DNA of 64,000 nucleotides from contig JAQUCP010000002.1 of the NCBI GenBank assembly GCA_028686135.1, positions 11,306-75,305 of the forward strand. Direction: 5' to 3'. Under the pieces are notes generated by a model. It saw only the letters and a list, made by a program, of their open reading frames with translations. It had not been told where the DNA came from and did not search any database. The position numbers and the translations under genes were made by a program. Position 1 is the first letter of the stretch; each line of letters begins with the position of its first letter. Source of the DNA: Bacteroidales bacterium (GTDB lineage: Bacteria > Bacteroidota > Bacteroidia > Bacteroidales > UBA12481). Positions 1-64,000 of this stretch are shown one piece after another.

Positions 1-1066
1 ACGAATCTACCTGCTTGAAATAGTTGAATATATCCTCCTGCCGTTCAGGAGGAATACCGATCCCGGTATCTCTGACATAAAACAAAATGCGTCCCGCTTC
101 GGGAACCCGATAACCAAATTGGATGAAACCCTTAGGCGTGAATTTTAACGCATTGACCAGCAGGTTTATGAGAACTTGCCGCAATCGGTTTGAATCAGCC
201 TTAATCATAAAAATCCCTTCCGGAATGCCCTTCTCTAGGCTCAGAATAATATGTTTTTTGCTTCTTGTTTTTTTCTCGTTTTCAATGATCATGAAAATTT
301 CCTCAAGTTCGCTGTTGAGATCAAATGTTGAGGGCCGAATTTGTAGCAAATTACTCTCCAGTTTCGAAATGTCAATGATGTCGTTAACTAGTTGAATCAA
401 TAGATTGTTATTTTGATTGATATATTCAAAATAGCGGGTTTTTTCCTCATCTTCCAGGCCCTCCTCGACCAATATCTGGGAAAACCCAACAATCGCGTTC
501 AATGGGGTGCGCATATCGTGGGACATGCTAGCGAGAAAGGCGGATTTTTTTCGATCGCTCTCTTTGGCCTCAACCATAGCCCTGACTAGACTAATTTCGT
601 TCTTTTTCCTCACGGTTATATCGTGGAAGATTAACAAAGCCTGACTGGGCAATCCACTCTTAACTGGTTCCGGAACGATCTTAAGTTCAATGAATTGTTC
701 TATCTCACCGGGTCTACGAATGGTTCCTTCCACGACAGCGGCCCGACCTAGCTGAAAGGTGTCCTCCAGAATGTGCTCCTTTTTAAGGTGGAAGTGATTC
801 TCCCTCATAATCTGGGTCAAGTCTTTGCCAACACAAAAGCTCGACTCCAGGCCAAAATAGATCAAAGAGGCTGGATTGAGCCAAAGAATCCGGTGCTCCT
901 TATCAATTCGAATGATCAGATCTGCTATGTTGTTGGTGATAAACTCAAAATCAGCATTTTTTCGTCTGATTGCGCGAGTTTCCCGAATGACCAACAGCAC
1001 GGTTGCCATCAGAAGGATCGAGAGAATCGAGAGAACAGGTAGTGCAAACCAGAGGTTGATCCACAT
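1..1066 (-). CDS. PAS-domain sensor histidine kinase (partial; C-terminus lies beyond window start)
   Basis: The ORF is open to the window edge, so it is absent from the track. My minus-strand translation from ATG 1066..1064 gives MWINLWFALPVLSILSILLMATVLLV (TM anchor), a PAS-like segment, FLASMSHDMRTPLNAIVGFSQIL (HisKA H-box), RLRQVLINLLVNALKFTPKG (N-box) and VRDTGIGIPPERQEDIF (G1 box). Confidence 0.85.
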   Translation of the reverse strand, partial: MWINLWFALPVLSILSILLMATVLLVIRETRAIRRKNADFEFITNNIADLIIRIDKEHRILWLNPASLIYFGLESSFCVGKDLTQIMRENHFHLKKEHILEDTFQLGRAAVVEGTIRRPGEIEQFIELKIVPEPVKSGLPSQALLIFHDITVRKKNEISLVRAMVEAKESDRKKSAFLASMSHDMRTPLNAIVGFSQILVEEGLEDEEKTRYFEYINQNNNLLIQLVNDIIDISKLESNLLQIRPSTFDLNSELEEIFMIIENEKKTRSKKHIILSLEKGIPEGIFMIKADSNRLRQVLINLLVNALKFTPKGFIQFGYRVPEAGRILFYVRDTGIGIPPERQEDIFNYFKQVDS

Positions 1067-1077
1067 AGGCTTATTGA

Positions 1078-2508
1078 CTATTTAATTCTGAAAACCAGAG
1101 CTAAAAAAGATTCCCGTGATGTTTTTACTTTACGTGGTACTTCCAGTAGTAATCCTTCGTCAGTCTGCTTGGCTTTGATCCTTCCCCTGAAACCTAGAAG
1201 CTCAACACTTGGCCTGCGAATATCGGAAACCCCTTTTATTAAAATCTCATTAGGGAGAAGCTCACCCTCCTTGACCGAATAGATAGCGTAACGGGCAGAT
1301 CCGTCCTTCGACTGGGTATAATGCAGAGGACCCTCATAATAGGGGGCTAGCTTACGGGTATGGTATATAGCTTCCCCGTTCAGTTCCATCCATTCGCCCA
1401 CGCCCTCCAAGGTGCGATAGGCACCCTCATCCCATTGACCATCAGGACTTGGTGCAATATTGAGGAGTAGATTGCCGCCTTTTGATACGATATCTATCAG
1501 AATATGAACGACTTCCCGACTGGTTTTGTATCTGGCATTGAATGCATAGGACCATCCTCCACCCATGATGATGCATGATTCCCAGGGGTAAGACAGTTGT
1601 TCCTGAGGAACGGTATTTTCCGGGGTGAGATAGTTTTGATTAGGGCCCTCCACAGCACGGTCCACGACAATCAGTCCGGGCTGCTTCTGACGGGCTTTGG
1701 CCACTAGTTCATCCATACGGATATCCTGATTTTGTACCCGCGTAAAATTGTAATTGGGCGAATGAACATAGTGATCCACTTCCTCCTGAGTCATTTTTTG
1801 CACCCATCCACCATCTAGCCAGAGGATATCGACCGGACCGTAATCGGTCATCAATTCCATAATTTGATTGTGGGTGTACTGGACAAAATTCTCCCATTTA
1901 TCGGGATATCGGGTGACATCATAATTGACGTGGCGGTCGGGAGTGGCGAAGTTGGGCCACCAATAGTACTCACTATGCCAGTCGGGCTTACTGAAATAGG
2001 CACCGGTCCACAGTCCCTCTGCCCGGAATGCTTTGAAGATCTCCAGGGTGATGTTTGCTTTTGAGTTATTGGAGAAGGGTGTTTTGGGGTCGGTGATCTT
2101 GTAATCGGTGTATTGGGTATCGAACATGCAGAAGCCATCATGGTGCTTAGTGGTAAAGATCACGTATTTCATGCCGGCATCTGCTGCGGCTTTTGCCCAT
2201 TTCCCCGGGTCAAAACCCGTTGGGTTGAATGTTAGAGGGAGTTCTTCGTACTTCTTTTTGTATTCGGTGTAATGATCTGTTGGGCGAGCACACCAGGGCT
2301 CATCTTCCGAACAGATCGACCATGATTCCACGATGCCCCACTGGCTGTAAGGACCCCAATGCATCAACAGGCCAAACTTGATATCCTGCCACTGTTCTAG
2401 CTTTTCCTTAACGAGAGGATCTTCTACCGGGAAGTACTTTTGGGTTTCGTGCTGGCCATATGCACTCAGGGTAAAACCGACCAGCATCATGACAAAAAGC
2501 TTTTTCAT
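1078..2508 (-). CDS. alpha-L-fucosidase, glycoside hydrolase family 29, secreted
   Basis: 476-aa ORF with signal peptide MKKLFVMMLVGFTLSAYG. GH29 hallmarks HWGPYSQWG and KYVIFTTKHHDGFCMFDT. Confidence 0.85.
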   Translation of the reverse strand: MKKLFVMMLVGFTLSAYGQHETQKYFPVEDPLVKEKLEQWQDIKFGLLMHWGPYSQWGIVESWSICSEDEPWCARPTDHYTEYKKKYEELPLTFNPTGFDPGKWAKAAADAGMKYVIFTTKHHDGFCMFDTQYTDYKITDPKTPFSNNSKANITLEIFKAFRAEGLWTGAYFSKPDWHSEYYWWPNFATPDRHVNYDVTRYPDKWENFVQYTHNQIMELMTDYGPVDILWLDGGWVQKMTQEEVDHYVHSPNYNFTRVQNQDIRMDELVAKARQKQPGLIVVDRAVEGPNQNYLTPENTVPQEQLSYPWESCIIMGGGWSYAFNARYKTSREVVHILIDIVSKGGNLLLNIAPSPDGQWDEGAYRTLEGVGEWMELNGEAIYHTRKLAPYYEGPLHYTQSKDGSARYAIYSVKEGELLPNEILIKGVSDIRRPSVELLGFRGRIKAKQTDEGLLLEVPRKVKTSRESFLALVFRIK

Positions 2509-2519
2509 GGTAAGAACTT

Positions 2520-4856
2520 CTATTCAACAATGATTTCATCAACAAAAAGCCAGGCGTTGAATCCGGCCCCGGCGTGCCAGGGTGGGCAAAAGCCTGTGTT
2601 TGAGGCAATAATCCGTAAATAGCGGACAGATTGAGGGTCAAAGTTAATGATGAAGTCCTGGATTTCTCGCTGTTGACTCCGGATATCTTTTTCGTTTTCA
2701 ACTCGTCCTTGCATCACAAACTCACGAGATTGTCCGGCTGTCCAAACTTCCACGGCAGTGGGGAAGAATACCCAGCTTCCGATGGAGTGCAGGGTTCCAA
2801 CTGTAACCTTTCTGACCGGGATCGCTGACCCAAGGTCGATTTCGGCAACCATATCATTTCCCTCAAATCCTTGCCATTGGCCATCCGATAAGTTAATAGA
2901 GCCTCTTAGACTGTTGACGAGGGCTTCGTTTCCACCGGCTGGGTATTTAACCGAGTATCCGTTGATATAGGTGACTGGTTTACCGGTGGCCAGGTGTACC
3001 ACAATTTCTGTGGAAGATATCGGAGAGAATAATTTCCGGTTAAGGAATGTGGCAGCTTTTATGGTGGCTGACTGACCTAGCACGATTGGCTCAGAATACT
3101 CGGTGCTTGAAATTGTTGGGTTGCTTCCATCCGATGTGTAGCGGATTTTTGCACCTGGGAACCCAGAACTTAGAATTACCTGAAATTCCTGCTTTTCAGT
3201 GTTATAGCTTGTTTTTGCCTCTACGATTCCAAAACTGCGTGAGTAATTGATATCCAGGTAGTTATAACGTTTTATCTGTTGTGTGAGCCGGGTTAGAAAA
3301 TCCTCATAGTCTTTATTGGTGGCTAGGCTCCAGCAGACTTCGGCCAGAGCCGCTAGCCTGGGATAGGTCATGTAATCGGCATGGTCGGGATCGGCAACAT
3401 ATTCGGTCCAGAGATTGGCTTGACCTCCCAGGATCAGGTGGCTCTCCTCTTCTGTTAACTGCTCGGGAACAGGTTCGAAAGAGTAGATTTTTTCCAGGGG
3501 GATGTATCCTCCTATCGCCAGGGGTTCCAAATCCGGGCTACCCTGATAGTAATCAATGTAGCAATGGGTATTGGGAGTCATGATCACAGGGTGACCGGCT
3601 CTAGCGGCTTCAATGCCTCCCTCGATGCCACGCCATGACATCACGGTGGCATTTTCCGCCAGGCCGCCTTCCAGAATCTCATCCCACCCAATAAGTTTTC
3701 TTCCCTTGCTGGTCAGGAACTGGTCAATCCTTCGGATAAAATAGCTTTGGAGCTCATCTTCATTGTTGAGTTTCTCTTGTTTGATTCTTTGCTGGCAATC
3801 CGGACAGCTTTCCCATTCTGTTTTGTCTGCTTCATCCCCGCCAATGTGGATATAAGGTGAGGGGAAGAGTTCAATAACTTCTGATAGGATATCCTCGAGA
3901 AAAGAAAAAGTCTCCTCTTTTCCTGCACAAAAGATGTTGGAACAAGGCCAGATGCCGCCGGGCAGGACAGTCAGTGGTTCACCGGTACAGGAATACTCCG
4001 GGTAGGCTGCTAATGCTGCGGTTGCGTGTGCCGGCATTTCGATTTCGGGGATGATTGTGATATTGCGCTCTGATGCATATTGCACCAGCTTACGAATGTC
4101 GTACTGGGTATAAAATCCACCATAATCAGCCACTTCGCCAGGCTGTTGTAGCTCGCGTGAGTTCCAATGATCGCTTTCCCGATTGACCCTCCAAGCTCCA
4201 ACCTCGGTAAGCTTTGGATATTTTTTGATTTCAATTCGCCAACCCTGATCGTTGGTTAGGTGCAGATGGAACTTATTGAGCTTATGGTAGGCCAGCTGAT
4301 CGATCACTCGATAGAGATGATCAAGAGGGAAGAAATGTCTGGACACATCCAGCATATAGCCTCTATAAGTGAAACGTGGGGAATCGGAGATCCTGACAGA
4401 TGGCAGGCTCCATCTCGTTTTGACCGGCTCGGCCGAGTAGATTTCAGGAGGTAAAAGCTGAAAGAGGGTCTGAATGCCGTTAAATACCCCGCCCGGATCG
4501 GCTGCGGTAATGCTGATCTCCCGGCCCGATGCGATTAGGGTGTATCCTTCAATTCCGAGTGAATCCATGAGCTGCTCGTCTAAAAGTAACCTGATGGCTG
4601 ACGAGCCGGGCTCATTGGTAACGGGCAGCTCTATACCACTAGCTTTCAAGAACCTGTCGGCCAGGTAGTTGGCGTGAAATGATAGTGCTTGGTGGTTTTG
4701 GGTTACAATAGACCATCCGCGGTTAATCGTTACCTGTCCTCCCGGTTCCTCCATGGAAACTGGTGCTGGAATGATCAGTGGTTTCTGAGCGGTTTTGGTA
4801 CAAGATAAGAAGAGCAATGACAGGGCGACGGAGATGAACAGGTGCCGGGTTTTCAT
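2520..4856 (-). CDS. beta-N-acetylhexosaminidase, glycoside hydrolase family 20, with C-terminal F5/8-type-C/CBM32-like module
   Basis: 778-aa ORF with a lipoprotein-like signal (SLLFLSC). GH20 motifs RGYMLDVSRHFF, FHLHLTNDQGWR and HIGGDEADKTEW. The C-terminal ~150 aa resembles discoidin-type carbohydrate-binding modules. Confidence 0.85.
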   Translation of the reverse strand: MKTRHLFISVALSLLFLSCTKTAQKPLIIPAPVSMEEPGGQVTINRGWSIVTQNHQALSFHANYLADRFLKASGIELPVTNEPGSSAIRLLLDEQLMDSLGIEGYTLIASGREISITAADPGGVFNGIQTLFQLLPPEIYSAEPVKTRWSLPSVRISDSPRFTYRGYMLDVSRHFFPLDHLYRVIDQLAYHKLNKFHLHLTNDQGWRIEIKKYPKLTEVGAWRVNRESDHWNSRELQQPGEVADYGGFYTQYDIRKLVQYASERNITIIPEIEMPAHATAALAAYPEYSCTGEPLTVLPGGIWPCSNIFCAGKEETFSFLEDILSEVIELFPSPYIHIGGDEADKTEWESCPDCQQRIKQEKLNNEDELQSYFIRRIDQFLTSKGRKLIGWDEILEGGLAENATVMSWRGIEGGIEAARAGHPVIMTPNTHCYIDYYQGSPDLEPLAIGGYIPLEKIYSFEPVPEQLTEEESHLILGGQANLWTEYVADPDHADYMTYPRLAALAEVCWSLATNKDYEDFLTRLTQQIKRYNYLDINYSRSFGIVEAKTSYNTEKQEFQVILSSGFPGAKIRYTSDGSNPTISSTEYSEPIVLGQSATIKAATFLNRKLFSPISSTEIVVHLATGKPVTYINGYSVKYPAGGNEALVNSLRGSINLSDGQWQGFEGNDMVAEIDLGSAIPVRKVTVGTLHSIGSWVFFPTAVEVWTAGQSREFVMQGRVENEKDIRSQQREIQDFIINFDPQSVRYLRIIASNTGFCPPWHAGAGFNAWLFVDEIIVE

Positions 4857-4866
4857 TTCTGAAGAG

Positions 4867-6246
4867 TTATTTGCTGTTTTTTGTGGTGGTCTTAATTTTG
4901 ATATTCCTAAAACTCACTCGATTTCCGTGATCCTGAAGGAGGATGTGCCCTTCAGTGGCATTGCCGAATCCAGGATAGACGGAATACTTGCTTTTCTGGA
5001 CTAATGCATTGAACAATTGATTGTTACGATCGTATTCAACCATTTTTACGCCATTAAGCCAATGTTCCACATGATTGCCTGAAACCACTAGTCGTGCATT
5101 ATTCCATTGGCTTGGAGGATTGACAGGCTTATTAGCCGGTGCTGGGATCAGGTCGTATAATGAGGCTAATTTCCGGTTGCCACCAACGCCTTGATTCGCA
5201 TCGGGATGGTTATCGTCGTCAAGTAATTGATATTCAAGGCCTATAGCAGATCCTGAACCCTGATTCAAACCTTCAATCACCAAATATTTAATTCCGCTGT
5301 TGGCCCCTTTGGTTAGCCTAAAGTCGAGAGATAATTCGAAATCAGCATACTTTTTGACCGTAATGATATCGCCACCATGACTGCTTTCCTCTCCGCCCGA
5401 TTCGTTGACGGTGAGAGTTCGGTTAATGATTTCCCAGCCTTTTTGAGGGAATTTGTTTTGATCAGCTCCGCGCCATCCTGAGGTGGATTGACCATCCCAC
5501 AAAAGTTGCCAACCCTCGCGCATTTCAGCACGTGTCAGGGTGTTGGGTATAGTTGATATCTCTTTCACCCAGCCTGGCATGAACCACTGATGTTTTTCAA
5601 GATCAGTAGTTAATATTCTGATATCGCGCCATTTTACCTCAAGATTGGCTTTTGAGGGATCGTTACCGACACTATGAACTTGAAGTGCGATAAAACCGCT
5701 GGCATCGAGGTCGTCGGTCAGATTAGCGGCAGGAACACCATTGATCCAGGTTCGGATGGAGTGGCCAATGGCTTCGATCCGGTACCGATTCCATTGGTTC
5801 TGTCTGAATGCTTTCTGTGCTGCCGGATTCTCCTCAAGAGTATAGAGCCAGGCTCGCCTAGCTTCGTCGTAAATGCCAGCACTCCAGGCTCTTTCAGAAG
5901 GATCAATTTCAATCTGGTATCCATGAACCCGCCCGTTTTGATACTCTTTCATACTATGGCTACGAATCTGTACGCCAGAATTGAGAGAGGGATCGACCCA
6001 GACATCAAATTCAAGAATGAAATCGCCATACTCTTTCACAGTGCAAAGGAAGCTGTTGGGTGATCCAGGCACTGTTCTGCCAATGACCTGACCATCTTTG
6101 ACTTCATATTTCGCTGTCCCATTTAATTGCTTCCATCCTCTCAGCGAATTACCCCGAATGAGGGAGGTCCAGGGTTCCTGAGCATTTGTGTTTATCGAAC
6201 AGAAAAGCAATAAGATAGCAATGAGCTTCAACTCTCGGTTTCTCAT
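4867..6246 (-). CDS. secreted protein with two tandem DUF1080 (3-keto-disaccharide hydrolase-like) domains
   Basis: 459-aa ORF with a signal peptide ([13 protein letters not shown]). First copy: [19 protein letters not shown] ... GFIALQVH. Second copy: [16 protein letters not shown] ... [20 protein letters not shown]. Confidence 0.75.
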
Positions 6247-6298
6247 AATGGAAATACTTTTATTTTTGCCGATTCTGATAATTGCTTGTCACAATAAA

Positions 6299-7459
6299 AT
6301 GAAAAATTTCGAATATTACAACCCGGTCAGAATCCTCTTTGGACGTGGCGTGATCGCCAAAATCGGAGAACAGATTCCCGAAGGAGTGCCAGTATTGCTA
6401 TCGTATGGTGGAGGTAGCATCAAGCGGAACGGTGTGTTTGAACAGGTTGTTGCGGCTCTGAAGGGCCACACTTTTTATGAATTCTCTGGCATTCAGCCAA
6501 ATCCAACTTACGAACAGCTGTTGCCAGCTTTAGATCTGATTCGCGAAAAGAAGATCGGATTTATTTTGGCCGTGGGGGGAGGATCGGTGATTGACGGCTC
6601 GAAATTCCTTGCAGCTGCTGCGCGGTATGATGGTCAGGATCCATGGGACATTTTGCTCAATCGTGCTCCGGTTTATTCTGCTGTCCCACTTGGAACGGTA
6701 CTCACCCTCCCAGCCACCGGTACAGAGATGAATGCCAATGCGGTGATTACCCGCAAAGGATTGGGGCAGAAGTTATCTTTTGCTTCTCCATGGGTCATGC
6801 CCCGGTTTTCCGCACTGGATCCCGAAGTGACTTACTCCCTGCCGAAAAATCAGATAGCCAATGGGGTGGTGGATGCTTTTATTCATGTGCTGGAGCAGTA
6901 TCTGACCTATCCTGCTCATGCAGAAGTGCAGGACCGGTACGCCGAAAGTCTTCTGATGATTCTTAAGGATGTTGGCTCTAAGGTTTATGCTTCCGAGGTT
7001 CCGGTGTATGAAGATCGTGCAAATTTCATGTGGGCGGCAACAAATGCGCTAAACGGTACTCTCTCTTTAGGGGTGGTAACTGATTGGACAACCCACACTC
7101 TAGGGCATGAGCTGACTGCCATGTATGGACTGGATCATGCTGTAACGCTGGCAATTGTTCTTCCGGGAGTCATGAAAGTCACGTCTGAGAAGAGACAGGA
7201 AAAGATGCTTCAATATGCTGAACGGATCTGGGGAATCACCAGTTTTGATCCTCAATCGGCAATCAATGAGGCTATCCGGCATACCGAGCAATTCTTTAAA
7301 TGTCTGGGAATCAAGACGCTTCTATCAGATTATCAGATTGGCCCTGAAGTAATTACTCAGGTAGTGGAAAATCTCAGGAGCAGGGGAGTTACCCGTTTGG
7401 GGAATGCTCAGGATCTAACCATTGAAGATGTTCCTGGAATTTTGGAGTCGAGACTCTAA
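6299..7459 (+). CDS. iron-containing (group III) alcohol dehydrogenase, YqhD/butanol dehydrogenase-like
   Basis: I moved the start to ATG 6299 (MKNFEYYNPVRILFG), because the track start at 6188 would overlap the divergent upstream gene. Motifs GGGSVIDGSKFLAAA and HTLGHELTAMYGLDHA. Confidence 0.85.
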   Translation: MKNFEYYNPVRILFGRGVIAKIGEQIPEGVPVLLSYGGGSIKRNGVFEQVVAALKGHTFYEFSGIQPNPTYEQLLPALDLIREKKIGFILAVGGGSVIDGSKFLAAAARYDGQDPWDILLNRAPVYSAVPLGTVLTLPATGTEMNANAVITRKGLGQKLSFASPWVMPRFSALDPEVTYSLPKNQIANGVVDAFIHVLEQYLTYPAHAEVQDRYAESLLMILKDVGSKVYASEVPVYEDRANFMWAATNALNGTLSLGVVTDWTTHTLGHELTAMYGLDHAVTLAIVLPGVMKVTSEKRQEKMLQYAERIWGITSFDPQSAINEAIRHTEQFFKCLGIKTLLSDYQIGPEVITQVVENLRSRGVTRLGNAQDLTIEDVPGILESRL

Positions 7460-7498
7460 ACTCGAGACTCTTAACTCTTTACTCTAAATCTTCTAAGC

Positions 7499-8368
7499 TT
7501 AAAATCCCCCCACCGATACTCCGTGGAGATAAAACAGAACACGGTCAATGATCACAGCAGCCCAGGCAAAAATAAAGGCTGCAATTGAGGGGATAAACAG
7601 GTATCGGTTTTTGATCATACAGGATTTAATGGAGAAAAGGGCCCATAATCCGCAACTCGCGGTTAAGCCCATCGCAACGATTCCGAGGAGAAAGAGGGTT
7701 AGCTTATTTTTCAGTACTACTTCCAGGCTGGCTCTGGTGGCGTCATTGGCTTCGCCGAGCCAGGTCATATAGAATGGTAGCACGACCAGGTGCAATGTAG
7801 AGATTGCTATAATTATGATAGCCAAGGCTTTCTGACTAGACCAGGAGCCACTGTTAATTTGGAATAGCAGCAATAGTGCTGATCCGGTAAGCAATGTCGT
7901 CAGATAAAATCCAATAGGCGTAAAGATGGAATTCCAAGCTGGGCGAGTCGGTAGGAGATAGACCGTAGCCATGACGTATATCACCACTATTCCGGCAATC
8001 AGCGTGAGGATCGTTAGCCAGTGGTGATGTCTTTGGGGGTAGGGGATCACAAATTGCAGAACTGTTAATGCCAGCAAAGAACCCAGGTAAATTAATACCG
8101 TAAAAATCTCGAGAGATAACCGGGAGGAACCTAGGTTAGCAACTGCTCGGTAGGAACTGAGCGGGTTACCAAGGTGCATGAAAGAGGCCGCCACACCTAC
8201 CAGGGCAGCAGCAGAGGATACGATCAGGATCCATTTAAAACGCCGGGGAATCTCGTTTTTACTTCTAAAATGCGGGAACAGCAGGAAAAGGCCATAGACG
8301 GTGACGATTCCTACCGAAAATTGCACTAACAGGGTAAAGATCACCAGGGGTAGAGTGTTGTCAGCCAT
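7499..8368 (-). CDS. DmsC-like membrane anchor subunit of a DMSO-reductase-family enzyme
   Basis: About 289 aa from MADNTLPLVIFTLLVQFSVG (ATG 8368). About 8 hydrophobic helices. It overlaps the upstream FeS-subunit gene by 8 nt. Position and size match DmsC/YnfH. Confidence 0.7.
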   Translation of the reverse strand: MADNTLPLVIFTLLVQFSVGIVTVYGLFLLFPHFRSKNEIPRRFKWILIVSSAAALVGVAASFMHLGNPLSSYRAVANLGSSRLSLEIFTVLIYLGSLLALTVLQFVIPYPQRHHHWLTILTLIAGIVVIYVMATVYLLPTRPAWNSIFTPIGFYLTTLLTGSALLLLFQINSGSWSSQKALAIIIIAISTLHLVVLPFYMTWLGEANDATRASLEVVLKNKLTLFLLGIVAMGLTASCGLWALFSIKSCMIKNRYLFIPSIAAFIFAWAAVIIDRVLFYLHGVSVGGF

Positions 8369-8987
8369 TTTTAACCTCCTCCGGATTAATGATACGGGCA
8401 CTGAGCTCTTTTGCTTTGGTTTCAGCGGGGTGCGATTTAATCACCCATCCGGCTCCAACCAGATCACCATCGGGTAAAGGATACAGGGTAGTTTGATTCC
8501 CGTATCGTTTTTGTAACTCGTCTAACGGGCCAAAATCAAGGGCACGCATGGGACAGGAAGAGACGCAAACCGGGACCTTGCCGTCTGCAAGATAATCACG
8601 GCATAAGTCGCATTTCTGCATGATACCCAGCTTCTTATTGTATTGCGGTGCACCGTAAGGACAGGCCCATTCGCAGTATCGACAGCCGATGCATTTCTTG
8701 GGGTCAACTGCCACAATTCCATTGTCGTCTTTGTACATCGCCTGGGTGGGACAGGCTTTAACACAGGGAGCATCTTCGCAATGATTACAGGCAACAGAAA
8801 TGTTATAGGCAGCAATTTCGGGAACCCATGTATTCTGATCATCCTGTCTCCAGGTAGCCCCGCAGATCTCATAAATCCTCCGGAAACGAATGCCAACCGG
8901 AAGATCATTCTTGTCCTGGCAGGCTATCTGGCAGGTTTTGCAGCCAGAGCAGGCGGAAGCGTCAAAATAGAATCCGAATTTTGCCAT
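8361..8987 (-). CDS. DmsB-like four-cluster 4Fe-4S electron-transfer subunit
   Basis: Start at MAKFGFYFDASACSGCKTCQIACQDKN (ATG 8987, one base after the A-subunit stop). Four Cys groups: CSGCKTCQIAC, CNHCEDAPCVKACP, CIGCRYCEWACP and CDLC...CVSSCP. Confidence 0.85.
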   Translation of the reverse strand: MAKFGFYFDASACSGCKTCQIACQDKNDLPVGIRFRRIYEICGATWRQDDQNTWVPEIAAYNISVACNHCEDAPCVKACPTQAMYKDDNGIVAVDPKKCIGCRYCEWACPYGAPQYNKKLGIMQKCDLCRDYLADGKVPVCVSSCPMRALDFGPLDELQKRYGNQTTLYPLPDGDLVGAGWVIKSHPAETKAKELSARIINPEEVKNG

Positions 8988-8988
8988 G

Positions 8989-11361
8989 TTATCTCTTTTT
9001 GACTTCAACCATGATGGTGTGCTGTGCATTGCCGAAGGCTAGGGGTGTCCATCGCTCCGAAACCAAAGTGTTGACATTTTTCTGTTCGTCAAGCCCGTCT
9101 TTTCCAAAATGACTCCAGGAGCCTTGGGGAATCGAAACCACACCTGGCATGATGCGTGGGGTGACCCGGCAGGGCAGGTGAATTTGGCCCCGATGGTTGA
9201 AGGCTGTTACTTCATCACCATCCTCAATGCCTCGTGCTTCGGCATCAACCGAATTGATAAAGAGGCGTTGAGGAAAGGCAGATTGTAGCCAGTCAATATT
9301 ATCATGAGTCGAGTGAACCCTGGACATATAGTGTGGACCGATAGCTTGCAGTGGATAGGAATCGGCTTCCGGCCCGAAGGGAGATTCCCACTCTTGAATA
9401 TACTTTGGGATGGGCGGAATTTCAACCGGTTGGTCCATCCGGAATAGTTGCTCCGAAAAGATCTCGATTTTACCGCTGGGAGTTTTCAACGGATGCTTCT
9501 CAGGATCTCGTCTGAAATCCGCGAAGGAGATTTCCGGATGCTCAACCGGGACCGTATAAACGCCTTGATTAGATTTTAGAAACTCCTCAAAATCAGGAAG
9601 TTCAGGAAATCTAAGTTGACGGAATTCATCCCACAAACGTTTGGTCCACCCGCGCTCATCCAGTTGTTCGGTGAAGGCTTCGGCCAATCCAAGTTTTTTT
9701 GCCAGACCGGCGCAGATGGCAAAGTCGGATTGGCTCTCGCCATAAGGTTCAACGATCTGAGGCATCACAAAAACTTCTTCTCCATATTTCCAGCCATCTT
9801 CCAGTCCCCAGGTTTCAAAATGCGTACAGGCCGGCAAAACTAGGTCGGCAAACATAGCCGATGAGGTAAGAAACTGATCCTGAACGACGATAAATTTGAC
9901 GAGATCCTCGTTTCGCAAGATTTCGGCGGTACGATTCGTGTTGCTATGCTGGTTGATCAGGATATTAGAAGCGACTGCCCAGATAAATTTAAGTCCGGTG
10001 CTTAACTTATCAACACCGATAAGCCCTTCTTTTTCTGTTAGTTCAGGGCCTCTGAGTATGGCTTCAGTCCAGAGGAAGACTGGTATTTTGGCTTTAACCG
10101 GATTGATGCCTGTTGGGAAGATGCTCCAGAAGGGGCCGCCACCAGGTTGCAAAGCGATACCCGATGCCCATCCTCCGGGGATTCCGATATTACCGGTTAT
10201 GGATGCCAGGACACACCCACCTCTCACGGGTTGTTCTCCGTACGCACGGCGTTGCATACCGTATCCTTGGTAGAGCATAGCAGGTTTGATGGTTCCAAAT
10301 TCTCGAGCAATTCGTGTAATGGTTGCTGCGGGAACTCCGGTAATCTTTGCTGCCCATACGGGTGTTTTTGGAATCCCGTCACGGTTTCCTAGAATGTAAT
10401 CAGTATAAGATTCCTCATTTTCAAGACCCTTTGGCATTTGAGTCTTGTCGAACCCGATACAGTGGGTTTGGATAAATTCTCGATCGACCAGGCCTTCACG
10501 AATCATGATATAAGCCATGGCGCTCATCATGGCGGTATCCGTTCCAGGGCGAATAGGGATCCACTCATCTGCGAGCGCGACAGCGGAGAGGGTCATTCTA
10601 GGGTCGATACAAACGACGCGGGCGCCATTCTGACGAGCAAGCTTGAGAAAATATTCAGAGTTGGTGCCGTCGCGCATTTCTGCTGGATTCCAGCCCCACA
10701 TTAAAATATACTTTGAATTAAGCCAGTCTTGCCGCTGATTTCCGCAAACTCCTGTTCCATAGACGGTTGGAGTTGCTTTGCTGATGGCTGCCCAGGAGTA
10801 GGAATTATAATAATCAAGTGATCCTCCGAAAAGATTGATCAGTCGGGCTGCTGGCCAACGGCCGTTCAAGTGGCTGTAGCTTCCGGTTCCATAGGGGACA
10901 TGAAAGGCTTCGTTACCATATTGTTCTTTAATCTCCAGCATCTTGGAGGCCATAAGATCATACGCTTCATCCCAGGAGATTCGTTTAAACTGTCCCTCAC
11001 CACGCCTTCCGGTTCGTAGAAGGGGGTACTGAAGCCGATCGGGGTGGTATTGCCTTTTGCGATAGGATCGTCCTCTAAGGCAGGCTCTTAGCTGTGGATC
11101 GGCTGCGGTATCCTTCTCCCGGCTGTCAGTCTCAATCCGGGTGATGACTCCGTCCCTGACCAGGACTTTTAGGAGGCATCGTCCACCGCAATTATGTGCC
11201 GGGCAACCCAGGTTGACCCAGCCATCTCTGGGAATATGGGAAGCGACAGCCATGCCTGCTTCTATTCCAAAAGCTTTCTCTATCCAAACTGGAGCTGAAA
11301 GTGCTATACCTCCCGCGACAACTGAATTGCGGATGAAATCCCTGCGATTTTGACGAGCCAT
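8989..11361 (-). CDS. DmsA-like molybdopterin (bis-MGD) oxidoreductase catalytic subunit, Tat-exported
   Basis: 790 aa. Tat motif QNRRDFIRNSVVAGG. N-terminal FeS motif CPAHNCGGRC. The segment DYYNSYSWAAISKATPTVYG aligns by eye with the E. coli DmsA Ser-ligand region (..GDYSSAQI..). The substrate cannot be told from sequence. Confidence 0.8.
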   Translation of the reverse strand: MARQNRRDFIRNSVVAGGIALSAPVWIEKAFGIEAGMAVASHIPRDGWVNLGCPAHNCGGRCLLKVLVRDGVITRIETDSREKDTAADPQLRACLRGRSYRKRQYHPDRLQYPLLRTGRRGEGQFKRISWDEAYDLMASKMLEIKEQYGNEAFHVPYGTGSYSHLNGRWPAARLINLFGGSLDYYNSYSWAAISKATPTVYGTGVCGNQRQDWLNSKYILMWGWNPAEMRDGTNSEYFLKLARQNGARVVCIDPRMTLSAVALADEWIPIRPGTDTAMMSAMAYIMIREGLVDREFIQTHCIGFDKTQMPKGLENEESYTDYILGNRDGIPKTPVWAAKITGVPAATITRIAREFGTIKPAMLYQGYGMQRRAYGEQPVRGGCVLASITGNIGIPGGWASGIALQPGGGPFWSIFPTGINPVKAKIPVFLWTEAILRGPELTEKEGLIGVDKLSTGLKFIWAVASNILINQHSNTNRTAEILRNEDLVKFIVVQDQFLTSSAMFADLVLPACTHFETWGLEDGWKYGEEVFVMPQIVEPYGESQSDFAICAGLAKKLGLAEAFTEQLDERGWTKRLWDEFRQLRFPELPDFEEFLKSNQGVYTVPVEHPEISFADFRRDPEKHPLKTPSGKIEIFSEQLFRMDQPVEIPPIPKYIQEWESPFGPEADSYPLQAIGPHYMSRVHSTHDNIDWLQSAFPQRLFINSVDAEARGIEDGDEVTAFNHRGQIHLPCRVTPRIMPGVVSIPQGSWSHFGKDGLDEQKNVNTLVSERWTPLAFGNAQHTIMVEVKKR

Positions 11362-11421
11362 TGAACCGTTTTTTTCTTTCCGTTTCTAAAAATACACGAG
11401 AAATCGGAGAATAAAAATGCA

Positions 11422-12120
11422 CTACCCTCTGAAGAGGCTGATCAGGTTATCTTTCAGAATGGTTTTAACTTTTCCCATGTCTTGTGAAGAACCCAGCTCC
11501 TGTGCCAGCGAGGTAACCCCCTTATCAAGGAATCCGCAAGGATTGATATGGTTAAAATAGGAGAGATCAGTGTTAACATTGAAAGCAAAGCCGTGCATGG
11601 TGATGTGACGGCTCGCTTTAACACCGATTGCACAAATCTTGCGGGCGCGTGGCGTTCCTGGATCAATCCATACTCCGGTAGCTCCCTGAAGACGGTCGCA
11701 GGTTATGCCGAAGTTCCTGACTGTTAATATAATAGCCTCTTCTAGATGATGGACATACTGTTTGATGTGCAATCCAAAATGTTCCAGGTCGAAGATTGGA
11801 TAGCCAACGATCTGGCCAGGACCATGATAGGTAATATCTCCACCGCGGTCGATATGGTAGTAGGTAGCCTGAATATTTTCGAGAAAATCGCGGTTGATCA
11901 ATAGGTTATTCTGATTTCCCGATTTTCCCAGGGTGAACACGTGTGGGTGTTCGACAAAGATCAGTCGGTTATCAAGCCAGGATTGTTGGCCTTCACCCAC
12001 CTCCCGGTTTAGGAGTTTTCGGGATACTCTCTCATTAAACAGGCTGGCTTGGTAATCCCATGCCTCCCTGAAGTCCATCAATCCAAGATCTTCAAAATTG
12101 ATGGTTCCTTTTTGGATCAT
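11422..12120 (-). CDS. lipB: lipoyl(octanoyl) transferase LipB
   Basis: Motifs HPHVFTLGKSG, RGGDITYHGPGQIVGYPI, KICAIGVK and NPCG. The start is probably MIQKGTINFEDLGLMDF (ATG 12120), directly after the lipA stop. The track start at 12144 is possible but overlaps lipA by 23 nt. Confidence 0.9.
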   Translation of the reverse strand: MIQKGTINFEDLGLMDFREAWDYQASLFNERVSRKLLNREVGEGQQSWLDNRLIFVEHPHVFTLGKSGNQNNLLINRDFLENIQATYYHIDRGGDITYHGPGQIVGYPIFDLEHFGLHIKQYVHHLEEAIILTVRNFGITCDRLQGATGVWIDPGTPRARKICAIGVKASRHITMHGFAFNVNTDLSYFNHINPCGFLDKGVTSLAQELGSSQDMGKVKTILKDNLISLFRG

Positions 12121-12121
12121 G

Positions 12122-12985
12122 CTATCTGACATGTTTTTCGGCATGATAAGAAGATCTGACTAGTGGGCTGCTCTCGACATGCCGGAATCCCTTTTTGAGT
12201 CCAGCCTCCTCATAAAATTTGAACTCTTCGGGCGTAATCCATTCGCTAACAGGCATATGATCCCTGGTAGGTTGTAGATATTGTCCTATGGTCAATACGG
12301 TGCATCCGACAGCACGCAAATCATCCATGGTTTCGAGTATCTCTTCACGAGTTTCTCCTAACCCCAACATGATGCCTGATTTAGCGACCAGCCCGGATTG
12401 AGCTATTTGCTTGATTACCTTTAGACTGGTTTGATACTTTGCGCGTGAACGAATCTGTGGTGTCAATCGGGCAACTGTTTCTAGGTTGTGCGAAATAACT
12501 TCCGGACCGGCGTCAATCACTTGGGCGATAAGTTCGGGAATCCCGTCAAAATCAGGGATAAGTGTTTCCATGGTTATGCCGGGATTCAGCTCTTTAACAG
12601 CCCGGATGGTTTGGGCCCAGCATGTGGCTCCCTTATCCGGTAAGTCATCCCGATCCACTGAGGTGATGACTGCATGACGAAGACCCATGGTTTTGACTGA
12701 TTCAGCAATTCGTTGGGGCTCCGATTCGTCGGGTGGCAATGGTTTGCCAGTGGGTACGCCACAAAAGCGGCAGGCTCGGGTGCAAATGTTACCGAGAATC
12801 ATGAATGTGGCTGTTCCTGCACGCCAACACTCCCCAATATTTGGGCAGTTTCCCGACGTGCAGATAGTATGTAGGTGGTTGTCGTCCACTAATTTGCGAA
12901 TTGCTTGGTAATTTTCATCCTGATCTAACCGGGAGCTCATCCTCATCCATTCGGGTAATCGTTCTCTTGTCATGCTTTTAATCAT
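12122..12985 (-). CDS. lipA: lipoyl synthase LipA (radical SAM)
   Basis: 287 aa. Auxiliary-cluster motif CTSGNCPNIGEC, radical SAM motif CTRACRFC, and C-terminal RSSY. Confidence 0.93.
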   Translation of the reverse strand: MIKSMTRERLPEWMRMSSRLDQDENYQAIRKLVDDNHLHTICTSGNCPNIGECWRAGTATFMILGNICTRACRFCGVPTGKPLPPDESEPQRIAESVKTMGLRHAVITSVDRDDLPDKGATCWAQTIRAVKELNPGITMETLIPDFDGIPELIAQVIDAGPEVISHNLETVARLTPQIRSRAKYQTSLKVIKQIAQSGLVAKSGIMLGLGETREEILETMDDLRAVGCTVLTIGQYLQPTRDHMPVSEWITPEEFKFYEEAGLKKGFRHVESSPLVRSSYHAEKHVR

Positions 12986-13092
12986 TTATCAGGGCAAAGA
13001 TTGAATATTTTTTCTGTTAATTTTTTAGCAGTGTATTGAATTAATCCGTAAGTTTACTTCGTAATTGTATAAACATATAGATATATAGATAA

Positions 13093-15321
13093 ATGGGATC
13101 CAGACGGGATTTTATTAAAATTTCGGCAGTAGGTGTAGGCGGGCTTGCCGTTGGTTTGCCGATGGCACGGAGTTTAGCCTATCAAGCTGTTGAAGCAGAC
13201 TCTTTTCCGTATGCGGAGATGATGCGAACGCCCACTTACTGTGAAGTATGTTTCTGGAAATGTGCTGGTTGGATTCATAAAAATGACAAGGGCGAATTGT
13301 GGAAGATTACCGGAAATGATCATGATCTGCATTCAAACGGACGTTTTTGTCCCCGGGGAACGGGTGGGGTAGGTATGTATCATGATGAGGATCGCCTGAA
13401 GAGACCCCTGATGCGAAAAACCGTGAATGGGAAGCAGGTGTTTGAGGAGGTTGCCTGGGATGAAGCGTTGGATTTTATTGCCAGGAGGATGAAAGAGATT
13501 GCATCCGTTCATGGCCCTGAGTGTACCGCCCTTTTCACTCACGGATCCGGCGGGAAATATTTCGGCACCCTGTTACGAGCATTTGGATCGCCACATATTG
13601 CTGCTCCATCTTATGCTCAGTGTCGGGGTCCGAGGGAAGTTGCTTTTCAGAACACATTTGGTGAAGGAGTGGGGAGTCCGGAGCGGACTGATATTCGGGA
13701 TACTCGGTGCCTGGTGCTGATCGGCAGTCATCTGGGTGAAAATATGCACAATGGACAGATTCAGGAGATGTCGGACGCCATTGACAAAGGAGCCACTATC
13801 ATCACGGTTGATCCTCGCTATTCAACTGCAGCATCTAAATCAAAGTATTGGTTGCCGATTAAGCCGGCTACTGATCTGGCTCTACTCCTTGCTTGGATTA
13901 ATGTGATCATCGAAGAAGAACTCTATGATCGGGATTACGTGGAGCGTTACACCTATGGATTCGAGCAACTAAAAAACCATGTGGCTACTATGACGCCTCA
14001 GTGGGCGTACGGAATCACTACGATTAAGCCGGAGGTGATTCGGGAAACCGCTCGGGCTATGGGGCACGCTTCCCCGGCTGTTATTGTGCATCCAGGTCGC
14101 CACGTTACTTGGTATGGAGATGATACCCAGCGACTAAGGGCGGTTGCGATTCTCAATGCACTGCTTGGCTCCTGGGGCCGAAGAGGTGGTTTTTACCGCC
14201 CCGAAACGGTGACCGTTCCAGAACCTACAACACCAGAGTATCCGACTCCTAGTCGGTCTTGGCGCACCGAATTTCCCGATTTATATCGTCTTTCTGATAC
14301 AGTCCTGGCTAATGGCGTGTGCGATGCCACGATTCCGGATCCGAGTCGTGGATGTAACTTCAAAACCTGGATCGTCAATGGTACTAATCTGATCGAAACC
14401 TTACCGAATCAAGAAAACACGATAAAAGCTATTGAATCCCTTGAGCTTATGGTTGTCATCGATACCATGCCAATGGAGATTACCGGTTACGCTGATGTTA
14501 TTCTCCCCGAATGTACCTATCTCGAGCGTTTCGACGAGATCCGTGTCAGCCTTCATCGTGAGCCTCAGATTGCTCTGAGAATGCCCGCTTTTAAGCCTAA
14601 GTATGACTCCAAGCCTGGTTATTGGATGGCCCGTGAGCTGTCGAAAAGACTAGGATTGGAGGCTTATTTCCCCTATGAAAAGCAGGAGGATCTGCTGGAT
14701 TGGCAATTGAAAGAGCTTGGTTCTAGTTTGGAGGAGATGATGCGTATCGGAGTGAAAACTTTTAAACGCCCGTACGACGACCTCTATTTTGCTCCGGACG
14801 AGGAGGTAGAGTTCTGGACTAATACCGGGAAAATTGAACTCTATGCTACCGCTTTTGAGATGGAAGGGTTTGACCCGCTTCCGGTATACACACCTCATGA
14901 AGAGCCCCCAGCGGGTTACTACCGGCTGAACTACGGACGCGCACCCATGCACACGTTCAGCAGAACAGCCAATAATCCAAATTTGACCGATCTGATGGAC
15001 GAAAATTCCGTATGGATTAATCCTAAAGTAGCTTGGGAGTGGGGATTGGTTAACGACCAATATATTCATCTGAGAAATCAGGATGGTAAACGATCCGAGT
15101 TCCCCATCCGTGTCCGTATTACTGAACGAATTCGCTGGGATTCAGTGTATATGGTCCACGGCTTCGGCCATGATCGTAAACAACTGACCCGTAGTTATGG
15201 AAGAGGCGCAAGTGATACAAATCTCATTACTAAGGTGTTAGTAGATCCGCTGATGGGAGGTACCGGGATGAGAGGCAATTTTGTCACCTTCATAACTGAA
15301 TTAGAGGAGGATAAGTCATGA
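13093..15321 (+). CDS. PsrA/PhsA-like molybdopterin oxidoreductase catalytic subunit (polysulfide/thiosulfate reductase type), Tat-exported
   Basis: 742 aa. Tat motif GSRRDFIKISAVGVGG. FeS motif CEVCFWKCAGW...GRFCPRG. Candidate Mo-ligand Cys in SYAQCRGPRE. ATGA overlap with the next gene. Confidence 0.75.
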   Translation: MGSRRDFIKISAVGVGGLAVGLPMARSLAYQAVEADSFPYAEMMRTPTYCEVCFWKCAGWIHKNDKGELWKITGNDHDLHSNGRFCPRGTGGVGMYHDEDRLKRPLMRKTVNGKQVFEEVAWDEALDFIARRMKEIASVHGPECTALFTHGSGGKYFGTLLRAFGSPHIAAPSYAQCRGPREVAFQNTFGEGVGSPERTDIRDTRCLVLIGSHLGENMHNGQIQEMSDAIDKGATIITVDPRYSTAASKSKYWLPIKPATDLALLLAWINVIIEEELYDRDYVERYTYGFEQLKNHVATMTPQWAYGITTIKPEVIRETARAMGHASPAVIVHPGRHVTWYGDDTQRLRAVAILNALLGSWGRRGGFYRPETVTVPEPTTPEYPTPSRSWRTEFPDLYRLSDTVLANGVCDATIPDPSRGCNFKTWIVNGTNLIETLPNQENTIKAIESLELMVVIDTMPMEITGYADVILPECTYLERFDEIRVSLHREPQIALRMPAFKPKYDSKPGYWMARELSKRLGLEAYFPYEKQEDLLDWQLKELGSSLEEMMRIGVKTFKRPYDDLYFAPDEEVEFWTNTGKIELYATAFEMEGFDPLPVYTPHEEPPAGYYRLNYGRAPMHTFSRTANNPNLTDLMDENSVWINPKVAWEWGLVNDQYIHLRNQDGKRSEFPIRVRITERIRWDSVYMVHGFGHDRKQLTRSYGRGASDTNLITKVLVDPLMGGTGMRGNFVTFITELEEDKS

Positions 15322-15851
15322 GATATGCCATGGCAATTGATACCCTTAAGTGTGTGGGATGCGGCGATTGTGTGGTCGCTTGCCAGACCGAAAATGAGGT
15401 GCCGATCGGTTTTTGCCGGGATTGGGTTGTAGAGGTGACTGATGGAACCTATCCGCAGCTTGAAATTGAGATTCGCTCGGAACGTTGCAACCACTGCGAA
15501 AATTCGCCCTGTGTTCGTTGCTGCCCTACCGGTGCAAGCCATTATGCCGAAGGTGGCATCGTATTGGTGACACAGAATAAGTGCATCGGTTGCGGAGCCT
15601 GCATTGCTAGTTGCCCGTATGATGCAAGATATTCGCATCCAAAGGGATATGTCGATAAATGCACATTCTGTATCCACCGGGTTAAAAAAGGGCTCGATCC
15701 AGCTTGTGTAGCAGTATGCCCAACTAGGTGTATGTATTTTGGGGATCTGGATGACCCTAAAAGCCCGGTCTCCATGGTGCTGAAAAACCGTAAATATAAA
15801 ACCCTGATCCCGGAAGCCGGGACCAAGCCTCATCTCTATTTCCTGATCTAA
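15318..15851 (+). CDS. PsrB-like 4Fe-4S electron-transfer subunit
   Basis: 177 aa. Cys groups CVGCGDCVVAC, CNHCENSPCVRCCP, CIGCGACIASCP and CTFC...CVAVCP. Confidence 0.85.
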   Translation: MRYAMAIDTLKCVGCGDCVVACQTENEVPIGFCRDWVVEVTDGTYPQLEIEIRSERCNHCENSPCVRCCPTGASHYAEGGIVLVTQNKCIGCGACIASCPYDARYSHPKGYVDKCTFCIHRVKKGLDPACVAVCPTRCMYFGDLDDPKSPVSMVLKNRKYKTLIPEAGTKPHLYFLI

Positions 15852-15877
15852 CCGATTTTTATAATGGATTCTTTATT

Positions 15878-16819
15878 ATGAGAGAAGAGATTATCGTTAG
15901 CGGCAGGATGAACCCCTTCATCGATCCGCATCTGAATATCTGGCATTGGCAAATCCCGACTTACCTTTTTCTGGGCGGTTTGGCTGCAGGAATTCTATTC
16001 TTTGCCGCCCTGTTTTACCTGCAAGGGAAAGAAGAGAAGTACCGTACGGCTGTTAGGGTTGCTCCTCTGATAGTTCCTATCTTGCTGGTGCTTGGACTAT
16101 TCGCTTTGTTGCTCGATCTGAAGCACAAACTCTACTTCTGGCAACTCTACACTACTATTCGCCTAGAATCCCCGATGTCATGGGGCGCCTGGACTTTAAT
16201 GGTCGTTACACCGTTGTCATTTATCTGGGCAGCCATCCATCTGCGTGATGTGTTCCCAAAATGGGATTGGAAGTATCAGTGGTTAAAGGACTTAGAGGCT
16301 TTCTTTATTCGATATAAACGACCAATGGCCTGGGTGATTGTGATCTTTTCGGTGATTCTGGGCGTCTATACCGGAATTCTCCTGTCGGCTTTCAATGCGC
16401 GACCTCTCTGGAATACCTCAATCCTCGGACCGCTGTTTCTGGTATCCGGATTCTCAACCGGGGCAGCAGCCATCATCCTGTTTTCGAAGAATCACGAAGA
16501 GCGAAAGACTTTTGCCAAAATCGACCTGCTGCTAATCGCGGTTGAGCTTTTCCTGATTATCCACCTGTTTATGGGTTTCCTAGCCAGTACTCAGGTTCAA
16601 ATAGATGCAGCAAACCTCTTCCTGGGCGGACCCTATACGGCTCCTTTTTGGATTCTGGTGGTAACGATGGGACTGGTTGTGCCGGCGCTCCTGGAAGTTC
16701 TGGAACTGCTGAAATACCGGATCCCAGTTTATATTCCTGCCATCCTCGTCATCTTTGGTGGATTGATGTTACGTTTTATCATCGTTTATGCCGGACAAGT
16801 GAGTCGTTGGATGTACTAA
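15878..16819 (+). CDS. nrfD: NrfD/PsrC-family quinol-interacting membrane subunit
   Basis: 313 aa with about 8 hydrophobic helices. It sits directly after the A and B subunits. Its size and pattern match polysulfide reductase PsrC/NrfD rather than a cytochrome b-type PhsC. Confidence 0.75.
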   Translation: MREEIIVSGRMNPFIDPHLNIWHWQIPTYLFLGGLAAGILFFAALFYLQGKEEKYRTAVRVAPLIVPILLVLGLFALLLDLKHKLYFWQLYTTIRLESPMSWGAWTLMVVTPLSFIWAAIHLRDVFPKWDWKYQWLKDLEAFFIRYKRPMAWVIVIFSVILGVYTGILLSAFNARPLWNTSILGPLFLVSGFSTGAAAIILFSKNHEERKTFAKIDLLLIAVELFLIIHLFMGFLASTQVQIDAANLFLGGPYTAPFWILVVTMGLVVPALLEVLELLKYRIPVYIPAILVIFGGLMLRFIIVYAGQVSRWMY

Positions 16820-16897
16820 GAATTGCTATAGTTAGATCGGTAAATGTAAGATAGACACAAAGTTAGAAAGTTAAAGATAGTTGAAATACAGATCAAA

Positions 16898-17428
16898 ATG
16901 GAAGAAAAACACAAAGACAGGTCACGGTCTTATCTGAATCCATACCTGGGAGGTGTTCTGCTGGGTCTGGTTCTGCTAGCCGCGAATTTTATTTCAGGGC
17001 GGGGCCTTGGAGCCAGTGGGGCAGTCAAAAGCGTTATCGTGGCAGCCACTCAGACGATAGCTCCTGCCCATGTTGAGAAAAATGCCTACTACCATGATTA
17101 CATGCAAGAGCACGATAAGCCACTCAAAAGCTGGTTGGTGTTCCAGATGGCAGGGGTGTTGGTGGGTGGTTTTATTTCCGGGGCCTTGTGGGGTCGACTA
17201 AAACTCAAGGTGGAGCACAGCCCCAAGATCACCTCTCGTAAACGACTATTCCTCGCTGCAATCGGAGGCATTCTTTTCGGGTTTGGATCACAGCTTGGAA
17301 GGGGATGTACCAGCGGATCAGCCCTGAGCGGCATGGCTGTCCTCTCACTGGGCGGATTCATCACGATGGCTGCCATTTTCGGGACAGCGTTTGCTTTTGC
17401 TTATTTTTTTAGAAAAAACTGGATCTAA
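16898..17428 (+). CDS. YeeE/YedE-family (sulfur-compound transport) half-size membrane protein, first of a pair
   Basis: 176 aa, polytopic. Gly-rich re-entrant-type motifs SGRGLGASGA and GRGCTSGSALSG. Confidence 0.75.
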   Translation: MEEKHKDRSRSYLNPYLGGVLLGLVLLAANFISGRGLGASGAVKSVIVAATQTIAPAHVEKNAYYHDYMQEHDKPLKSWLVFQMAGVLVGGFISGALWGRLKLKVEHSPKITSRKRLFLAAIGGILFGFGSQLGRGCTSGSALSGMAVLSLGGFITMAAIFGTAFAFAYFFRKNWI

Positions 17429-17446
17429 TCGTAACTTAAGATCAAA

Positions 17447-18037
17447 ATGGGACCACTATTTGTTAATAATATCATCTCCGAAAACACGAACTTCCTCTTG
17501 GCATTCTTCATTGGAATTGGTTTTGGAATGGTACTCGAGAGCAGCGGATTTTCCTCCAGCCGAAAACTTGCCGGGATATTCTACGGATATGACACCGTTG
17601 TCCTGAAAGTTTTCTTCACCGCAGCCCTGACAGCCATGCTAGGTTTGCTTTTTATGAGCCTGTTTGGTTGGATAGACCTGAGCTTGGTCTATGTTAACCC
17701 AACGTATCTCACCTCTGCCATTATTGGAGGCGCAGTCATGGGCGTGGGATTTATCATCGGTGGATTTTGCCCGGGGACCAGCTTCTGCGGGGCAGCTATC
17801 GGAAAAATCGATGCGATGGTTTTTGTCGGCGGACTCTTTCTGGGAATCATCCTCTTTTCAGAAACTTATCCGCTCTGGGAAAAGATCTACCTCGCAGGAT
17901 TTAAGGGCAGCCCCAAACTTAGTGAATCTCTAGGCCTGTCTGATGGATTACTGGCACTGGGAGTGATCCTGATGGCCGTGGCCATGTTCTACGTGGCAGA
18001 ATGGGCAGAGAGAAAATTCCCTCGGGAAGAGTATTAA
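17447..18037 (+). CDS. YeeE/YedE-family half-size membrane protein, second of a pair
   Basis: 196 aa, polytopic. Motifs LESSGFSSSRKLAG and GGFCPGTSFCGAAIG. It lies 18 nt after the first half. Confidence 0.75.
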   Translation: MGPLFVNNIISENTNFLLAFFIGIGFGMVLESSGFSSSRKLAGIFYGYDTVVLKVFFTAALTAMLGLLFMSLFGWIDLSLVYVNPTYLTSAIIGGAVMGVGFIIGGFCPGTSFCGAAIGKIDAMVFVGGLFLGIILFSETYPLWEKIYLAGFKGSPKLSESLGLSDGLLALGVILMAVAMFYVAEWAERKFPREEY

Positions 18038-18054
18038 CCGCTAATAGAAAAGAA

Positions 18055-18675
18055 ATGAAACCAAGAGTGATTTTATCGATTGCCGTTGTGGGATTGGGCC
18101 TGATCATTGCTGCTGTCCCGAAAAACACGACGCAACCCTATAAACTGACTGCAAATCAGTTGCTTGATGAGGCTAATAGTAGTTATCAGTTCTTTAGTCC
18201 GGATGAGCTGGCCGACCTTCTCATCAAGAAAGATCCATCCATCCTGTTGATTGACGTTCGGGATCCGGAAGAGTTCGCTACATACAATCTTCCAGGATCG
18301 ATCAACATTCCTTTTTCCGACCTGCTCAATAGCGAATGGACTGGAACACTGAATCAGGATGTCAGGATCAATATCTTCTATTCCAACGGGACCTTGTTGG
18401 CTAATCAGGCGTGGATGATCACCCGACAGCTCGGCTATCTAAACAATTATGTGCTGGAAGGAGGACTGAACTATTGGGTCGAAACCATCATGAATCCTGA
18501 TAAGCCGCAGTCAACCAGTCCAAACGAAGAATTGGCGCGTTATGATTTCCGAAAAGCGGCAGGGGCTGCACTGGGTGGGGGGGCAGCAATTGCACCGGTT
18601 GTAGAAGAATCCAGCACACCCCGACCAGTTATTATTCGGAAACCGGCGAAAAAGAAAGTGTCAGGGGGATGCTGA
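18055..18675 (+). CDS. membrane-anchored rhodanese-like domain protein lacking the loop cysteine, with a C-terminal ...VSGGC tail
   Basis: Start moved to ATG 18055 (MKPRVILSIAVVGLGLIIAAV, N-terminal anchor). Rhodanese fold pattern LLIDVRDPEEFATYNLPGSINIP ... INIFYSNGTLLANQAW ... VLEGGLNYW. A Ser sits where the active-site Cys is expected. An Ala/Gly/Pro/Lys-rich tail ends in the only Cys of the protein. Confidence 0.75.
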   Translation: MKPRVILSIAVVGLGLIIAAVPKNTTQPYKLTANQLLDEANSSYQFFSPDELADLLIKKDPSILLIDVRDPEEFATYNLPGSINIPFSDLLNSEWTGTLNQDVRINIFYSNGTLLANQAWMITRQLGYLNNYVLEGGLNYWVETIMNPDKPQSTSPNEELARYDFRKAAGAALGGGAAIAPVVEESSTPRPVIIRKPAKKKVSGGC

Positions 18676-18678
18676 TAA

Positions 18679-19806
18679 TCAGCTCCATCTACCGCTGATG
18701 GGTGTACCACAATCCGGACAGTGACCATCTTTAAGCTTGTTAAATTCAATGCTAAATCCTGATCGCTTGATTAACAGGGTTTTGCATTTAGGACAATAGG
18801 TGTCTTCACCCCCAATACCCGGAACATTGCCGATATAAACATACTTAAGGCCAGCTTTCACCGCAATCTCTTTGGCTCGTGTTAAGGTATTCAACGGTGT
18901 TGCCGGTAGGCGGGTTAATTTATACTGCGGATGAAAGCGGCTGAAATGCAGTGGGTAATCAGCAAATCCTTCCTTTGCCAGCCAATCACACATCCGGCTG
19001 ATCTGATCAAAATCATCAGTCCAGCTGGGAATGATCAAGTTGGTGATTTCCAACCAAACGCCCTCGTTGCGGAAGGTCTTTAGGGTCTCCAGCACAGGCT
19101 CCAACGTGCCACCGGTGAGCTTAAGATATACAGCCGGGTCGAAGGTTTTGAGATCAATATTGGCTGCATCGATCACCGTACAGAGCTCACGCAGTGGAGC
19201 TTGGTTAATATACCCATTTGATACCATGATGTTACGAAGTCCCTTTGAACGGGCAATCGTGGCCGTATCATACATATATTCAAAAAACGTGATAGGCTCG
19301 GTATAGGTATAGGCTATCGAGGTACAATCATGCTGTAAAGCAGAAGCCACAACAGCTTCCGGACTGGCCGACTGGTTCCGGGTTTGTGTTGGACTGGCCT
19401 GACTGATTTCCCAGTTTTGGCAGTTTAGGCAGGCGAAATTGCATCCAGCGGTGGCTATGCTAAAGGCCAGAGAGGTGGGGTAAAAGTGTAGTAAAGGCTT
19501 CTTCTCAACGGGATCGATGTGTACGGCGCAAGGATTCCCGTAAGCCATCGTGTAGAGTTTGCCGTTGCGGGCAATTCGGTTTCTGCAATCACTCAGTTCG
19601 CCATCTTTAAGCGTGCATTCGTTCGGACAAAGCTGGCATTTAACGCCTCGGGGAGTCGCGATATAATGACGGGCTTCCTTTTCTCCCGGTTCGATATTTC
19701 GAGGTTCCATGATGTTGAAATTTTCTGATTTAAGGGTGTTCCAGGCTGATAAACAGGTGTATCCACCTGCCATGAGAGTGTATTTAATAAAGCTTCTTTT
19801 GTCCAT
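18679..19806 (-). CDS. AmmeMemoRadiSam-system radical SAM enzyme (PflA-like)
   Basis: 375 aa. Radical SAM motif CNFACLNC. N-terminal extra Cys cluster CQLCPNEC...C. C-terminal zinc-ribbon-like CPKC...CPDC. Tat-like N-terminus MDKRSFIKYTLMAGG. TAATG overlap with the upstream gene. Confidence 0.8.
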   Translation of the reverse strand: MDKRSFIKYTLMAGGYTCLSAWNTLKSENFNIMEPRNIEPGEKEARHYIATPRGVKCQLCPNECTLKDGELSDCRNRIARNGKLYTMAYGNPCAVHIDPVEKKPLLHFYPTSLAFSIATAGCNFACLNCQNWEISQASPTQTRNQSASPEAVVASALQHDCTSIAYTYTEPITFFEYMYDTATIARSKGLRNIMVSNGYINQAPLRELCTVIDAANIDLKTFDPAVYLKLTGGTLEPVLETLKTFRNEGVWLEITNLIIPSWTDDFDQISRMCDWLAKEGFADYPLHFSRFHPQYKLTRLPATPLNTLTRAKEIAVKAGLKYVYIGNVPGIGGEDTYCPKCKTLLIKRSGFSIEFNKLKDGHCPDCGTPISGRWS

Positions 19807-22322
19807 TACGTTTTCTTCATTCGGGCTGTGATCAATAGAATAAGCCAGACAACCAAACTCGATAAAGTTATGATTATGGCTCCAAACAGCATGCCAGTAA
19901 TTGGGATGATCACCAAAGGGAACACGATCGCTCCGGTGCCTGCACCTAATAGATCATATCCGTAAAGCCTGTTTTGCTTGATTTTTGATTCCACCATCTG
20001 CCGACTTAATCCGGCGAAAAAAATCCCGGTAGCTGCAGCTATTGTGAAGCCTATGACCAAGAGAACGAGAACAGGGACAAAAGCTGGTCCTTTGTGATTC
20101 GCTAATACCGGTAGCAGAATGGCTAGCAATCCTGATGAAAGGAAGAAAAGCAATAGTGCCTGGTTGGTGCGGGATCGATCGCTTTCTCCTGGTAACCTCC
20201 GGTAAAAAAGACTGCCCATGGCAAGTCCGGCCATGAAAATCCCGAGGAATAGCCCAGATAACTGATAGATAGCTCCGGCTAATGTTTGTAGCAGGAACAG
20301 GAGCAAGATCTCCGACCCGGATGCCGCAGCTCCAAGAAGAAAAATTCCGGTTAATCCACCGTGACCCGTCCAGAGCCCGGCAACAATTACCAGAACAGTC
20401 AGGATCAGGACCGGCCAGACCGCTTTCTGCGGAAAGAGTCCCAGCCACCAGGCGATCTGACTCATGCTGGCGACCGGTCGCAGCACCGAGTTGGAGATCG
20501 TGGCTGAAGAGACCTCTTGGTTAACAAGCTCCGTTCGGTCTCCGAAGAGGCGCTCATTAAAATACCCGCGATTAACGTACAGATTATCAATGCCTAACTC
20601 ATCAATCCTGGTCAGAATATCCAGCCGAAGACTATCATTTGAAAGCAGTAAGTAGCTATTTTCTCCAGGCAAGACCAGGGCATGCTTGAATGATTCTAGT
20701 CCGGCACGACGCACGGTACTCAGCACCCCAGCTGCCTCCTTAGAGACATAGTTTGCCGTACCCGGCATGATAGAAGTGATGACACCGTCCTCTGCAAGAA
20801 TCATTCTGAGTTGATTAAAGAATTCAGTAGAGTAGAATCGGTTGAGATGAAGGTTATATGGACCCGGCAGATTAATCAGGATGGCATCATAGACTTGGTC
20901 TGCATGCCGGACCCAATAGGCAGGGGTCTTTCTGATCTGCCGGATCTTATCCCCTGTCGCAGATAGTCCGAGATGTTCTGCCTGTTCAATAAGATGGGGA
21001 TCAGTAGCGATGAAATCAATTGATCGGGGTGAAAATTTCTCCAGAGCTTCTTCGATTCCGGAAAGTAATCCCCCGATAACGAGGATATTAGCAGGTTGGT
21101 CGAGCTGAGCAAGAGTGAACGAGGCGATCTCTTCATTGACGATGATATTGCCCGCCGAATGTACCAGCAGACCGTTCTCGTAGATATTCTCCTGGCCACC
21201 TGTTTCCGTAACGGTAATTCGTCCGGCGGTTCCAGGTCGGGTGGCCAAAACTGTTTCGTTGGGATGAAACATCCGGGTGATAACCCGATCAAGATCCACA
21301 CTATGCACACTAACGCCTATGGCTAAGACGATCACTGTCAGGATAAGACCTGATGTTTTGTTTTGTTTCGAGAGAATCGTCAGGAGTAGAGTTACCGCTG
21401 CAGCCCCAAGAAACAAAACGGTGATTGATGACATCCCCAACAAGATGGTCAGGGTGACTATCAGGCCTCCGATAGCTCCTCCGGCACTTTCCCATCCGTA
21501 GAAATGCCGGAGACGACTCCCGTCAGGCTGAAAAACTCTGGCACTCCAAGTGAAAGCAAATCCACTCAGAAAGCAGTATGGTAGCAGGATGATACAGGTG
21601 AGAGCAGTAAAGGGTAATGGACCGGCTTCGATTCCCGGAGCAAAAAACTGCTTTTTTAAAAGATAAAGCAAGGGCATCAGAACCAGCGGCAGAAATATCA
21701 GGGTTCTGATGAGCAGGATAACTTTCGCTGATGATTTGGCCTTACCCAATTGATCCGAAACCCGTGCTACCGATCCGGTGATGGAACCGGTACCAGTGAT
21801 GGCCATCCAAAGCAGAAAAATTATCGAAAGGGTTAACTCATTGCCTTGAAACAGGGCAAGTAATTCGCGAATCATGACCGTCTGAACCAATATCGCCGAA
21901 AACCCAATCACTAATGGAATGCTGACAAAGTTGATGTTATTGATCTGGATGCCTGTAAGTGATTTATTATCAGTTGGAAAGGGGTCTTCGCTTGTTGTCA
22001 GTTGCTTCGTAAAAGGCACAAAATAGAGAAAGTGCCAGCTTAAATGGAACAAACCGGTCAAACTCATCCCGATACCAAAATTGACGTGCCAGCGCAACAC
22101 TTTTTCAGTCCAAGGTACCTCCAGCTTGTAATTGATCTGGATAGCCATCAGGATACCTAAGACGATGGTGACCAGGAAAGTCAGCAATAGGGCATAATTC
22201 CATATTTGGCGGTGTAGTTTGCTGGATAGAATTTCTAGGTGGCTAAATAGCAAGCTGATGAAATAGAGAATCAAAAGGCCGGCAGTGATCGGAATAAGCA
22301 GATAGGGAGCATTAGTGATCAT
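19806..22322 (-). CDS. polytopic membrane protein with a central spermidine-synthase-like (Rossmann/SAM-MTase fold) domain
   Basis: 838 aa. At least 14 hydrophobic segments are split into N- and C-terminal blocks. The central soluble part contains ANILVIGGLLSGIEEALEKF and YDAILINLPGPYNLHLNRFYSTEFFNQLRMILAEDGVI, which resembles aminopropyltransferase strands. TAATG overlaps at both ends. Confidence 0.7.
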   Translation of the reverse strand: MITNAPYLLIPITAGLLILYFISLLFSHLEILSSKLHRQIWNYALLLTFLVTIVLGILMAIQINYKLEVPWTEKVLRWHVNFGIGMSLTGLFHLSWHFLYFVPFTKQLTTSEDPFPTDNKSLTGIQINNINFVSIPLVIGFSAILVQTVMIRELLALFQGNELTLSIIFLLWMAITGTGSITGSVARVSDQLGKAKSSAKVILLIRTLIFLPLVLMPLLYLLKKQFFAPGIEAGPLPFTALTCIILLPYCFLSGFAFTWSARVFQPDGSRLRHFYGWESAGGAIGGLIVTLTILLGMSSITVLFLGAAAVTLLLTILSKQNKTSGLILTVIVLAIGVSVHSVDLDRVITRMFHPNETVLATRPGTAGRITVTETGGQENIYENGLLVHSAGNIIVNEEIASFTLAQLDQPANILVIGGLLSGIEEALEKFSPRSIDFIATDPHLIEQAEHLGLSATGDKIRQIRKTPAYWVRHADQVYDAILINLPGPYNLHLNRFYSTEFFNQLRMILAEDGVITSIMPGTANYVSKEAAGVLSTVRRAGLESFKHALVLPGENSYLLLSNDSLRLDILTRIDELGIDNLYVNRGYFNERLFGDRTELVNQEVSSATISNSVLRPVASMSQIAWWLGLFPQKAVWPVLILTVLVIVAGLWTGHGGLTGIFLLGAAASGSEILLLFLLQTLAGAIYQLSGLFLGIFMAGLAMGSLFYRRLPGESDRSRTNQALLLFFLSSGLLAILLPVLANHKGPAFVPVLVLLVIGFTIAAATGIFFAGLSRQMVESKIKQNRLYGYDLLGAGTGAIVFPLVIIPITGMLFGAIIITLSSLVVWLILLITARMKKT

Positions 22323-23872
22323 TACGGAAGCCTCTTTTCTTGAAATTCCAACGCTTCATAGACGTAAATTTCTGCCTGTTTCCAACCATCCCAACCAATT
22401 CCCGCCTTGTCACGAGCACAATGCCCAAGAAACTCCTCCAGATTCCAACCGGTCTCGCGCGCGACTTGAGGTAAAAAGGTTCCCGATTGAAATCCCTCTT
22501 TGATGTAAATGCCATGCTTTCCTAGAACTATTTCATTGATATCCTTTATTTTACGCATTGGAGTTAAAACGGAGATTTCAATGTGAATATCAGATAGCTC
22601 CTTGGGTTGTACTGGTAAAAACCGGTTATCTTGAGTCGAGGAGGCGATCGCCAATTGTTGAACAAGCTGATAGAGAGGCCTGTCTGCTTCAAATGATCCG
22701 ATACAACCACGCAATTTCTCGCCAACCTTAAGGGTCACAAAGGCTCCGGCTTTCGTTTTAAGATTTGGACTATACTGTTTGGGTGTAAGGGATGGAGTTT
22801 CTCGCCGACGGATATAGGATTCAAGCGTGTTGCGTGCGATTCTGAGTAGCTCTTCCCTGTCATCCTGGGTTAGAATGAACCCTTTTTCCTGTTTTTCAAC
22901 AATTGTAATAGCGTGATAACCAACTACTCCCGACTTGTCGCCGTACAATTTGCTGTCGCCCGAATTTTGATAATCAATGCGGACAAACTCCAAAGCTCGG
23001 TTATGGGTTGTCAGGTGAAGCAGGGTTAACCCTGATGGCCAGGCGCACATGCTGGTGACCAGTCCGGGAATCCGTTTTTGTTCGTTTGATTTCAGCACTG
23101 CAAGAAAATCATCGATAGAATTGCTACAGAAGGCTTCTGCAGTGGCCTGGTCAACCTGAATGGCCTGCTCGTAAGGAGGATAATGCGAAAAGTCAGCACT
23201 CAGGATGAAAAGATTCTCAGGGGTAAAATATGGCTTAAGTTCTTCCGCAACAGCTTCGCTGACCGAGGTCACCTGACTGGCGAGGACGATAGGAACGATT
23301 TTGAAGGGGTTTTTGATGACTGTTTGTAGAAAGGGCAATTGGACTTCAATACTATGTTCCTCCATATGAGCTTCTGGATCATCGGTAAAGAAATCATTGC
23401 TCGTAGCTAACTTCTTAGAAATCTCTTTATTAACCTCAACTCTCCCCAGTGGTGTGATGTAATCCCCTGAGGTGTAAACCGATGCTTTACCGAGGCTGAC
23501 GCGATGAGAGGAGGCCAGGATAAAGATGTTCTGATACGGGTAATTTGGATCGATCTGATTGAAACCTGATGCTGCCACACTGCCGGAAAAAACATATCCC
23601 GCGTGGGGAACCACCAAAGCTCTAACAAATCCCTTGTTTGAGGCGGGTTTGGCATTAGCCAGTAAACCATTGATGGTTTTAGACAGTTCGACTGGATTGG
23701 CGGGATAGAATGTCCCGGCCACAACAGGCTGGCGGTCTTTGTTTCTTGCTTGCATGCTGGTCTGGTTGAATGATAAAGGTACACTCAAAAGAAAAAGGAA
23801 AAAAAGCATAACCCAACACCTCGGGCCAAAAACCCGATTTAACTCGACTTGACTAGTTCTTACTATGCTCAT
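22322..23872 (-). CDS. fusion protein: Memo-like (AmmeMemoRadiSam protein B) N-domain + AMMECR1 (protein A) C-domain, with an N-terminal signal/anchor
   Basis: Memo part: VVPHAGYVFSGSVAASGF, EHSIEVQLPFL, LSADFSHY and VVGYHAI. AMMECR1 part: GAFVTLKVGEKLRGCIGS, HIEISVLTP and GTFLPQVA. I placed the start at ATG 23872 (MSIVRTS...) and ATG 23809 (MLFFLFLL...) is an alternative. The track's TTG start at 24025 is rejected. Confidence 0.8.
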   Translation of the reverse strand: MSIVRTSQVELNRVFGPRCWVMLFFLFLLSVPLSFNQTSMQARNKDRQPVVAGTFYPANPVELSKTINGLLANAKPASNKGFVRALVVPHAGYVFSGSVAASGFNQIDPNYPYQNIFILASSHRVSLGKASVYTSGDYITPLGRVEVNKEISKKLATSNDFFTDDPEAHMEEHSIEVQLPFLQTVIKNPFKIVPIVLASQVTSVSEAVAEELKPYFTPENLFILSADFSHYPPYEQAIQVDQATAEAFCSNSIDDFLAVLKSNEQKRIPGLVTSMCAWPSGLTLLHLTTHNRALEFVRIDYQNSGDSKLYGDKSGVVGYHAITIVEKQEKGFILTQDDREELLRIARNTLESYIRRRETPSLTPKQYSPNLKTKAGAFVTLKVGEKLRGCIGSFEADRPLYQLVQQLAIASSTQDNRFLPVQPKELSDIHIEISVLTPMRKIKDINEIVLGKHGIYIKEGFQSGTFLPQVARETGWNLEEFLGHCARDKAGIGWDGWKQAEIYVYEALEFQEKRLP

Positions 23873-23893
23873 ATTATCAGAATCTCCTATCCT

Positions 23894-23937
23894 CACACCC
23901 CACACCCCACAACTTGACAACTTGACAACTTGACAAC
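23894..23937. repeat. short tandem repeats: (CACACCC)x2.4 followed by (ACAACTTG)x3.6
   Basis: Read directly: cacaccc cacaccc cac at 23894..23910, then acaacttg acaacttg acaacttg acaac at 23909..23937. The repeats end 37 nt upstream of the Memo-AMMECR1 ATG at 23872 and lie just downstream of the IS remnant. Confidence 0.9.
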
Positions 23938-23942
23938 CTCCT

Positions 23943-24416
23943 TCACACCCCCACAATCCTCCTCCAAAAGCTCCGCTTTCTCCTGTCGGAGTATGTCTTG
24001 TATGTTTTATCGTCGGTTTTGCCAAATTGTTTAAGACTGATACTTCGGATCAGTGCCAGTCCCTCAGCTCCGATCCTCCTCCTGAAGTTGGATAGTTCTT
24101 TGGTTTGGAACGGCCGCTTCGTTTGAAAGTGGACTTCGCCGCAAAAATATTGCCAGTAAGGATTTTCGGGCCAGAGCTTCATGACCTTTTCGTCGCTCAA
24201 ACTAAAGCGTTCCTTGAGGAGCATCATGCCGATCAACTTCCGAGGCGGGATCGAAGGTCTTCCTCTTTGGGAATAAAACGGGGTGAAGTGTTCTTCCACC
24301 TGCTCCCAGTCGATGTGTGTAGCACCGACAAAAAGTTCATGCTTGGAGTCTAGGAGTCGTTCCAGCGGTACCTCAAAGATATCCAGCTGGGCTTTATTTC
24401 GTGTGCGTCCTAACAT
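23943..24416 (-). pseudogene. IS5-family transposase remnant (N-terminal DUF772-type domain only; DDE catalytic domain missing)
   Basis: The 157-aa ORF MLGRTRNKAQLDIFEVPLERLLDSKHELF...RGRPSIPPRKLIGMMLLKERFSLSDEKVMKLWPENPYWQYFCGEVHFQ...FRRRIGAEG matches the typical N-terminus of IS5/IS1182-type transposases. Similarity seems to end near LKQFGK (about 24030), and the rest of a ~330-450 aa transposase is absent. Confidence 0.75.
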
Positions 24417-24495
24417 GGGTTGTAAGGGTTAAGGGATAATTAGCCAATCCCTTACAAGATACTAAAAAAAACAGTAGTTGGGAATGGGTAACTCT

Positions 24496-25200
24496 TTAGC
24501 GAAAAATCCAAGCGACGGTTTGGGTAGCGACAACGCCAGCTGTCTCTGTCCGTAATCTGCTGTTACCTAGTGTTATAGGGGTAAAACCATGATCAAGTGC
24601 TTCTTTGATCTCCTTAGGACTGAAGTCTCCCTCGGGGCCAATCAGCAAGGTTATGGTGCGGGATTCTCTCTCAACTTGATCGAGCCATTGTTTCTCCCCG
24701 TCTGTGCAGTGAGCGATGGCTTTGGAACCAGTGAAAGCCTGACCGATAAAGCGTCCAAAAGGGGTTGGCTCGTGGATATCCGGGTGAAAAGCTTTGACCG
24801 ACTGTTTCATGGCGGCAATGGCAACACGCATCAGTCTCTCTGTTTTGATATCCTTGCGCTCGGATCGCTCACAAATCAACGGGGTAACCTCGCTCAACCC
24901 GATCTCAGTTGCCTTTTCCAAAAACCACTCGAACCGTTCGGATTGCTTGGTTGGGGCGATCGCGATATGCAGATGATACGATGGCTTCCCAAATCCTTCT
25001 ACCCGTTCATCTACCTGAACCCGACAGCCTTTGGGATCAGGGTGGGTAATGGTCGAAGGGAACCAGCCACCGCGACCGTTGACCAGGATAATCTGCGAGC
25101 CTGCTTCCAGCCGCAAGACTCTGATCGCATGATGTGATTCATCACGAGAAAGTATAAACTCCTTTTGTTCAGTAAGTTCTGGTGAGTAAAACAGGGTCAT
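24496..25200 (-). CDS. rsmE: 16S rRNA (uracil1498-N3)-methyltransferase RsmE
   Basis: 234 aa. N-terminal PUA-like part (ESHHAIRVLRL) and C-terminal SPOUT part (LLIGPEGDFSPKEI, LGNSRLRTETAG). Confidence 0.85.
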   Translation of the reverse strand: MTLFYSPELTEQKEFILSRDESHHAIRVLRLEAGSQIILVNGRGGWFPSTITHPDPKGCRVQVDERVEGFGKPSYHLHIAIAPTKQSERFEWFLEKATEIGLSEVTPLICERSERKDIKTERLMRVAIAAMKQSVKAFHPDIHEPTPFGRFIGQAFTGSKAIAHCTDGEKQWLDQVERESRTITLLIGPEGDFSPKEIKEALDHGFTPITLGNSRLRTETAGVVATQTVAWIFR

Positions 25201-25385
25201 TTCTTTATTTTAGTAGGTGGATTTACAGCTATGGCTTCCTGAATGGCTGCGGTGATCTCCTTTTTCGCATCTGCCTGCGGATTATAGATCTTTTTAGGGG
25301 TTTTTGTCTCCTCCTGGGCGATCAGGGAGCTGACTCCTATCGATAGAAAGATAACCAGCAGCACCAGGACTTTTCTCTTTAGCAT
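25197..25385 (-). CDS. small secreted hypothetical protein (62 aa), possibly the stump of a thioredoxin-like gene
   Basis: Signal peptide MLKRKVLVLLVIFLSIGVSSLIAQE. ATGA overlap with the rsmE start. No recognisable catalytic motif. Confidence 0.4.
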   Translation of the reverse strand: MLKRKVLVLLVIFLSIGVSSLIAQEETKTPKKIYNPQADAKKEITAAIQEAIAVNPPTKIKK

Positions 25386-25442
25386 AGCTGATAATTGTTT
25401 GCTGGTGTAAATTTAACCATCATGAGGAATTATCTTTGACGT

Positions 25443-25940
25443 ATGGTCAATATAGGAGTTTTGTCTGACACACATGGCTATCTCGATGATGCTGTAATGC
25501 GATTTTTCGAGAACTGTGATGAGATCTGGCATGCCGGCGATGCCGGATCAACCGATGTGCTTGATACCCTGGCGGCTATCAAGCCTTTGAGAGGAGTTTA
25601 TGGTAATATCGATGATTGGGATGTCAGAAGAATGGTGCCTGAGTTCCTGGAGTTCACTATCGAAGAGGTGCCTGTCCTGATGACACACATCGGATTCTAT
25701 TCAGGCCGTTATATTCCGGAGGTGGTGCGCAGATTTCGTGCATTCCAGCCCAAACTCTTTGTGTGCGGCCATTCTCACATCTTAAAGGTCAAATATGATC
25801 ATGACTTCAAACTGCTTCAGGTGAATCCGGGAGCTGCGGGAAAGTCAGGTTATCAACAGTTTAGAACTGCTGTTCGGTTTCAAATCAATGGCGATCGGAT
25901 CGAAGAGCTCGAAGTGCTAGAACTACCGCTCCACCCGTAA
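25443..25940 (+). CDS. YfcE/MJ0936-family metallophosphoesterase
   Basis: 165 aa. Motifs GVLSDTHG, HAGD, GNID and VCGHSH. Confidence 0.85.
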   Translation: MVNIGVLSDTHGYLDDAVMRFFENCDEIWHAGDAGSTDVLDTLAAIKPLRGVYGNIDDWDVRRMVPEFLEFTIEEVPVLMTHIGFYSGRYIPEVVRRFRAFQPKLFVCGHSHILKVKYDHDFKLLQVNPGAAGKSGYQQFRTAVRFQINGDRIEELEVLELPLHP

Positions 25941-28900
25941 CCGTCGAAGAAATTCCTGGACCTGACGCTCCTGGCCCGGATAGAATTGATACGGTTGCTC
26001 ATCTGGCCCACCGTCAACTGTTCGCTTCGATTCCTTGACATCTTTCATAAGTGTATTGAATCGATCAAAGGTTGGCCCGGAAATGCATTGCATCACTCCC
26101 CGACTATAAGTGAAGAAGAAGTACCCTTGCCGGTCGATCTCCAGATAAAGATTGAATGATCCGCCACCTCTACGGTGAACAATCTCCAGATACCCGTTCA
26201 GTCGCTTGTTCACCTGAGTCCCCTGGATCGCTCCCAACCCCAACTTCCCAACCGACTGATAGGTTCCGGTTTCCGGATTCCAACGCAGCTGGATATCGGT
26301 GAACACCAAGGTATGCAAAAACTCCTCGGGAATCCTCCTCCAGCGACCGGCCAGGCTCAGCTGATTCAATAGCTCCTCAGATCTGACCTTGCCTGCCAAC
26401 TCCCGTAGGTTCTGCCTGAAACCTGCAGTACTATAATTGACCGGCTCCAGCGTAGACGCACTATTGATGGATCGGGCCATGTATTCAAGAGCTTTATTAT
26501 CAAGATAAAAATCCATCGTCAGAATCAGGTCGGAACTAATGGTATCCTGGGTAAGATCATGACTCAATCGTCCAGCTCCTTTGATTTTTACTTGTCCCAG
26601 ATCAACTTGAGGATCTATTATTCCAGTGGCTTCTGTTGTGCAATTTCCTGGATTCCAGGTTAATAAAGGACCACCTAGGTCGGGATTTTTAAGTTTTGCC
26701 GTGGAGGTGATTCGATAGACCTGAGCCCCTTGGTCATACCATAGCTTACCTGATGCTTTCAGCACTGGCACATCGCTGTAACGCAGATGAGATCCGGCAA
26801 AAGTTGAGTATAATTCCACTGGCTGATTCGCCAAATAAAAGCCATTAAACAGCGTGTTTCCTTCATCGTTAATGGTGGTAGAATCAATGGGTATACAAAC
26901 CGAATCCGGGTAAATAATGTCTTCAAAATGAATCCACTGGAGAGGAATGTTTCTGCAGGGTTGCATCATCTGGGCATAGCCGTTGAATAACAGCGGAACT
27001 CGACTATTATCCCAAAATACCTCTCCATAGTAGCGAAATGCCGGACTGAGCGCAAAGTCTTCTCCTTTAGGTACTGATCCGTCCGCACTGGAAATCCCCT
27101 TATCTCCCGAACTGATTGATGGAAACCAGATTGAAAAATCCCTGCCGGCGATATCGGTATAGTGATAATTACCACTGCCAGTGTAGGTTCGGTGGTCAGT
27201 GATTTCAATAATGGCCTGGCTGAAACGGTGGGGAAGGGAGGTATCGCGACTGGCCATTGTTGCGTTGGTCAGACGATCAATCTTCCCGCCCTCGGAGATG
27301 GAAAGCACCTCCTGATCGGGATAGATCCTGACATCAGCGACATCAATGAACGTGACTCCAGTGGCCTCAAGATGACTGTTGCTCAAACCATAGATTGCCT
27401 CTTTGGCCGGTATCTGAAGGGAGTCTGACTTGCTTCGTGCCTGGCAAAGAACGGGGGATTCCATCTTCAGGGTCTCTGTATCCAGATCGATTTCAACCGA
27501 TTTTGGCAAGGCTTTGAACTGGTTTCGATGAAAAATCACCTGGGAGGATGTGTCAATTCCGAAAAGTTGTGCACGCTGATTTTTTAGATTGATAGAAGCA
27601 TTGAAGTTTAATGCTTCCAGGTTGCCCTCATTTTCCTTCTGTTGACTTCCAAGAATTTTCAGGAGTGACTCATCAGCAGTAAAGGAGTCGGCTAAAAACA
27701 GAATGCTTTCGGATGTGACATGATAGCGACCGTATTGAACTTTTCCTGATCCTCCTAATCCCTTGGGAGTCAGAATGATCTCTCCATCCAATTCCACTCC
27801 CTCGTACATGAGAAAGGGTCCTGTAGTCGAGCTTGCAATCAATTTATTCTGACCGGGTTGCCAGGTTACCGGGAGCTTTTCACCGCTGATCCCGGGATGC
27901 CCCGGACTATCGTCATTCTGTGTGATAGCAAATGTGTTGACTAGTGATGTCACCTGATCGGGCAAAAAGAGAAACGTATCGGATTCCATCCGTGATTCAA
28001 GGTACTCCAAAGCTCCAGTCCCAATCAATCCGGCCTGGCTCATCTGGATTTTTTCGAAGAACTTACCCTTTCCATGGTACACTGGGATCCCTTCTTCTGG
28101 AGTTTCAAGCGCTTTGAACCCCATAGTGTGGTCTTCCAAGTACCTCATTTCTAATTCTATCGGAGGAAAGATGCCGGCGGTAACGAACTGTCCGGGCAGC
28201 CGGAGCGAGTCGGCAAATGCGGGATCGTACATGTTGGCCATAACGAATGGGTCAATCCTGAAATAGAAAGACTCACGAGGATAGGCCCCGCCAACAATAT
28301 CCGGATGGTCGAAATAGATATAGGCAAACGTGTCGGTGGCAAATTGCGGATATTCTGGATAATCCTCTGCCTTTAATCCGGATTTGTTATTGGCCTGATC
28401 AATGTACAAGGCTCCTTGAGTACTCTCAATGGCTGATGCCACCTCGATCAATTGTTTTCCTGATCCATCGGAGGAGTCTTGTTTAAAAACGTTGAAATTC
28501 AGTTGGTTGAGGTTATTTAAACGGATGGCAAAGTCCTGATAGGAGAAAACAAAATTTTCTCCTGACAATTTCAGTACACCTCCGTGAATCTCTCCATCGA
28601 ACAGAATGTCTCGTCCTTTCAAAAGAGTGACGGTCTGTTCCTGAGGGTAAATGATCACATTTCTCGTCTGGCTTAAAATGATTTCCTGCACTCCCACTAC
28701 TTTCATCTTCCCATTTTGGATATCCAAGCGGGCATTGATGATGGGATGTTTGGTGACCGATTCAAACCGCAGACTGTCATAATCCTGTATAGTGGCATTC
28801 TTTTCGATAAAATTGTAAGACCGGTCCAGCACCTCAATGACTTTGGTATCAGGATTATATCGCACAAATCCCATAAATGAGAGTCGCAAAAGCATCTGCT

Positions 28901-30356
28901 CAACCAAGTGATTGGGCTTTTCCATCGAGCGAGCCAGATCGTCGAGCGTATAAAAATGAGTGCCCATTTGATCCGCTGCCTTTTTGATTGCCACGACTGG
29001 ATGAATTCTATCAGCCAGCAGAATCTCATTATATCGCCCAATATGGAAAAAGTCTGAGGATTCAAACAGAACCCGGTTTTCAGACTTGCCTGGTAAGTTG
29101 CTGATAGTGATTATGGTATCAGTTCTGTTCCAACTTATTAGATTGGCATCCAGGTCGAAATCGTGGTAGGTGTCAAAGAATCGGGATGGTGACAATCCTT
29201 TTCCATCGCGGGAGAGGGAAACTTCATCCTGGGTACTGTTGTATTGAAAAAGAATCCCCGGGTGGAATATCGAGTCGGATTCAATGTAGATGGTTGCTTC
29301 TGCGTTGACAGCTCGTGCCATGACGGTTTGAAAATCGAAATGGGTAGCCGCGATTCTGAACAAGGGAGTTCCCTCCCGGAAGATTTGGAGGGTGCTTCGC
29401 TTTTCGCTTGTACCAGTACCGATGAGACTTTTTCCCTGGATCATGAATCCTCCGGTGTAGTCCATTTCTGGAAAGATATTCTTGATCCGGTTGTTATACC
29501 CGTAAGCAGTAAACTTTGGGTAGGTTGCCAGGTTTGGATTGATTCCATAGAGGATTTTGTTTTCAACCCTGCCCAGAATCGGTTCGTTAAAATAGCGTCG
29601 GTCGATCAGGTTGACCGAGTCGATATCGACGCTCGATTGGGAAAGATTCAGCCGGTAGTGGTTTAACCTTACTTTAACCTGATCTTTCGGTATGCCTAGC
29701 TGTTCCCAGGTTATCTCGCCACCTTTTCCAACAAACAGTTGGTGGTCAGGGTAGTATTTCCCTGACGTTGAGAATATTACGATGCTGTCTTTTCTGTCAA
29801 GAGCGATCAGCTCAGTATTTCTGAGAATAAAATGAAAAGCGGTATCACGGCCGAATTGGATGTTTCCGTGTGTTTTCCAAGTGATAAAGGAGGCTTTAAA
29901 TAGGATTCCCTCCTTGACAAATGCCTCTGTGTTTTCCAGGAAACTTATAGTCAGCCTGAGGCTGGGTTTCGAAACGGAAAGCATCTTGGTCAGTTGTTCC
30001 GACCAGTAGCGGTAATCTTCGGGTTGATCAGTGAATGTTACTACCGCGCAGAAGGAACGGATCAGTTGATTGATGTAATTAGCGGGTCTTCTTTCCAATC
30101 GATCCAGCTGGTTTGCCAAACTGGCCAGGTCAATCCATTGGTTCTCCTCAATTTGTCCAGTGCGTTGCAGTCGCTCCAGTTCCTGAATGTTTTGTTTGAC
30201 CTGATTCGCAGGTTTTCGCCCGAACAGATCTTCGATCTCCTGGATAAAAAGGTGTGGGTCGGGATGAAAACGGACTGATTGCTGGCTATACAGCGGGAGG
30301 GCAGTCACCATAAGGGTGATCAATATAATCAGTGATATGGACCCTCTCGGTTTCAT
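25923..30356 (-). CDS. very large secreted protein of unknown function (1477 aa)
   Basis: Start placed at ATG 30356 (MKPRGSISLIILITLMVTALPLYSQQ, signal peptide). The track start at 30380 falls inside the tpiA terminator hairpin. I recognise no family motif. The composition is beta-rich and there is no obvious internal repeat. Confidence 0.7.
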   Translation of the reverse strand: MKPRGSISLIILITLMVTALPLYSQQSVRFHPDPHLFIQEIEDLFGRKPANQVKQNIQELERLQRTGQIEENQWIDLASLANQLDRLERRPANYINQLIRSFCAVVTFTDQPEDYRYWSEQLTKMLSVSKPSLRLTISFLENTEAFVKEGILFKASFITWKTHGNIQFGRDTAFHFILRNTELIALDRKDSIVIFSTSGKYYPDHQLFVGKGGEITWEQLGIPKDQVKVRLNHYRLNLSQSSVDIDSVNLIDRRYFNEPILGRVENKILYGINPNLATYPKFTAYGYNNRIKNIFPEMDYTGGFMIQGKSLIGTGTSEKRSTLQIFREGTPLFRIAATHFDFQTVMARAVNAEATIYIESDSIFHPGILFQYNSTQDEVSLSRDGKGLSPSRFFDTYHDFDLDANLISWNRTDTIITISNLPGKSENRVLFESSDFFHIGRYNEILLADRIHPVVAIKKAADQMGTHFYTLDDLARSMEKPNHLVEQMLLRLSFMGFVRYNPDTKVIEVLDRSYNFIEKNATIQDYDSLRFESVTKHPIINARLDIQNGKMKVVGVQEIILSQTRNVIIYPQEQTVTLLKGRDILFDGEIHGGVLKLSGENFVFSYQDFAIRLNNLNQLNFNVFKQDSSDGSGKQLIEVASAIESTQGALYIDQANNKSGLKAEDYPEYPQFATDTFAYIYFDHPDIVGGAYPRESFYFRIDPFVMANMYDPAFADSLRLPGQFVTAGIFPPIELEMRYLEDHTMGFKALETPEEGIPVYHGKGKFFEKIQMSQAGLIGTGALEYLESRMESDTFLFLPDQVTSLVNTFAITQNDDSPGHPGISGEKLPVTWQPGQNKLIASSTTGPFLMYEGVELDGEIILTPKGLGGSGKVQYGRYHVTSESILFLADSFTADESLLKILGSQQKENEGNLEALNFNASINLKNQRAQLFGIDTSSQVIFHRNQFKALPKSVEIDLDTETLKMESPVLCQARSKSDSLQIPAKEAIYGLSNSHLEATGVTFIDVADVRIYPDQEVLSISEGGKIDRLTNATMASRDTSLPHRFSQAIIEITDHRTYTGSGNYHYTDIAGRDFSIWFPSISSGDKGISSADGSVPKGEDFALSPAFRYYGEVFWDNSRVPLLFNGYAQMMQPCRNIPLQWIHFEDIIYPDSVCIPIDSTTINDEGNTLFNGFYLANQPVELYSTFAGSHLRYSDVPVLKASGKLWYDQGAQVYRITSTAKLKNPDLGGPLLTWNPGNCTTEATGIIDPQVDLGQVKIKGAGRLSHDLTQDTISSDLILTMDFYLDNKALEYMARSINSASTLEPVNYSTAGFRQNLRELAGKVRSEELLNQLSLAGRWRRIPEEFLHTLVFTDIQLRWNPETGTYQSVGKLGLGAIQGTQVNKRLNGYLEIVHRRGGGSFNLYLEIDRQGYFFFTYSRGVMQCISGPTFDRFNTLMKDVKESKRTVDGGPDEQPYQFYPGQERQVQEFLRRLRVER

Positions 30357-30363
30357 CAGCAGT

Positions 30364-30399
30364 AAAAAAAGGCAATCCAAGGTATAACGGATTGCCTTT
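30364..30399 (-). terminator. Rho-independent terminator downstream of tpiA
   Basis: Perfect 11-bp stem aaaggcaatcc (30368..30378) pairs with ggattgccttt (30389..30399) around a 10-nt loop. On the minus strand it is followed by a T7 run (A-run 30364..30370 on plus). Confidence 0.8.
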
Positions 30400-30422
30400 G
30401 AAAAAATGATTAAGCTTCTCTT

Positions 30423-31184
30423 TTAGAAAGAGTGTATGATTTTGTGGAATTCCACAGCATCCAGCGAAGCTCCACCGATCAATCCTCCGTCGACATCCGG
30501 CTGAGCAAACAGTTCAGCAGCATTGGAGGCTTTGCAGCTTCCGCCGTAAAGAATGGTTGTGTCATCGGCAATCTGTTGACCGTAGCTTGCACGAATGAGG
30601 CTTCTGATGAAACGATGTATCTCCTGTGCCTGTTCTTTGGTAGCTACCACACCGGTTCCAATGGCCCAAACCGGCTCATACGCGATAATCAGCTTGGCAA
30701 ACTGGTCCGGTTCAAGATGGAAAACGCTCTCTTTTAATTGATTTTCAACGATTTGGTTCTGGATGCCGGCATTTCGTTCCTGAAGTACTTCACCACAGCA
30801 GAAGATTGGTCTCATTCCATGTTTCAGGACTTGGTCCACTTTTGTTGCCAAGATCGCATGATCTTCGTGAAAGATCGATCGTCTTTCGGAGTGGCCAATA
30901 ATGACAGCCATAACTCCGATGTCGGATAACATCGGCGCAGCGACTTCACCAGTGAAGGCTCCGCTCTCTGCAAAGGAACAGTTTTGGGCAGCCAGGCATA
31001 TTTTTTTTGGATCAATAACTTTTGCGACTTCCATAAGATGGGTAAATGGGGGTGCAATGGCAACTCCAACTCCTTCGGGTTGGGGGTTCTCGTTCAACAG
31101 TTTCATCAGGTCGGTAGCTAGTTGCACGCCGTTGGATGGTGTGGTGTTAAGCTTCCAGTTACCAGCAACAATCTGCTTTCTCAT
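30423..31184 (-). CDS. tpiA: triosephosphate isomerase
   Basis: 253 aa. Motifs VAGNWKLN, IIGHSERR, AYEPVWAIGTG and GGASL. Confidence 0.95.
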   Translation of the reverse strand: MRKQIVAGNWKLNTTPSNGVQLATDLMKLLNENPQPEGVGVAIAPPFTHLMEVAKVIDPKKICLAAQNCSFAESGAFTGEVAAPMLSDIGVMAVIIGHSERRSIFHEDHAILATKVDQVLKHGMRPIFCCGEVLQERNAGIQNQIVENQLKESVFHLEPDQFAKLIIAYEPVWAIGTGVVATKEQAQEIHRFIRSLIRASYGQQIADDTTILYGGSCKASNAAELFAQPDVDGGLIGGASLDAVEFHKIIHSF

Positions 31185-31218
31185 CGTATTTTTTTATTTA
31201 TGATTAACTAATCGTAAT

Positions 31219-32352
31219 TTATTCCATTTCAGGGAATTCCTTCAGTAGCTTATCAGGTGAGGGGAGGGCGCGATGGGGCCATTTCCCCAGGATCGTACCA
31301 TTTTTCAACAGCATGAGTCCGGGGTTGCTGCGAATCATGGTTTTCAGGGTTATTGGATCAGTATTGTAAACTTCGAAATCAGTGCCGGTCTCGTCCTTGA
31401 AGCGCTGGTTATCCTCGATAGAAGAGCCAGACAACATGATAATCCGGTGTTGATGCTCGTGAGCAAAACGGGCGATCTCATTGAATTGCTGGCCATGTTT
31501 TCTAGAGGCTTTCCGGATGTTATAAGAGAGTACCAAAAAGGTGAATCCGGGATCTTCTAAAACCTCATAAGTAATATCTTCTTCCTCAGAGTTCACGACT
31601 CGTCGAATGCTGAAATCGTGAATGGGTGGGACATATCCTTTCTTGATGAGCTCACTTTTGGTATCGACCCATTCCCAAGTGCTGTCATTGGCAGGATAAT
31701 TCTCCAGGGTGAAATTTTTCACAACATCCCCTTTTCGATAGATCAGCGTGATTTTAAATTCATCTTGTGGTGCGTCCTCCGGAATTATCATGCCTTCCAG
31801 GATATTCTGACCTGTGGAATAGGGGAGAAAGTCGACCACTGGCAGGTACGTGAGGTTATACCACTCGAACCCCAGTATCAGTAAGGCTGCGATGATGGTA
31901 CCGGGTAATTGCCACTTGAAGCGGATCAGGTTGGTAAATGTTTTTCGCCTGATAAACAGAATGATCAGGAAGATGTCAAGCACAATATTTTTGATGAAAG
32001 TTTCCCAGTTGGTCATTTTCACCGCATCGCCGAAACAGCCGCAATCCTGGACCTTATCTGTCAGCGCGAGCCATAGTGTTAGGGGTGTGAACACCAACAT
32101 CAGTAAGACTGCCATCCAACTAGCCCAGACGACCCGCAGATTTACTAGCAACATAAATCCTACCAGCAGTTCCGTTGCACACATGATGACCGAGAGTGTC
32201 AGGGAGAGCGGAATAAAAAAATCCAGTCCCATGGCAAGAAAGTAATCTTCGAACTTGTACGCGGTACCGAGCGGGTCAATGCATTTGACTACTCCGGAAA
32301 AGATAAAAACGAGTGCAACGATGTTTTTGCTGATGATCCCGGCAAACTTCAT
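31219..32352 (-). CDS. DoxX/MauE-like membrane domain fused to a thioredoxin-like C-terminal domain (BT_3928-type protein)
   Basis: 377 aa. The N-terminal ~160 aa has 4-5 TM helices and a CGCFGD motif. The C-terminal soluble part has an alpha/beta pattern. It sits in the conserved Bacteroidota neighbourhood with DUF1599, folP and tpiA. Confidence 0.55.
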   Translation of the reverse strand: MKFAGIISKNIVALVFIFSGVVKCIDPLGTAYKFEDYFLAMGLDFFIPLSLTLSVIMCATELLVGFMLLVNLRVVWASWMAVLLMLVFTPLTLWLALTDKVQDCGCFGDAVKMTNWETFIKNIVLDIFLIILFIRRKTFTNLIRFKWQLPGTIIAALLILGFEWYNLTYLPVVDFLPYSTGQNILEGMIIPEDAPQDEFKITLIYRKGDVVKNFTLENYPANDSTWEWVDTKSELIKKGYVPPIHDFSIRRVVNSEEEDITYEVLEDPGFTFLVLSYNIRKASRKHGQQFNEIARFAHEHQHRIIMLSGSSIEDNQRFKDETGTDFEVYNTDPITLKTMIRSNPGLMLLKNGTILGKWPHRALPSPDKLLKEFPEME

Positions 32353-32359
32353 AAACTAA

Positions 32360-32902
32360 CTATTCTTTGATATCAATTTTAATTAATGCAAAAACAGCAT
32401 AATTGATCATATCCAGATAATTGGCTTCTACTCCTTCTGAAACGATTGTTTTCCCTTTCCGGTCTTCGATCTGCTTTGTCCGGAATATCTTCATCAGGAT
32501 CAGATCGGTGTAGGAGGAGATCCTCATCGAGCGCCAGGCCTCACCATAGTCATGGTTCTTAGCCTGTAGAAGCTTTCTGGCTTTATCAACTTGGTTATTA
32601 TAGGCAAGCAATGCCTGATCCGGGTCCATTTCGATAGGTTCCGGATCAGTTAATTCCAATTGAATCAGAGCAATTATCCCATAATTGACAATTCCAATAA
32701 AATCGGATCGGATGTCATCATCAACCTTTTGAGTGCCTTTTTCCTCAATAGATTTGATGCGCTGTGCTTTGATGTAAATTTGATCGGTCAGCGATTTGGG
32801 CCTCATGATTCTCCAGCTGGTGTTGTAATCACTCATTTTTTTTACAAAAAGCTGGCGGCATGTTTCGATGACCTGGTCGTATTGGGACAGTGTTTTCTTC
32901 AT
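32360..32902 (-). CDS. DUF1599 domain-containing protein (two tandem copies)
   Basis: 180 aa with an internal duplication: KKMSDYNTSWRIMRPKSLTDQIYIKAQRIKSIE and AKNHDYGEAWRSMRISSYTDLILMKIFRTKQIE. Confidence 0.7.
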   Translation of the reverse strand: MKKTLSQYDQVIETCRQLFVKKMSDYNTSWRIMRPKSLTDQIYIKAQRIKSIEEKGTQKVDDDIRSDFIGIVNYGIIALIQLELTDPEPIEMDPDQALLAYNNQVDKARKLLQAKNHDYGEAWRSMRISSYTDLILMKIFRTKQIEDRKGKTIVSEGVEANYLDMINYAVFALIKIDIKE

Positions 32903-32988
32903 CCTTCGATTTTAACCGCCTAAATTAAGAATTGCTGAGGAAAAGCACGGACAAAGTCTTACATTTATGCATCAATTTACCTGTTAAA

Positions 32989-33867
32989 ATGAGTGAGATG
33001 ACAAGTCATCCGGGAAGGCCCTATTTGATCCGTGTCGGCAACCAGTTGTTATCGCTGGAACGTCCGGTTGTTATGGGTATCATCAATGTCACGCCTGACT
33101 CATTTTATGATGGGGGGCGCTATGATACCGCGGAAATGGCCCGCCTTAAAGCCGGGCAAATGTTGGCAGATGGTGCCTCCATGATTGATGTAGGTGCCTG
33201 TTCAACACGCCCTGGGTCTCCGCCAGTAGATCAGGAAACTGAAAAGGAGCGTCTAAAGCCGGTTTTACATAACATCAGGAAGTCGTACCCCGAGGCTGTC
33301 ATCTCGGTGGATACCTTTCGTTCCTCTATTGCTTCCTGGGTGGTGAAAGAGTTTGATGTTCAGATCATTAATGATGTTTCAGGTGGCCGCCTGGATCCGG
33401 ATATGTTTCGAACTATCGGACGATTAAAGGTTCCGTATGTTCTGATGCACATGCAGGGCACTCCTAATTCCATGCAGAATAATCCAGTTTATCAGGATAT
33501 TGTCGGGGATATTTCAGTTTTCTTCTATGAACGCCTTAGTGAACTACGCTCCTATGGGGTTAGCGATATCATCTTGGATCCCGGTTTTGGCTTTGGAAAA
33601 ACGATCGACCACAACTATGAATTGTTATCGAGGCTCGATGAGTTTGCAATGTTCGACATGCCTTTATTAGTTGGAATGTCAAGAAAATCAATGATTTACA
33701 AGGTTCTTAATAATTCGCCGGAATCTGCCCTGAATGGTACGTCCGTTCTTAACACGGTGGCACTGTTGCATGGAGCCAGTATCTTACGCGTTCATGATGT
33801 GAAACAAGCAGTTGAGGCTATTAACCTAGTTCAAAAACTAAAGATGAGTTATGGGTTTTCTGTTTGA
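32989..33867 (+). CDS. folP: dihydropteroate synthase
   Basis: Start moved to ATG 32989 (MSEMTSH...), because the track start at 32932 is a TTG. Motifs VMGIINVTPDSFYDGG, IDVGACSTRPG, INDVSGG, DPGFGFGK and LRVHDV. Confidence 0.9.
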   Translation: MSEMTSHPGRPYLIRVGNQLLSLERPVVMGIINVTPDSFYDGGRYDTAEMARLKAGQMLADGASMIDVGACSTRPGSPPVDQETEKERLKPVLHNIRKSYPEAVISVDTFRSSIASWVVKEFDVQIINDVSGGRLDPDMFRTIGRLKVPYVLMHMQGTPNSMQNNPVYQDIVGDISVFFYERLSELRSYGVSDIILDPGFGFGKTIDHNYELLSRLDEFAMFDMPLLVGMSRKSMIYKVLNNSPESALNGTSVLNTVALLHGASILRVHDVKQAVEAINLVQKLKMSYGFSV

Positions 33868-34636
33868 TTCTTTCGGTCTGCTCGATCTGTTGGATATTCT
33901 CTTGGTTGCCTTTCTGATTTATCAAATTTATCATTTGGTCAGAGGTACCGTAGCTGTTAACATTTTTTACGGCATTTTTTTGATATACATTACTTGGTTG
34001 ATAGTCAGGGCTTTAAAGATGGAGCTACTGGGGAGTATTCTTGGTCAGGTGATTGGGCTTGGACTGGTAGCTTTGCTCATTGTTTTTCAGCAGGAGGTGC
34101 GGCGGTTTCTGTTAGTTTTAGGGACACGCTATTTTCGAAATCATTCCTTCTCTTTTGAGCGGTTTTTTAATCTCAATAATCGTCAACCCAAGCATTGGAG
34201 CTATGATCAGGTTGTTCTGGCCTGTAAAAGGATGTCGTCAGTTCGTACTGGAGCTTTGATTGTGATCGCCAAGCGATCAGAGTTGAGGGCTTTTGCCGAA
34301 ACCGGCTGTCCGGTAGATGCCAAAATCACGTCGGATTTACTGGAGACGATCTTTCACAAAGATACGCCGCTGCATGACGGTGCCGTGATCATTGCGCGAA
34401 ACCGAATTTCTGCTGCCCGATGTGTTCTGCCGGTGACAGAAAAAACGGATATTCCGGGCACTCTGGGGCTTCGTCATCGTTCTGCCATTGGGATGTCAGA
34501 GAATAGTGACTCCTTTGTTATCATTGTTTCTGAGGAGACTGGAGCGATATCGTATGCTAATCAGGGTCAGCTGGTACAAAATGTAAAGCCGGCAGAACTG
34601 ATGAAGTTACTGCCGGCTTTAGAGCTCGAAAATTAG
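33851..34636 (+). CDS. cdaA: diadenylate cyclase CdaA (membrane-anchored DAC domain)
   Basis: 261 aa with three N-terminal TM helices. DAC motifs GALIVI, LHDGAVII, GLRHRSAIG and VSEETG. It overlaps folP by 17 nt. Confidence 0.88.
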   Translation: MGFLFDSFGLLDLLDILLVAFLIYQIYHLVRGTVAVNIFYGIFLIYITWLIVRALKMELLGSILGQVIGLGLVALLIVFQQEVRRFLLVLGTRYFRNHSFSFERFFNLNNRQPKHWSYDQVVLACKRMSSVRTGALIVIAKRSELRAFAETGCPVDAKITSDLLETIFHKDTPLHDGAVIIARNRISAARCVLPVTEKTDIPGTLGLRHRSAIGMSENSDSFVIIVSEETGAISYANQGQLVQNVKPAELMKLLPALELEN

Positions 34637-34639
34637 CTG

Positions 34640-37354
34640 TTATACAGCTGCTTGTGCTGCTGCTAACCTAGCAATTGGCACCCTGAAGGGTGAGCAACTG
34701 ACGTAATCCATTCCAACCCGATGGCAGAATTCAACGGAGGAGGGTTCTCCACCATGTTCTCCACAGATTCCAATCTTGAGTTTCGGGCGGCTGCTCCGTC
34801 CTTTTTCAACAGCCATCTGGACTAGCTGGCCAACGCCTTCCTGATCGAGTACCTGGAAAGGATCTTCCTTGAGTATGCCTTTTTGTAGGTACACCGGTAG
34901 GAATTTTCCGGCGTCATCACGCGAATAGCCAAAGGTCATCTGGGTCAAATCGTTAGTTCCGAATGAGAAGAACTCGGCACTTTGGGCGATCTGGTCGGCC
35001 ACCAGGGCAGCACGGGGAACTTCGATCATAGTTCCAACGAGATAATCGATGGACTCATTTCTTTCAGCGAAAACCTGATCAATGGTTTTCCGGGTGATTT
35101 TCTCCTGAAGTTTCATCTCTTCAAAAGTACCGGTCAACGGGATCATGATTTCCGGATGAGCTTCAATGCCACGTTTTTTGAGGTTCAGCGCAGCTTCAAT
35201 GATAGCTCGAACCTGCATCTCAGTGATTTCAGGGTAGGTGTTACCCAGGCGGCAACCCCGGTGCCCGAGCATCGGGTTGAATTCGTGAAGTGATTCAACT
35301 TTACTCCTGACTTCTTCTGGGGTGATGCCCATCTCTTCAGCCATCTCTTTCTGGTTGGCCTCTTCATGAGGAACAAACTCGTGAAGTGGTGGATCGAGTA
35401 ACCTGACGGTTACGGGCAAGCCTTGCATGGCTTCGAAAATTCCTTCAAAATCGCCACGCTGAATGGGCAGCAGTTTGGCCAAGGCTTTTCTTCTGCCGGC
35501 CTCGTTATCAGCCAGAATCATTTCACGTACGGCTTTGATCCGGTCGCCTTCGAAAAACATGTGCTCGGTGCGGCAAAGGCCGATTCCAATTGCCCCAAAA
35601 TTGCGGGCTACCGTTGCATCATGCGGGGTGTCGGCATTAGTTCTCACTTTGAGTCTGGAGTATTTATCAGCCAGCAGCATCAGTTCGCCAAAATCGCCGC
35701 TCAACTCAGGATCAATGGTGGTAATTTTCCCTTCGTACACTTCGCCTGTTGATCCGTTTAAAGAGATCCAGTCACCCTCCTTAAATTCCTGACCATCAGC
35801 TTTTATTGAACGAGTCTTGTAGTTGATCTGCAGAGATCCAGCACCTGACACACAGCATTTGCCCATACCCCTTGCTACCACAGCAGCGTGGGAGGTCATG
35901 CCTCCTCTGGCGGTCAGAATTCCTTCTGCTACGTTCATCCCTTTCAGGTCTTCGGGAGAGGTTTCAATCCGGACAAGGACAACCTTTTTCCCAGCAGCAG
36001 CCCACTCTTCAGCTTCGTCAGCATGGAAAACGATCTGCCCGGTAGCTGCTCCCGGAGATGCCGGCAAGCCTTTGGCCAGCACAGTAGCTTTTTTAATCGC
36101 ATTTTTATCAAACACAGGATGTAAAAGCTCGTCCAATTTGTTGGGCTCCATCCGTTTAATAACGGTTTTTTCATCGATCTTCCCTTGACGAAGCATATCC
36201 ATGGCGATCTTCACCATAGCGGCCCCGGTGCGCTTGCCATTTCTGGTCTGAAGCAGCCAGAGTTTACCATCCTGAATGGTAAATTCGAGATCCTGCATAT
36301 CTTGATAGTGATCTTCCAGCTTTTGCTGAATGGTGTTCAGCTCAGTAAACACTGCTGGCATAGCTTCTTCCAGAGAAGGGAAGCGGGTTGCCCGATCGGT
36401 TTCGCTCACATTCGCTAGTGTTGCCCAGCGCTGTGATCCTATCTTCGTGATCTGCTGAGGTGTACGGATGCCTGCTACAACATCCTCGCCTTGAGCGTTA
36501 ATGAGGTACTCCCCGTTGAAGATGTCTTCGCCAGTGGCTGCATCACGAGTAAAAGCTACTCCGGTACCGGAGTTTTCACCCATGTTCCCAAATACCATGG
36601 CCTGAACGTTAACAGCCGTACCCCAATCATCCGGAATACGATTAAGCTTACGATAGTAAACAGCACGATCATTGTTCCAGCTGTCAAATACAGCCATGAT
36701 GGCTCCCCATAGTTGCTCCCAAGGATCAAAGGGAAAATCTTTGCCGGTGTTCTTCTTAACGGCTGCTTTAAACCGGGTAACCAGGTTTTTCAAGTCTTCA
36801 ACGGTGAGATCCGTATCCAGCTCCACACCCTTCTCCTCTTTCATCTCATCGATGATTACTTCAAAAGGATCCATCTCCTCTTTTGAGGCTGGTTTAAGCC
36901 CTAAAACCACGTCACCATACATCTGAACAAAACGACGATAGGAGTCCCAAGCGAAACGGGCATTACCAGTCCGCTTGATCAATCCCTCAACGGCGTCATC
37001 ATTTAACCCTAAGTTCAGAATTGTATCCATCATTCCAGGCATGGAGGCGCGTGAACCTGAACGAACAGATACCAGACAAGGGTTCTCATTGCTCCCAAAA
37101 CGGGTACCCATAATATCTTCAACCTGCTTGACCGCTGCTTCAACATCCTTACGGAGCAATTCAACAACTTTTTCGCTGCCCAACTGGTTGTATTCGGTGC
37201 AAACTTCGGTAGTAATGGTGAATCCGGGAGGTACCGGAACGCCGATAAGATTCATCTCCGCCAGGTTGGCACCCTTGCCACCTAAGAGATTTTTCATGTC
37301 GGCACGACCTTCAGCTTTTTTGTCGCCAAAAGTGTAAACTCTTTTTACTGACAT
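34640..37354 (-). CDS. ppdK: pyruvate, phosphate dikinase
   Basis: 904 aa. N-terminus [31 protein letters not shown]. Phospho-His loop [16 protein letters not shown]-terminal PEP-utilising motifs GLCRTEHMF and SFGTNDLTQ. Confidence 0.95.
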
Positions 37355-37432
37355 AGTTAATCGATTAATTTATGGTTATCTGTACTTTTTTTTCAATGAG
37401 TGGCAAAATTAACAAAAAAAGGGATTGAATCG

Positions 37433-38350
37433 TTAATTTTCGCTCTTGAAGGCCCTACTTCTTGGATGATAGTGGTTAACCGTATCCCTCAAGTATTCAC
37501 GATTTAGATGTGTGTAAATCTCAGTTGTCAGGATTGACTCGTGTCCGAGCATATCTTGTACCGCTCTTAAATCAGCTCCATTTTCAATCAGATGGGTGGC
37601 AAACGAGTGGCGAAAAGTATGTGGACTGACGGTTTTTCTAATACCGGCCTTTGCTGCCGCAGTCCGGACGATGTTGAATATCATGACTCGGCTCAGTGGC
37701 GCTCCACGATTGTTTAGAAAAACCACATCAGCATATTTCGGTGGGATAGCCTGATGATTACGATTATTCTCAAGGTACAAACTTAATGATCGGGCTGCCT
37801 GAACGCCAAATGGTACCAGCCTCTCTTTTCCTCCTTTACCTGTGATGCGGAGATAACCTTCGGAAAAATGGAAGTGCGATAACTTAAGCCCAGTTAACTC
37901 CGAAACGCGTAAACCACATCCGTATAATACTTCAATGATTGCCTGATTTCGGTGGCCAAAGCGTTGGCTGAGATCAATGGATTCAATGATTTTTCCTATC
38001 TCTTCGCTGGTTAGAACATCCGGCAAATGTCTCGCTATACGCGGAGTCTCAAGTAAAACAGCTGGATTGTCCGGCATCAGATTCTCGATAGACAGAAACC
38101 GGAAGAACGCTTTTATCCCACTTAAAATCCTAGCTTGGGAACTGGCAGCAAGCCCTATTCCATGCAACCAGGCCAGAAAATCCCGCAAATGTTTAATGTT
38201 CACCTGATGAACAGCTAAGCCGGGATACGCTATGTCAAGAAACTGAAATAATTTGCTGACATCAGCAAGATAACCCTCCACACTGTTGGCGGCAAGCGAC
38301 TTCTCAAGCAGTAAGTGCGACCGGAAAGCCTCGCGGTAAGGGTTCTTCAT
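37433..38350 (-). CDS. xerD: site-specific tyrosine recombinase XerD
   Basis: 305 aa. Motifs GLRVSEL, HTFRHSFATHL, LGHESILTTEIYTH (R..HxxR..Y catalytic set). Divergent from aroQ, as in many Bacteroidota. Confidence 0.8.
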   Translation of the reverse strand: MKNPYREAFRSHLLLEKSLAANSVEGYLADVSKLFQFLDIAYPGLAVHQVNIKHLRDFLAWLHGIGLAASSQARILSGIKAFFRFLSIENLMPDNPAVLLETPRIARHLPDVLTSEEIGKIIESIDLSQRFGHRNQAIIEVLYGCGLRVSELTGLKLSHFHFSEGYLRITGKGGKERLVPFGVQAARSLSLYLENNRNHQAIPPKYADVVFLNNRGAPLSRVMIFNIVRTAAAKAGIRKTVSPHTFRHSFATHLIENGADLRAVQDMLGHESILTTEIYTHLNREYLRDTVNHYHPRSRAFKSEN

Positions 38351-38421
38351 TTCTGTGTTAACGTGATAATCTGACTAAATTACCGCTTTAGGACCGGATT
38401 TAGTATTTTCGTGCTAAAATT

Positions 38422-38859
38422 ATGCCGATGAAAATTCTCATCATCAACGGACCTAATCTAAATCTGCTCGGTAGTCGCGAGAAATCAATTTACGGTAATC
38501 AGTCGTTTGAGTCCTACCTGGCTATGCTCCAGGATCTTTTTCAGGATTTCACTATCGACTATTTTCAGAGTAACGTGGAGGGGGAAATTATTAATAAACT
38601 GCACGAAGCAGCTACTCAATACCAGGGAATTGTCCTAAATGCCGGCGGATATACCCATACCTCCGTCGCTATCGCTGACGCCATCGCCGCAATAACCATA
38701 CCCGTTACCGAAGTGCATATCTCAAACCTGCTCACCAGAGAAACATTCCGGCATACCTCCCTGATCAGCCCTAAATGCGCCGGTTCGATCATGGGGTTCG
38801 GCTTGGATTCCTATCGTTTGGGTATCGAAAGTCTTCGGGTTATTTCTGCAAAATCTTGA
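38422..38859 (+). CDS. aroQ: type II 3-dehydroquinate dehydratase
   Basis: 145 aa. Motifs ILIINGPNLNLLGSRE, IYG, NAGGYTHTSVAI and EVHISN. Confidence 0.92.
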   Translation: MPMKILIINGPNLNLLGSREKSIYGNQSFESYLAMLQDLFQDFTIDYFQSNVEGEIINKLHEAATQYQGIVLNAGGYTHTSVAIADAIAAITIPVTEVHISNLLTRETFRHTSLISPKCAGSIMGFGLDSYRLGIESLRVISAKS

Positions 38860-38905
38860 AGGACAGAATAATAACGCCATTATTTTAACCAAAAAACTAC
38901 TTGGA

Positions 38906-40327
38906 ATGTACCTAAAACACACGAAAATTGTGGCTACGATTTCTGATTTTCGTTGTTCAGAAGAGTTTATTCGGGAGCTGTTTGAAGCTGGCATGAACGT
39001 CGTTCGGATCAATACAGCTCATCAGGATCTGGAGGGATCACGTAAAGTGGTCGAGGTGGTCCGAAAAGTTTCCGATCATATAGCTATTCTCATTGATACA
39101 AAAGGACCAGAAATCAGAACAACCGTCTGCCGTGATCCGATTGAAGTGGGCGCGGGAGATCTTATCGAGGTGGTAGGGAATCCGGATCTGCCTTGCATCC
39201 CTGGACGGATCTGCGTGAATTTGAATGGATTTGCAAAACACCTGGCTCCTGGGAACCAAATACTGATTGATGATGGAGATATTGGAATGACCGTTCTGGA
39301 GATCAAAGGAGACGTCGTCGTCTGCCGGGTGATCAATTCTGGCCATATAAAGTCAAGGAAAAGCGTCAATGTGCCTGGTGCCCGACTGAATCTTCCAGCT
39401 CTTAACGAAAAAGACCGGGAGTATATCCAGTTTGCCATTGATCATGATATCGAATTCATCGCACACTCGTTTGTCCGGACAAAAGAAGATGTTCTGGAGA
39501 TCCAAAAAATCTTGGATCAACAAGGATCGCCAGTCAAGATTATCGCAAAAATCGAAAACCAGGAGGGGGTGGATCATATCCATGAGATATTAAACCATGT
39601 CTATGGTGTCATGGTGGCCCGGGGCGACCTAGGGATTGAGATCCCGGCCGAACAAATTCCGGGGATCCAAAGAAGGTTGATCCGGGAGTGCATTCACCGG
39701 AAAAAGCCGGTGATCATTGCCACCCAGATGCTGCATAGCATGATTGAAAATCCCAGACCTACCCGAGCAGAGATCTCAGATGTGGCCAACGCTATCTATA
39801 CCGGCACCGATGCACTAATGTTGAGTGGCGAAACAGCCTACGGAAACTATCCTGTAGAGGCAGTGCGCACCATGACCAATGTCGCCCGGGAAGTGGAAAA
39901 TAACCGAGAGGTGACAGGTATAACTATCTCATCTATAGATAATAAGATTGCTGCCTTTCTGGCAAACGCCGCGTTCAGAGCATCGACAGAATTGCATACT
40001 TCTGCCGTGATCATTGATACCCTCACTGGCCGTACCGGGCGCTACATGGCCGCTTTCAGGAGTGGAAACCCTGTCTATGCCGCATGTTATACCCAGCGGG
40101 TAGTTAGGGAATTGGCTCTTTCCTACGGCATTGTGCCATTCTTTATCGTGAAAAGAGCGAATACCGATATTTTTAAACGGGATGTGGCTGCCTATCTGTT
40201 GGAAAAAGGGCAAATCAAACTTACAGATCGCATTGCTCTGATTGGCGGGAGTTTTGGGCCGCAGAAAGGAGCCTCGTTTCTCGAAATCACCCGACCGAAA
40301 GATATCCTGGCTCATCTTCCCGGTTAG
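38906..40327 (+). CDS. pyk: pyruvate kinase
   Basis: 473 aa. Motifs TKIVATI, MNVVRINTAH, DTKGPEIR, MVARGDLGIEIP and ATQMLHSM. Confidence 0.93.
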   Translation: MYLKHTKIVATISDFRCSEEFIRELFEAGMNVVRINTAHQDLEGSRKVVEVVRKVSDHIAILIDTKGPEIRTTVCRDPIEVGAGDLIEVVGNPDLPCIPGRICVNLNGFAKHLAPGNQILIDDGDIGMTVLEIKGDVVVCRVINSGHIKSRKSVNVPGARLNLPALNEKDREYIQFAIDHDIEFIAHSFVRTKEDVLEIQKILDQQGSPVKIIAKIENQEGVDHIHEILNHVYGVMVARGDLGIEIPAEQIPGIQRRLIRECIHRKKPVIIATQMLHSMIENPRPTRAEISDVANAIYTGTDALMLSGETAYGNYPVEAVRTMTNVAREVENNREVTGITISSIDNKIAAFLANAAFRASTELHTSAVIIDTLTGRTGRYMAAFRSGNPVYAACYTQRVVRELALSYGIVPFFIVKRANTDIFKRDVAAYLLEKGQIKLTDRIALIGGSFGPQKGASFLEITRPKDILAHLPG

Positions 40328-41661
40328 GGCTGATGAATCTCCTGCCGGATTTGTTGGCTAATCTTCCGAAATTGATCAAGAATTTCCTCCTCATCGATAT
40401 TCGGAAAAACTCGCTGCTCCATGACCAGCTGACCATTAATGATGACTGATTCGACATCTCCTGAATGCATGGCATAAGCAATGGTGTTGTAAGGGTCAAA
40501 AGGTGGATACCAATGTGGACCACCAGGGTCTATGATGGTTATATCGGCTAACTTGCCAACCTCCAGGCTTCCTAATTGTTGACCCATCCCGTAACCCTGG
40601 GCTCCGTTGATAGTAGCCATTTTTAACAGCTCGGGTGGGGTAATAACCGTCGGATCTTGGTAGATGACCTTCTGAACCCGTGCTACCTCTTGCAGTTCCC
40701 TAATCATACTCTGATGATTATTGCTGGCCGGACCATCAGTTCCGATAGAAACATGGATACCCTTTTTTGTTAGCTTCTTTAGTTGAAGACTGCCCGAGCC
40801 TAACTTCATATTCGAATTGGGGATGGTAGCAATGGTAGTTCCACTTTCTGCCAGTATATCCAGGTCTTCGTCGTTGAAATATAGACCGTGATGAGCAACC
40901 GTTTGTGGACCCAAAAAACCTAGGTCGGATAGATATTTGGCCGGTGATTTTCCGTAACGTGATGTGATGGTTTCAACTTCCTTGATGGTTTCAGAAAGAT
41001 GAATGTTAGAGCAGATATTCAGTTCTTTAGCAAGTTCAGCAGCTTTTCGGATCACGTCAGGAGAACAGGTGTAAGGCGCATGTGCTGCCACTGAGATCGT
41101 GATCAGGGGATGATCTTGGAATTCATTAAACATTTCCCTGGTGTGGCGAAGGGTGGCGAATGCGTCGGGGTGGCTTGGCGTAGGAAAATCCATCACTCCT
41201 TCTCCAAGGATAGCACGCATGCCTATTTTATCCGCTGCCCTGGCTACCTCTTCTTCGAAGAAATACATGTCGGAAAAGGTTCCAGTGCCGCTCCGGATCA
41301 TCTCCATCATTGAAATTAAGCTCCCGATATAGACCGTTTCCGGTGAGATAAACCGTTTTTCAGCTGGCCAGATAAAGTGGTTTAACCAACCATCAAGGCT
41401 TAAATCGTTTCCTAGCCCCCTGAAGATCGACATGCCAGCATGGTTGTGGCTATTAAACAGGGCTGGAATGATGATGCGCCCATCAGCATGGAGTATCCGG
41501 CGAGCTTTGACTGCCTGTTGAGCAGCATCGTCAGGGCCAATGTGGTGAATCCGGTTGCCAATGATGTGAATGACGCCCGGATAATATTCCGTAAAGTGCT
41601 CATCCAGCGTGAGTATTTTGGCCCCAGTGACGACTAGGTCTATCGGTATTTGATCTTTCAT
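40324..41661 (-). CDS. amidohydrolase-superfamily deaminase (MtaD/SAH-MTA deaminase-like), copy 2 of a tandem pair
   Basis: Start moved to ATG 41661 (MKDQIPIDLVVTGAKILT), giving an ATGA overlap with the upstream paralog. Metal motif FNSHNH, then HLSE, HGLY and GTDGPASNN. Confidence 0.75.
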   Translation of the reverse strand: MKDQIPIDLVVTGAKILTLDEHFTEYYPGVIHIIGNRIHHIGPDDAAQQAVKARRILHADGRIIIPALFNSHNHAGMSIFRGLGNDLSLDGWLNHFIWPAEKRFISPETVYIGSLISMMEMIRSGTGTFSDMYFFEEEVARAADKIGMRAILGEGVMDFPTPSHPDAFATLRHTREMFNEFQDHPLITISVAAHAPYTCSPDVIRKAAELAKELNICSNIHLSETIKEVETITSRYGKSPAKYLSDLGFLGPQTVAHHGLYFNDEDLDILAESGTTIATIPNSNMKLGSGSLQLKKLTKKGIHVSIGTDGPASNNHQSMIRELQEVARVQKVIYQDPTVITPPELLKMATINGAQGYGMGQQLGSLEVGKLADITIIDPGGPHWYPPFDPYNTIAYAMHSGDVESVIINGQLVMEQRVFPNIDEEEILDQFRKISQQIRQEIHQP

Positions 41662-43004
41662 TTTTGCAATAAAATAAAATCGTGAACCGATGCGTGAGTC
41701 ATCCACTTCTTCACCTCTTTCAGAATAACTTCTTCATCCATGGTCAATACTTTCCGGTCTTCCATCAGCATGCGCCCAGCAACCACCGTTGTTAGAATGT
41801 TCTCATTCTCCATGCTATACGCGATCTGTGCATAGGGATCATAGTCAGGGAGCATATTGCTTGCCGTTGCGTCAATTATCATGAAGTCGGCCGAAAATCC
41901 CTGGCTCAGTACTCCAGTGGTGCTATCCAGGCCGAAGATGGCAGAATTTACACCAGTTGCCATAAGGATCACCTCCTTGGCTGGCAGGACGGATGGATCT
42001 AATCGATTCATTTTGTGTAGCTTGGCTGCAGTCTGCAGTTCGTTGAGCATACTCAGGCTGTTGTTAGAGGAGGCACTGTCTGTGCCAAGTCCCACGCGGA
42101 TGCCCCGCGAAACCAAGTCGGGAACATCACAGATGCCACTACCCAACATCATATTGCTATGAGGATTGTGAATTACGCTAACGCCCTTATCGACAAAGAT
42201 TTGTTTGTCTTCCTCGGTTAGATGAACGCCATGAATGGCAATAAAATCTGGGCTCAGCACTCCGGAATCCTGAAGCCAGCCAACGGGGGTTCGGTTAAAA
42301 TTCGCAAGGAAGCTGTCAACTTCGCGTTTGGTCTCAGCGACATGACTACAGATCTTGATCTGATGGTGGTGGGCAAATTCTCCTGCCTGATGGTATAAGG
42401 ATTCGGAGCAGGTAAAGGGAGCGTGTAAAACGAGATAGACATGCAGCAATGGGTGGTTGCCATATCGTTCAAGTAGTCCCTCGGTGACGGAAAATCCATC
42501 TTCAGGGTCCTGCACCGATGGTGTCGGTGAGCTGAAGAGTGCTTCGCCTAGAAATCCTCGTAGTCCACTCTCTTCGATTGCTTTAGCGGCATAGGTTGAA
42601 TAAAAATTCATGTCGGCCAGCGTTCCGGTGCCGCTACGAATCATTTCCAGCAGGGAAAGACAGGAGCCCAGATAGACATTTTCCGGGGTGCAAAAGCGCT
42701 TCTCTAGAGGCCAGATCACCTGCTCAAGCCATTCATGCAGCCGCAGGTCAGTTCCCAATCCACGGTAAAGCGAAACGCTCAGATGCGTGTGCGCGTTAAA
42801 AAAGGTAGGCATGATCAGGCGGTTAGTAGCATTGATGATCCGATTGGCACGAACCTCATCAGGGTAGGATTTACGTTCTCCAACGTAGGCTATCCTGCCG
42901 TTTTTAACCAGAATCAGCCCATCATCATATTCCGTAAAATCATGATCTAACGTCAGAATATGACCACCTGTAATCGCAATATCGTAAAGCTCATCCATTG
43001 ACAT
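41658..43004 (-). CDS. amidohydrolase-superfamily deaminase (MtaD-like), copy 1 of a tandem pair
   Basis: 448 aa. Metal motif FNAHTH, then HVAE, HGVH and GTDSASSNN. Same architecture as the downstream paralog. Confidence 0.75.
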   Translation of the reverse strand: MSMDELYDIAITGGHILTLDHDFTEYDDGLILVKNGRIAYVGERKSYPDEVRANRIINATNRLIMPTFFNAHTHLSVSLYRGLGTDLRLHEWLEQVIWPLEKRFCTPENVYLGSCLSLLEMIRSGTGTLADMNFYSTYAAKAIEESGLRGFLGEALFSSPTPSVQDPEDGFSVTEGLLERYGNHPLLHVYLVLHAPFTCSESLYHQAGEFAHHHQIKICSHVAETKREVDSFLANFNRTPVGWLQDSGVLSPDFIAIHGVHLTEEDKQIFVDKGVSVIHNPHSNMMLGSGICDVPDLVSRGIRVGLGTDSASSNNSLSMLNELQTAAKLHKMNRLDPSVLPAKEVILMATGVNSAIFGLDSTTGVLSQGFSADFMIIDATASNMLPDYDPYAQIAYSMENENILTTVVAGRMLMEDRKVLTMDEEVILKEVKKWMTHASVHDFILLQK

Positions 43005-43137
43005 TTCCCCAAAGTTTGACCTGACAAACAGCGCAGAGTGCTACCAGAAAAAGGATGTGGTCATATCCACGAAAATCGGCGATAGGCTCCAGACCTAATT
43101 CAAAATACATCCGGAAAGTACTCATCATGATTGGCAT
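42991..43137 (-). pseudogene. possible HupE/UreJ-family gene fragment (N-terminal ~48 codons only)
   Basis: MPIMMSTFRMYFELGLEPIADFRGYDHILFLVALCAVCQVKLWGNVNG* resembles the conserved N-terminus (G..HI...GyDHiLFl.aLc) of ~190-aa HupE/UreJ membrane proteins. It stops early and overlaps the amidohydrolase start by 14 nt. Confidence 0.4.
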
Positions 43138-43182
43138 CGATCGGGGTAAAAGTATTAATTTTACAGGGTAATCGTTTGTGTG

Positions 43183-43695
43183 ATGAGACAAAAATGGCGT
43201 TTTTTGGTGTTCTTGCTGATGATTCCGACCCTCTTGGTGGCTCATCCGTTACACTTGTCATTTACCAACCTGGAGTTTAATGAGGCTCAGCTAGAGTGGG
43301 AGCTGACTGTCAAGGTTTTTACGGATGATTTTCAGAATTCTTTGGAACAGACGATCCAGTATTCTAATCCTCTTCCAAAAACTAGCAGGTCAGCAGATTT
43401 TGGCAAAGTCATGCTTCAGTGGCTTGGGGAGGCTCTCTCTATCCAGTTCGATGATCGGAAGATCCCTGCAACAGTTTGGGAGTTCGAAAGTCTTAAAACC
43501 CAGAAGGATGCAGTATTGCTGACAGTTACCTTCAAAGCCGACCCTCCTGCTACTTCTCTCTTGGTTCGCAATACCATTCTCTTTGAGCTGTTCACCGATC
43601 AGAAGAATTTGTTCATCTTTACCATGGGACCGTTTCAGTCGGCAAATCAGTTCAACAAAAAAGAACCGGAAACCCTCATTACTCTGAAACAATAG
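43183..43695 (+). CDS. DUF6702-like secreted protein
   Basis: About 170 aa from ATG 43183. A signal peptide is followed by HPLHLSFTNLEFNEAQLEWELTVKVFTDDF, a pattern I associate with the Bacteroidota DUF6702 family. The name is from memory and was not checked. Confidence 0.5.
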   Translation: MRQKWRFLVFLLMIPTLLVAHPLHLSFTNLEFNEAQLEWELTVKVFTDDFQNSLEQTIQYSNPLPKTSRSADFGKVMLQWLGEALSIQFDDRKIPATVWEFESLKTQKDAVLLTVTFKADPPATSLLVRNTILFELFTDQKNLFIFTMGPFQSANQFNKKEPETLITLKQ

Positions 43696-43736
43696 GTATG
43701 ATATTTGATTGCTCCATCAGGTTTTTACGATTCAGA

Positions 43737-46340
43737 ATGCGTGGGTTTCCCGTTTTTCTCCTCATCCTATTGTTATTAGCCGGGCCTTTCCCGGCTCTGG
43801 CTACTCATAACCGTGCCGGAGAGATCACTTATGAACAACTAAACGATCTAACATTCCGGATTACGGTGATTACCTACACTTCAACTGGTCCAGAATTGGT
43901 GGCCGATCGGGATAGCCTGGATGTTCAGTTTGGCGACGGGACGCGCGCCTATGTGCCTCGTATTGAGGAGGTCTTTTTGCCCAACTATTACAAAAGGAAT
44001 CGATATGTGTGGGAGCATTCCTATCCGGGGCCAGGAACTTATCAGATTGTGGTAGAAGACCCGAATCGAAATCGAGGTGTTAAAAATATTCCTAATTCGG
44101 TCAATGTTGTCTTCTCCATTAAAACGATCCTGGTGATCAGCCCTAATATCGGGCGTAACAGCACACCGGTTTTACTCAACCCTCCCATCGACAAAGCTGC
44201 CCTCGGGCATCCCTTTATCCATAATCCGGCTGCCTTCGACCCGGATGGCGATTCATTATCTTATAAGCTGTCTGTCTGTACCGCCGAGGATGGCCGTGAG
44301 ATTGCCGGATATACTTATCCGCCTTTCAGCGATTCTCTGGTTGTGGATGAACGTACCGGTGACCTTATATGGTCGGCCCCAACTGAAATCGGAAAATATA
44401 ATGTTGCGATGACTATTGAGGAATGGCGGGGTGGAATCAGAATTGGACGAATTCAACGGGATATGCAAATTGAGGTGTATGTGTCCGATAATAAGCCGCC
44501 TGAGATTAGTGGGGAGGGAAAGTTCTGCGTTGTGGCCGGTGAAGAGTTCTCCCGGGAAATCAGAGCATCCGATCCTAATGGCGATTCTATCGTTTTAACG
44601 GCAACCGGAGGCCCGCTCACATTCGACAACAACCCAGCTGTCTTTAACCAGGTCCTCTCAACTCCTGGATTGGCTTTGGCTACCCTGACCTGGACCACCG
44701 AATGTAGTATGGTGAGAAAACAGCCATACCTGATGATTATTAAAGCAAAAGATAATGATCAGGAACTCTCTCTAATCGACAGTAAAAACATAGAAGTGAG
44801 TGTGTTAGCTCCAAAACCGGAAAACCTCACTGCAACTCCGACATCCAGTCATATTGAACTCACCTGGGACCCCTCGATTTGCGCTAACGCAGCAGGGTAC
44901 AGGATATACCGAAGTATCAATCCGATTATCTTCAACCCCGGTGAGTGTGAAACCGGAGTTCCGCCTGAACTTGGATATCAATTGATTGGAACGGTTAGCG
45001 GACATCAGAATACCCAATATATCGATAATAATAGAGGACACGGCCTGCAACAGGCTACTAATTATTGTTACCGGGTTATCGCTTGGTTCGAAGATGGCGC
45101 AGAATCTTTTGCATCAGACGAAGTCTGTGCAAGCTTGGTCAGGGGAATTCCACTCATCACCCAGGTTTCGGTGGAACAAACATCGCTCGACCAGGGAAAG
45201 ATGCGAATCTCCTGGCGGAAACCTGAGACAGCGGAACTGGAGGGCGCTACAGGGCCCTTTAAATACTTGCTTTACCGATCTATCGGGATGTTTGGGATTG
45301 ATCCGGTGCTGATCGATTCACTAAATGGTTTGGAATCTCTATCGTATCTCGACCAAAATATTAATACGCAATTAATTCAATGGTCATACCTGGTAGAATT
45401 GTGGAATGTAGAGCCGGGAAATCGCTACCGGATTGGAGTTCCTCAGCTGGCTTCATCCCTGTTTGTCAATTTATCGTCACTCAATAAAGCACTGAGAATC
45501 AGTTATTCGAAGAATGTCCCCTGGACTATTCATCACTATACCATTCTTCGACAAAACGAGTTGAGAGAAGATTCGGTTGGTCAGACGGCCGATCTTAACT
45601 ACATCGATAGAGGCTTGCAAGAGGGCCAGAATTATTGCTACCGGGTGAAGAGTACAGGAGAATTTCCCGATTTAGGCATCAAGGGACTGGTTAGTTATTC
45701 CCAAATTAGTTGTGCCGTTCCTGTGGATACCGTACCTCCCTGCCCGCCAATACTGGTAGCTCGTAGTGTCTGCGACAGTTTGGCTAACCGACTAACGTGG
45801 AATAACGTGAATGATTCGTGCGCAGAGGATGCAGCATTCTACCGGATCTATTATCGTAGTACACTGGATGGGGATATGGCTAGGATTGACTCGGCTGCCC
45901 CGGCAACCAATACTGCCTATTGGCACTATCCTGAGAATACCATGGCAGGATGCTATGCGGTAACTGCAGTTGATTCAGTTGGTAATGAAAGCGAATACTC
46001 CAACATAGTCTGCCTGGATGAGTGCATCAATTATTCCTTGCCAAATGTTTTTACCCCCAATGGCGATGGTATAAATGACCTCTTAAGACCATATCCCTAC
46101 AACCGGGTTGAAAAAATCGATTTGAAAGTTTTTTCCAGGTGGAATACCCTTGTTTTTCAAACCGAAGATCCGGAGATCAATTGGGATGGTAAACATTTTC
46201 GAACCGGTAAATTGGTGGCCCCAGGCGTATATTATTATGTTTGCGATGTTTATGAACATAGGCTTACCGGAATGGAACCCCGGTATCTCACCGGATTTAT
46301 CCATATATTCCACGATGGAGCCAGCCAGGGTCGCCGATGA
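43737..46340 (+). CDS. T9SS type-B (gliding-motility-associated C-terminal, CHU_C-like) sorting-domain protein with cadherin/Ig-like and FN3-like repeats
   Basis: Start at ATG 43737 (MRGFPVFLLILLLLAGPFPALA). DPDGDSLSYKL and DPNGDSIVLTATGGP are cadherin-like modules. Several FN3-like segments (LTATPTSSHIELTWDP, YRIYRS). The C-terminal sorting-domain pattern is PNVFTPNGDGINDLLRP...WNTLVF...WDGK...PGVYYYV. Confidence 0.8.
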   Translation: MRGFPVFLLILLLLAGPFPALATHNRAGEITYEQLNDLTFRITVITYTSTGPELVADRDSLDVQFGDGTRAYVPRIEEVFLPNYYKRNRYVWEHSYPGPGTYQIVVEDPNRNRGVKNIPNSVNVVFSIKTILVISPNIGRNSTPVLLNPPIDKAALGHPFIHNPAAFDPDGDSLSYKLSVCTAEDGREIAGYTYPPFSDSLVVDERTGDLIWSAPTEIGKYNVAMTIEEWRGGIRIGRIQRDMQIEVYVSDNKPPEISGEGKFCVVAGEEFSREIRASDPNGDSIVLTATGGPLTFDNNPAVFNQVLSTPGLALATLTWTTECSMVRKQPYLMIIKAKDNDQELSLIDSKNIEVSVLAPKPENLTATPTSSHIELTWDPSICANAAGYRIYRSINPIIFNPGECETGVPPELGYQLIGTVSGHQNTQYIDNNRGHGLQQATNYCYRVIAWFEDGAESFASDEVCASLVRGIPLITQVSVEQTSLDQGKMRISWRKPETAELEGATGPFKYLLYRSIGMFGIDPVLIDSLNGLESLSYLDQNINTQLIQWSYLVELWNVEPGNRYRIGVPQLASSLFVNLSSLNKALRISYSKNVPWTIHHYTILRQNELREDSVGQTADLNYIDRGLQEGQNYCYRVKSTGEFPDLGIKGLVSYSQISCAVPVDTVPPCPPILVARSVCDSLANRLTWNNVNDSCAEDAAFYRIYYRSTLDGDMARIDSAAPATNTAYWHYPENTMAGCYAVTAVDSVGNESEYSNIVCLDECINYSLPNVFTPNGDGINDLLRPYPYNRVEKIDLKVFSRWNTLVFQTEDPEINWDGKHFRTGKLVAPGVYYYVCDVYEHRLTGMEPRYLTGFIHIFHDGASQGRR

Positions 46341-47548
46341 AAAGAATTGCCAACATAGGAATCTTGATAATCCTGCTCTGGCAAACGTTGTCGGCTTGGG
46401 GACAGAATCAGGATAGTCAGATGATTCGGGCTCGCTATCTTTTGACAATCAATGATTTAGATTCTGCAAAAGAACTTATGGATAAGCTCTCACCCACTTC
46501 TGTCGATCAGAGCTTGTACAATTTCACCTATGGGATGGTTTTACTTGGTTTGGGAGATCTGAATAGAGCTGAACCTTATCTTTTGCGCGTGAACGGAGAT
46601 CTTGCCGTCAAGGCTTACTATCAGTTAGCCCGATCTTATGCCAAGCTCAACAATGCAGAGAAATCTACGGAGTATCTGGCGCGCCACCTGGCTTCGAAGA
46701 ATCATTATCGGGAGGTTTTCGTCAAAACAGACCAAGCTTTTGCCTTGATTGATGAGTCCAGGCCCTGGATCAGGCTTTGGCAGCAAGAATGGTACTCCGA
46801 TATTGAAAACCTGATTCGTGAAGGGGAGTACCAGCTTTCAGGAAATCATTGGGAAGCTGCTAATGAAGTGGTTGGGAAAATCTTAGCACTGGAACCGGCT
46901 TCTCCAGATGCTCATTTTCTTCACGCGAGAATCGAGCTGTCATTAGAAAAACACCGCGAAGCAAATCGTAATTTAGACCAGGCAATTCAGAACGCAGGGA
47001 ACCGCCTGGATCTGCTGGAAGAGATCTTGACTTTTTGCCTAAACCAGGAGGACTATAAGCGGGTAATTGTACTTGCAGATCAGCTGCTTAAGTTGGATCC
47101 TACCAATCCGGATTATCTTTTTACTCGAGCCTTAGGCCGTATTGCTGATGGTAATGAGTCATTGGTTGCCAGAGAGATGCAGGAAATCAGTGATATTGGC
47201 ATTGCTCCATCAGAACTCTATTATCAGGCTGCCATTCGAACAGCTTCTTCCACCCCGGAAAGGGCCGAACAATACTTGAATCAGGCTATCAGTCAATGTC
47301 AAAAGCTGGATGATCGCTATTATTACCTGCGAGGATTGGTCAGAAAATCGATGAATCAATTTGAACAGGCTTTGGAAGATATGGCTATGTCATTGGATAT
47401 CAACCCAAAACAACCTGATCTCTATTTTGAGCGTGGTGATATTCGCCTGTTGCTGGGGGATAAGCAAGGGGCCTGCTACGACTGGAGACGGGCGCTTTCA
47501 CTGGGCCATAAGCAAGCTCCGGATCGTCTATACAAGCACTGTAAATAG
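46337..47548 (+). CDS. tetratricopeptide-repeat protein, secreted
   Basis: 403 aa with a signal peptide (ILIILLWQTLSAWGQ). Multiple TPR-like A..Y..A......A...L..AL..DP units. ATGA overlap with the preceding T9SS cargo gene. Confidence 0.7.
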   Translation: MKRIANIGILIILLWQTLSAWGQNQDSQMIRARYLLTINDLDSAKELMDKLSPTSVDQSLYNFTYGMVLLGLGDLNRAEPYLLRVNGDLAVKAYYQLARSYAKLNNAEKSTEYLARHLASKNHYREVFVKTDQAFALIDESRPWIRLWQQEWYSDIENLIREGEYQLSGNHWEAANEVVGKILALEPASPDAHFLHARIELSLEKHREANRNLDQAIQNAGNRLDLLEEILTFCLNQEDYKRVIVLADQLLKLDPTNPDYLFTRALGRIADGNESLVAREMQEISDIGIAPSELYYQAAIRTASSTPERAEQYLNQAISQCQKLDDRYYYLRGLVRKSMNQFEQALEDMAMSLDINPKQPDLYFERGDIRLLLGDKQGACYDWRRALSLGHKQAPDRLYKHCK

Positions 47549-47555
47549 CCGGGAG

Positions 47556-49004
47556 TTATTTGTTTTTACCACTAAACTTTTCTGCTGTTGAACTGACCAA
47601 ATGAAGCAGATCCTCCATCTCCTTTCTTGTTGTCAAGGGATTCATGATACAGGTGCGGAGATAGGTCCGCCCCATAATTTTTGTTTGAACGATGTAGAAC
47701 TGCCCGGATTCGATGATGGTTTTTCTAACATCAGCATTGATCCTGTCGATCTCTTCCAATGGTAGTGATGGATCAATCCATCTGAAACATACTATATTCG
47801 TTTCAGGCTCGTAAGGGAGTTCGAAATCAGACGATTGGGAGATTAGAGTGAAAAATTCTTTACCTAAATCATAGCAGGTAGTCAGGTAATCGATAAAGAC
47901 CTGCGGTCCGTAGGTCCTGAGGATTGAATAGACTTTAATTCCCATCATGTTTTTGGTACACTCCAGAGTTCTAACAGCCGAATTGAACCAGAGCTCACGT
48001 TCTTTCTCGTGAAGGATATAGACGGCTTTCTGGTTAAATGGATCGTATGATCGATGCCCTTCACGGAAGAGTACGGCAGTTGTCAGGGCGCTGATACCTA
48101 GCATTTTATGAAAATCAATCACGACTGAATCAGCCAGCTCGATTCCGCGGGTAAGGTGTTGGTATTTTGGGGTGATGGCTGCGGCACCACCATGGGCACC
48201 ATCCACATGAAACCAGAGGTTATTTTTTCGGCAGAATTCAGCAATTTCTGTGAGCGGGTCATAGGTTCCGGTGGAGGTGGAGCAGGCATTACCCACGACT
48301 GCGATTACGGATAGTCCTTGTTCCCTGGCCTGATTAAGGCAGGCATCCAGTTGGGAAGGATCCAGACGAAAGTGGTTGTCGGTTGGTACTTTGATCACCC
48401 CTTGTTCACCCCAACCCATGAGCTGAACAGCACGGGCAACGCTGTAGTGAGCCTCGGCGCTGACCATCAAAGCAGGATGAAACCCATCCTGATGACCCTT
48501 TTGCCAGAGGTCATATCCTGCTTGACTCTGACGGGCAGCCAAGAGTGCAGTCAGATTGCCAAGAGATCCGCCTGAAGTAAGGATTCCGGCCGAATCTTCA
48601 TCGAATCCGATTGCTTTGGCTAACCAGTCGGTGACCACCCGCTCCATAGCCGTGCTGACCGGTCCCATCTCGTAAATGGCTGACCCATTATTTAGCGCCC
48701 CATTCAGCATCTCGCTGAGTCCGGCTATCGGAATCGAGGCACAAACCTGATGCCCCATATAACGGGGATGATGGATGTGGATGGTTTCTTCAATGGTGTC
48801 TTGCCAGAACTCATCGAATTGGAACTCCGTTTCCAGTTCATTCCGCCAATGCTCCAATCGTTCATCAGGCTCCTTCCATGGAAGGACGCTTGTAAGTTTC
48901 TGATTATAACTGTCTTTAAGATGGTTGGCAATCAAATCAACCAACCGATGGGCTTGTTGCCTGAACTCTTCAGGATCGTAAGCCTTTCTAAGCAAATCAG
49001 TCAT
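47556..49004 (-). CDS. group II pyridoxal-phosphate-dependent decarboxylase
   Basis: Start moved to ATG 49004 (MTDLLRKAYDPEEF). Motifs GILTSGGSLGNLTALLAAR and HVDGAHGGAA, with PLP-lysine context SVVIDFHKMLG. The substrate is not assignable by eye. Confidence 0.75.
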   Translation of the reverse strand: MTDLLRKAYDPEEFRQQAHRLVDLIANHLKDSYNQKLTSVLPWKEPDERLEHWRNELETEFQFDEFWQDTIEETIHIHHPRYMGHQVCASIPIAGLSEMLNGALNNGSAIYEMGPVSTAMERVVTDWLAKAIGFDEDSAGILTSGGSLGNLTALLAARQSQAGYDLWQKGHQDGFHPALMVSAEAHYSVARAVQLMGWGEQGVIKVPTDNHFRLDPSQLDACLNQAREQGLSVIAVVGNACSTSTGTYDPLTEIAEFCRKNNLWFHVDGAHGGAAAITPKYQHLTRGIELADSVVIDFHKMLGISALTTAVLFREGHRSYDPFNQKAVYILHEKERELWFNSAVRTLECTKNMMGIKVYSILRTYGPQVFIDYLTTCYDLGKEFFTLISQSSDFELPYEPETNIVCFRWIDPSLPLEEIDRINADVRKTIIESGQFYIVQTKIMGRTYLRTCIMNPLTTRKEMEDLLHLVSSTAEKFSGKNK

Positions 49005-49839
49005 GAGTCCTTTTAGCAGTTTTCTCCACGGTTTGTTTACCGGGTACCTCACTCTTGGTTTTTCGCTTCCACAACAGGAAGAACAGTCCGACCAGTGCTA
49101 GAGGTAAACTGAGCCATTGACCCATGTTAAGTTGCATATTGGCTTCAAAGGCAACCTGGTCTGCTTTTAAAAACTCGATAAAAAAACGGAAGCCAAAAAC
49201 CAATAACATAAACAGGCCAAAGATTCGACCCTCTTTGAAACGGGTCTCAGTTTTAAAGAAGAGGTACATCAGTAGGAGAAAAATGGTGAGATAACCCAGA
49301 GCTTCATAAATCTGAGTTGGATGACGGGGGATATTATCTTCCCGAATAAAAATGAAAGCCCACGGAACTGAGGTCGGGTTTCCATAGATCTCGCTGTTAA
49401 TCAGATTGCCGGTTCGAATAAAGACCCCTGCCAGGGCTGCTGGAATAACCACCCGGTCAAGAGCCCAAAAAATTGATTTTTTGCTGTACTTTCTTGACCA
49501 TAGCCATAGCATCAGGACAATACCAATGGCACCGCCGTGGCTGGCAAGTCCCCCATGCCAGATTTTGAGGATCTCCGAAGGATTAACCTTGTAATAGGCC
49601 CAATCATAAAAGAAAACATGACCTAAACGTGCCCCAATGACGGTACCGATTACGACGTAAAGAAACATCGAGTCGATCCAATCGCGGTTAACTCCATCAA
49701 ACTTGAACATCTTGGATACGAGGATGATCCCGCAAACAAAGGCAGACGCGAAAAGTAGTCCATACCAGCGAACGGTCCAGGTTCCGATCTGAAACATGAT
49801 GGGATCTACATCCCAGATGATTCCGTTAGTAGGTTCCAT
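48997..49839 (-). CDS. lgt: prolipoprotein diacylglyceryl transferase
   Basis: 280 aa, polytopic. Motifs VRWYGLLF, GARLGHVFFY, WHGGLASHGG and HPTQIYEA. Confidence 0.9.
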   Translation of the reverse strand: MEPTNGIIWDVDPIMFQIGTWTVRWYGLLFASAFVCGIILVSKMFKFDGVNRDWIDSMFLYVVIGTVIGARLGHVFFYDWAYYKVNPSEILKIWHGGLASHGGAIGIVLMLWLWSRKYSKKSIFWALDRVVIPAALAGVFIRTGNLINSEIYGNPTSVPWAFIFIREDNIPRHPTQIYEALGYLTIFLLLMYLFFKTETRFKEGRIFGLFMLLVFGFRFFIEFLKADQVAFEANMQLNMGQWLSLPLALVGLFFLLWKRKTKSEVPGKQTVEKTAKRTHD

Positions 49840-49975
49840 AAAATTGTAATCTTAAACTTTCCAAAGGTAGTTTTTTCAGTAGGATTATGGGAGCTTTGAT
49901 GCATGTTATGGTCGTACAATCCCGGGTTCATTATATGTAAAAAAGTGTTTTCTTTACCAAAAAATCACTGAACCT

Positions 49976-51316
49976 ATGAAAGCAACACATTGGATGGTAC
50001 TATCCTTGGCTTGTTTCGTCAGCTTCGAAGCGGCTACATGCCAAACGGTTGATTCGCTGAAAACCGAAGCGGATGAAAAAGCCAAAAAGGGATTTAGTTT
50101 TGGTGCAGTACCGGCGATTGCCTATGATTCTGATTTAGGATTCAGGTACGGTGCACTGGCCAATTTTTACCACTATGGAGATGGTTCAATCTATCCTTTT
50201 TACAAACATTCGCTGTACGTTGAATGGTCGCATACCACGAAGGGAAGCGATTTGAAACAGATCAAGTATGACTCTGAATACTTGATTCCCGGAATTCGGG
50301 TAACTGCTGATGTTCGCTTGGAGACTGAACAAGCCATGGATTTTTACGGATTTAACGGATACGAAACCCGTTTCAATCCGGCACTTTCTACCACTGGGAG
50401 TGATGATTATATCAGTCGGATGTTCTATCGAATGGACCGTAGAACCTTTCGAGTTCGCGCAAATTTCCAGGGCAAAATCATTGGCAGGCAGCTTCGCTGG
50501 TTTGCAGGAGTGTCACACTATAATCTGGAGCTCGGATCGGTGGATATTGATCATCTGAATAAAGGTAAAGAGGGGGACAATCTGTTACCAAAAGTTGATG
50601 GCCTGTATGACCGTTTTGTCAAGGAGGGCGTGATACCCTCGGATCAGGCTACCGGAGGCGGTGTAACTACCGTGGCTGCTGGAATTGTGGCTGATACGAG
50701 AGATAATGAACCCAATCCCAATAGAGGGATCTGGTCTGAAGCTTTGGTGCTGACGTCGCCCGGTTTTATCGGCAATAAAAACCCGTACACTACATTAATA
50801 TTAACTCATAGACAGTACTTTACAATATTTCCCAATAGACTGACTTTTGCTTATCGCCTGAACTACCAAAGCACCATCGCTGGTCAGATCCCTTGGTATA
50901 TGATGAGTTTTACGTTCAGTTCCTATGAAAATCAGGAAGGGATTGGAGGAAGCAAAAACCTGCGGGGCGTTCTGCGAAATCGTGTTGTTGGTGAGGGATA
51001 TGCGTTGGGGAATTTTGAGCTGCGATGGAAGTTTGCAAAGTTCAACCTCTTCAAGCAAAACTTCTATCTAGCCTTGTCTCCTTTTATCGATGTAGCCAGG
51101 ATTACCAAGCCTTACAATCCTTATGATGGTTTTGCCATTCCGGAAGCTTACCGTGGGAGCGAAGACGGATTCCATGTTGGCTATGGGGCCGGTCTGCATA
51201 TCGCGCTGAACCAGAACTTTATTGTCGCAGTGGATTACGGTTTGGCGATGAATACCGCATTAGATAAAAATGATGGGAAGAGCGGTCTGTACATTGGACT
51301 GAATTTCCTGTTCTAA
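49976..51316 (+). CDS. Omp85/BamA-like beta-barrel outer-membrane protein (barrel only, no obvious POTRA)
   Basis: 446 aa with a signal peptide. Alternating beta-strand pattern throughout. C-terminal OMP signature ...GLYIGLNFLF ending in Phe. Confidence 0.6.
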   Translation: MKATHWMVLSLACFVSFEAATCQTVDSLKTEADEKAKKGFSFGAVPAIAYDSDLGFRYGALANFYHYGDGSIYPFYKHSLYVEWSHTTKGSDLKQIKYDSEYLIPGIRVTADVRLETEQAMDFYGFNGYETRFNPALSTTGSDDYISRMFYRMDRRTFRVRANFQGKIIGRQLRWFAGVSHYNLELGSVDIDHLNKGKEGDNLLPKVDGLYDRFVKEGVIPSDQATGGGVTTVAAGIVADTRDNEPNPNRGIWSEALVLTSPGFIGNKNPYTTLILTHRQYFTIFPNRLTFAYRLNYQSTIAGQIPWYMMSFTFSSYENQEGIGGSKNLRGVLRNRVVGEGYALGNFELRWKFAKFNLFKQNFYLALSPFIDVARITKPYNPYDGFAIPEAYRGSEDGFHVGYGAGLHIALNQNFIVAVDYGLAMNTALDKNDGKSGLYIGLNFLF

Positions 51317-51333
51317 TCCAAATCCCTTGTTCT

Positions 51334-51367
51334 AAGGAGGATTATTTTTGATAGTCCTCCTTTTTTT
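51334..51367 (+). terminator. Rho-independent terminator between convergent genes
   Basis: 8-bp perfect stem aaggagga (51334..51341) pairs with tcctcctt (51355..51362) around a 13-nt loop, followed by a T-run to 51367. Confidence 0.55.
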
Positions 51368-52025
51368 ATTTCTCCATCAAGGCTTGTACAGCTTTGTAAA
51401 TGGCCATCTTGGCGCAGGTCTCATACACCTTCAACTCCTGATCATGAATAGTGCCACTGACCCTTCTAAAATCGATTCCCAGCTCACCAGCATTGTCTAT
51501 TTTGTCTCCGGTATGAAACACCCCTTCAACATCCTGGATAAGATTTTTATCAGAACTATACACTTGAATTCGACACCTCATTTTGACTATTTTCTTCTGC
51601 TGCTCAAGAGGATCGGTCTGGTTACTGCCATCCAGTGATAATGAACTGATATCTTTGAGGTGAATGCGTAGATACTGATCGGCAACCTCAGTGGCTACTG
51701 CCTTTGAGAGATTCGCAGAGGGGAACCCATACCGGTTAGATTTGACTGAGGAGAGCGTGTCCAAGGGAAGGAGGTCCATTCCGGATTTTTCAAGTTGACT
51801 GATTAAGAAGGGATTAACTACTTTATAAACATATTCCGGTCCGCGTTTGATCCCCTTCACACCATAGTTTTTTAGGTATTCTTTTGTGGGCATATCACCC
51901 TGATCACTCGTCAGCTCGATCTCGACTGTGTAGTTAAAAACTGCCGTTTCCTGGGCGTTTAGGTTAACACTGGCGATCAGTAGATACAATACCAGTGCAG
52001 CGATTCTGGTAAGTTGTCTTTTCAT
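51366..52025 (-). CDS. secreted hypothetical protein
   Basis: 219 aa with signal peptide MKRQLTRIAALVLYLLIASVNLNAQE. No family recognised. Confidence 0.55.
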   Translation of the reverse strand: MKRQLTRIAALVLYLLIASVNLNAQETAVFNYTVEIELTSDQGDMPTKEYLKNYGVKGIKRGPEYVYKVVNPFLISQLEKSGMDLLPLDTLSSVKSNRYGFPSANLSKAVATEVADQYLRIHLKDISSLSLDGSNQTDPLEQQKKIVKMRCRIQVYSSDKNLIQDVEGVFHTGDKIDNAGELGIDFRRVSGTIHDQELKVYETCAKMAIYKAVQALMEK

Positions 52026-52062
52026 TGCCGGAGTATTTTACCCTAAATATACGTTGCATTTC

Positions 52063-53091
52063 TTATTGAATCTTATGAAACGCAATAATTTGAAGGATTT
52101 TCTCAGCAACAGTATCTGGGGTTATAAGTTTCATGCATCGCATAGGATCGCTTCTCAGATGACAGGGGCTCTCTCCGTAAACTGAGCATGGCCTGCAGGG
52201 AACTTCATCGCAGGAAGCCTGGATGAGATAGTCCGGTGGTTGATTGAGAGGTGAAAAACCCATTTCTGGATGTGTCGCACCCCAGATTGACAAGGTAGGG
52301 ACCCCGGCCAGGGAGGCTAAGTGCATATTGGCGGAATCCATGGATACAAACACATCCATACTGGCAATAATCCGCAGCTCGTCGATCGGGTTATGAAGAC
52401 CAGCTTCCACCCGTTGACCCTGGCGAGCCATTCTCTGAAGAGCCTGACGTTCATCACGACCACCGAAAAGATGAATTTCAAAATCCTCCTGCTTTCCAAG
52501 AATCTCCAACAGCTGGATGACAGATTCTTCTCCCCACATTTTAGTCCGGTGCTTGGCCATTGGAGCTATACCGATATGGTAAGACCTTGATCTTCTAACC
52601 CTCTCTTCAATTTCTCCTAGGATATGATCCATTGGTCTTGTCTCCATGGCAACCCTGAACCCCGCCTTGCGAAAGACATCCAAATACCGGTTGGTGGTGT
52701 GTGGCATGAGGGGAACCTCTCGACCTTTGATTATCTTTCTTCTCTGAGAACGATATTTTCGGACGATCCTCACGGGCCGGAGGCTTATAATAAAAAGAAA
52801 ATCAAGAATATACGTCCTTAATACTCCGTGTAGATCGATAACCTGATCAACCGATCCTCCGCCCCGGATTCTTCCGAATAACCTCAACAATCCAATCAAA
52901 CCACTAGGTTGATGCCGATCAAAAGAGATGATTTCCAGGCGCTGAATTCCTCGAAAATATGGAGAGAAACAGGTACTGGTCACCAATCTGATTTGAATGT
53001 CCGGATTGGCCCTCAGAACCCCGCGAACGACCGGGAGGGTCAATAAAACATCACCCATGGAAGAGAGTCGGAAAACAACTAGGGTTCTCAT
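52063..53091 (-). CDS. glycosyltransferase family 9 (heptosyltransferase-like)
   Basis: 342 aa. N-terminus RLSSMGDVLLTLPV, then FGGRDE, SMDSANMHLASLAGVPTLSIWG (typical GT9 C-terminal domain). Confidence 0.8.
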   Translation of the reverse strand: MRTLVVFRLSSMGDVLLTLPVVRGVLRANPDIQIRLVTSTCFSPYFRGIQRLEIISFDRHQPSGLIGLLRLFGRIRGGGSVDQVIDLHGVLRTYILDFLFIISLRPVRIVRKYRSQRRKIIKGREVPLMPHTTNRYLDVFRKAGFRVAMETRPMDHILGEIEERVRRSRSYHIGIAPMAKHRTKMWGEESVIQLLEILGKQEDFEIHLFGGRDERQALQRMARQGQRVEAGLHNPIDELRIIASMDVFVSMDSANMHLASLAGVPTLSIWGATHPEMGFSPLNQPPDYLIQASCDEVPCRPCSVYGESPCHLRSDPMRCMKLITPDTVAEKILQIIAFHKIQ

Positions 53092-53093
53092 GC

Positions 53094-53465
53094 TTAATAG
53101 GCCGAATAGGATTTTTCCTCGTAAAGATCAGAATTGGTTGCCTGGTTTATTTTCTTCTTGATGGCTGAGCGTTCATCGTTTAACCGATACACCATTCGTG
53201 CAGCCTCAATAAATCCGGGCCCAAAATCAGCCTTGCGCTCAAAATCACGGATGTTGTCCTCAATGTCCCAAAGTTTCCGATTGACTCGGGCAAGGTCATG
53301 ATACAACGTCCCAATTTGTCCAATCAGAGGCTGTGCTAAAGGATTCAGAGCCTCAAATTCCTGCCGGATGTTACAGACCTTCTCCTGATCATGAATCCGT
53401 TCCAGCTTGATTTCCAGGATCGTAATTTTATCGATCAATTCACCGTTACTTACCTCGATTTTCAT
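53094..53465 (-). CDS. small helical protein of the DUF6165/DUF4254 type commonly paired with GT9 genes
   Basis: About 123 aa from ATG 53465 (MKIEVSNGELIDKITILEIKLERI). Motif NRKLWDIEDNIRDFE. The stop is 2 nt before the GT9 start. The family name is from memory. Confidence 0.5.
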   Translation of the reverse strand: MKIEVSNGELIDKITILEIKLERIHDQEKVCNIRQEFEALNPLAQPLIGQIGTLYHDLARVNRKLWDIEDNIRDFERKADFGPGFIEAARMVYRLNDERSAIKKKINQATNSDLYEEKSYSAY

Positions 53466-53574
53466 TGTGAAAAGATAATCATTATTCAAAACGAATGAAA
53501 CCACGAAGCTGGCAAGGATTTTATACATTTCTTAACAAGGACTGAAAGTTGTTTTTGTTTATTTTGTCCTTGAT

Positions 53575-53994
53575 ATGGTTAGATTCGTTGCTTTGCCCAT
53601 TGCTTTTATGGTGATTTTCAGTTCGATCGGACTGAGGGTCATGCATCATCATTGCATCTGGTGCGGAGATCATCCGATTGAGGTGATGATGGAACCCGAG
53701 GATTCCTGCTTGGCGGAATCTTGCTGTTCGGCTGTAAACATGAGTGCCGAAAAGAATGCTGACCATCATCAGTGTTGCGTGGAAATCCTGATGAAAATCG
53801 AGAATGCTATTCACCAGGTTGAGAATCAGGATTTTAAGCTTCCGGTGATCAATTTTCGAACTATGGATGGGCTCGCCATCGATTTTATTCAATCTGCTGA
53901 GTCCTCCTTCAAACAGGTGCGGTTTACCATCCTGCCACCACTTTTACCTTTCACAACAAATCTGCAATCCTTTAATCATGCCTGGCTCTGTTGA
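53575..53994 (+). CDS. His/Cys-rich small membrane protein (HYC_CC_PP-like)
   Basis: 139 aa with an N-terminal TM helix. Motifs then follow in order: MHHHCIWCGDH, ESCCSAV, DHHQCCVE and TILPPLLP. It lies directly upstream of a TonB-dependent receptor. Confidence 0.55.
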   Translation: MVRFVALPIAFMVIFSSIGLRVMHHHCIWCGDHPIEVMMEPEDSCLAESCCSAVNMSAEKNADHHQCCVEILMKIENAIHQVENQDFKLPVINFRTMDGLAIDFIQSAESSFKQVRFTILPPLLPFTTNLQSFNHAWLC

Positions 53995-54057
53995 TTAGTG
54001 TAATCCTTTCCGGTCAAACCGGCTTTTTCATCGGATTATTCACAAAAAAATCAACCT

Positions 54058-56277
54058 ATGTCAATAAAATCTTTATTAGTTATTCTGTTAGCTATGTGTC
54101 CGTTACTCCTACAGGCACAAATGGTTAGCGGCACTGTTTATGAACAGAGCAGGGAAGAAAAATTTTCACTGCCGGCAGTTAATGTGTATTGGGCTGGTTC
54201 TCAGATTGGCACGACAACCAATGCCGATGGCAAATTCGAATTGTATAAGCCAGATAAGTATAACAAGTTGGTAATCAGCTTTGTAGGATTTATGCCGGAT
54301 ACTTTGTTCTTGGATAAACCAGTGAGCAATTTAGAGGTGATCCTGAAGCCCGGATCTGATCTTGATGAGATCAGGATCGTACAGCGTGCTCCCGGTACGA
54401 TTATCGATCGCCTTGATCCGATTCAGACAGAGAAAATCACCTATGCAGAACTATGCAAAGCTGCCTGCTGTAATCTCTCAGAAAGCTTTAATACCAACGC
54501 TTCAGTGGATGCTTACTATTCGAACGCAGTTACCGGTGCACGCCAAATCAGACTCCTGGGCCTGGATGGAACCTATGTTCAGCTACTGACCGAAAACATC
54601 CCCAATATGAGGGGGATCGCCACCTCTTATGGCCTTACGTACATCCCAGGCCCCTGGATGGAAGGAATCATGGTTTCCAAGGGAACCTCATCAGTAAAAA
54701 ATGGCTACGAATCCATTGCTGGACAGATTAATGTAGAGTATTTGAAACCCAACGTGGCCGACCGACTGTTGCTCAACCTGTTTGGAAGTAGCGCTGGTCG
54801 CTCGGAAGCGAACATCGTTGCTTCTCACAACTTTAGTTCCAAGCTCAGTACGCTGATACTCGGCCATTTTAGTAATGATTTCGTCAAGGAAGACCATAAT
54901 GGTGATAATTTCCTGGATGAACCTCTTTATACCCAGTATAACCTCTTGAACAGATGGTACTATGCTACCGATCATATTCGGATGCACGCTGGATGGAAGC
55001 TGCTGAGCGAAGAGCGTACTTCCGGCTCGCTCGACTTTATTAAAAATGAGCCCCGGGATGTCGATCATCCGTATGGTATTGGGATCACAACCAAACGGGC
55101 AGAAGCTTTTCTGAAGCTCGGCTATGTGTTTAATAATGAGCTTAATTCTAGTTTTGGTAGTATCAACTCCTTCTCTTATCACAAGCAGAAATCGTTTTTC
55201 GGACTCCGTTCCTACATGGGCGATCAGTTCAATTATTACCTCAACCTGATGTATCAAACCGACCTGGTGAATGCAGCCCACAACTTGACTACCGGGTTCA
55301 GTCTAAATCTGGATGATTATACAGAACAGTTGGATGGAATTGATTCAGGTCGTCGGGAGGTAGTGCCTGGAATTTATTCGGAATACAACTACAAACCATC
55401 CGAGCATTTGACTCTGCTAGCCGGTCTTCGACTCGATTACCATAACCTCTATGGCCTGATGTTTACTCCCCGGATTCATACCCGTTTTGATATTCAAGGG
55501 CATACCCATTTTCGCTTGTCGGTTGGTAAAGGCTACCGATCCCCACTCATACTGGCGGAAAATAACCACTTCCTGGCGAATTCGAGGGAAATCATAATCG
55601 GAGAAAATATCCGTCAGGAAGAGGCTTGGAATTTCGGTGCAAGCATTACCCATTTTATACCCCTGGGGGTGCAACCCATGTCGATATCCCTGGAAGCCTA
55701 CCGGACTCAGTTTATCGAACAGGTTATCGTAGATCTGGATTCTGATGTCAACCAGGTCAGATTCAATAACCTGGATGGCGAATCCTATTCTAATAATCTC
55801 CAAGCCGAAGTGTCAACCCAGTTTCTAAAAGGCCTCGAAACAAAAATTGCCTTCCGCTACTCTGATGTTCGCTATACTATTGGTAATGAATTGATGGTCA
55901 AACCATTGGTTAGTAAGTACAAGGGGCTCTTTGTAGCTTCTTATCAAACACCGTTAAAAAAATGGCAGTTTGATCTGACCTTTCAGCTGAATGGCCCGGG
56001 CCGAATTCCTTCAACCAAGGCAAACCCCGAGCCTTATCGGATGGAAGAGACATTTGATCCTTATGGGATAGTTAATGTGCAGGTTACCAAATATTTTCGG
56101 ACTTGGGAGCTCTATCTCGGGGTGGAGAACCTGACGAATTATCGCCAGATTCATTCGGTTTTGGCAGCTAACGAACCATTCGGAGAGTATTTTGATTCCT
56201 CCCTCATCTGGGGACCGCTGCATGGACGAAAAATCTACCTGGGACTTCGTTTTCGAATTGAAAATCCAGATAATTAG
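54058..56277 (+). CDS. TonB-dependent receptor with N-terminal carboxypeptidase-regulatory-like domain
   Basis: 739 aa with a signal peptide. CarboxypepD_reg pattern VSGTVYE...LPAVNVYW...TTTNADGKFEL..., then a plug region (IRLLGLDGTYVQLLTENIP) and a long beta-barrel. Confidence 0.85.
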   Translation: MSIKSLLVILLAMCPLLLQAQMVSGTVYEQSREEKFSLPAVNVYWAGSQIGTTTNADGKFELYKPDKYNKLVISFVGFMPDTLFLDKPVSNLEVILKPGSDLDEIRIVQRAPGTIIDRLDPIQTEKITYAELCKAACCNLSESFNTNASVDAYYSNAVTGARQIRLLGLDGTYVQLLTENIPNMRGIATSYGLTYIPGPWMEGIMVSKGTSSVKNGYESIAGQINVEYLKPNVADRLLLNLFGSSAGRSEANIVASHNFSSKLSTLILGHFSNDFVKEDHNGDNFLDEPLYTQYNLLNRWYYATDHIRMHAGWKLLSEERTSGSLDFIKNEPRDVDHPYGIGITTKRAEAFLKLGYVFNNELNSSFGSINSFSYHKQKSFFGLRSYMGDQFNYYLNLMYQTDLVNAAHNLTTGFSLNLDDYTEQLDGIDSGRREVVPGIYSEYNYKPSEHLTLLAGLRLDYHNLYGLMFTPRIHTRFDIQGHTHFRLSVGKGYRSPLILAENNHFLANSREIIIGENIRQEEAWNFGASITHFIPLGVQPMSISLEAYRTQFIEQVIVDLDSDVNQVRFNNLDGESYSNNLQAEVSTQFLKGLETKIAFRYSDVRYTIGNELMVKPLVSKYKGLFVASYQTPLKKWQFDLTFQLNGPGRIPSTKANPEPYRMEETFDPYGIVNVQVTKYFRTWELYLGVENLTNYRQIHSVLAANEPFGEYFDSSLIWGPLHGRKIYLGLRFRIENPDN

Positions 56278-56314
56278 TAGTTTACGTAATACAATCATCA
56301 AAAATATCAAGATC

Positions 56315-56653
56315 ATGAAAAGAATGTTGTTTATCCTGATTGCACTATTCACCACTTCGCTGATCTCTATCGAGGATGTTCAGGCTCAGGAAAAAAAGAA
56401 AAAGGATAATCAGAAAACCATGAAAGCATGGGTTTCGATGGACTGCGAAAATTGTAAGGCAAAAATCGAGAAAAACATCGCTTTTGAAAAGGGTGTTAAA
56501 AGTCTTGAAGTTGACCTGAAAACTAAAACGGTGACTATTGATTACCGCACCGACAAGACCAATCCGCAGAAACTCGAGAAAGCTATCGAAAAACTGGGAT
56601 ACACTGCGGAAATTATTGAGGAGGAGAAAGAAAAAGAACAGAAGACAAAGTAA
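56315..56653 (+). CDS. periplasmic heavy-metal-associated (HMA) domain protein
   Basis: Start at ATG 56315 (MKRMLFILIALFTTSLISIEDVQA, signal peptide). HMA motif SMDCENCKAKIEKNI with a beta-alpha-beta-beta-alpha-beta pattern. Lys/Glu-rich tail. Confidence 0.8.
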   Translation: MKRMLFILIALFTTSLISIEDVQAQEKKKKDNQKTMKAWVSMDCENCKAKIEKNIAFEKGVKSLEVDLKTKTVTIDYRTDKTNPQKLEKAIEKLGYTAEIIEEEKEKEQKTK

Positions 56654-56674
56654 AATCAACCCAAAGCGATCAAG

Positions 56675-56711
56675 AACAGGCTGGCCAGCATTGGGCTAGC
56701 CTGTTTTTTTT
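56675..56711 (+). terminator. Rho-independent terminator after the HMA gene
   Basis: 12-bp stem aacaggctggcc (56675..56686) pairs with ggctagcctgtt (56694..56705), with one G-U pair and a 7-nt loop. A T8 run follows. Confidence 0.8.
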
Positions 56712-56738
56712 GTTGATTTTTTTGGTGTATTCATAAAT

Positions 56739-56777
56739 TAGTAATAATTATGCACCGAAATTGTAAAATTATTCATC
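56739..56777. promoter_or_regulatory. candidate pair of ARG boxes (ArgR operator) abutting the argR start codon
   Basis: There are two 18-bp windows separated by 3 bp. Core 56741..56754 is GTAATaattATGCA, which reads TGCATaattATTAC on the other strand. Core 56762..56775 is TGTAAaattATTCA. Each matches TGAAT-wwww-ATTCA at about 8 of 10 core positions. Confidence 0.35.
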
Positions 56778-57254
56778 ATGGATCGTGATACAAGACAAGA
56801 AGCCGTAGCGATAATTCTCAGGGAAGAATGGATCAGGAATCAGGAAGAGCTTCAGAAATCATTGGAAAAGAAGGGTTTTGAAGTTACACAGGCAACACTT
56901 TCCAGAGATCTGCGACAATTACATGTCATGAAGATTATGGATCCGATTCGGGGATCACGGTATATTCTTCCAGAGGATAAAGATCTTAGGGAGGCCATGA
57001 CCCGGGTGCCGGACCACATGGATGGAGTCTTGTCGGTCGAATTCTCTGGACAATTTGGCGTGATAAGAACTTTACCTGGATTTGCCAATGGTGTAGCCTT
57101 CACCTTGGATTATCAGCAGATCCCGGAAATCATGGGGACTATTGCTGGGGATGATACGATCCTAGTCATTCTCAAAGAAGGGGTTACAAAAAACCTAATA
57201 TCCGGTGTAATCAGTAGCCGGTTTCCTGGTATCTCAACCAAACTAATTGGTTGA
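56778..57254 (+). CDS. argR: arginine repressor
   Basis: 158 aa. Winged-helix motif [10 protein letters not shown]-terminal oligomerisation/arginine-binding motif [12 protein letters not shown]. Confidence 0.9.
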
Positions 57255-57286
57255 TTTTATTCAAATTATCTCATTTAAAAAGTATT

Positions 57287-58546
57287 ATGAAAAAGAAGGT
57301 GGTTCTGGCCTACAGTGGAGGCTTGGATACTTCAGTCATTCTGAAGTGGTTGATTAACAAGGGGTATGATGTTATTTGCTATGTAGGTGACGTAGGACAA
57401 GTGGACAATTTTGATGAGGTCAAAGAGAAAGCTTTGACGCTGGGAGCCACAAAAGTCTATGTTGAAGACCTCAAGCGTGAACTAGTGGTGGATTACATTT
57501 TCCCGGCTCTGAGGGGAAATGCTTTGTATGAAGGAAGGTATCTTCTGGGCACTGCCATAGCGCGTCCACTGATCGCTAAAAGACAGGTAGAGATTGCCTT
57601 GAAGGAGAATTGCAATTTTCTGGCTCATGGGGCCACCGGAAAAGGCAACGATCAGGTGAGGTTTGAGTTTGTATTCTATGCTCTTCACCCAGAGGCAACC
57701 ATCATTTCTCCATGGAAGGATCCAGAGTTTTTGCAAGAGTTTAAAGGCCGTACCGATATGATCCGGTATGCCGAAAAGTATCAGATACCAGTAAAGGTTA
57801 CCGCTGCTAAAACTTATAGTGAAGATGATAACCTACTGCATATCAGTCATGAAGCCGGTATCCTCGAAGATCCTGCTGCTCGTTGCCCCGAAAATGTTTA
57901 CTCAAAAACGCTTTCTCCTTTTATGGCTTCCGACTCAGAAACACTGGTTGAGATTGAGTTTGAAAACGGAACTCCTGTGAGGATACTGAATTTGGAGGAT
58001 GGAACCGAGAAAACCGATCCGCTTGAATTATTTGAATATGCCAATCATATTGCCGGAGTTAATGGAATTGGCCGTTTAGATATGGTAGAGAACAGGTTTA
58101 TTGGAATCAAATCAAGAGGTGTTTATGAAACTCCTGGTGGCTATCTCCTGTGGGAAGCTCACCGTGATCTCGAAGGAATTGCCATGGATAAGGAGGTGAT
58201 GCATCTGAGAGATATGCTGATTCCAAAATTCTCGGAATTGATCTACAACGGTTTGTGGTTCAGTCCGGAAATGGACTTCCTCATGGCTGCTTTTAATAAG
58301 AGCCAGGAGCAAATTACCGGTAAGGTCGTACTGTCTCTTTATAAGGGTAATGCTCAACCCGTTTACCGCGAATCACCAGTTAGCCTTTACGACAAAGACC
58401 TCTCATCCATGGATATAGAAGGAGGCTTTGATGCAACTGATACCAAAGGGTTCATTAATATTAACGCGATCCGCCTAAAGGCCCACCATCTGGTTCTGCG
58501 CAAACAACAGCCTTACCAGTGGCGTCCGACTTACCTTAAGCCATGA
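57287..58546 (+). CDS. argG: argininosuccinate synthase
   Basis: Start at ATG 57287 ([16 protein letters not shown]). Motifs [14 protein letters not shown] and [18 protein letters not shown]. Confidence 0.93.
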
Positions 58547-58550
58547 TTCG

Positions 58551-59741
58551 ATGAAACTTTGGCAAAATACAGAGTCGCTTGATTCACTGATTGAATCATT
58601 TACTACCGGGCTTGATCCACAGCTCGATATGGAGTTGATTCCCTACGACTGCCTGGGCACCATCGCTCATGTGAAGATGCTCGGTAGTCTTGGGTATCTT
58701 ACCCATAACGAAACAGAAAGCTTGGTTTTGTGCTTGGAAGAGATTCGGGAGCATCATGCAACCGGCCACTTCCATATCCACCCAGATCAAGAGGACGGTC
58801 ATACTGCAATTGAATGCTATCTCATTGAAAAACTTGGTGATACAGGAAAGAAAGTGCATACTGGTCGATCCAGAAATGATCAGGTATTAACAGCGATCCG
58901 ACTATACGAGAAGGACTTCCTGTCAGAGTTATCAACCTTGCTGGAGAAGCTAATCTCCTCCATGAATATTTTCGCTACCGGGGCAGGGTCAGTGCCCATG
59001 CCTGGCTACACCCACACCAGAAAAGCCATGCCTTTTAGCGTGGCCGAATGGATCGGAGCAACCGCTTTGGCATTGGGCGATGACCAGAAAATGATTCAAA
59101 GTACACTGGAACTGATCGACAGAAGTCCACTGGGTAGTGGGGCAGGGTACGGAGTTCCCTTGCCCCTCGATCGTCAAATGACGGCCTCCCTAATGGGCTT
59201 CAGCCAGGTAATGGATAATCCGGCGCACGCGCAAAATAGCCGAGGAAAGCTTGAATCCCGAATCCTTAATGATTGTTCCATGATCCTGCTTGACCTGAAT
59301 CGCTGGGCTTCTGATATCATTCTCTTTACGCTCCCAGAGATTGGGTACTTCGGCCTGAAAGCTGATCTGGTAACAGGTTCTTCTATCATGCCACACAAGC
59401 AGAATCCTGATGTATTGGAACTGATTCGTGCTTCTTATCACCAACTGAATGGTTATGAGTGGCAGATGAAAGCTTTACCGGCTAACCTGATCTCCGGATA
59501 TCATCGCGATATGCAGCTCACAAAAGAACCACTGATGCGCGGATTGCGCCTAACCAGGGATGTGATAGCAGTCAGCGACCGTGTCATAGATGGGCTGGTC
59601 ATTCATGCGGAGAAGCTGGAAGAATCCATGACCGAAGAGTTGTCATCCGTCAGAAAAGCCATTGAACTGGTGAAATCCGGAATGCCATTCCGTGATGCTT
59701 ACCATCAGATTTCCAAAGACTTCCGGAATAATCAGGGTTGA
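58551..59741 (+). CDS. argH: argininosuccinate lyase (short form, 396 aa)
   Basis: Motifs MKLWQ, HTGRSRNDQV, PGYTHTRKAMP and the fumarate-lyase signature GSSIMPHKQNPD. It ends shortly after MPFRDAYH, without the usual C-terminal ~50-60 aa. Confidence 0.85.
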   Translation: MKLWQNTESLDSLIESFTTGLDPQLDMELIPYDCLGTIAHVKMLGSLGYLTHNETESLVLCLEEIREHHATGHFHIHPDQEDGHTAIECYLIEKLGDTGKKVHTGRSRNDQVLTAIRLYEKDFLSELSTLLEKLISSMNIFATGAGSVPMPGYTHTRKAMPFSVAEWIGATALALGDDQKMIQSTLELIDRSPLGSGAGYGVPLPLDRQMTASLMGFSQVMDNPAHAQNSRGKLESRILNDCSMILLDLNRWASDIILFTLPEIGYFGLKADLVTGSSIMPHKQNPDVLELIRASYHQLNGYEWQMKALPANLISGYHRDMQLTKEPLMRGLRLTRDVIAVSDRVIDGLVIHAEKLEESMTEELSSVRKAIELVKSGMPFRDAYHQISKDFRNNQG

Positions 59742-60370
59742 TTTTGATAATACCGGCACCACTCCTTTAAACCGCACTCATCGCATTTAGGTTTTCTGGC
59801 CTGGCAGATGTACCGTCCGTGCAGAATCAGCCAGTGGTGCGCAATGGCGTGCAACTCCTCTGGAATGTGACTAACCAGTTGTTTCTCTGTTTCAAGCGGA
59901 GATCGTGCTTTCGTAGTGAGTCCCAGCCGGTCAGATACCCGGTGGACATGGGTGTCAACAGCGAGAGCTGGTTTCCCAAAAGCAACCGAGAGGATCACAT
60001 TGGCGGTTTTTCGCCCGATGCCCGGTATCTGTTCCAGATTCTCCAATGTGTCCGGAATATTCCCATTGAATTCACGACAAACTTTGATAGCCGCAGCAAT
60101 CAGGTGTTTGGTCTTATTATTTGGATAAGAGCAGGAACGTATCAGGTTAAAAACGTCCTCTACCGGGGCCGAGGCCAGATCGTGGATGGTCGGAAATTTC
60201 TTAAAAAAGGCTGGCGTGATGAGGTTCACCCGTTTATCCGTACACTGCCCAGAAAGAATCACTGCTACCATCAACTGGTAGGGATCATCGTAATGCAGTT
60301 CCGTCACGGCAATAGGCCTGTTTTCTTGAAACCAGGCAATGATACCGGCATATCGCTCTGAAAGAGTCAT
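59732..60370 (-). CDS. nth: endonuclease III
   Basis: 212 aa. HhH-GPD motif LEQIPGIGRKTANVIL, catalytic region VDTHVHRV and C-terminal FeS motif CQARKPKCDECGLKEWC. Confidence 0.92.
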   Translation of the reverse strand: MTLSERYAGIIAWFQENRPIAVTELHYDDPYQLMVAVILSGQCTDKRVNLITPAFFKKFPTIHDLASAPVEDVFNLIRSCSYPNNKTKHLIAAAIKVCREFNGNIPDTLENLEQIPGIGRKTANVILSVAFGKPALAVDTHVHRVSDRLGLTTKARSPLETEKQLVSHIPEELHAIAHHWLILHGRYICQARKPKCDECGLKEWCRYYQNQP

Positions 60371-60406
60371 GTTTTATAGACTCCGACGCGTAAATTTACC
60401 ATCAGG

Positions 60407-61348
60407 TTAATTAGGAATGAAAAATCTGCGACCGCGGAATACGTTCTCAGCCATCCGGTTAGTCTCACCGTTAAAAAAGGTTTGCGGATTAACAGAAGAT
60501 TGCATCACCATTCCAGCAGGATCGTTAAAGCCTTTGATTTCTACCGGAGCCATATTGATTCCTTCAACGGTTATCTGGTAAGTGTCACCGGTAAAGCCAG
60601 CCGTGTCAAAATCATCACGGAACTCAGTGCCTGTCAAATAAGCCAGCGTATTAAGGAATTGCATCGTTTTGAGCGAATCAGCTTTTTGTCCACCATCCAG
60701 CACCCATTTAGTACCCTCCTTTATCAGGGTGAAAGAGCTATCAGCTGGATAGAAAGCGGTAATTTTTGTGAAATCATTCCTGTTGCCACGGAAAATGGAT
60801 TTGTCGCGCAGGTCAGCCAATCCTCGGGTGAAAGAGAGTCCCAGATATCCTTCAACCGCAAATACCTCATTGTCATTTGCTAAACGTACATAAGTTATTG
60901 GTTGCCTGGATGTTTCGTTATAGGCAAATCGGCCAACGATCAAGTCAGTGGTGCTGTTTTTTGGACCGCTGATGGTCATTTTTATTCCCGCTGAATCGGT
61001 CACGTCATAATCGCTCCAGGCCTCTTTTCGGTTAGCGACTAATCGCTCCGGTTCCAGGATGGCCAGCTCCCCGGCAATTCCTTCGGCCAGCGACTGGTCG
61101 GCCGGATACTCTTTACCTTCTGAACGCAGTCGCCAGAGGGTATCTTCTTTAAATAGCTCGATGCCTTCGGCAGCAAATCCTGATGAATGAAAAATTATTC
61201 TGGAAATATCTTCGGCAGGATACTCGATCAGATCTTTTCGAAAGGTTCGGTCTCCCCGGGATGATTTGACCAGTTGGTTAGCAACGACAGCTACCAGGAG
61301 AATACCGAAGATAATCAGTAACAGGCGGTTGTTGCGATTTCTAGACAT
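60407..61348 (-). CDS. DUF4340-like protein, fourth gene of the GldA/F/G-type ABC operon
   Basis: Start at ATG 61348 (MSRNRNNRLLLIIFGILLVAVV, N-terminal anchor). It overlaps the upstream gene by 8 nt. The position matches DUF4340 partners of GldG-family proteins. Confidence 0.55.
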   Translation of the reverse strand: MSRNRNNRLLLIIFGILLVAVVANQLVKSSRGDRTFRKDLIEYPAEDISRIIFHSSGFAAEGIELFKEDTLWRLRSEGKEYPADQSLAEGIAGELAILEPERLVANRKEAWSDYDVTDSAGIKMTISGPKNSTTDLIVGRFAYNETSRQPITYVRLANDNEVFAVEGYLGLSFTRGLADLRDKSIFRGNRNDFTKITAFYPADSSFTLIKEGTKWVLDGGQKADSLKTMQFLNTLAYLTGTEFRDDFDTAGFTGDTYQITVEGINMAPVEIKGFNDPAGMVMQSSVNPQTFFNGETNRMAENVFRGRRFFIPN

Positions 61349-62855
61349 AACCTTCCTCCATTCGTTTGTTTCGCAGATTTCTGTTGTATTGCATTCTAAA
61401 GAGACCATAAATCACCACCAAAAGAATTGGTAGCAGGAAGTTTAGGTATTTAAGAAAAGCCTTTTTCCCGTCTTCCAATTGATCGAGTGGACGGTTGGAG
61501 ACCCCTTTAGTTCTCAGTTCGATCAACCCGGTATCATCAGAGAGGTAATCGATGGCATTAACAAAAAGGCTGATGTTATCGGGGGTTTGTTGCCTCATTT
61601 GTTCTCCGGATCCATTAACACTAAAATCTCCATCTCCAATCAGCACAATTCTGGCATCCCGTTCACCCGTGATTTTCCCCGATAAGATTCCCCCAACCGT
61701 CAGGTTCTTCATGGGAAAATCGTTCGGTGACCACTGTTTGCTAGCATCAAAATAGACCGGCGAGGGCATAGTCCCTGAAAGATCAGAGGTGCTCAGCAGG
61801 GGAGTGAAAGTCCGGGTGGTATCACCTGAATAGTAAACCGTACTGGCAAATGGTAACAGCACTCCTTCCAGTCCGGTTGTGATCGGATGGTCGGCAAAGG
61901 TCTGAATTACTGGTATATAGGGAAACTGTATGTTGGTTGAATAGGTAAACATCCCCTGTTGTTGTCTCACCTGGATGGATCCACATCGGTTGTCAATCAC
62001 GAAGTTATCTTCAACGACCAATCCTTTAGAGAGGAGCCAGGATTCAAGACCGGTGGTTAAAGAGAGTCCGCGGGCAACATTCAGATTGCCCATTACTCGA
62101 TTAATCCCAACATAGAGGTTGCCTCCGTTAGCCAGATACTCATCCAGCTGACGGAAATGTTCCTCGGGAATAGAATCAGTTGGTGCGAGGAGAACAACGG
62201 TGTTGTATTGAAGTAGTTGATTAACAGTATCTTCAAGATAAACGGGTTCAGATTGATACTGGATCTCCAGCATAGCTAAGGATTGCGGGAGAGCCTCTAA
62301 AGTAGGTTCACCATGACCCTGAATGAATCCAACACGAGCTTTATCCTTGACTGCCAATTTTTTAATCGCAGTTGAAAGAGCATATTCCATGGCTGATCCG
62401 GGTGGCATGAAGGGTATGGACTCAGCTTCATCGCCCATGCTCACCACCGCACCGATATAGACCTTCTGCTGGGTCATCTGGTCTTTATCACGCACACCCA
62501 CAATCCTTGGTTGGATTCCGGCGGAGGTAGCTTTCTGCTCTAACTCCTCACTGGAGCTTGGATCGATGAATTCATAAACCAGATGGCCTTTTGAAATGTT
62601 CTGATATTCAACAAGAAGTTCTTTGAAATCCCGGTGGGTCTTCTTTAGTTCATTGGGAACCTTTTTGCTGAAATAGGCTGTCACTGTTACCGGTTCATCC
62701 AGCGTTTTTAGGATATTTTTGGTAGCGCGACTGAGGGTGTAACGCTGATCGGAGGTCAGGTCGAGGCGCAAGAAGAAACTGTCTGATAAAATGTTAACCA
62801 GGATAAGAATTCCAACGACAGTCAGCAAATATAGGGTAGTCTTTTTCATGATCAT
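61341..62855 (-). CDS. gldG: GldG-family ABC-transporter auxiliary (substrate-binding-like) protein
   Basis: 504 aa with N- and C-terminal TM anchors. N-terminal motif RLDLTSDQRYTLS, typical of GldG/ABC_transp_aux proteins. It lies downstream of an ABC-2 permease. Confidence 0.65.
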   Translation of the reverse strand: MIMKKTTLYLLTVVGILILVNILSDSFFLRLDLTSDQRYTLSRATKNILKTLDEPVTVTAYFSKKVPNELKKTHRDFKELLVEYQNISKGHLVYEFIDPSSSEELEQKATSAGIQPRIVGVRDKDQMTQQKVYIGAVVSMGDEAESIPFMPPGSAMEYALSTAIKKLAVKDKARVGFIQGHGEPTLEALPQSLAMLEIQYQSEPVYLEDTVNQLLQYNTVVLLAPTDSIPEEHFRQLDEYLANGGNLYVGINRVMGNLNVARGLSLTTGLESWLLSKGLVVEDNFVIDNRCGSIQVRQQQGMFTYSTNIQFPYIPVIQTFADHPITTGLEGVLLPFASTVYYSGDTTRTFTPLLSTSDLSGTMPSPVYFDASKQWSPNDFPMKNLTVGGILSGKITGERDARIVLIGDGDFSVNGSGEQMRQQTPDNISLFVNAIDYLSDDTGLIELRTKGVSNRPLDQLEDGKKAFLKYLNFLLPILLVVIYGLFRMQYNRNLRNKRMEEGYV

Positions 62856-62868
62856 TCCGCTTTTTGAA

Positions 62869-63588
62869 TTAGAAACGTCTTCTGGCCAGAACCGATTCCG
62901 TCAGAAGGAGCGCCAGGCCGATGAGGCTGAAAAAGTAAACCAGGTCTTTGGTATCAATGATTCCACGGCTCATGGAATCAAAATGGGTTGCCAGGTTCAG
63001 GTAGTTGAGGATGCTTCCCGTTGCGCCGGAAATGTTGCCGGCAAGCACTCCAAAGACGATATGGAAGAATATCCCGATTAACAGGGCGAGCAGGAATCCA
63101 ACAATCTGATTTTTGGAGACACTGCTGGCAAAAAGCCCTATGGCGATATAACTGGCCGACATCAGGATCAACGCCAGATAACCTGCCCAAACAGCTCCAT
63201 GATCCACCGGACCAAGAGTGGATATGGTAATGTAGTAAGGCAGGGTAAATGCCAGAGCAATCAGGATAAGTAAAAGAGTTGAAAGAAACTTTCCGACTAC
63301 CACCTGCCAATCGTTAACGGGCTTTGTAAGCAATAGTTCGATGGTTCCTGAACGTGTTTCTTCTGCCAGCAGGCCCATGGTTAGGCCTGGAATAAAGAAA
63401 AATAGCGACCAGTAAGCTATAGCGAAGAATACCTGCAGACTGGCCTGTCCGACCAAAAACACATCGGCGCCAAATATCCAAGTAAAGAAACCGCTGAACC
63501 CGAGAAAGGCTACAAGCAGGATGTAGGCCATCAGGGAATTGAAAAAACTTCTCAATTCACGTCGGGCGATGATCCATATTCCATTCAT
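62869..63588 (-). CDS. gldF: ABC-2-type permease, GldF-like
   Basis: 239 aa with 6 TM helices. N-terminus ARRELRSFFNSLMAYILL. It lies between the ATPase and GldG genes. Confidence 0.65.
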   Translation of the reverse strand: MNGIWIIARRELRSFFNSLMAYILLVAFLGFSGFFTWIFGADVFLVGQASLQVFFAIAYWSLFFFIPGLTMGLLAEETRSGTIELLLTKPVNDWQVVVGKFLSTLLLILIALAFTLPYYITISTLGPVDHGAVWAGYLALILMSASYIAIGLFASSVSKNQIVGFLLALLIGIFFHIVFGVLAGNISGATGSILNYLNLATHFDSMSRGIIDTKDLVYFFSLIGLALLLTESVLARRRF

Positions 63589-63622
63589 AATTTGAAGAGC
63601 TATTGGTTTTGTCTTAAACTTG

Positions 63623-64000
63623 TTAGTTCATAGTAAGTTCGTGGAATATATCCTCCAGTTTTGTCTCTACGATGCTCATTTCTGTCAGGACCCACTGGTT
63701 TGAAACACAGGTATTAAAGACTTCCCGACGGGAGCTTTGGTTGGCGTGACTCTGGATTTCAAAACGGTTATCAGAACCGGACAAGGGGTTTACCCAATCC
63801 ACCGTGCTGATCCCGTTTAAAGCTTTCACTATTGCATCTTTTGTTCCGCCTTCAATGGTCAGTTTGAGCATCTCCTGTCCCTGGGCTTTCTTGCGCAGAT
63901 TATCAGGCGTGCCGTCTGCTACAATTTTCCCTTTATTGATGATAAGAATCCGGTCGCAGGTGGCCTCTACCTCTGCCAGGATGTGCGAACTGAGGATTAC
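63623..64000 (-). CDS. gldA: ABC transporter ATP-binding protein, GldA-like (partial; N-terminus beyond window end)
   Basis: The reading frame is open to position 64000. My translation is VILSSHILAEVEATCDRILIINKGKIVADGTPDNLRKKAQGQEMLKL..., which covers the H-loop/D-loop region and C-terminal domain of an ABC ATPase. Confidence 0.7.
   Translation of the reverse strand, partial: VILSSHILAEVEATCDRILIINKGKIVADGTPDNLRKKAQGQEMLKLTIEGGTKDAIVKALNGISTVDWVNPLSGSDNRFEIQSHANQSSRREVFNTCVSNQWVLTEMSIVETKLEDIFHELTMN

What the first reader, a model, noticed from the sequence alone, without database searches (positions are those of the whole stretch)
18679..23872. AmmeMemoRadiSam operon extended by a fourth, giant membrane component
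**Seen in the sequence.** Three minus-strand genes have stop and start codons that overlap by one base. The overlap is TAATG at 22320..22324 and again at 19804..19808, so they are almost certainly one translationally coupled unit.
- Gene 1 fuses a Memo-like domain (VVPHAGYVFSGSVAASGF, EHSIEVQLPFL, LSADFSHY) to an AMMECR1 domain (GAFVTLKVGEKLRGCIGS).
- Gene 3 is the PflA-like radical SAM partner (CNFACLNC plus extra Cys clusters).
- Gene 2, wedged between them, is an 838-aa polytopic membrane protein with a spermidine-synthase-like Rossmann domain.

**Established knowledge.** The AMMECR1 / Memo / radical-SAM trio is a comparative-genomics-defined system whose substrate and product are unknown. 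A membrane SpeE-like protein is not part of that definition.

**Inference.** The membrane protein is a dedicated fourth component. It could be a scaffold, a substrate carrier or a SAM/polyamine-related partner, and it points to an envelope- or membrane-located target. If so, this is a concrete handle on an orphan system that is conserved from archaea to humans.
Basis: partly seen in the sequence, partly recalled or inferred. Interest (0 to 1): 0.8.

Follow-up and report, generated by a model that had tools for sequence, protein, structure and literature searches.

The report
Exported AmmeMemoRadiSam system with membrane partner
An orphan enzyme trio (Memo, AMMECR1 and a radical SAM enzyme) occurs here in a version whose soluble parts carry export signals and that nearly always includes one large membrane protein, which suggests this version works on the outer face of the cell membrane, an unusual place for radical SAM chemistry.

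Summary
Three minus-strand genes with TAATG stop/start overlaps encode:
- a Memo-AMMECR1 fusion;
- an 838-aa polytopic membrane protein with a spermidine-synthase (SpeE) fold;
- an AmmeMemoRadiSam radical SAM enzyme.

All three system HMMs score above their curated cut-offs.

- All 28 loci found through the membrane protein carry the radical SAM gene beside it. At least 24 also carry Memo-AMMECR1.
- Of 69 loci found through the radical SAM enzyme with enough upstream DNA, 58 carry the membrane gene.

- The radical SAM enzyme has a Tat-type signal in 101 of 104 cases.
- The Memo-AMMECR1 fusion has a Sec-type signal in 69 of 72 cases.
- Charge bias places the SpeE-like domain in the periplasm.
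- Close relatives that lack the membrane gene (L034, L130, L131) also lack both signals.
- The SpeE-like domain lacks the aminopropyltransferase Asp residues.
- The membrane protein's N-terminus resembles DUF4405 haem-b cytochromes, below threshold. Relatives carry NapH-like Fe-S modules instead.
- A separate exported lineage uses a DsbD/CcdA-like membrane gene instead.

Best reading: an extracytoplasmic, membrane-docked variant of the system. Its membrane partner acts as a platform and probably as an electron conduit. Substrate and SAM supply remain unknown.

The parts
22322..23872 (-). Gene 1: Memo-AMMECR1 fusion, 516 aa, with an N-terminal hydrophobic export signal. The signal lies at about aa 22-36 (MLFFLFLLSVPLSF, nt about 23765-23809). 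The Memo domain is aa 47-323 (nt 22904-23734). The AMMECR1 domain is aa 341-510 (nt 22343-22852).
   Evidence: TIGR04336 225 bits and TIGR04335 169.9 bits. Pfam Memo and AMMECR1. PDB relatives are MEMO1, MM0484 and PH0010. H90, H173, D227, H230, C276 and R388-G-C390 are at least 97% conserved in 68 sequences, and the two domains are fused in 67 of 70 loci. A hydrophobic N-terminal region is present in 69 of 72 relatives.
19806..22322 (-). Gene 2: 838-aa polytopic membrane protein.
- aa 1-100 (nt 22023-22322): 3-TM module with invariant H37, H79 and H93, DUF4405-like.
- aa 134-341 (nt 21300-21923): 7 TM helices. Two of them (TM9-10) are an insertion absent from most relatives.
- aa 357-606 (nt 20505-21254): SpeE-fold domain, predicted periplasmic.
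- aa 630-837 (nt 19812-20435): 7 TM helices.
   Evidence: AlphaFold2 pLDDT 78, pTM 0.78. Foldseek top hits are all spermidine synthases, TM-score normalised to target 0.55-0.66. K+R in loops sums to 19.5-21.9 on the predicted cytoplasmic side against 4.0-4.1 on the side of the SpeE-like domain. DUF4405 hits are below threshold in 11 of 11 N-modules; DUF4405 was the best-scoring family in 9. No NCBIfam model reaches its cut-off.
18679..19806 (-). Gene 3: AmmeMemoRadiSam radical SAM enzyme, 375 aa.
- Tat-like signal MDKRSFIKYTLMAGGYTCLSAW at aa 1-22 (nt 19741-19806).
- Family core at aa 54-374 (nt 18685-19647).
- CX3CX2C at aa 122-129 (nt 19420-19443).
- Further invariant Cys clusters at aa 57-74 and 338-366.
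   Evidence: TIGR04337 371.5 bits against a cut-off of 220; the model starts at residue 54. Invariant R4, F6 and Cys residues in alignment A3. The [KR][RK]xF motif occurs in 101 of 104 relatives, 9 of them with RR. PflA is the closest solved structure.
22320..22324 (-). TAATG stop/start overlap between gene 1 and gene 2.
   Evidence: Read directly.
19804..19808 (-). TAATG stop/start overlap between gene 2 and gene 3.
   Evidence: Read directly.
23943..24416 (-). 157-aa ORF consisting only of a DUF772 (transposase N-terminal) domain, immediately upstream and co-directional. It may be an accessory or regulatory gene of the close clade. It is not an IS remnant.
   Evidence: PF05598 E 4.3e-16. It sits at the same position, with the same length (155-158 aa) and 65-76% identity, in 14 related loci, including the membrane-less L034.
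23894..23937 (.). Two short tandem repeats in the 70-nt spacer between the DUF772 ORF and gene 1: an 8-mer in 3.6 copies and a 7-mer in 2.6 copies.
   Evidence: Function unknown. Conservation in other loci was not examined.

Best explanation
**What it is.** This is an extracytoplasmic, membrane-docked variant of the AmmeMemoRadiSam system.

**Shown.** The membrane gene is an almost constant neighbour of a clade of these systems. In that clade the radical SAM enzyme carries a Tat-type signal and the Memo-AMMECR1 fusion carries a Sec-type signal.

**Inferred from sequence.**
- The Fe-S enzyme is exported folded by Tat, and the fusion protein by Sec.
- Both meet the large periplasmic SpeE-fold domain of the membrane protein.
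- That domain has lost the residues needed for aminopropyl transfer. It has its own invariant LPxPxxxxLNRFY motif at the old active site.

**Proposed mechanism.** The membrane protein is the docking platform that holds the enzymes at the outer face of the membrane. It would present a membrane-embedded or envelope substrate there. Its optional redox modules would pass electrons across the membrane to the exported radical SAM enzyme or to the AMMECR1 cysteine. Those modules are the DUF4405-like 3-TM His module here, a NapH-like Fe-S module fused or adjacent in relatives, and small His-bearing 2-TM ORFs in others. SAM would either travel bound to the folded enzyme or be used as a regenerated cofactor.

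**Not determined.** The substrate and the product remain unknown.
For: **Co-inheritance.**
- All 28 loci found through the membrane protein have the rSAM gene next to it. At least 24 have the order Memo-AMMECR1, membrane gene, rSAM.
- Of 69 rSAM-derived loci with at least 2.6 kb of upstream DNA, 58 have the membrane gene. In 47 of the 56 loci with at least 4.5 kb upstream, all components are present. Memo-AMMECR1 is co-directional in 32 and divergent in 15.
- The link persists at 27-29% identity and in the order rSAM, Memo-AMMECR1, membrane gene.
- No other gene family is conserved across the loci.

**Export signals.**
- The rSAM has the [KR]RxF[LI]K motif plus a mildly hydrophobic stretch in 101 of 104 cases, 9 with true RR.
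- The Memo-AMMECR1 N-terminus is hydrophobic in 69 of 72 cases.
- The TIGR models begin only after these N-terminal extensions.
- tatC and tatA lie next to the cassette in L099 and L109.

**Natural controls.**
- L034 is 64-69% identical to the window proteins. L130 and L131 are about 50% identical. All three lack both signals and the membrane gene.
- Canonical signal-less systems lack the membrane gene.

**Topology.** Loop K+R sums are 19.5-21.9 against 4.0-4.1, in close and distant relatives alike. This puts the SpeE-like domain outside the cytoplasm.

**Redox link.**
- The N-module hits DUF4405 in 11 of 11 sequences, always below threshold; DUF4405 was the best-scoring family in 9.
- DUF4405 proteins are experimentally shown haem-b cytochromes proposed to carry out extracytosolic electron transfer (PMC11334425).
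- A Fer4_5 module is fused in L109 and adjacent in L112.
- A separate exported lineage has a DsbD_2/CcdA-like gene as its fourth gene in 5 of 5 loci.

**Catalytic integrity.** The catalytic residues of Memo, AMMECR1 and the rSAM enzyme are intact.
Against: - No radical SAM enzyme is known to me to work in the periplasm. There is no known source of SAM or of low-potential electrons there.
- Most signals are KR rather than RR. No signal-peptide predictor was available, so localisation rests on motif, hydrophobicity and charge bias.
- Every DUF4405 match is below Pfam's gathering score (16-24 bits against 26.7). One 3-TM unit with three His would need to dimerise to bind haem.
- Many linked relatives, about 700 aa long, have no redox module at all.
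- Ten Tat-signal rSAM genes stand alone, with no partner within 3-7 kb.
- In L021 and L025 the rSAM gene lies about 2 kb downstream of the membrane gene and no Memo-AMMECR1 was detected. In L021 a 607-aa ORF that looks like a translational GTPase lies between them.
- The window protein has Ala where 35 of 37 relatives keep the nucleotide-ribose Glu. This argues against a SAM-handling role for the domain.
- No physical interaction was modelled.
Confidence: 0.65

Rival explanations
1. The membrane protein is the substrate, not a helper. The PflA-like radical SAM enzyme, with Memo and AMMECR1, installs a post-translational modification or cofactor on the periplasmic SpeE-like domain. The three enzymes would then be a maturation system for a membrane enzyme.
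For: - The rSAM enzyme is closest to protein-activating enzymes: PflA and the YjjW activase family.
- Strict co-occurrence fits as well.
- The SpeE-like domain has a family-specific invariant motif at its old active site.
Against: - Signal-less systems, and the exported lineage that uses a DsbD_2-type partner, work without this protein, so it cannot be the general substrate.
- No invariant Gly, Cys or Tyr target stands out in the soluble domain. The invariant residues there are G367, E397, P488, N494 and N611.
Confidence: 0.12
2. The membrane protein supplies SAM. Its TM bundle would export SAM, and the Rossmann domain would hand it to the exported radical SAM enzyme.
For: - The domain has a class-I methyltransferase-like SpeE fold.
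- The dcSAM-specific Asp of GGGDG is replaced by a hydrophobic residue in all members. In principle this could admit SAM's carboxylate.
- A periplasmic rSAM enzyme needs SAM from somewhere.
Against: - The window protein has lost the ribose-binding Glu (A439). The adenine-binding Asp position is not conserved in the close clade.
- The exported lineage with a DsbD_2-type partner has no such domain.
- No transporter family matched the TM regions.
Confidence: 0.1
3. Gene 2 is a genuine membrane-bound polyamine aminopropyltransferase that is merely co-transcribed with the trio.
For: - Pfam Spermine_synth scores above its gathering score.
- PRK03612 gives E 1.7e-25.
- JGI names relatives 'spermidine synthase'.
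Against: - All equivalog HMMs score far below their cut-offs: 89 against 472, 32 against 260, 20 against 250.
- The Asp of GGGDG is absent in 37 of 37 members. DSSDP is LPGP in the window clade.
- The domain is predicted to be periplasmic, away from dcSAM.
Confidence: 0.04
4. The adjacency is inherited synteny with no functional meaning.
For: Many loci come from related Bacteroidales MAGs. These also share unrelated neighbours such as RsmE, the DUF772 ORF and a large secreted protein.
Against: - The link survives across phyla, in three gene orders, and down to 27% identity.
- The Aminicenantes copies are closer to the window (rSAM 72% identical) than most Bacteroidales copies are. This suggests the cassette moves as a unit.
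- The membrane gene and both signals are lost together in L034, L130 and L131.
Confidence: 0.02

Closest known systems
AmmeMemoRadiSam system (TIGR04335 protein A/AMMECR1, TIGR04336 protein B/Memo, TIGR04337 radical SAM). The AMMECR1, rSAM and dioxygenase-like gene association was described by Balaji and Aravind 2007 (PMC2034487).
   Same: All three families are present above their curated cut-offs, are adjacent and have intact catalytic motifs. The Memo-AMMECR1 fusion was already noted in 2007.
   Different: A fourth, membrane gene sits between the partners. Both soluble proteins have N-terminal export signals that the family models do not cover. The 2007 prediction of an RNA base modification does not fit a periplasmic set. 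Burroughs et al. 2019 (J Biol Chem 294:10211) extended the gene contexts of Memo, but I could not read it. It may already list this association.
Spermidine synthase / polyamine aminopropyltransferase (PF01564, TIGR00417), including the membrane-anchored PRK03612 type
   Same: The fold is the same: an N-terminal beta domain plus a Rossmann domain (Foldseek E 2e-8, TM-score normalised to target about 0.65). The Pfam domain scores above its gathering score.
   Different: It is embedded between 10 and 7 TM helices and predicted to be periplasmic. The dcSAM Asp and, in this clade, the catalytic Asp are absent. Equivalog scores are far below their cut-offs.
DUF4405 / MsrQ / PepSY-like haem-b membrane cytochromes that feed electrons to extracytosolic enzymes (PMC11334425)
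   Same: The N-terminal 3-TM module has invariant His residues. DUF4405 is hit in all 11 sequences tested and is the best-scoring family in 9. It is fused to a partner of predicted periplasmic redox enzymes.
   Different: All scores are below the gathering threshold. It is one 3-TM unit with 3 His, not a 6-TM unit with 4 His. The module is absent from about half of the family.
NapH / NosR / RdhC-type membrane Fe-S proteins (PF12801), and DsbD/CcdA (PF13386). I know both as transmembrane suppliers of reducing power to periplasmic enzymes.
   Same: In relatives these modules occupy the place of the membrane partner. Fer4_5 is fused in L109 and adjacent in L112. A DsbD_2 gene follows AMMECR1 in 5 of 5 loci from Omnitrophota-type and related MAGs.
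   Different: The window protein has neither domain. The analogy is by position in the operon, not by homology.
Tat-exported Fe-S and molybdo-enzymes, such as the PsrA-like protein in this same window
   Same: The signal has the same form: (S/T)-R-R-x-F-L-K followed by a weakly hydrophobic stretch, placed on a cofactor-containing protein.
   Different: The cargo is a radical SAM enzyme. I know of no exported example. The first Arg is Lys in 91 of 101 cases.

Membership tests
AmmeMemoRadiSam system | Protein B (Memo-like) matches TIGR04336 above its cut-off | tested here: met
   225 bits against a cut-off of 26, residues 47-323.
AmmeMemoRadiSam system | Protein A (AMMECR1) matches TIGR04335 above its cut-off | tested here: met
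   169.9 bits against 99, residues 341-510. The LRGCIG motif is conserved.
AmmeMemoRadiSam system | The radical SAM partner matches TIGR04337 above its cut-off and has CX3CX2C | tested here: met
   371.5 bits against 220. C122, C126 and C129 are invariant.
AmmeMemoRadiSam system | The three families are encoded together | tested here: met
   They lie in one co-directional block with overlapping stops and starts, with gene 2 inserted between them.
Spermidine synthase (aminopropyltransferase) | Equivalog HMM above its cut-off (TIGR00417, PRK00811, PRK03612) | tested here: not met
   19.9 against 249.55; 32.2 against 260; 89.4 against 472.
Spermidine synthase (aminopropyltransferase) | Asp of the GGGDG loop, which binds the dcSAM amine | tested here: not met
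   The loop is GGLLSG in the window. The position is hydrophobic in 37 of 37 relatives.
Spermidine synthase (aminopropyltransferase) | Catalytic Asp of D-S-S-D-P | tested here: not met
   The window has NLPGP. G is found at this position in the close clade, and D or E in 16 of 37 more distant members.
Spermidine synthase (aminopropyltransferase) | SpeE fold | tested here: met
   The top 50 Foldseek hits are all spermidine synthases or related aminopropyltransferases.
Tat substrate | Twin-arginine consensus followed by a mildly hydrophobic region | tested here: inconclusive
   The window has D-K-R-S-F-I-K. Relatives have KR in 91 cases and RR in 9. No dedicated predictor was available.
Tat substrate | Export depends on TatABC | not testable with these tools
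   Only circumstantial evidence exists: tatC and tatA are adjacent in L099 and L109.
DUF4405 haem-b cytochrome | Pfam PF14358 above its gathering score | tested here: not met
   16-24 bits against 26.7 in 11 of 11 N-modules, with full-length profile coverage; DUF4405 was the best-scoring family in 9.
DUF4405 haem-b cytochrome | Conserved His pairs that bind haem b | tested here: inconclusive
   H37, H79 and H93 are present in 20 of the 21 members of alignment A1 that have the module; P0053 has N at the H37 position. Haem binding was not tested.
MFS transporter (as in the name 'fused MFS/spermidine synthase') | Match to PF07690 | tested here: not met
   Neither the whole protein nor its TM segments match. 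Only unlinked relatives at about 25% identity carry PF07690.
Anti-phage defence systems (PADLOC) | Any PADLOC model | tested here: not met
   No hits for the four proteins.

The most novel reading that the evidence does not exclude
A radical SAM enzyme works outside the cytoplasm. It is exported folded by Tat. It docks with a Sec-exported Memo-AMMECR1 fusion on the periplasmic SpeE-fold domain of a dedicated polytopic membrane protein. It receives electrons through that protein's haem-b or Fe-S module. The set modifies a membrane-embedded substrate, for example an isoprenoid lipid, at the outer leaflet. If so, the long-sought substrate class of Memo and AMMECR1 is a membrane lipid reachable from either face, not RNA.
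Probability: 0.25. Interest if true: 0.9.

Novelty: new variant of a known kind. Interest (0 to 1): 0.74.

Why it matters
**An orphan system with a new handle.** Memo and AMMECR1 are conserved from archaea to humans and are linked to human disease. Their chemistry is unknown. The held literature contains no functional study of the bacterial system.

**What this variant adds.**
- It narrows where to look, namely the membrane and envelope.
- It supplies a physical handle, a membrane partner that should co-purify.
- It suggests what the enzymes need: a transmembrane supply of reducing power. Two unrelated kinds of membrane partner may have been recruited for that purpose.

**Biochemical significance.** An exported radical SAM enzyme would itself be a notable exception.

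**Scale and tractability.** The membrane family is large and has no curated NCBIfam model. At 50% clustering there are 1595 representatives at E ≤ 1e-30. A cultured carrier exists, Mangrovibacterium marinum DSM 28823 (L054).

Tried and rejected
**Searches that found nothing.**
- The alignment of 37 diverse membrane proteins was too divergent to seed a locus scan. A closer set was used instead.
- Foldseek found no structural match for the TM bundles. All of the top 50 hits were to the SpeE domain.
- Pfam on the separate TM segments gave only weak noise apart from DUF4405.
- There is no Rfam element in the window or upstream of the operon.
- The sigma-70 promoter and terminator scan was uninformative. 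Bacteroidota promoters are not covered.
- There are no PADLOC hits.
- There are no tat genes and no second copy of the system in the window.

**Inconclusive comparisons.**
- A profile comparison of the N-module with the small 2-TM ORFs of L113 and L115 was not significant (hhalign probability 1.5%). Those ORFs give only weak Sdh_cyt and cytochrome b561 hits.
- A lipobox reading of the invariant Cys18 in the rSAM signal was dropped. The -1 position is atypical, and the Cys is not conserved in the wider set.

**Literature.**
- Burroughs et al. 2019 could not be retrieved by DOI or PMC id.
- One paper search was wasted because 'memo' matched 'memory'.

**Open point.** The orphan Tat-signal rSAM loci (L038, L063, L077, L090) have no large membrane ORF nearby. 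I could not check whether their partners lie elsewhere in those genomes.


Full report
**1. Observation**

The region holds three minus-strand ORFs:
- gene 2 at 19806..22322, 838 aa;
- gene 3 at 18679..19806, 375 aa.

Both junctions read TAATG. All quoted peptide motifs are present.

NCBIfam places gene 1 in AmmeMemoRadiSam protein B (225 bits, cut-off 26) and protein A (169.9 bits, cut-off 99). It places gene 3 in the system's radical SAM family (371.5 bits, cut-off 220). Pfam agrees.

The closest solved structures are human MEMO1, the archaeal AMMECR1 proteins MM0484 and PH0010, and PflA.

Gene 2 matches Pfam Spermine_synth just above the gathering score, over residues 394-519. It misses every spermidine-synthase equivalog cut-off by a wide margin.

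**2. Is the membrane gene a real partner?**

*Starting from the membrane protein.* A scan of one genome per species returned 28 loci in MAGs labelled Bacteroidota, Aminicenantes, 'Eubacteriales' and delta proteobacterium.
- All 28 carry the radical SAM gene next to the membrane gene.
- At least 24 show the order Memo-AMMECR1, membrane gene, rSAM. This holds even where the membrane proteins are only 27-31% identical.
- L006 and L012 are cut off by a contig end upstream of the membrane gene.
- In L021 and L025 the rSAM gene lies about 2 kb downstream and no Memo-AMMECR1 was detected. In L021 a 607-aa ORF that looks like a translational GTPase lies between them.

*Starting from the radical SAM enzyme.* I examined the 80 closest loci, at 53-82% identity.
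- 69 have at least 2.6 kb of upstream DNA, and 58 of these carry the membrane gene.
- 56 have at least 4.5 kb upstream. Their composition is:

| Content | Loci |
|---|---|
| Full set, Memo-AMMECR1 co-directional | 32 |
| Full set, Memo-AMMECR1 divergent | 15 |
| Membrane gene and rSAM only | 2 |
| rSAM alone | 6 |
| Trio without the membrane gene | 1 |

*More distant homologues.* Metagenome contigs extend the link to membrane homologues at E 1e-56 to 1e-83.
- P0056 (L109) has the order rSAM, Memo-AMMECR1, membrane gene.
- P0051, P0060 and P0064 keep the order seen in the window.
- Still more distant SpeE-like membrane proteins have unrelated neighbours. These are P0068, P0079 (which carries MFS_1) and P0087.

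*Other conserved genes.* Clustering all ORFs of at least 90 aa from about 100 loci found only these three families to be widely conserved.

The Aminicenantes cassettes are closer to the window (rSAM 72% identical) than most Bacteroidales ones are. This suggests transfer of the cassette as a unit.

**3.

*Radical SAM enzyme.* The family HMM starts at residue 54 of gene 3. The extension before it reads MDKRSFIKYTLMAGGYTCLSAW.
- Across relatives, [KR]-R-x-F-[LI]-[KR] followed by a weakly hydrophobic Gly/Ala/Thr-rich stretch is nearly universal. R4 and F6 are invariant in alignment A3.
- The motif occurs in 101 of 104 N-termini: 91 with KR and 9 with RR.
- This is the Tat consensus. From my own knowledge, Lys at the first Arg position is a natural variant seen in Salmonella TtrB and the chloroplast Rieske protein.
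- The same window encodes a PsrA-like molybdoenzyme with a classical SRRDFIK signal, which points to a working Tat pathway in this organism.

*Memo-AMMECR1 fusion.* It carries an N-terminal hydrophobic stretch of about 14 residues before the Memo model begins, and 69 of 72 relatives do the same. That is too short for a TM anchor and typical of Sec signals.

*Tat genes.* In two loci (L099, L109) tatC and tatA lie directly beside the cassette.

**4. Natural controls**

- L034 has proteins 64-69% identical to the window's, closer than most signal-bearing loci. It keeps the same upstream DUF772 ORF but has no membrane gene. Its Memo-AMMECR1 starts MDRRASVAGSFYP and its rSAM starts MTMHDGVTPGERE. 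Both signals are gone.
- L130 and L131 (about 50% identical) repeat this pattern.
- L107/L116 and L117 carry a canonical, signal-less rSAM and Memo pair immediately upstream of a full exported set. The two kinds coexist.
- A scan seeded with that canonical rSAM enzyme gave 28 loci. Sixteen of them carry only a signal-less rSAM, and none of those sixteen has the SpeE-like gene.
- The correlation is strong but not absolute. Ten Tat-signal rSAM genes have no partner within 3-7 kb.

**5. Anatomy of the membrane protein**

The AlphaFold2 model has mean pLDDT 78 and pTM 0.78. It shows, in order:
- three TM helices (aa 9-96);
- a disordered, Lys/Arg-rich linker;
- seven TM helices (aa 134-341);
- a soluble domain (aa 357-606);
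- seven more TM helices (aa 630-837).

Most relatives lack TM9-10, so parity is preserved.

Foldseek matches the soluble domain only to spermidine synthases and related aminopropyltransferases, including their N-terminal beta domain.

Counting Lys and Arg in loops gives 19.5 to 21.9 on one side and 4.0 to 4.1 on the other. This holds in close and distant relatives alike. The SpeE-like domain lies on the charge-poor side, that is, the periplasmic side. Three independent predictions therefore agree on an extracytoplasmic assembly.

*Active-site residues.* I aligned the family to Plasmodium spermidine synthase.
- GGGDG is GGLLSG. The Asp position is hydrophobic in 37 of 37 family members.
- DSSDP is LPGP in the window clade.
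- The window protein has Ala where 35 of 37 relatives keep the ribose-binding Glu.
- In their place the family has an invariant LPxPxxxxLNRFY motif.
- Conserved polar residues sit at the predicted periplasmic ends of helices: RELLxxFxGNEL, and Q679/Y686.

It is SpeE-shaped but is not an aminopropyltransferase.

**6. Redox modules**

- The N-terminal 3-TM module has invariant H37, H79 and H93. It is present in 21 of 37 sampled relatives; 20 of the 21 keep all three His, and P0053 has N at the H37 position.
- It hits Pfam DUF4405 in 11 of 11 sequences over the full profile, always below the gathering score (16-24 bits against 26.7). DUF4405 is the best-scoring family in 9 of the 11. Weaker hits are to cytochrome b561 and ferric-reductase TM domains.
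- A DUF4405 protein was purified and shown to bind haem b, and was proposed to carry electrons to extracytosolic proteins (PMC11334425).
- Other linked members have other modules. L109 has a C-terminal NapH-like Fer4_5 fusion. L112 has a separate Fer4_5 gene nearby. L113 and L115 have an extra 80-89-aa two-TM, His-bearing ORF between the membrane gene and the rSAM gene. That ORF gives weak Sdh_cyt and cytochrome b561 hits and has no demonstrable homology to the N-module.
- A different lineage gives an independent hint. It comprises MAGs labelled Omnitrophota/Omnitrophica, Planctomycetia and Deltaproteobacteria (L122, L125-L129, L141). There the rSAM enzyme and the Memo-AMMECR1 fusion also carry N-terminal hydrophobic signals. 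The fourth gene is a DsbD_2/CcdA-like membrane protein (PF13386, E 3.7e-18). It is present in all five loci with enough downstream sequence.
- DsbD and CcdA are known transmembrane carriers of reducing power (my knowledge).

Signal-bearing AmmeMemoRadiSam sets therefore recruit a membrane partner of at least two unrelated kinds. One of those kinds has a known redox role.

**7. Mechanism**

*Shown:*
- conserved linkage of the membrane gene with the set;
- linked presence and absence of the signals and the membrane gene;
- intact catalytic residues in all enzymes: Memo H90, H173, D227, H230 and C276; AMMECR1 RGC390; rSAM CX3CX2C plus two further Cys clusters.

*Inferred:*
- export of both soluble proteins;
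- the periplasmic position of the SpeE-like domain.

*Proposed:*
- the membrane protein is the docking platform at the outer face of the membrane;
- through its accessory modules it is a route for electrons;
- the conserved periplasm-facing site presents a membrane or envelope substrate.

*The main difficulty* is SAM and low-potential electrons outside the cytoplasm. Two ways out are carriage of bound SAM through Tat, and use of SAM as a regenerated cofactor, as in lysine 2,3-aminomutase. Neither was tested.

*Rivals:*
- the membrane protein is the target of modification;
- it is a SAM exporter or dock;
- it is a true polyamine synthase;
- the adjacency is mere synteny.

Each is weighed in the Rival explanations section.

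**8. Comparison with what is known, and novelty**

- The trio and the Memo-AMMECR1 fusion were described by comparative genomics in 2007, with a predicted role in RNA base modification (PMC2034487).
- Kaur et al. 2020 cite 'recently-described Memo-Ammecr1 systems' from Burroughs et al. 2019. I could not obtain that paper. From memory, its abstract links Memo contexts to nucleotide-base and isoprenoid modification.
- No held paper discusses a membrane partner or exported forms.
- No NCBIfam model covers gene 2. Sources name its relatives 'hypothetical protein' or 'spermidine synthase'.
- The family is large. At 50% clustering there are 5250 representatives at E ≤ 1e-3 and 1595 at E ≤ 1e-30.

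I rate this a new variant of a known kind. The caveat is that the 2019 paper may already list the association.

**9. Verdict**

- Observation: confirmed.
- Interpretation: supported and sharpened.
- Interest: high. The finding gives an orphan, human-relevant system a location and a physical handle, and it predicts an exported radical SAM enzyme.

Noticed in passing
window 23943..24416 (-): A 157-aa ORF made only of a DUF772 transposase N-terminal domain. It looks like an IS5 remnant. However, it is conserved at the same spot, length (155-158 aa) and 65-76% identity in 14 related loci, directly upstream of Memo-AMMECR1. It may be a domesticated DNA-binding protein or regulator.
   Followed up: partly
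window 23894..23937: Two short tandem repeats in the 70-nt spacer just upstream of the gene 1 start codon: ACAACTTG in 3.6 copies and CACACCC in 2.6 copies.
   Followed up: no
L122, L125, L127, L128, L129 (for example L125:6908-10209): A separate lineage of signal-bearing AmmeMemoRadiSam sets, in MAGs labelled Omnitrophota/Omnitrophica, Planctomycetia and Deltaproteobacteria. Its fourth gene is a DsbD_2/CcdA-like membrane protein instead of the SpeE-like one.
   Followed up: partly
L109:52-6459 and L099:3470-10219: The cassette has the order rSAM, Memo-AMMECR1, membrane gene in L109 and membrane gene, rSAM, Memo-AMMECR1 in L099. In L109 the membrane protein is fused to a C-terminal NapH-like Fer4_5 module. 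tatC and tatA lie immediately beside the cassette in both loci.
   Followed up: partly
L113:6851-7093, L115:7026-7295: An extra 80-89-aa two-TM ORF with conserved His and RWGWIK motifs lies between the membrane gene and the rSAM gene. It gives weak Sdh_cyt and cytochrome b561 hits.
   Followed up: partly
window gene 2, residue 439 (nt about 21006-21008): The window protein has Ala where 35 of 37 relatives have the Rossmann-fold Glu that binds the nucleotide ribose. The 838-aa clade also has a two-helix insertion (TM9-10) that the relatives of about 785 aa lack.
   Followed up: partly
window 13093..18675 (+): A PsrABC-like set: a Tat-signal molybdopterin oxidoreductase, a 4Fe-4S subunit and an NrfD membrane subunit. 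It is followed by two half-size YeeE/YedE sulphur-transport genes and a rhodanese. This block converges on gene 3, with only 3 nt between the two stop codons.
   Followed up: partly
window 25923..30380 (-): A 1485-aa ORF with a signal-like N-terminus and no Pfam match. Homologues lie near the cassette in 11 related loci, for example L010:72-4523.
   Followed up: no
L038, L063, L077, L090 and six others: Tat-signal AmmeMemoRadiSam rSAM genes stand alone, with no Memo, AMMECR1 or SpeE-like gene within 3-7 kb. Their partners may lie elsewhere in those genomes.
   Followed up: partly
alignment A1 (all membrane SpeE-like proteins sampled): The charge bias puts the SpeE-like domain on the periplasmic side in the distant relatives as well. 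This includes relatives not linked to the system and named 'fused MFS/spermidine synthase'. That name may be misleading for the whole family.
   Followed up: partly
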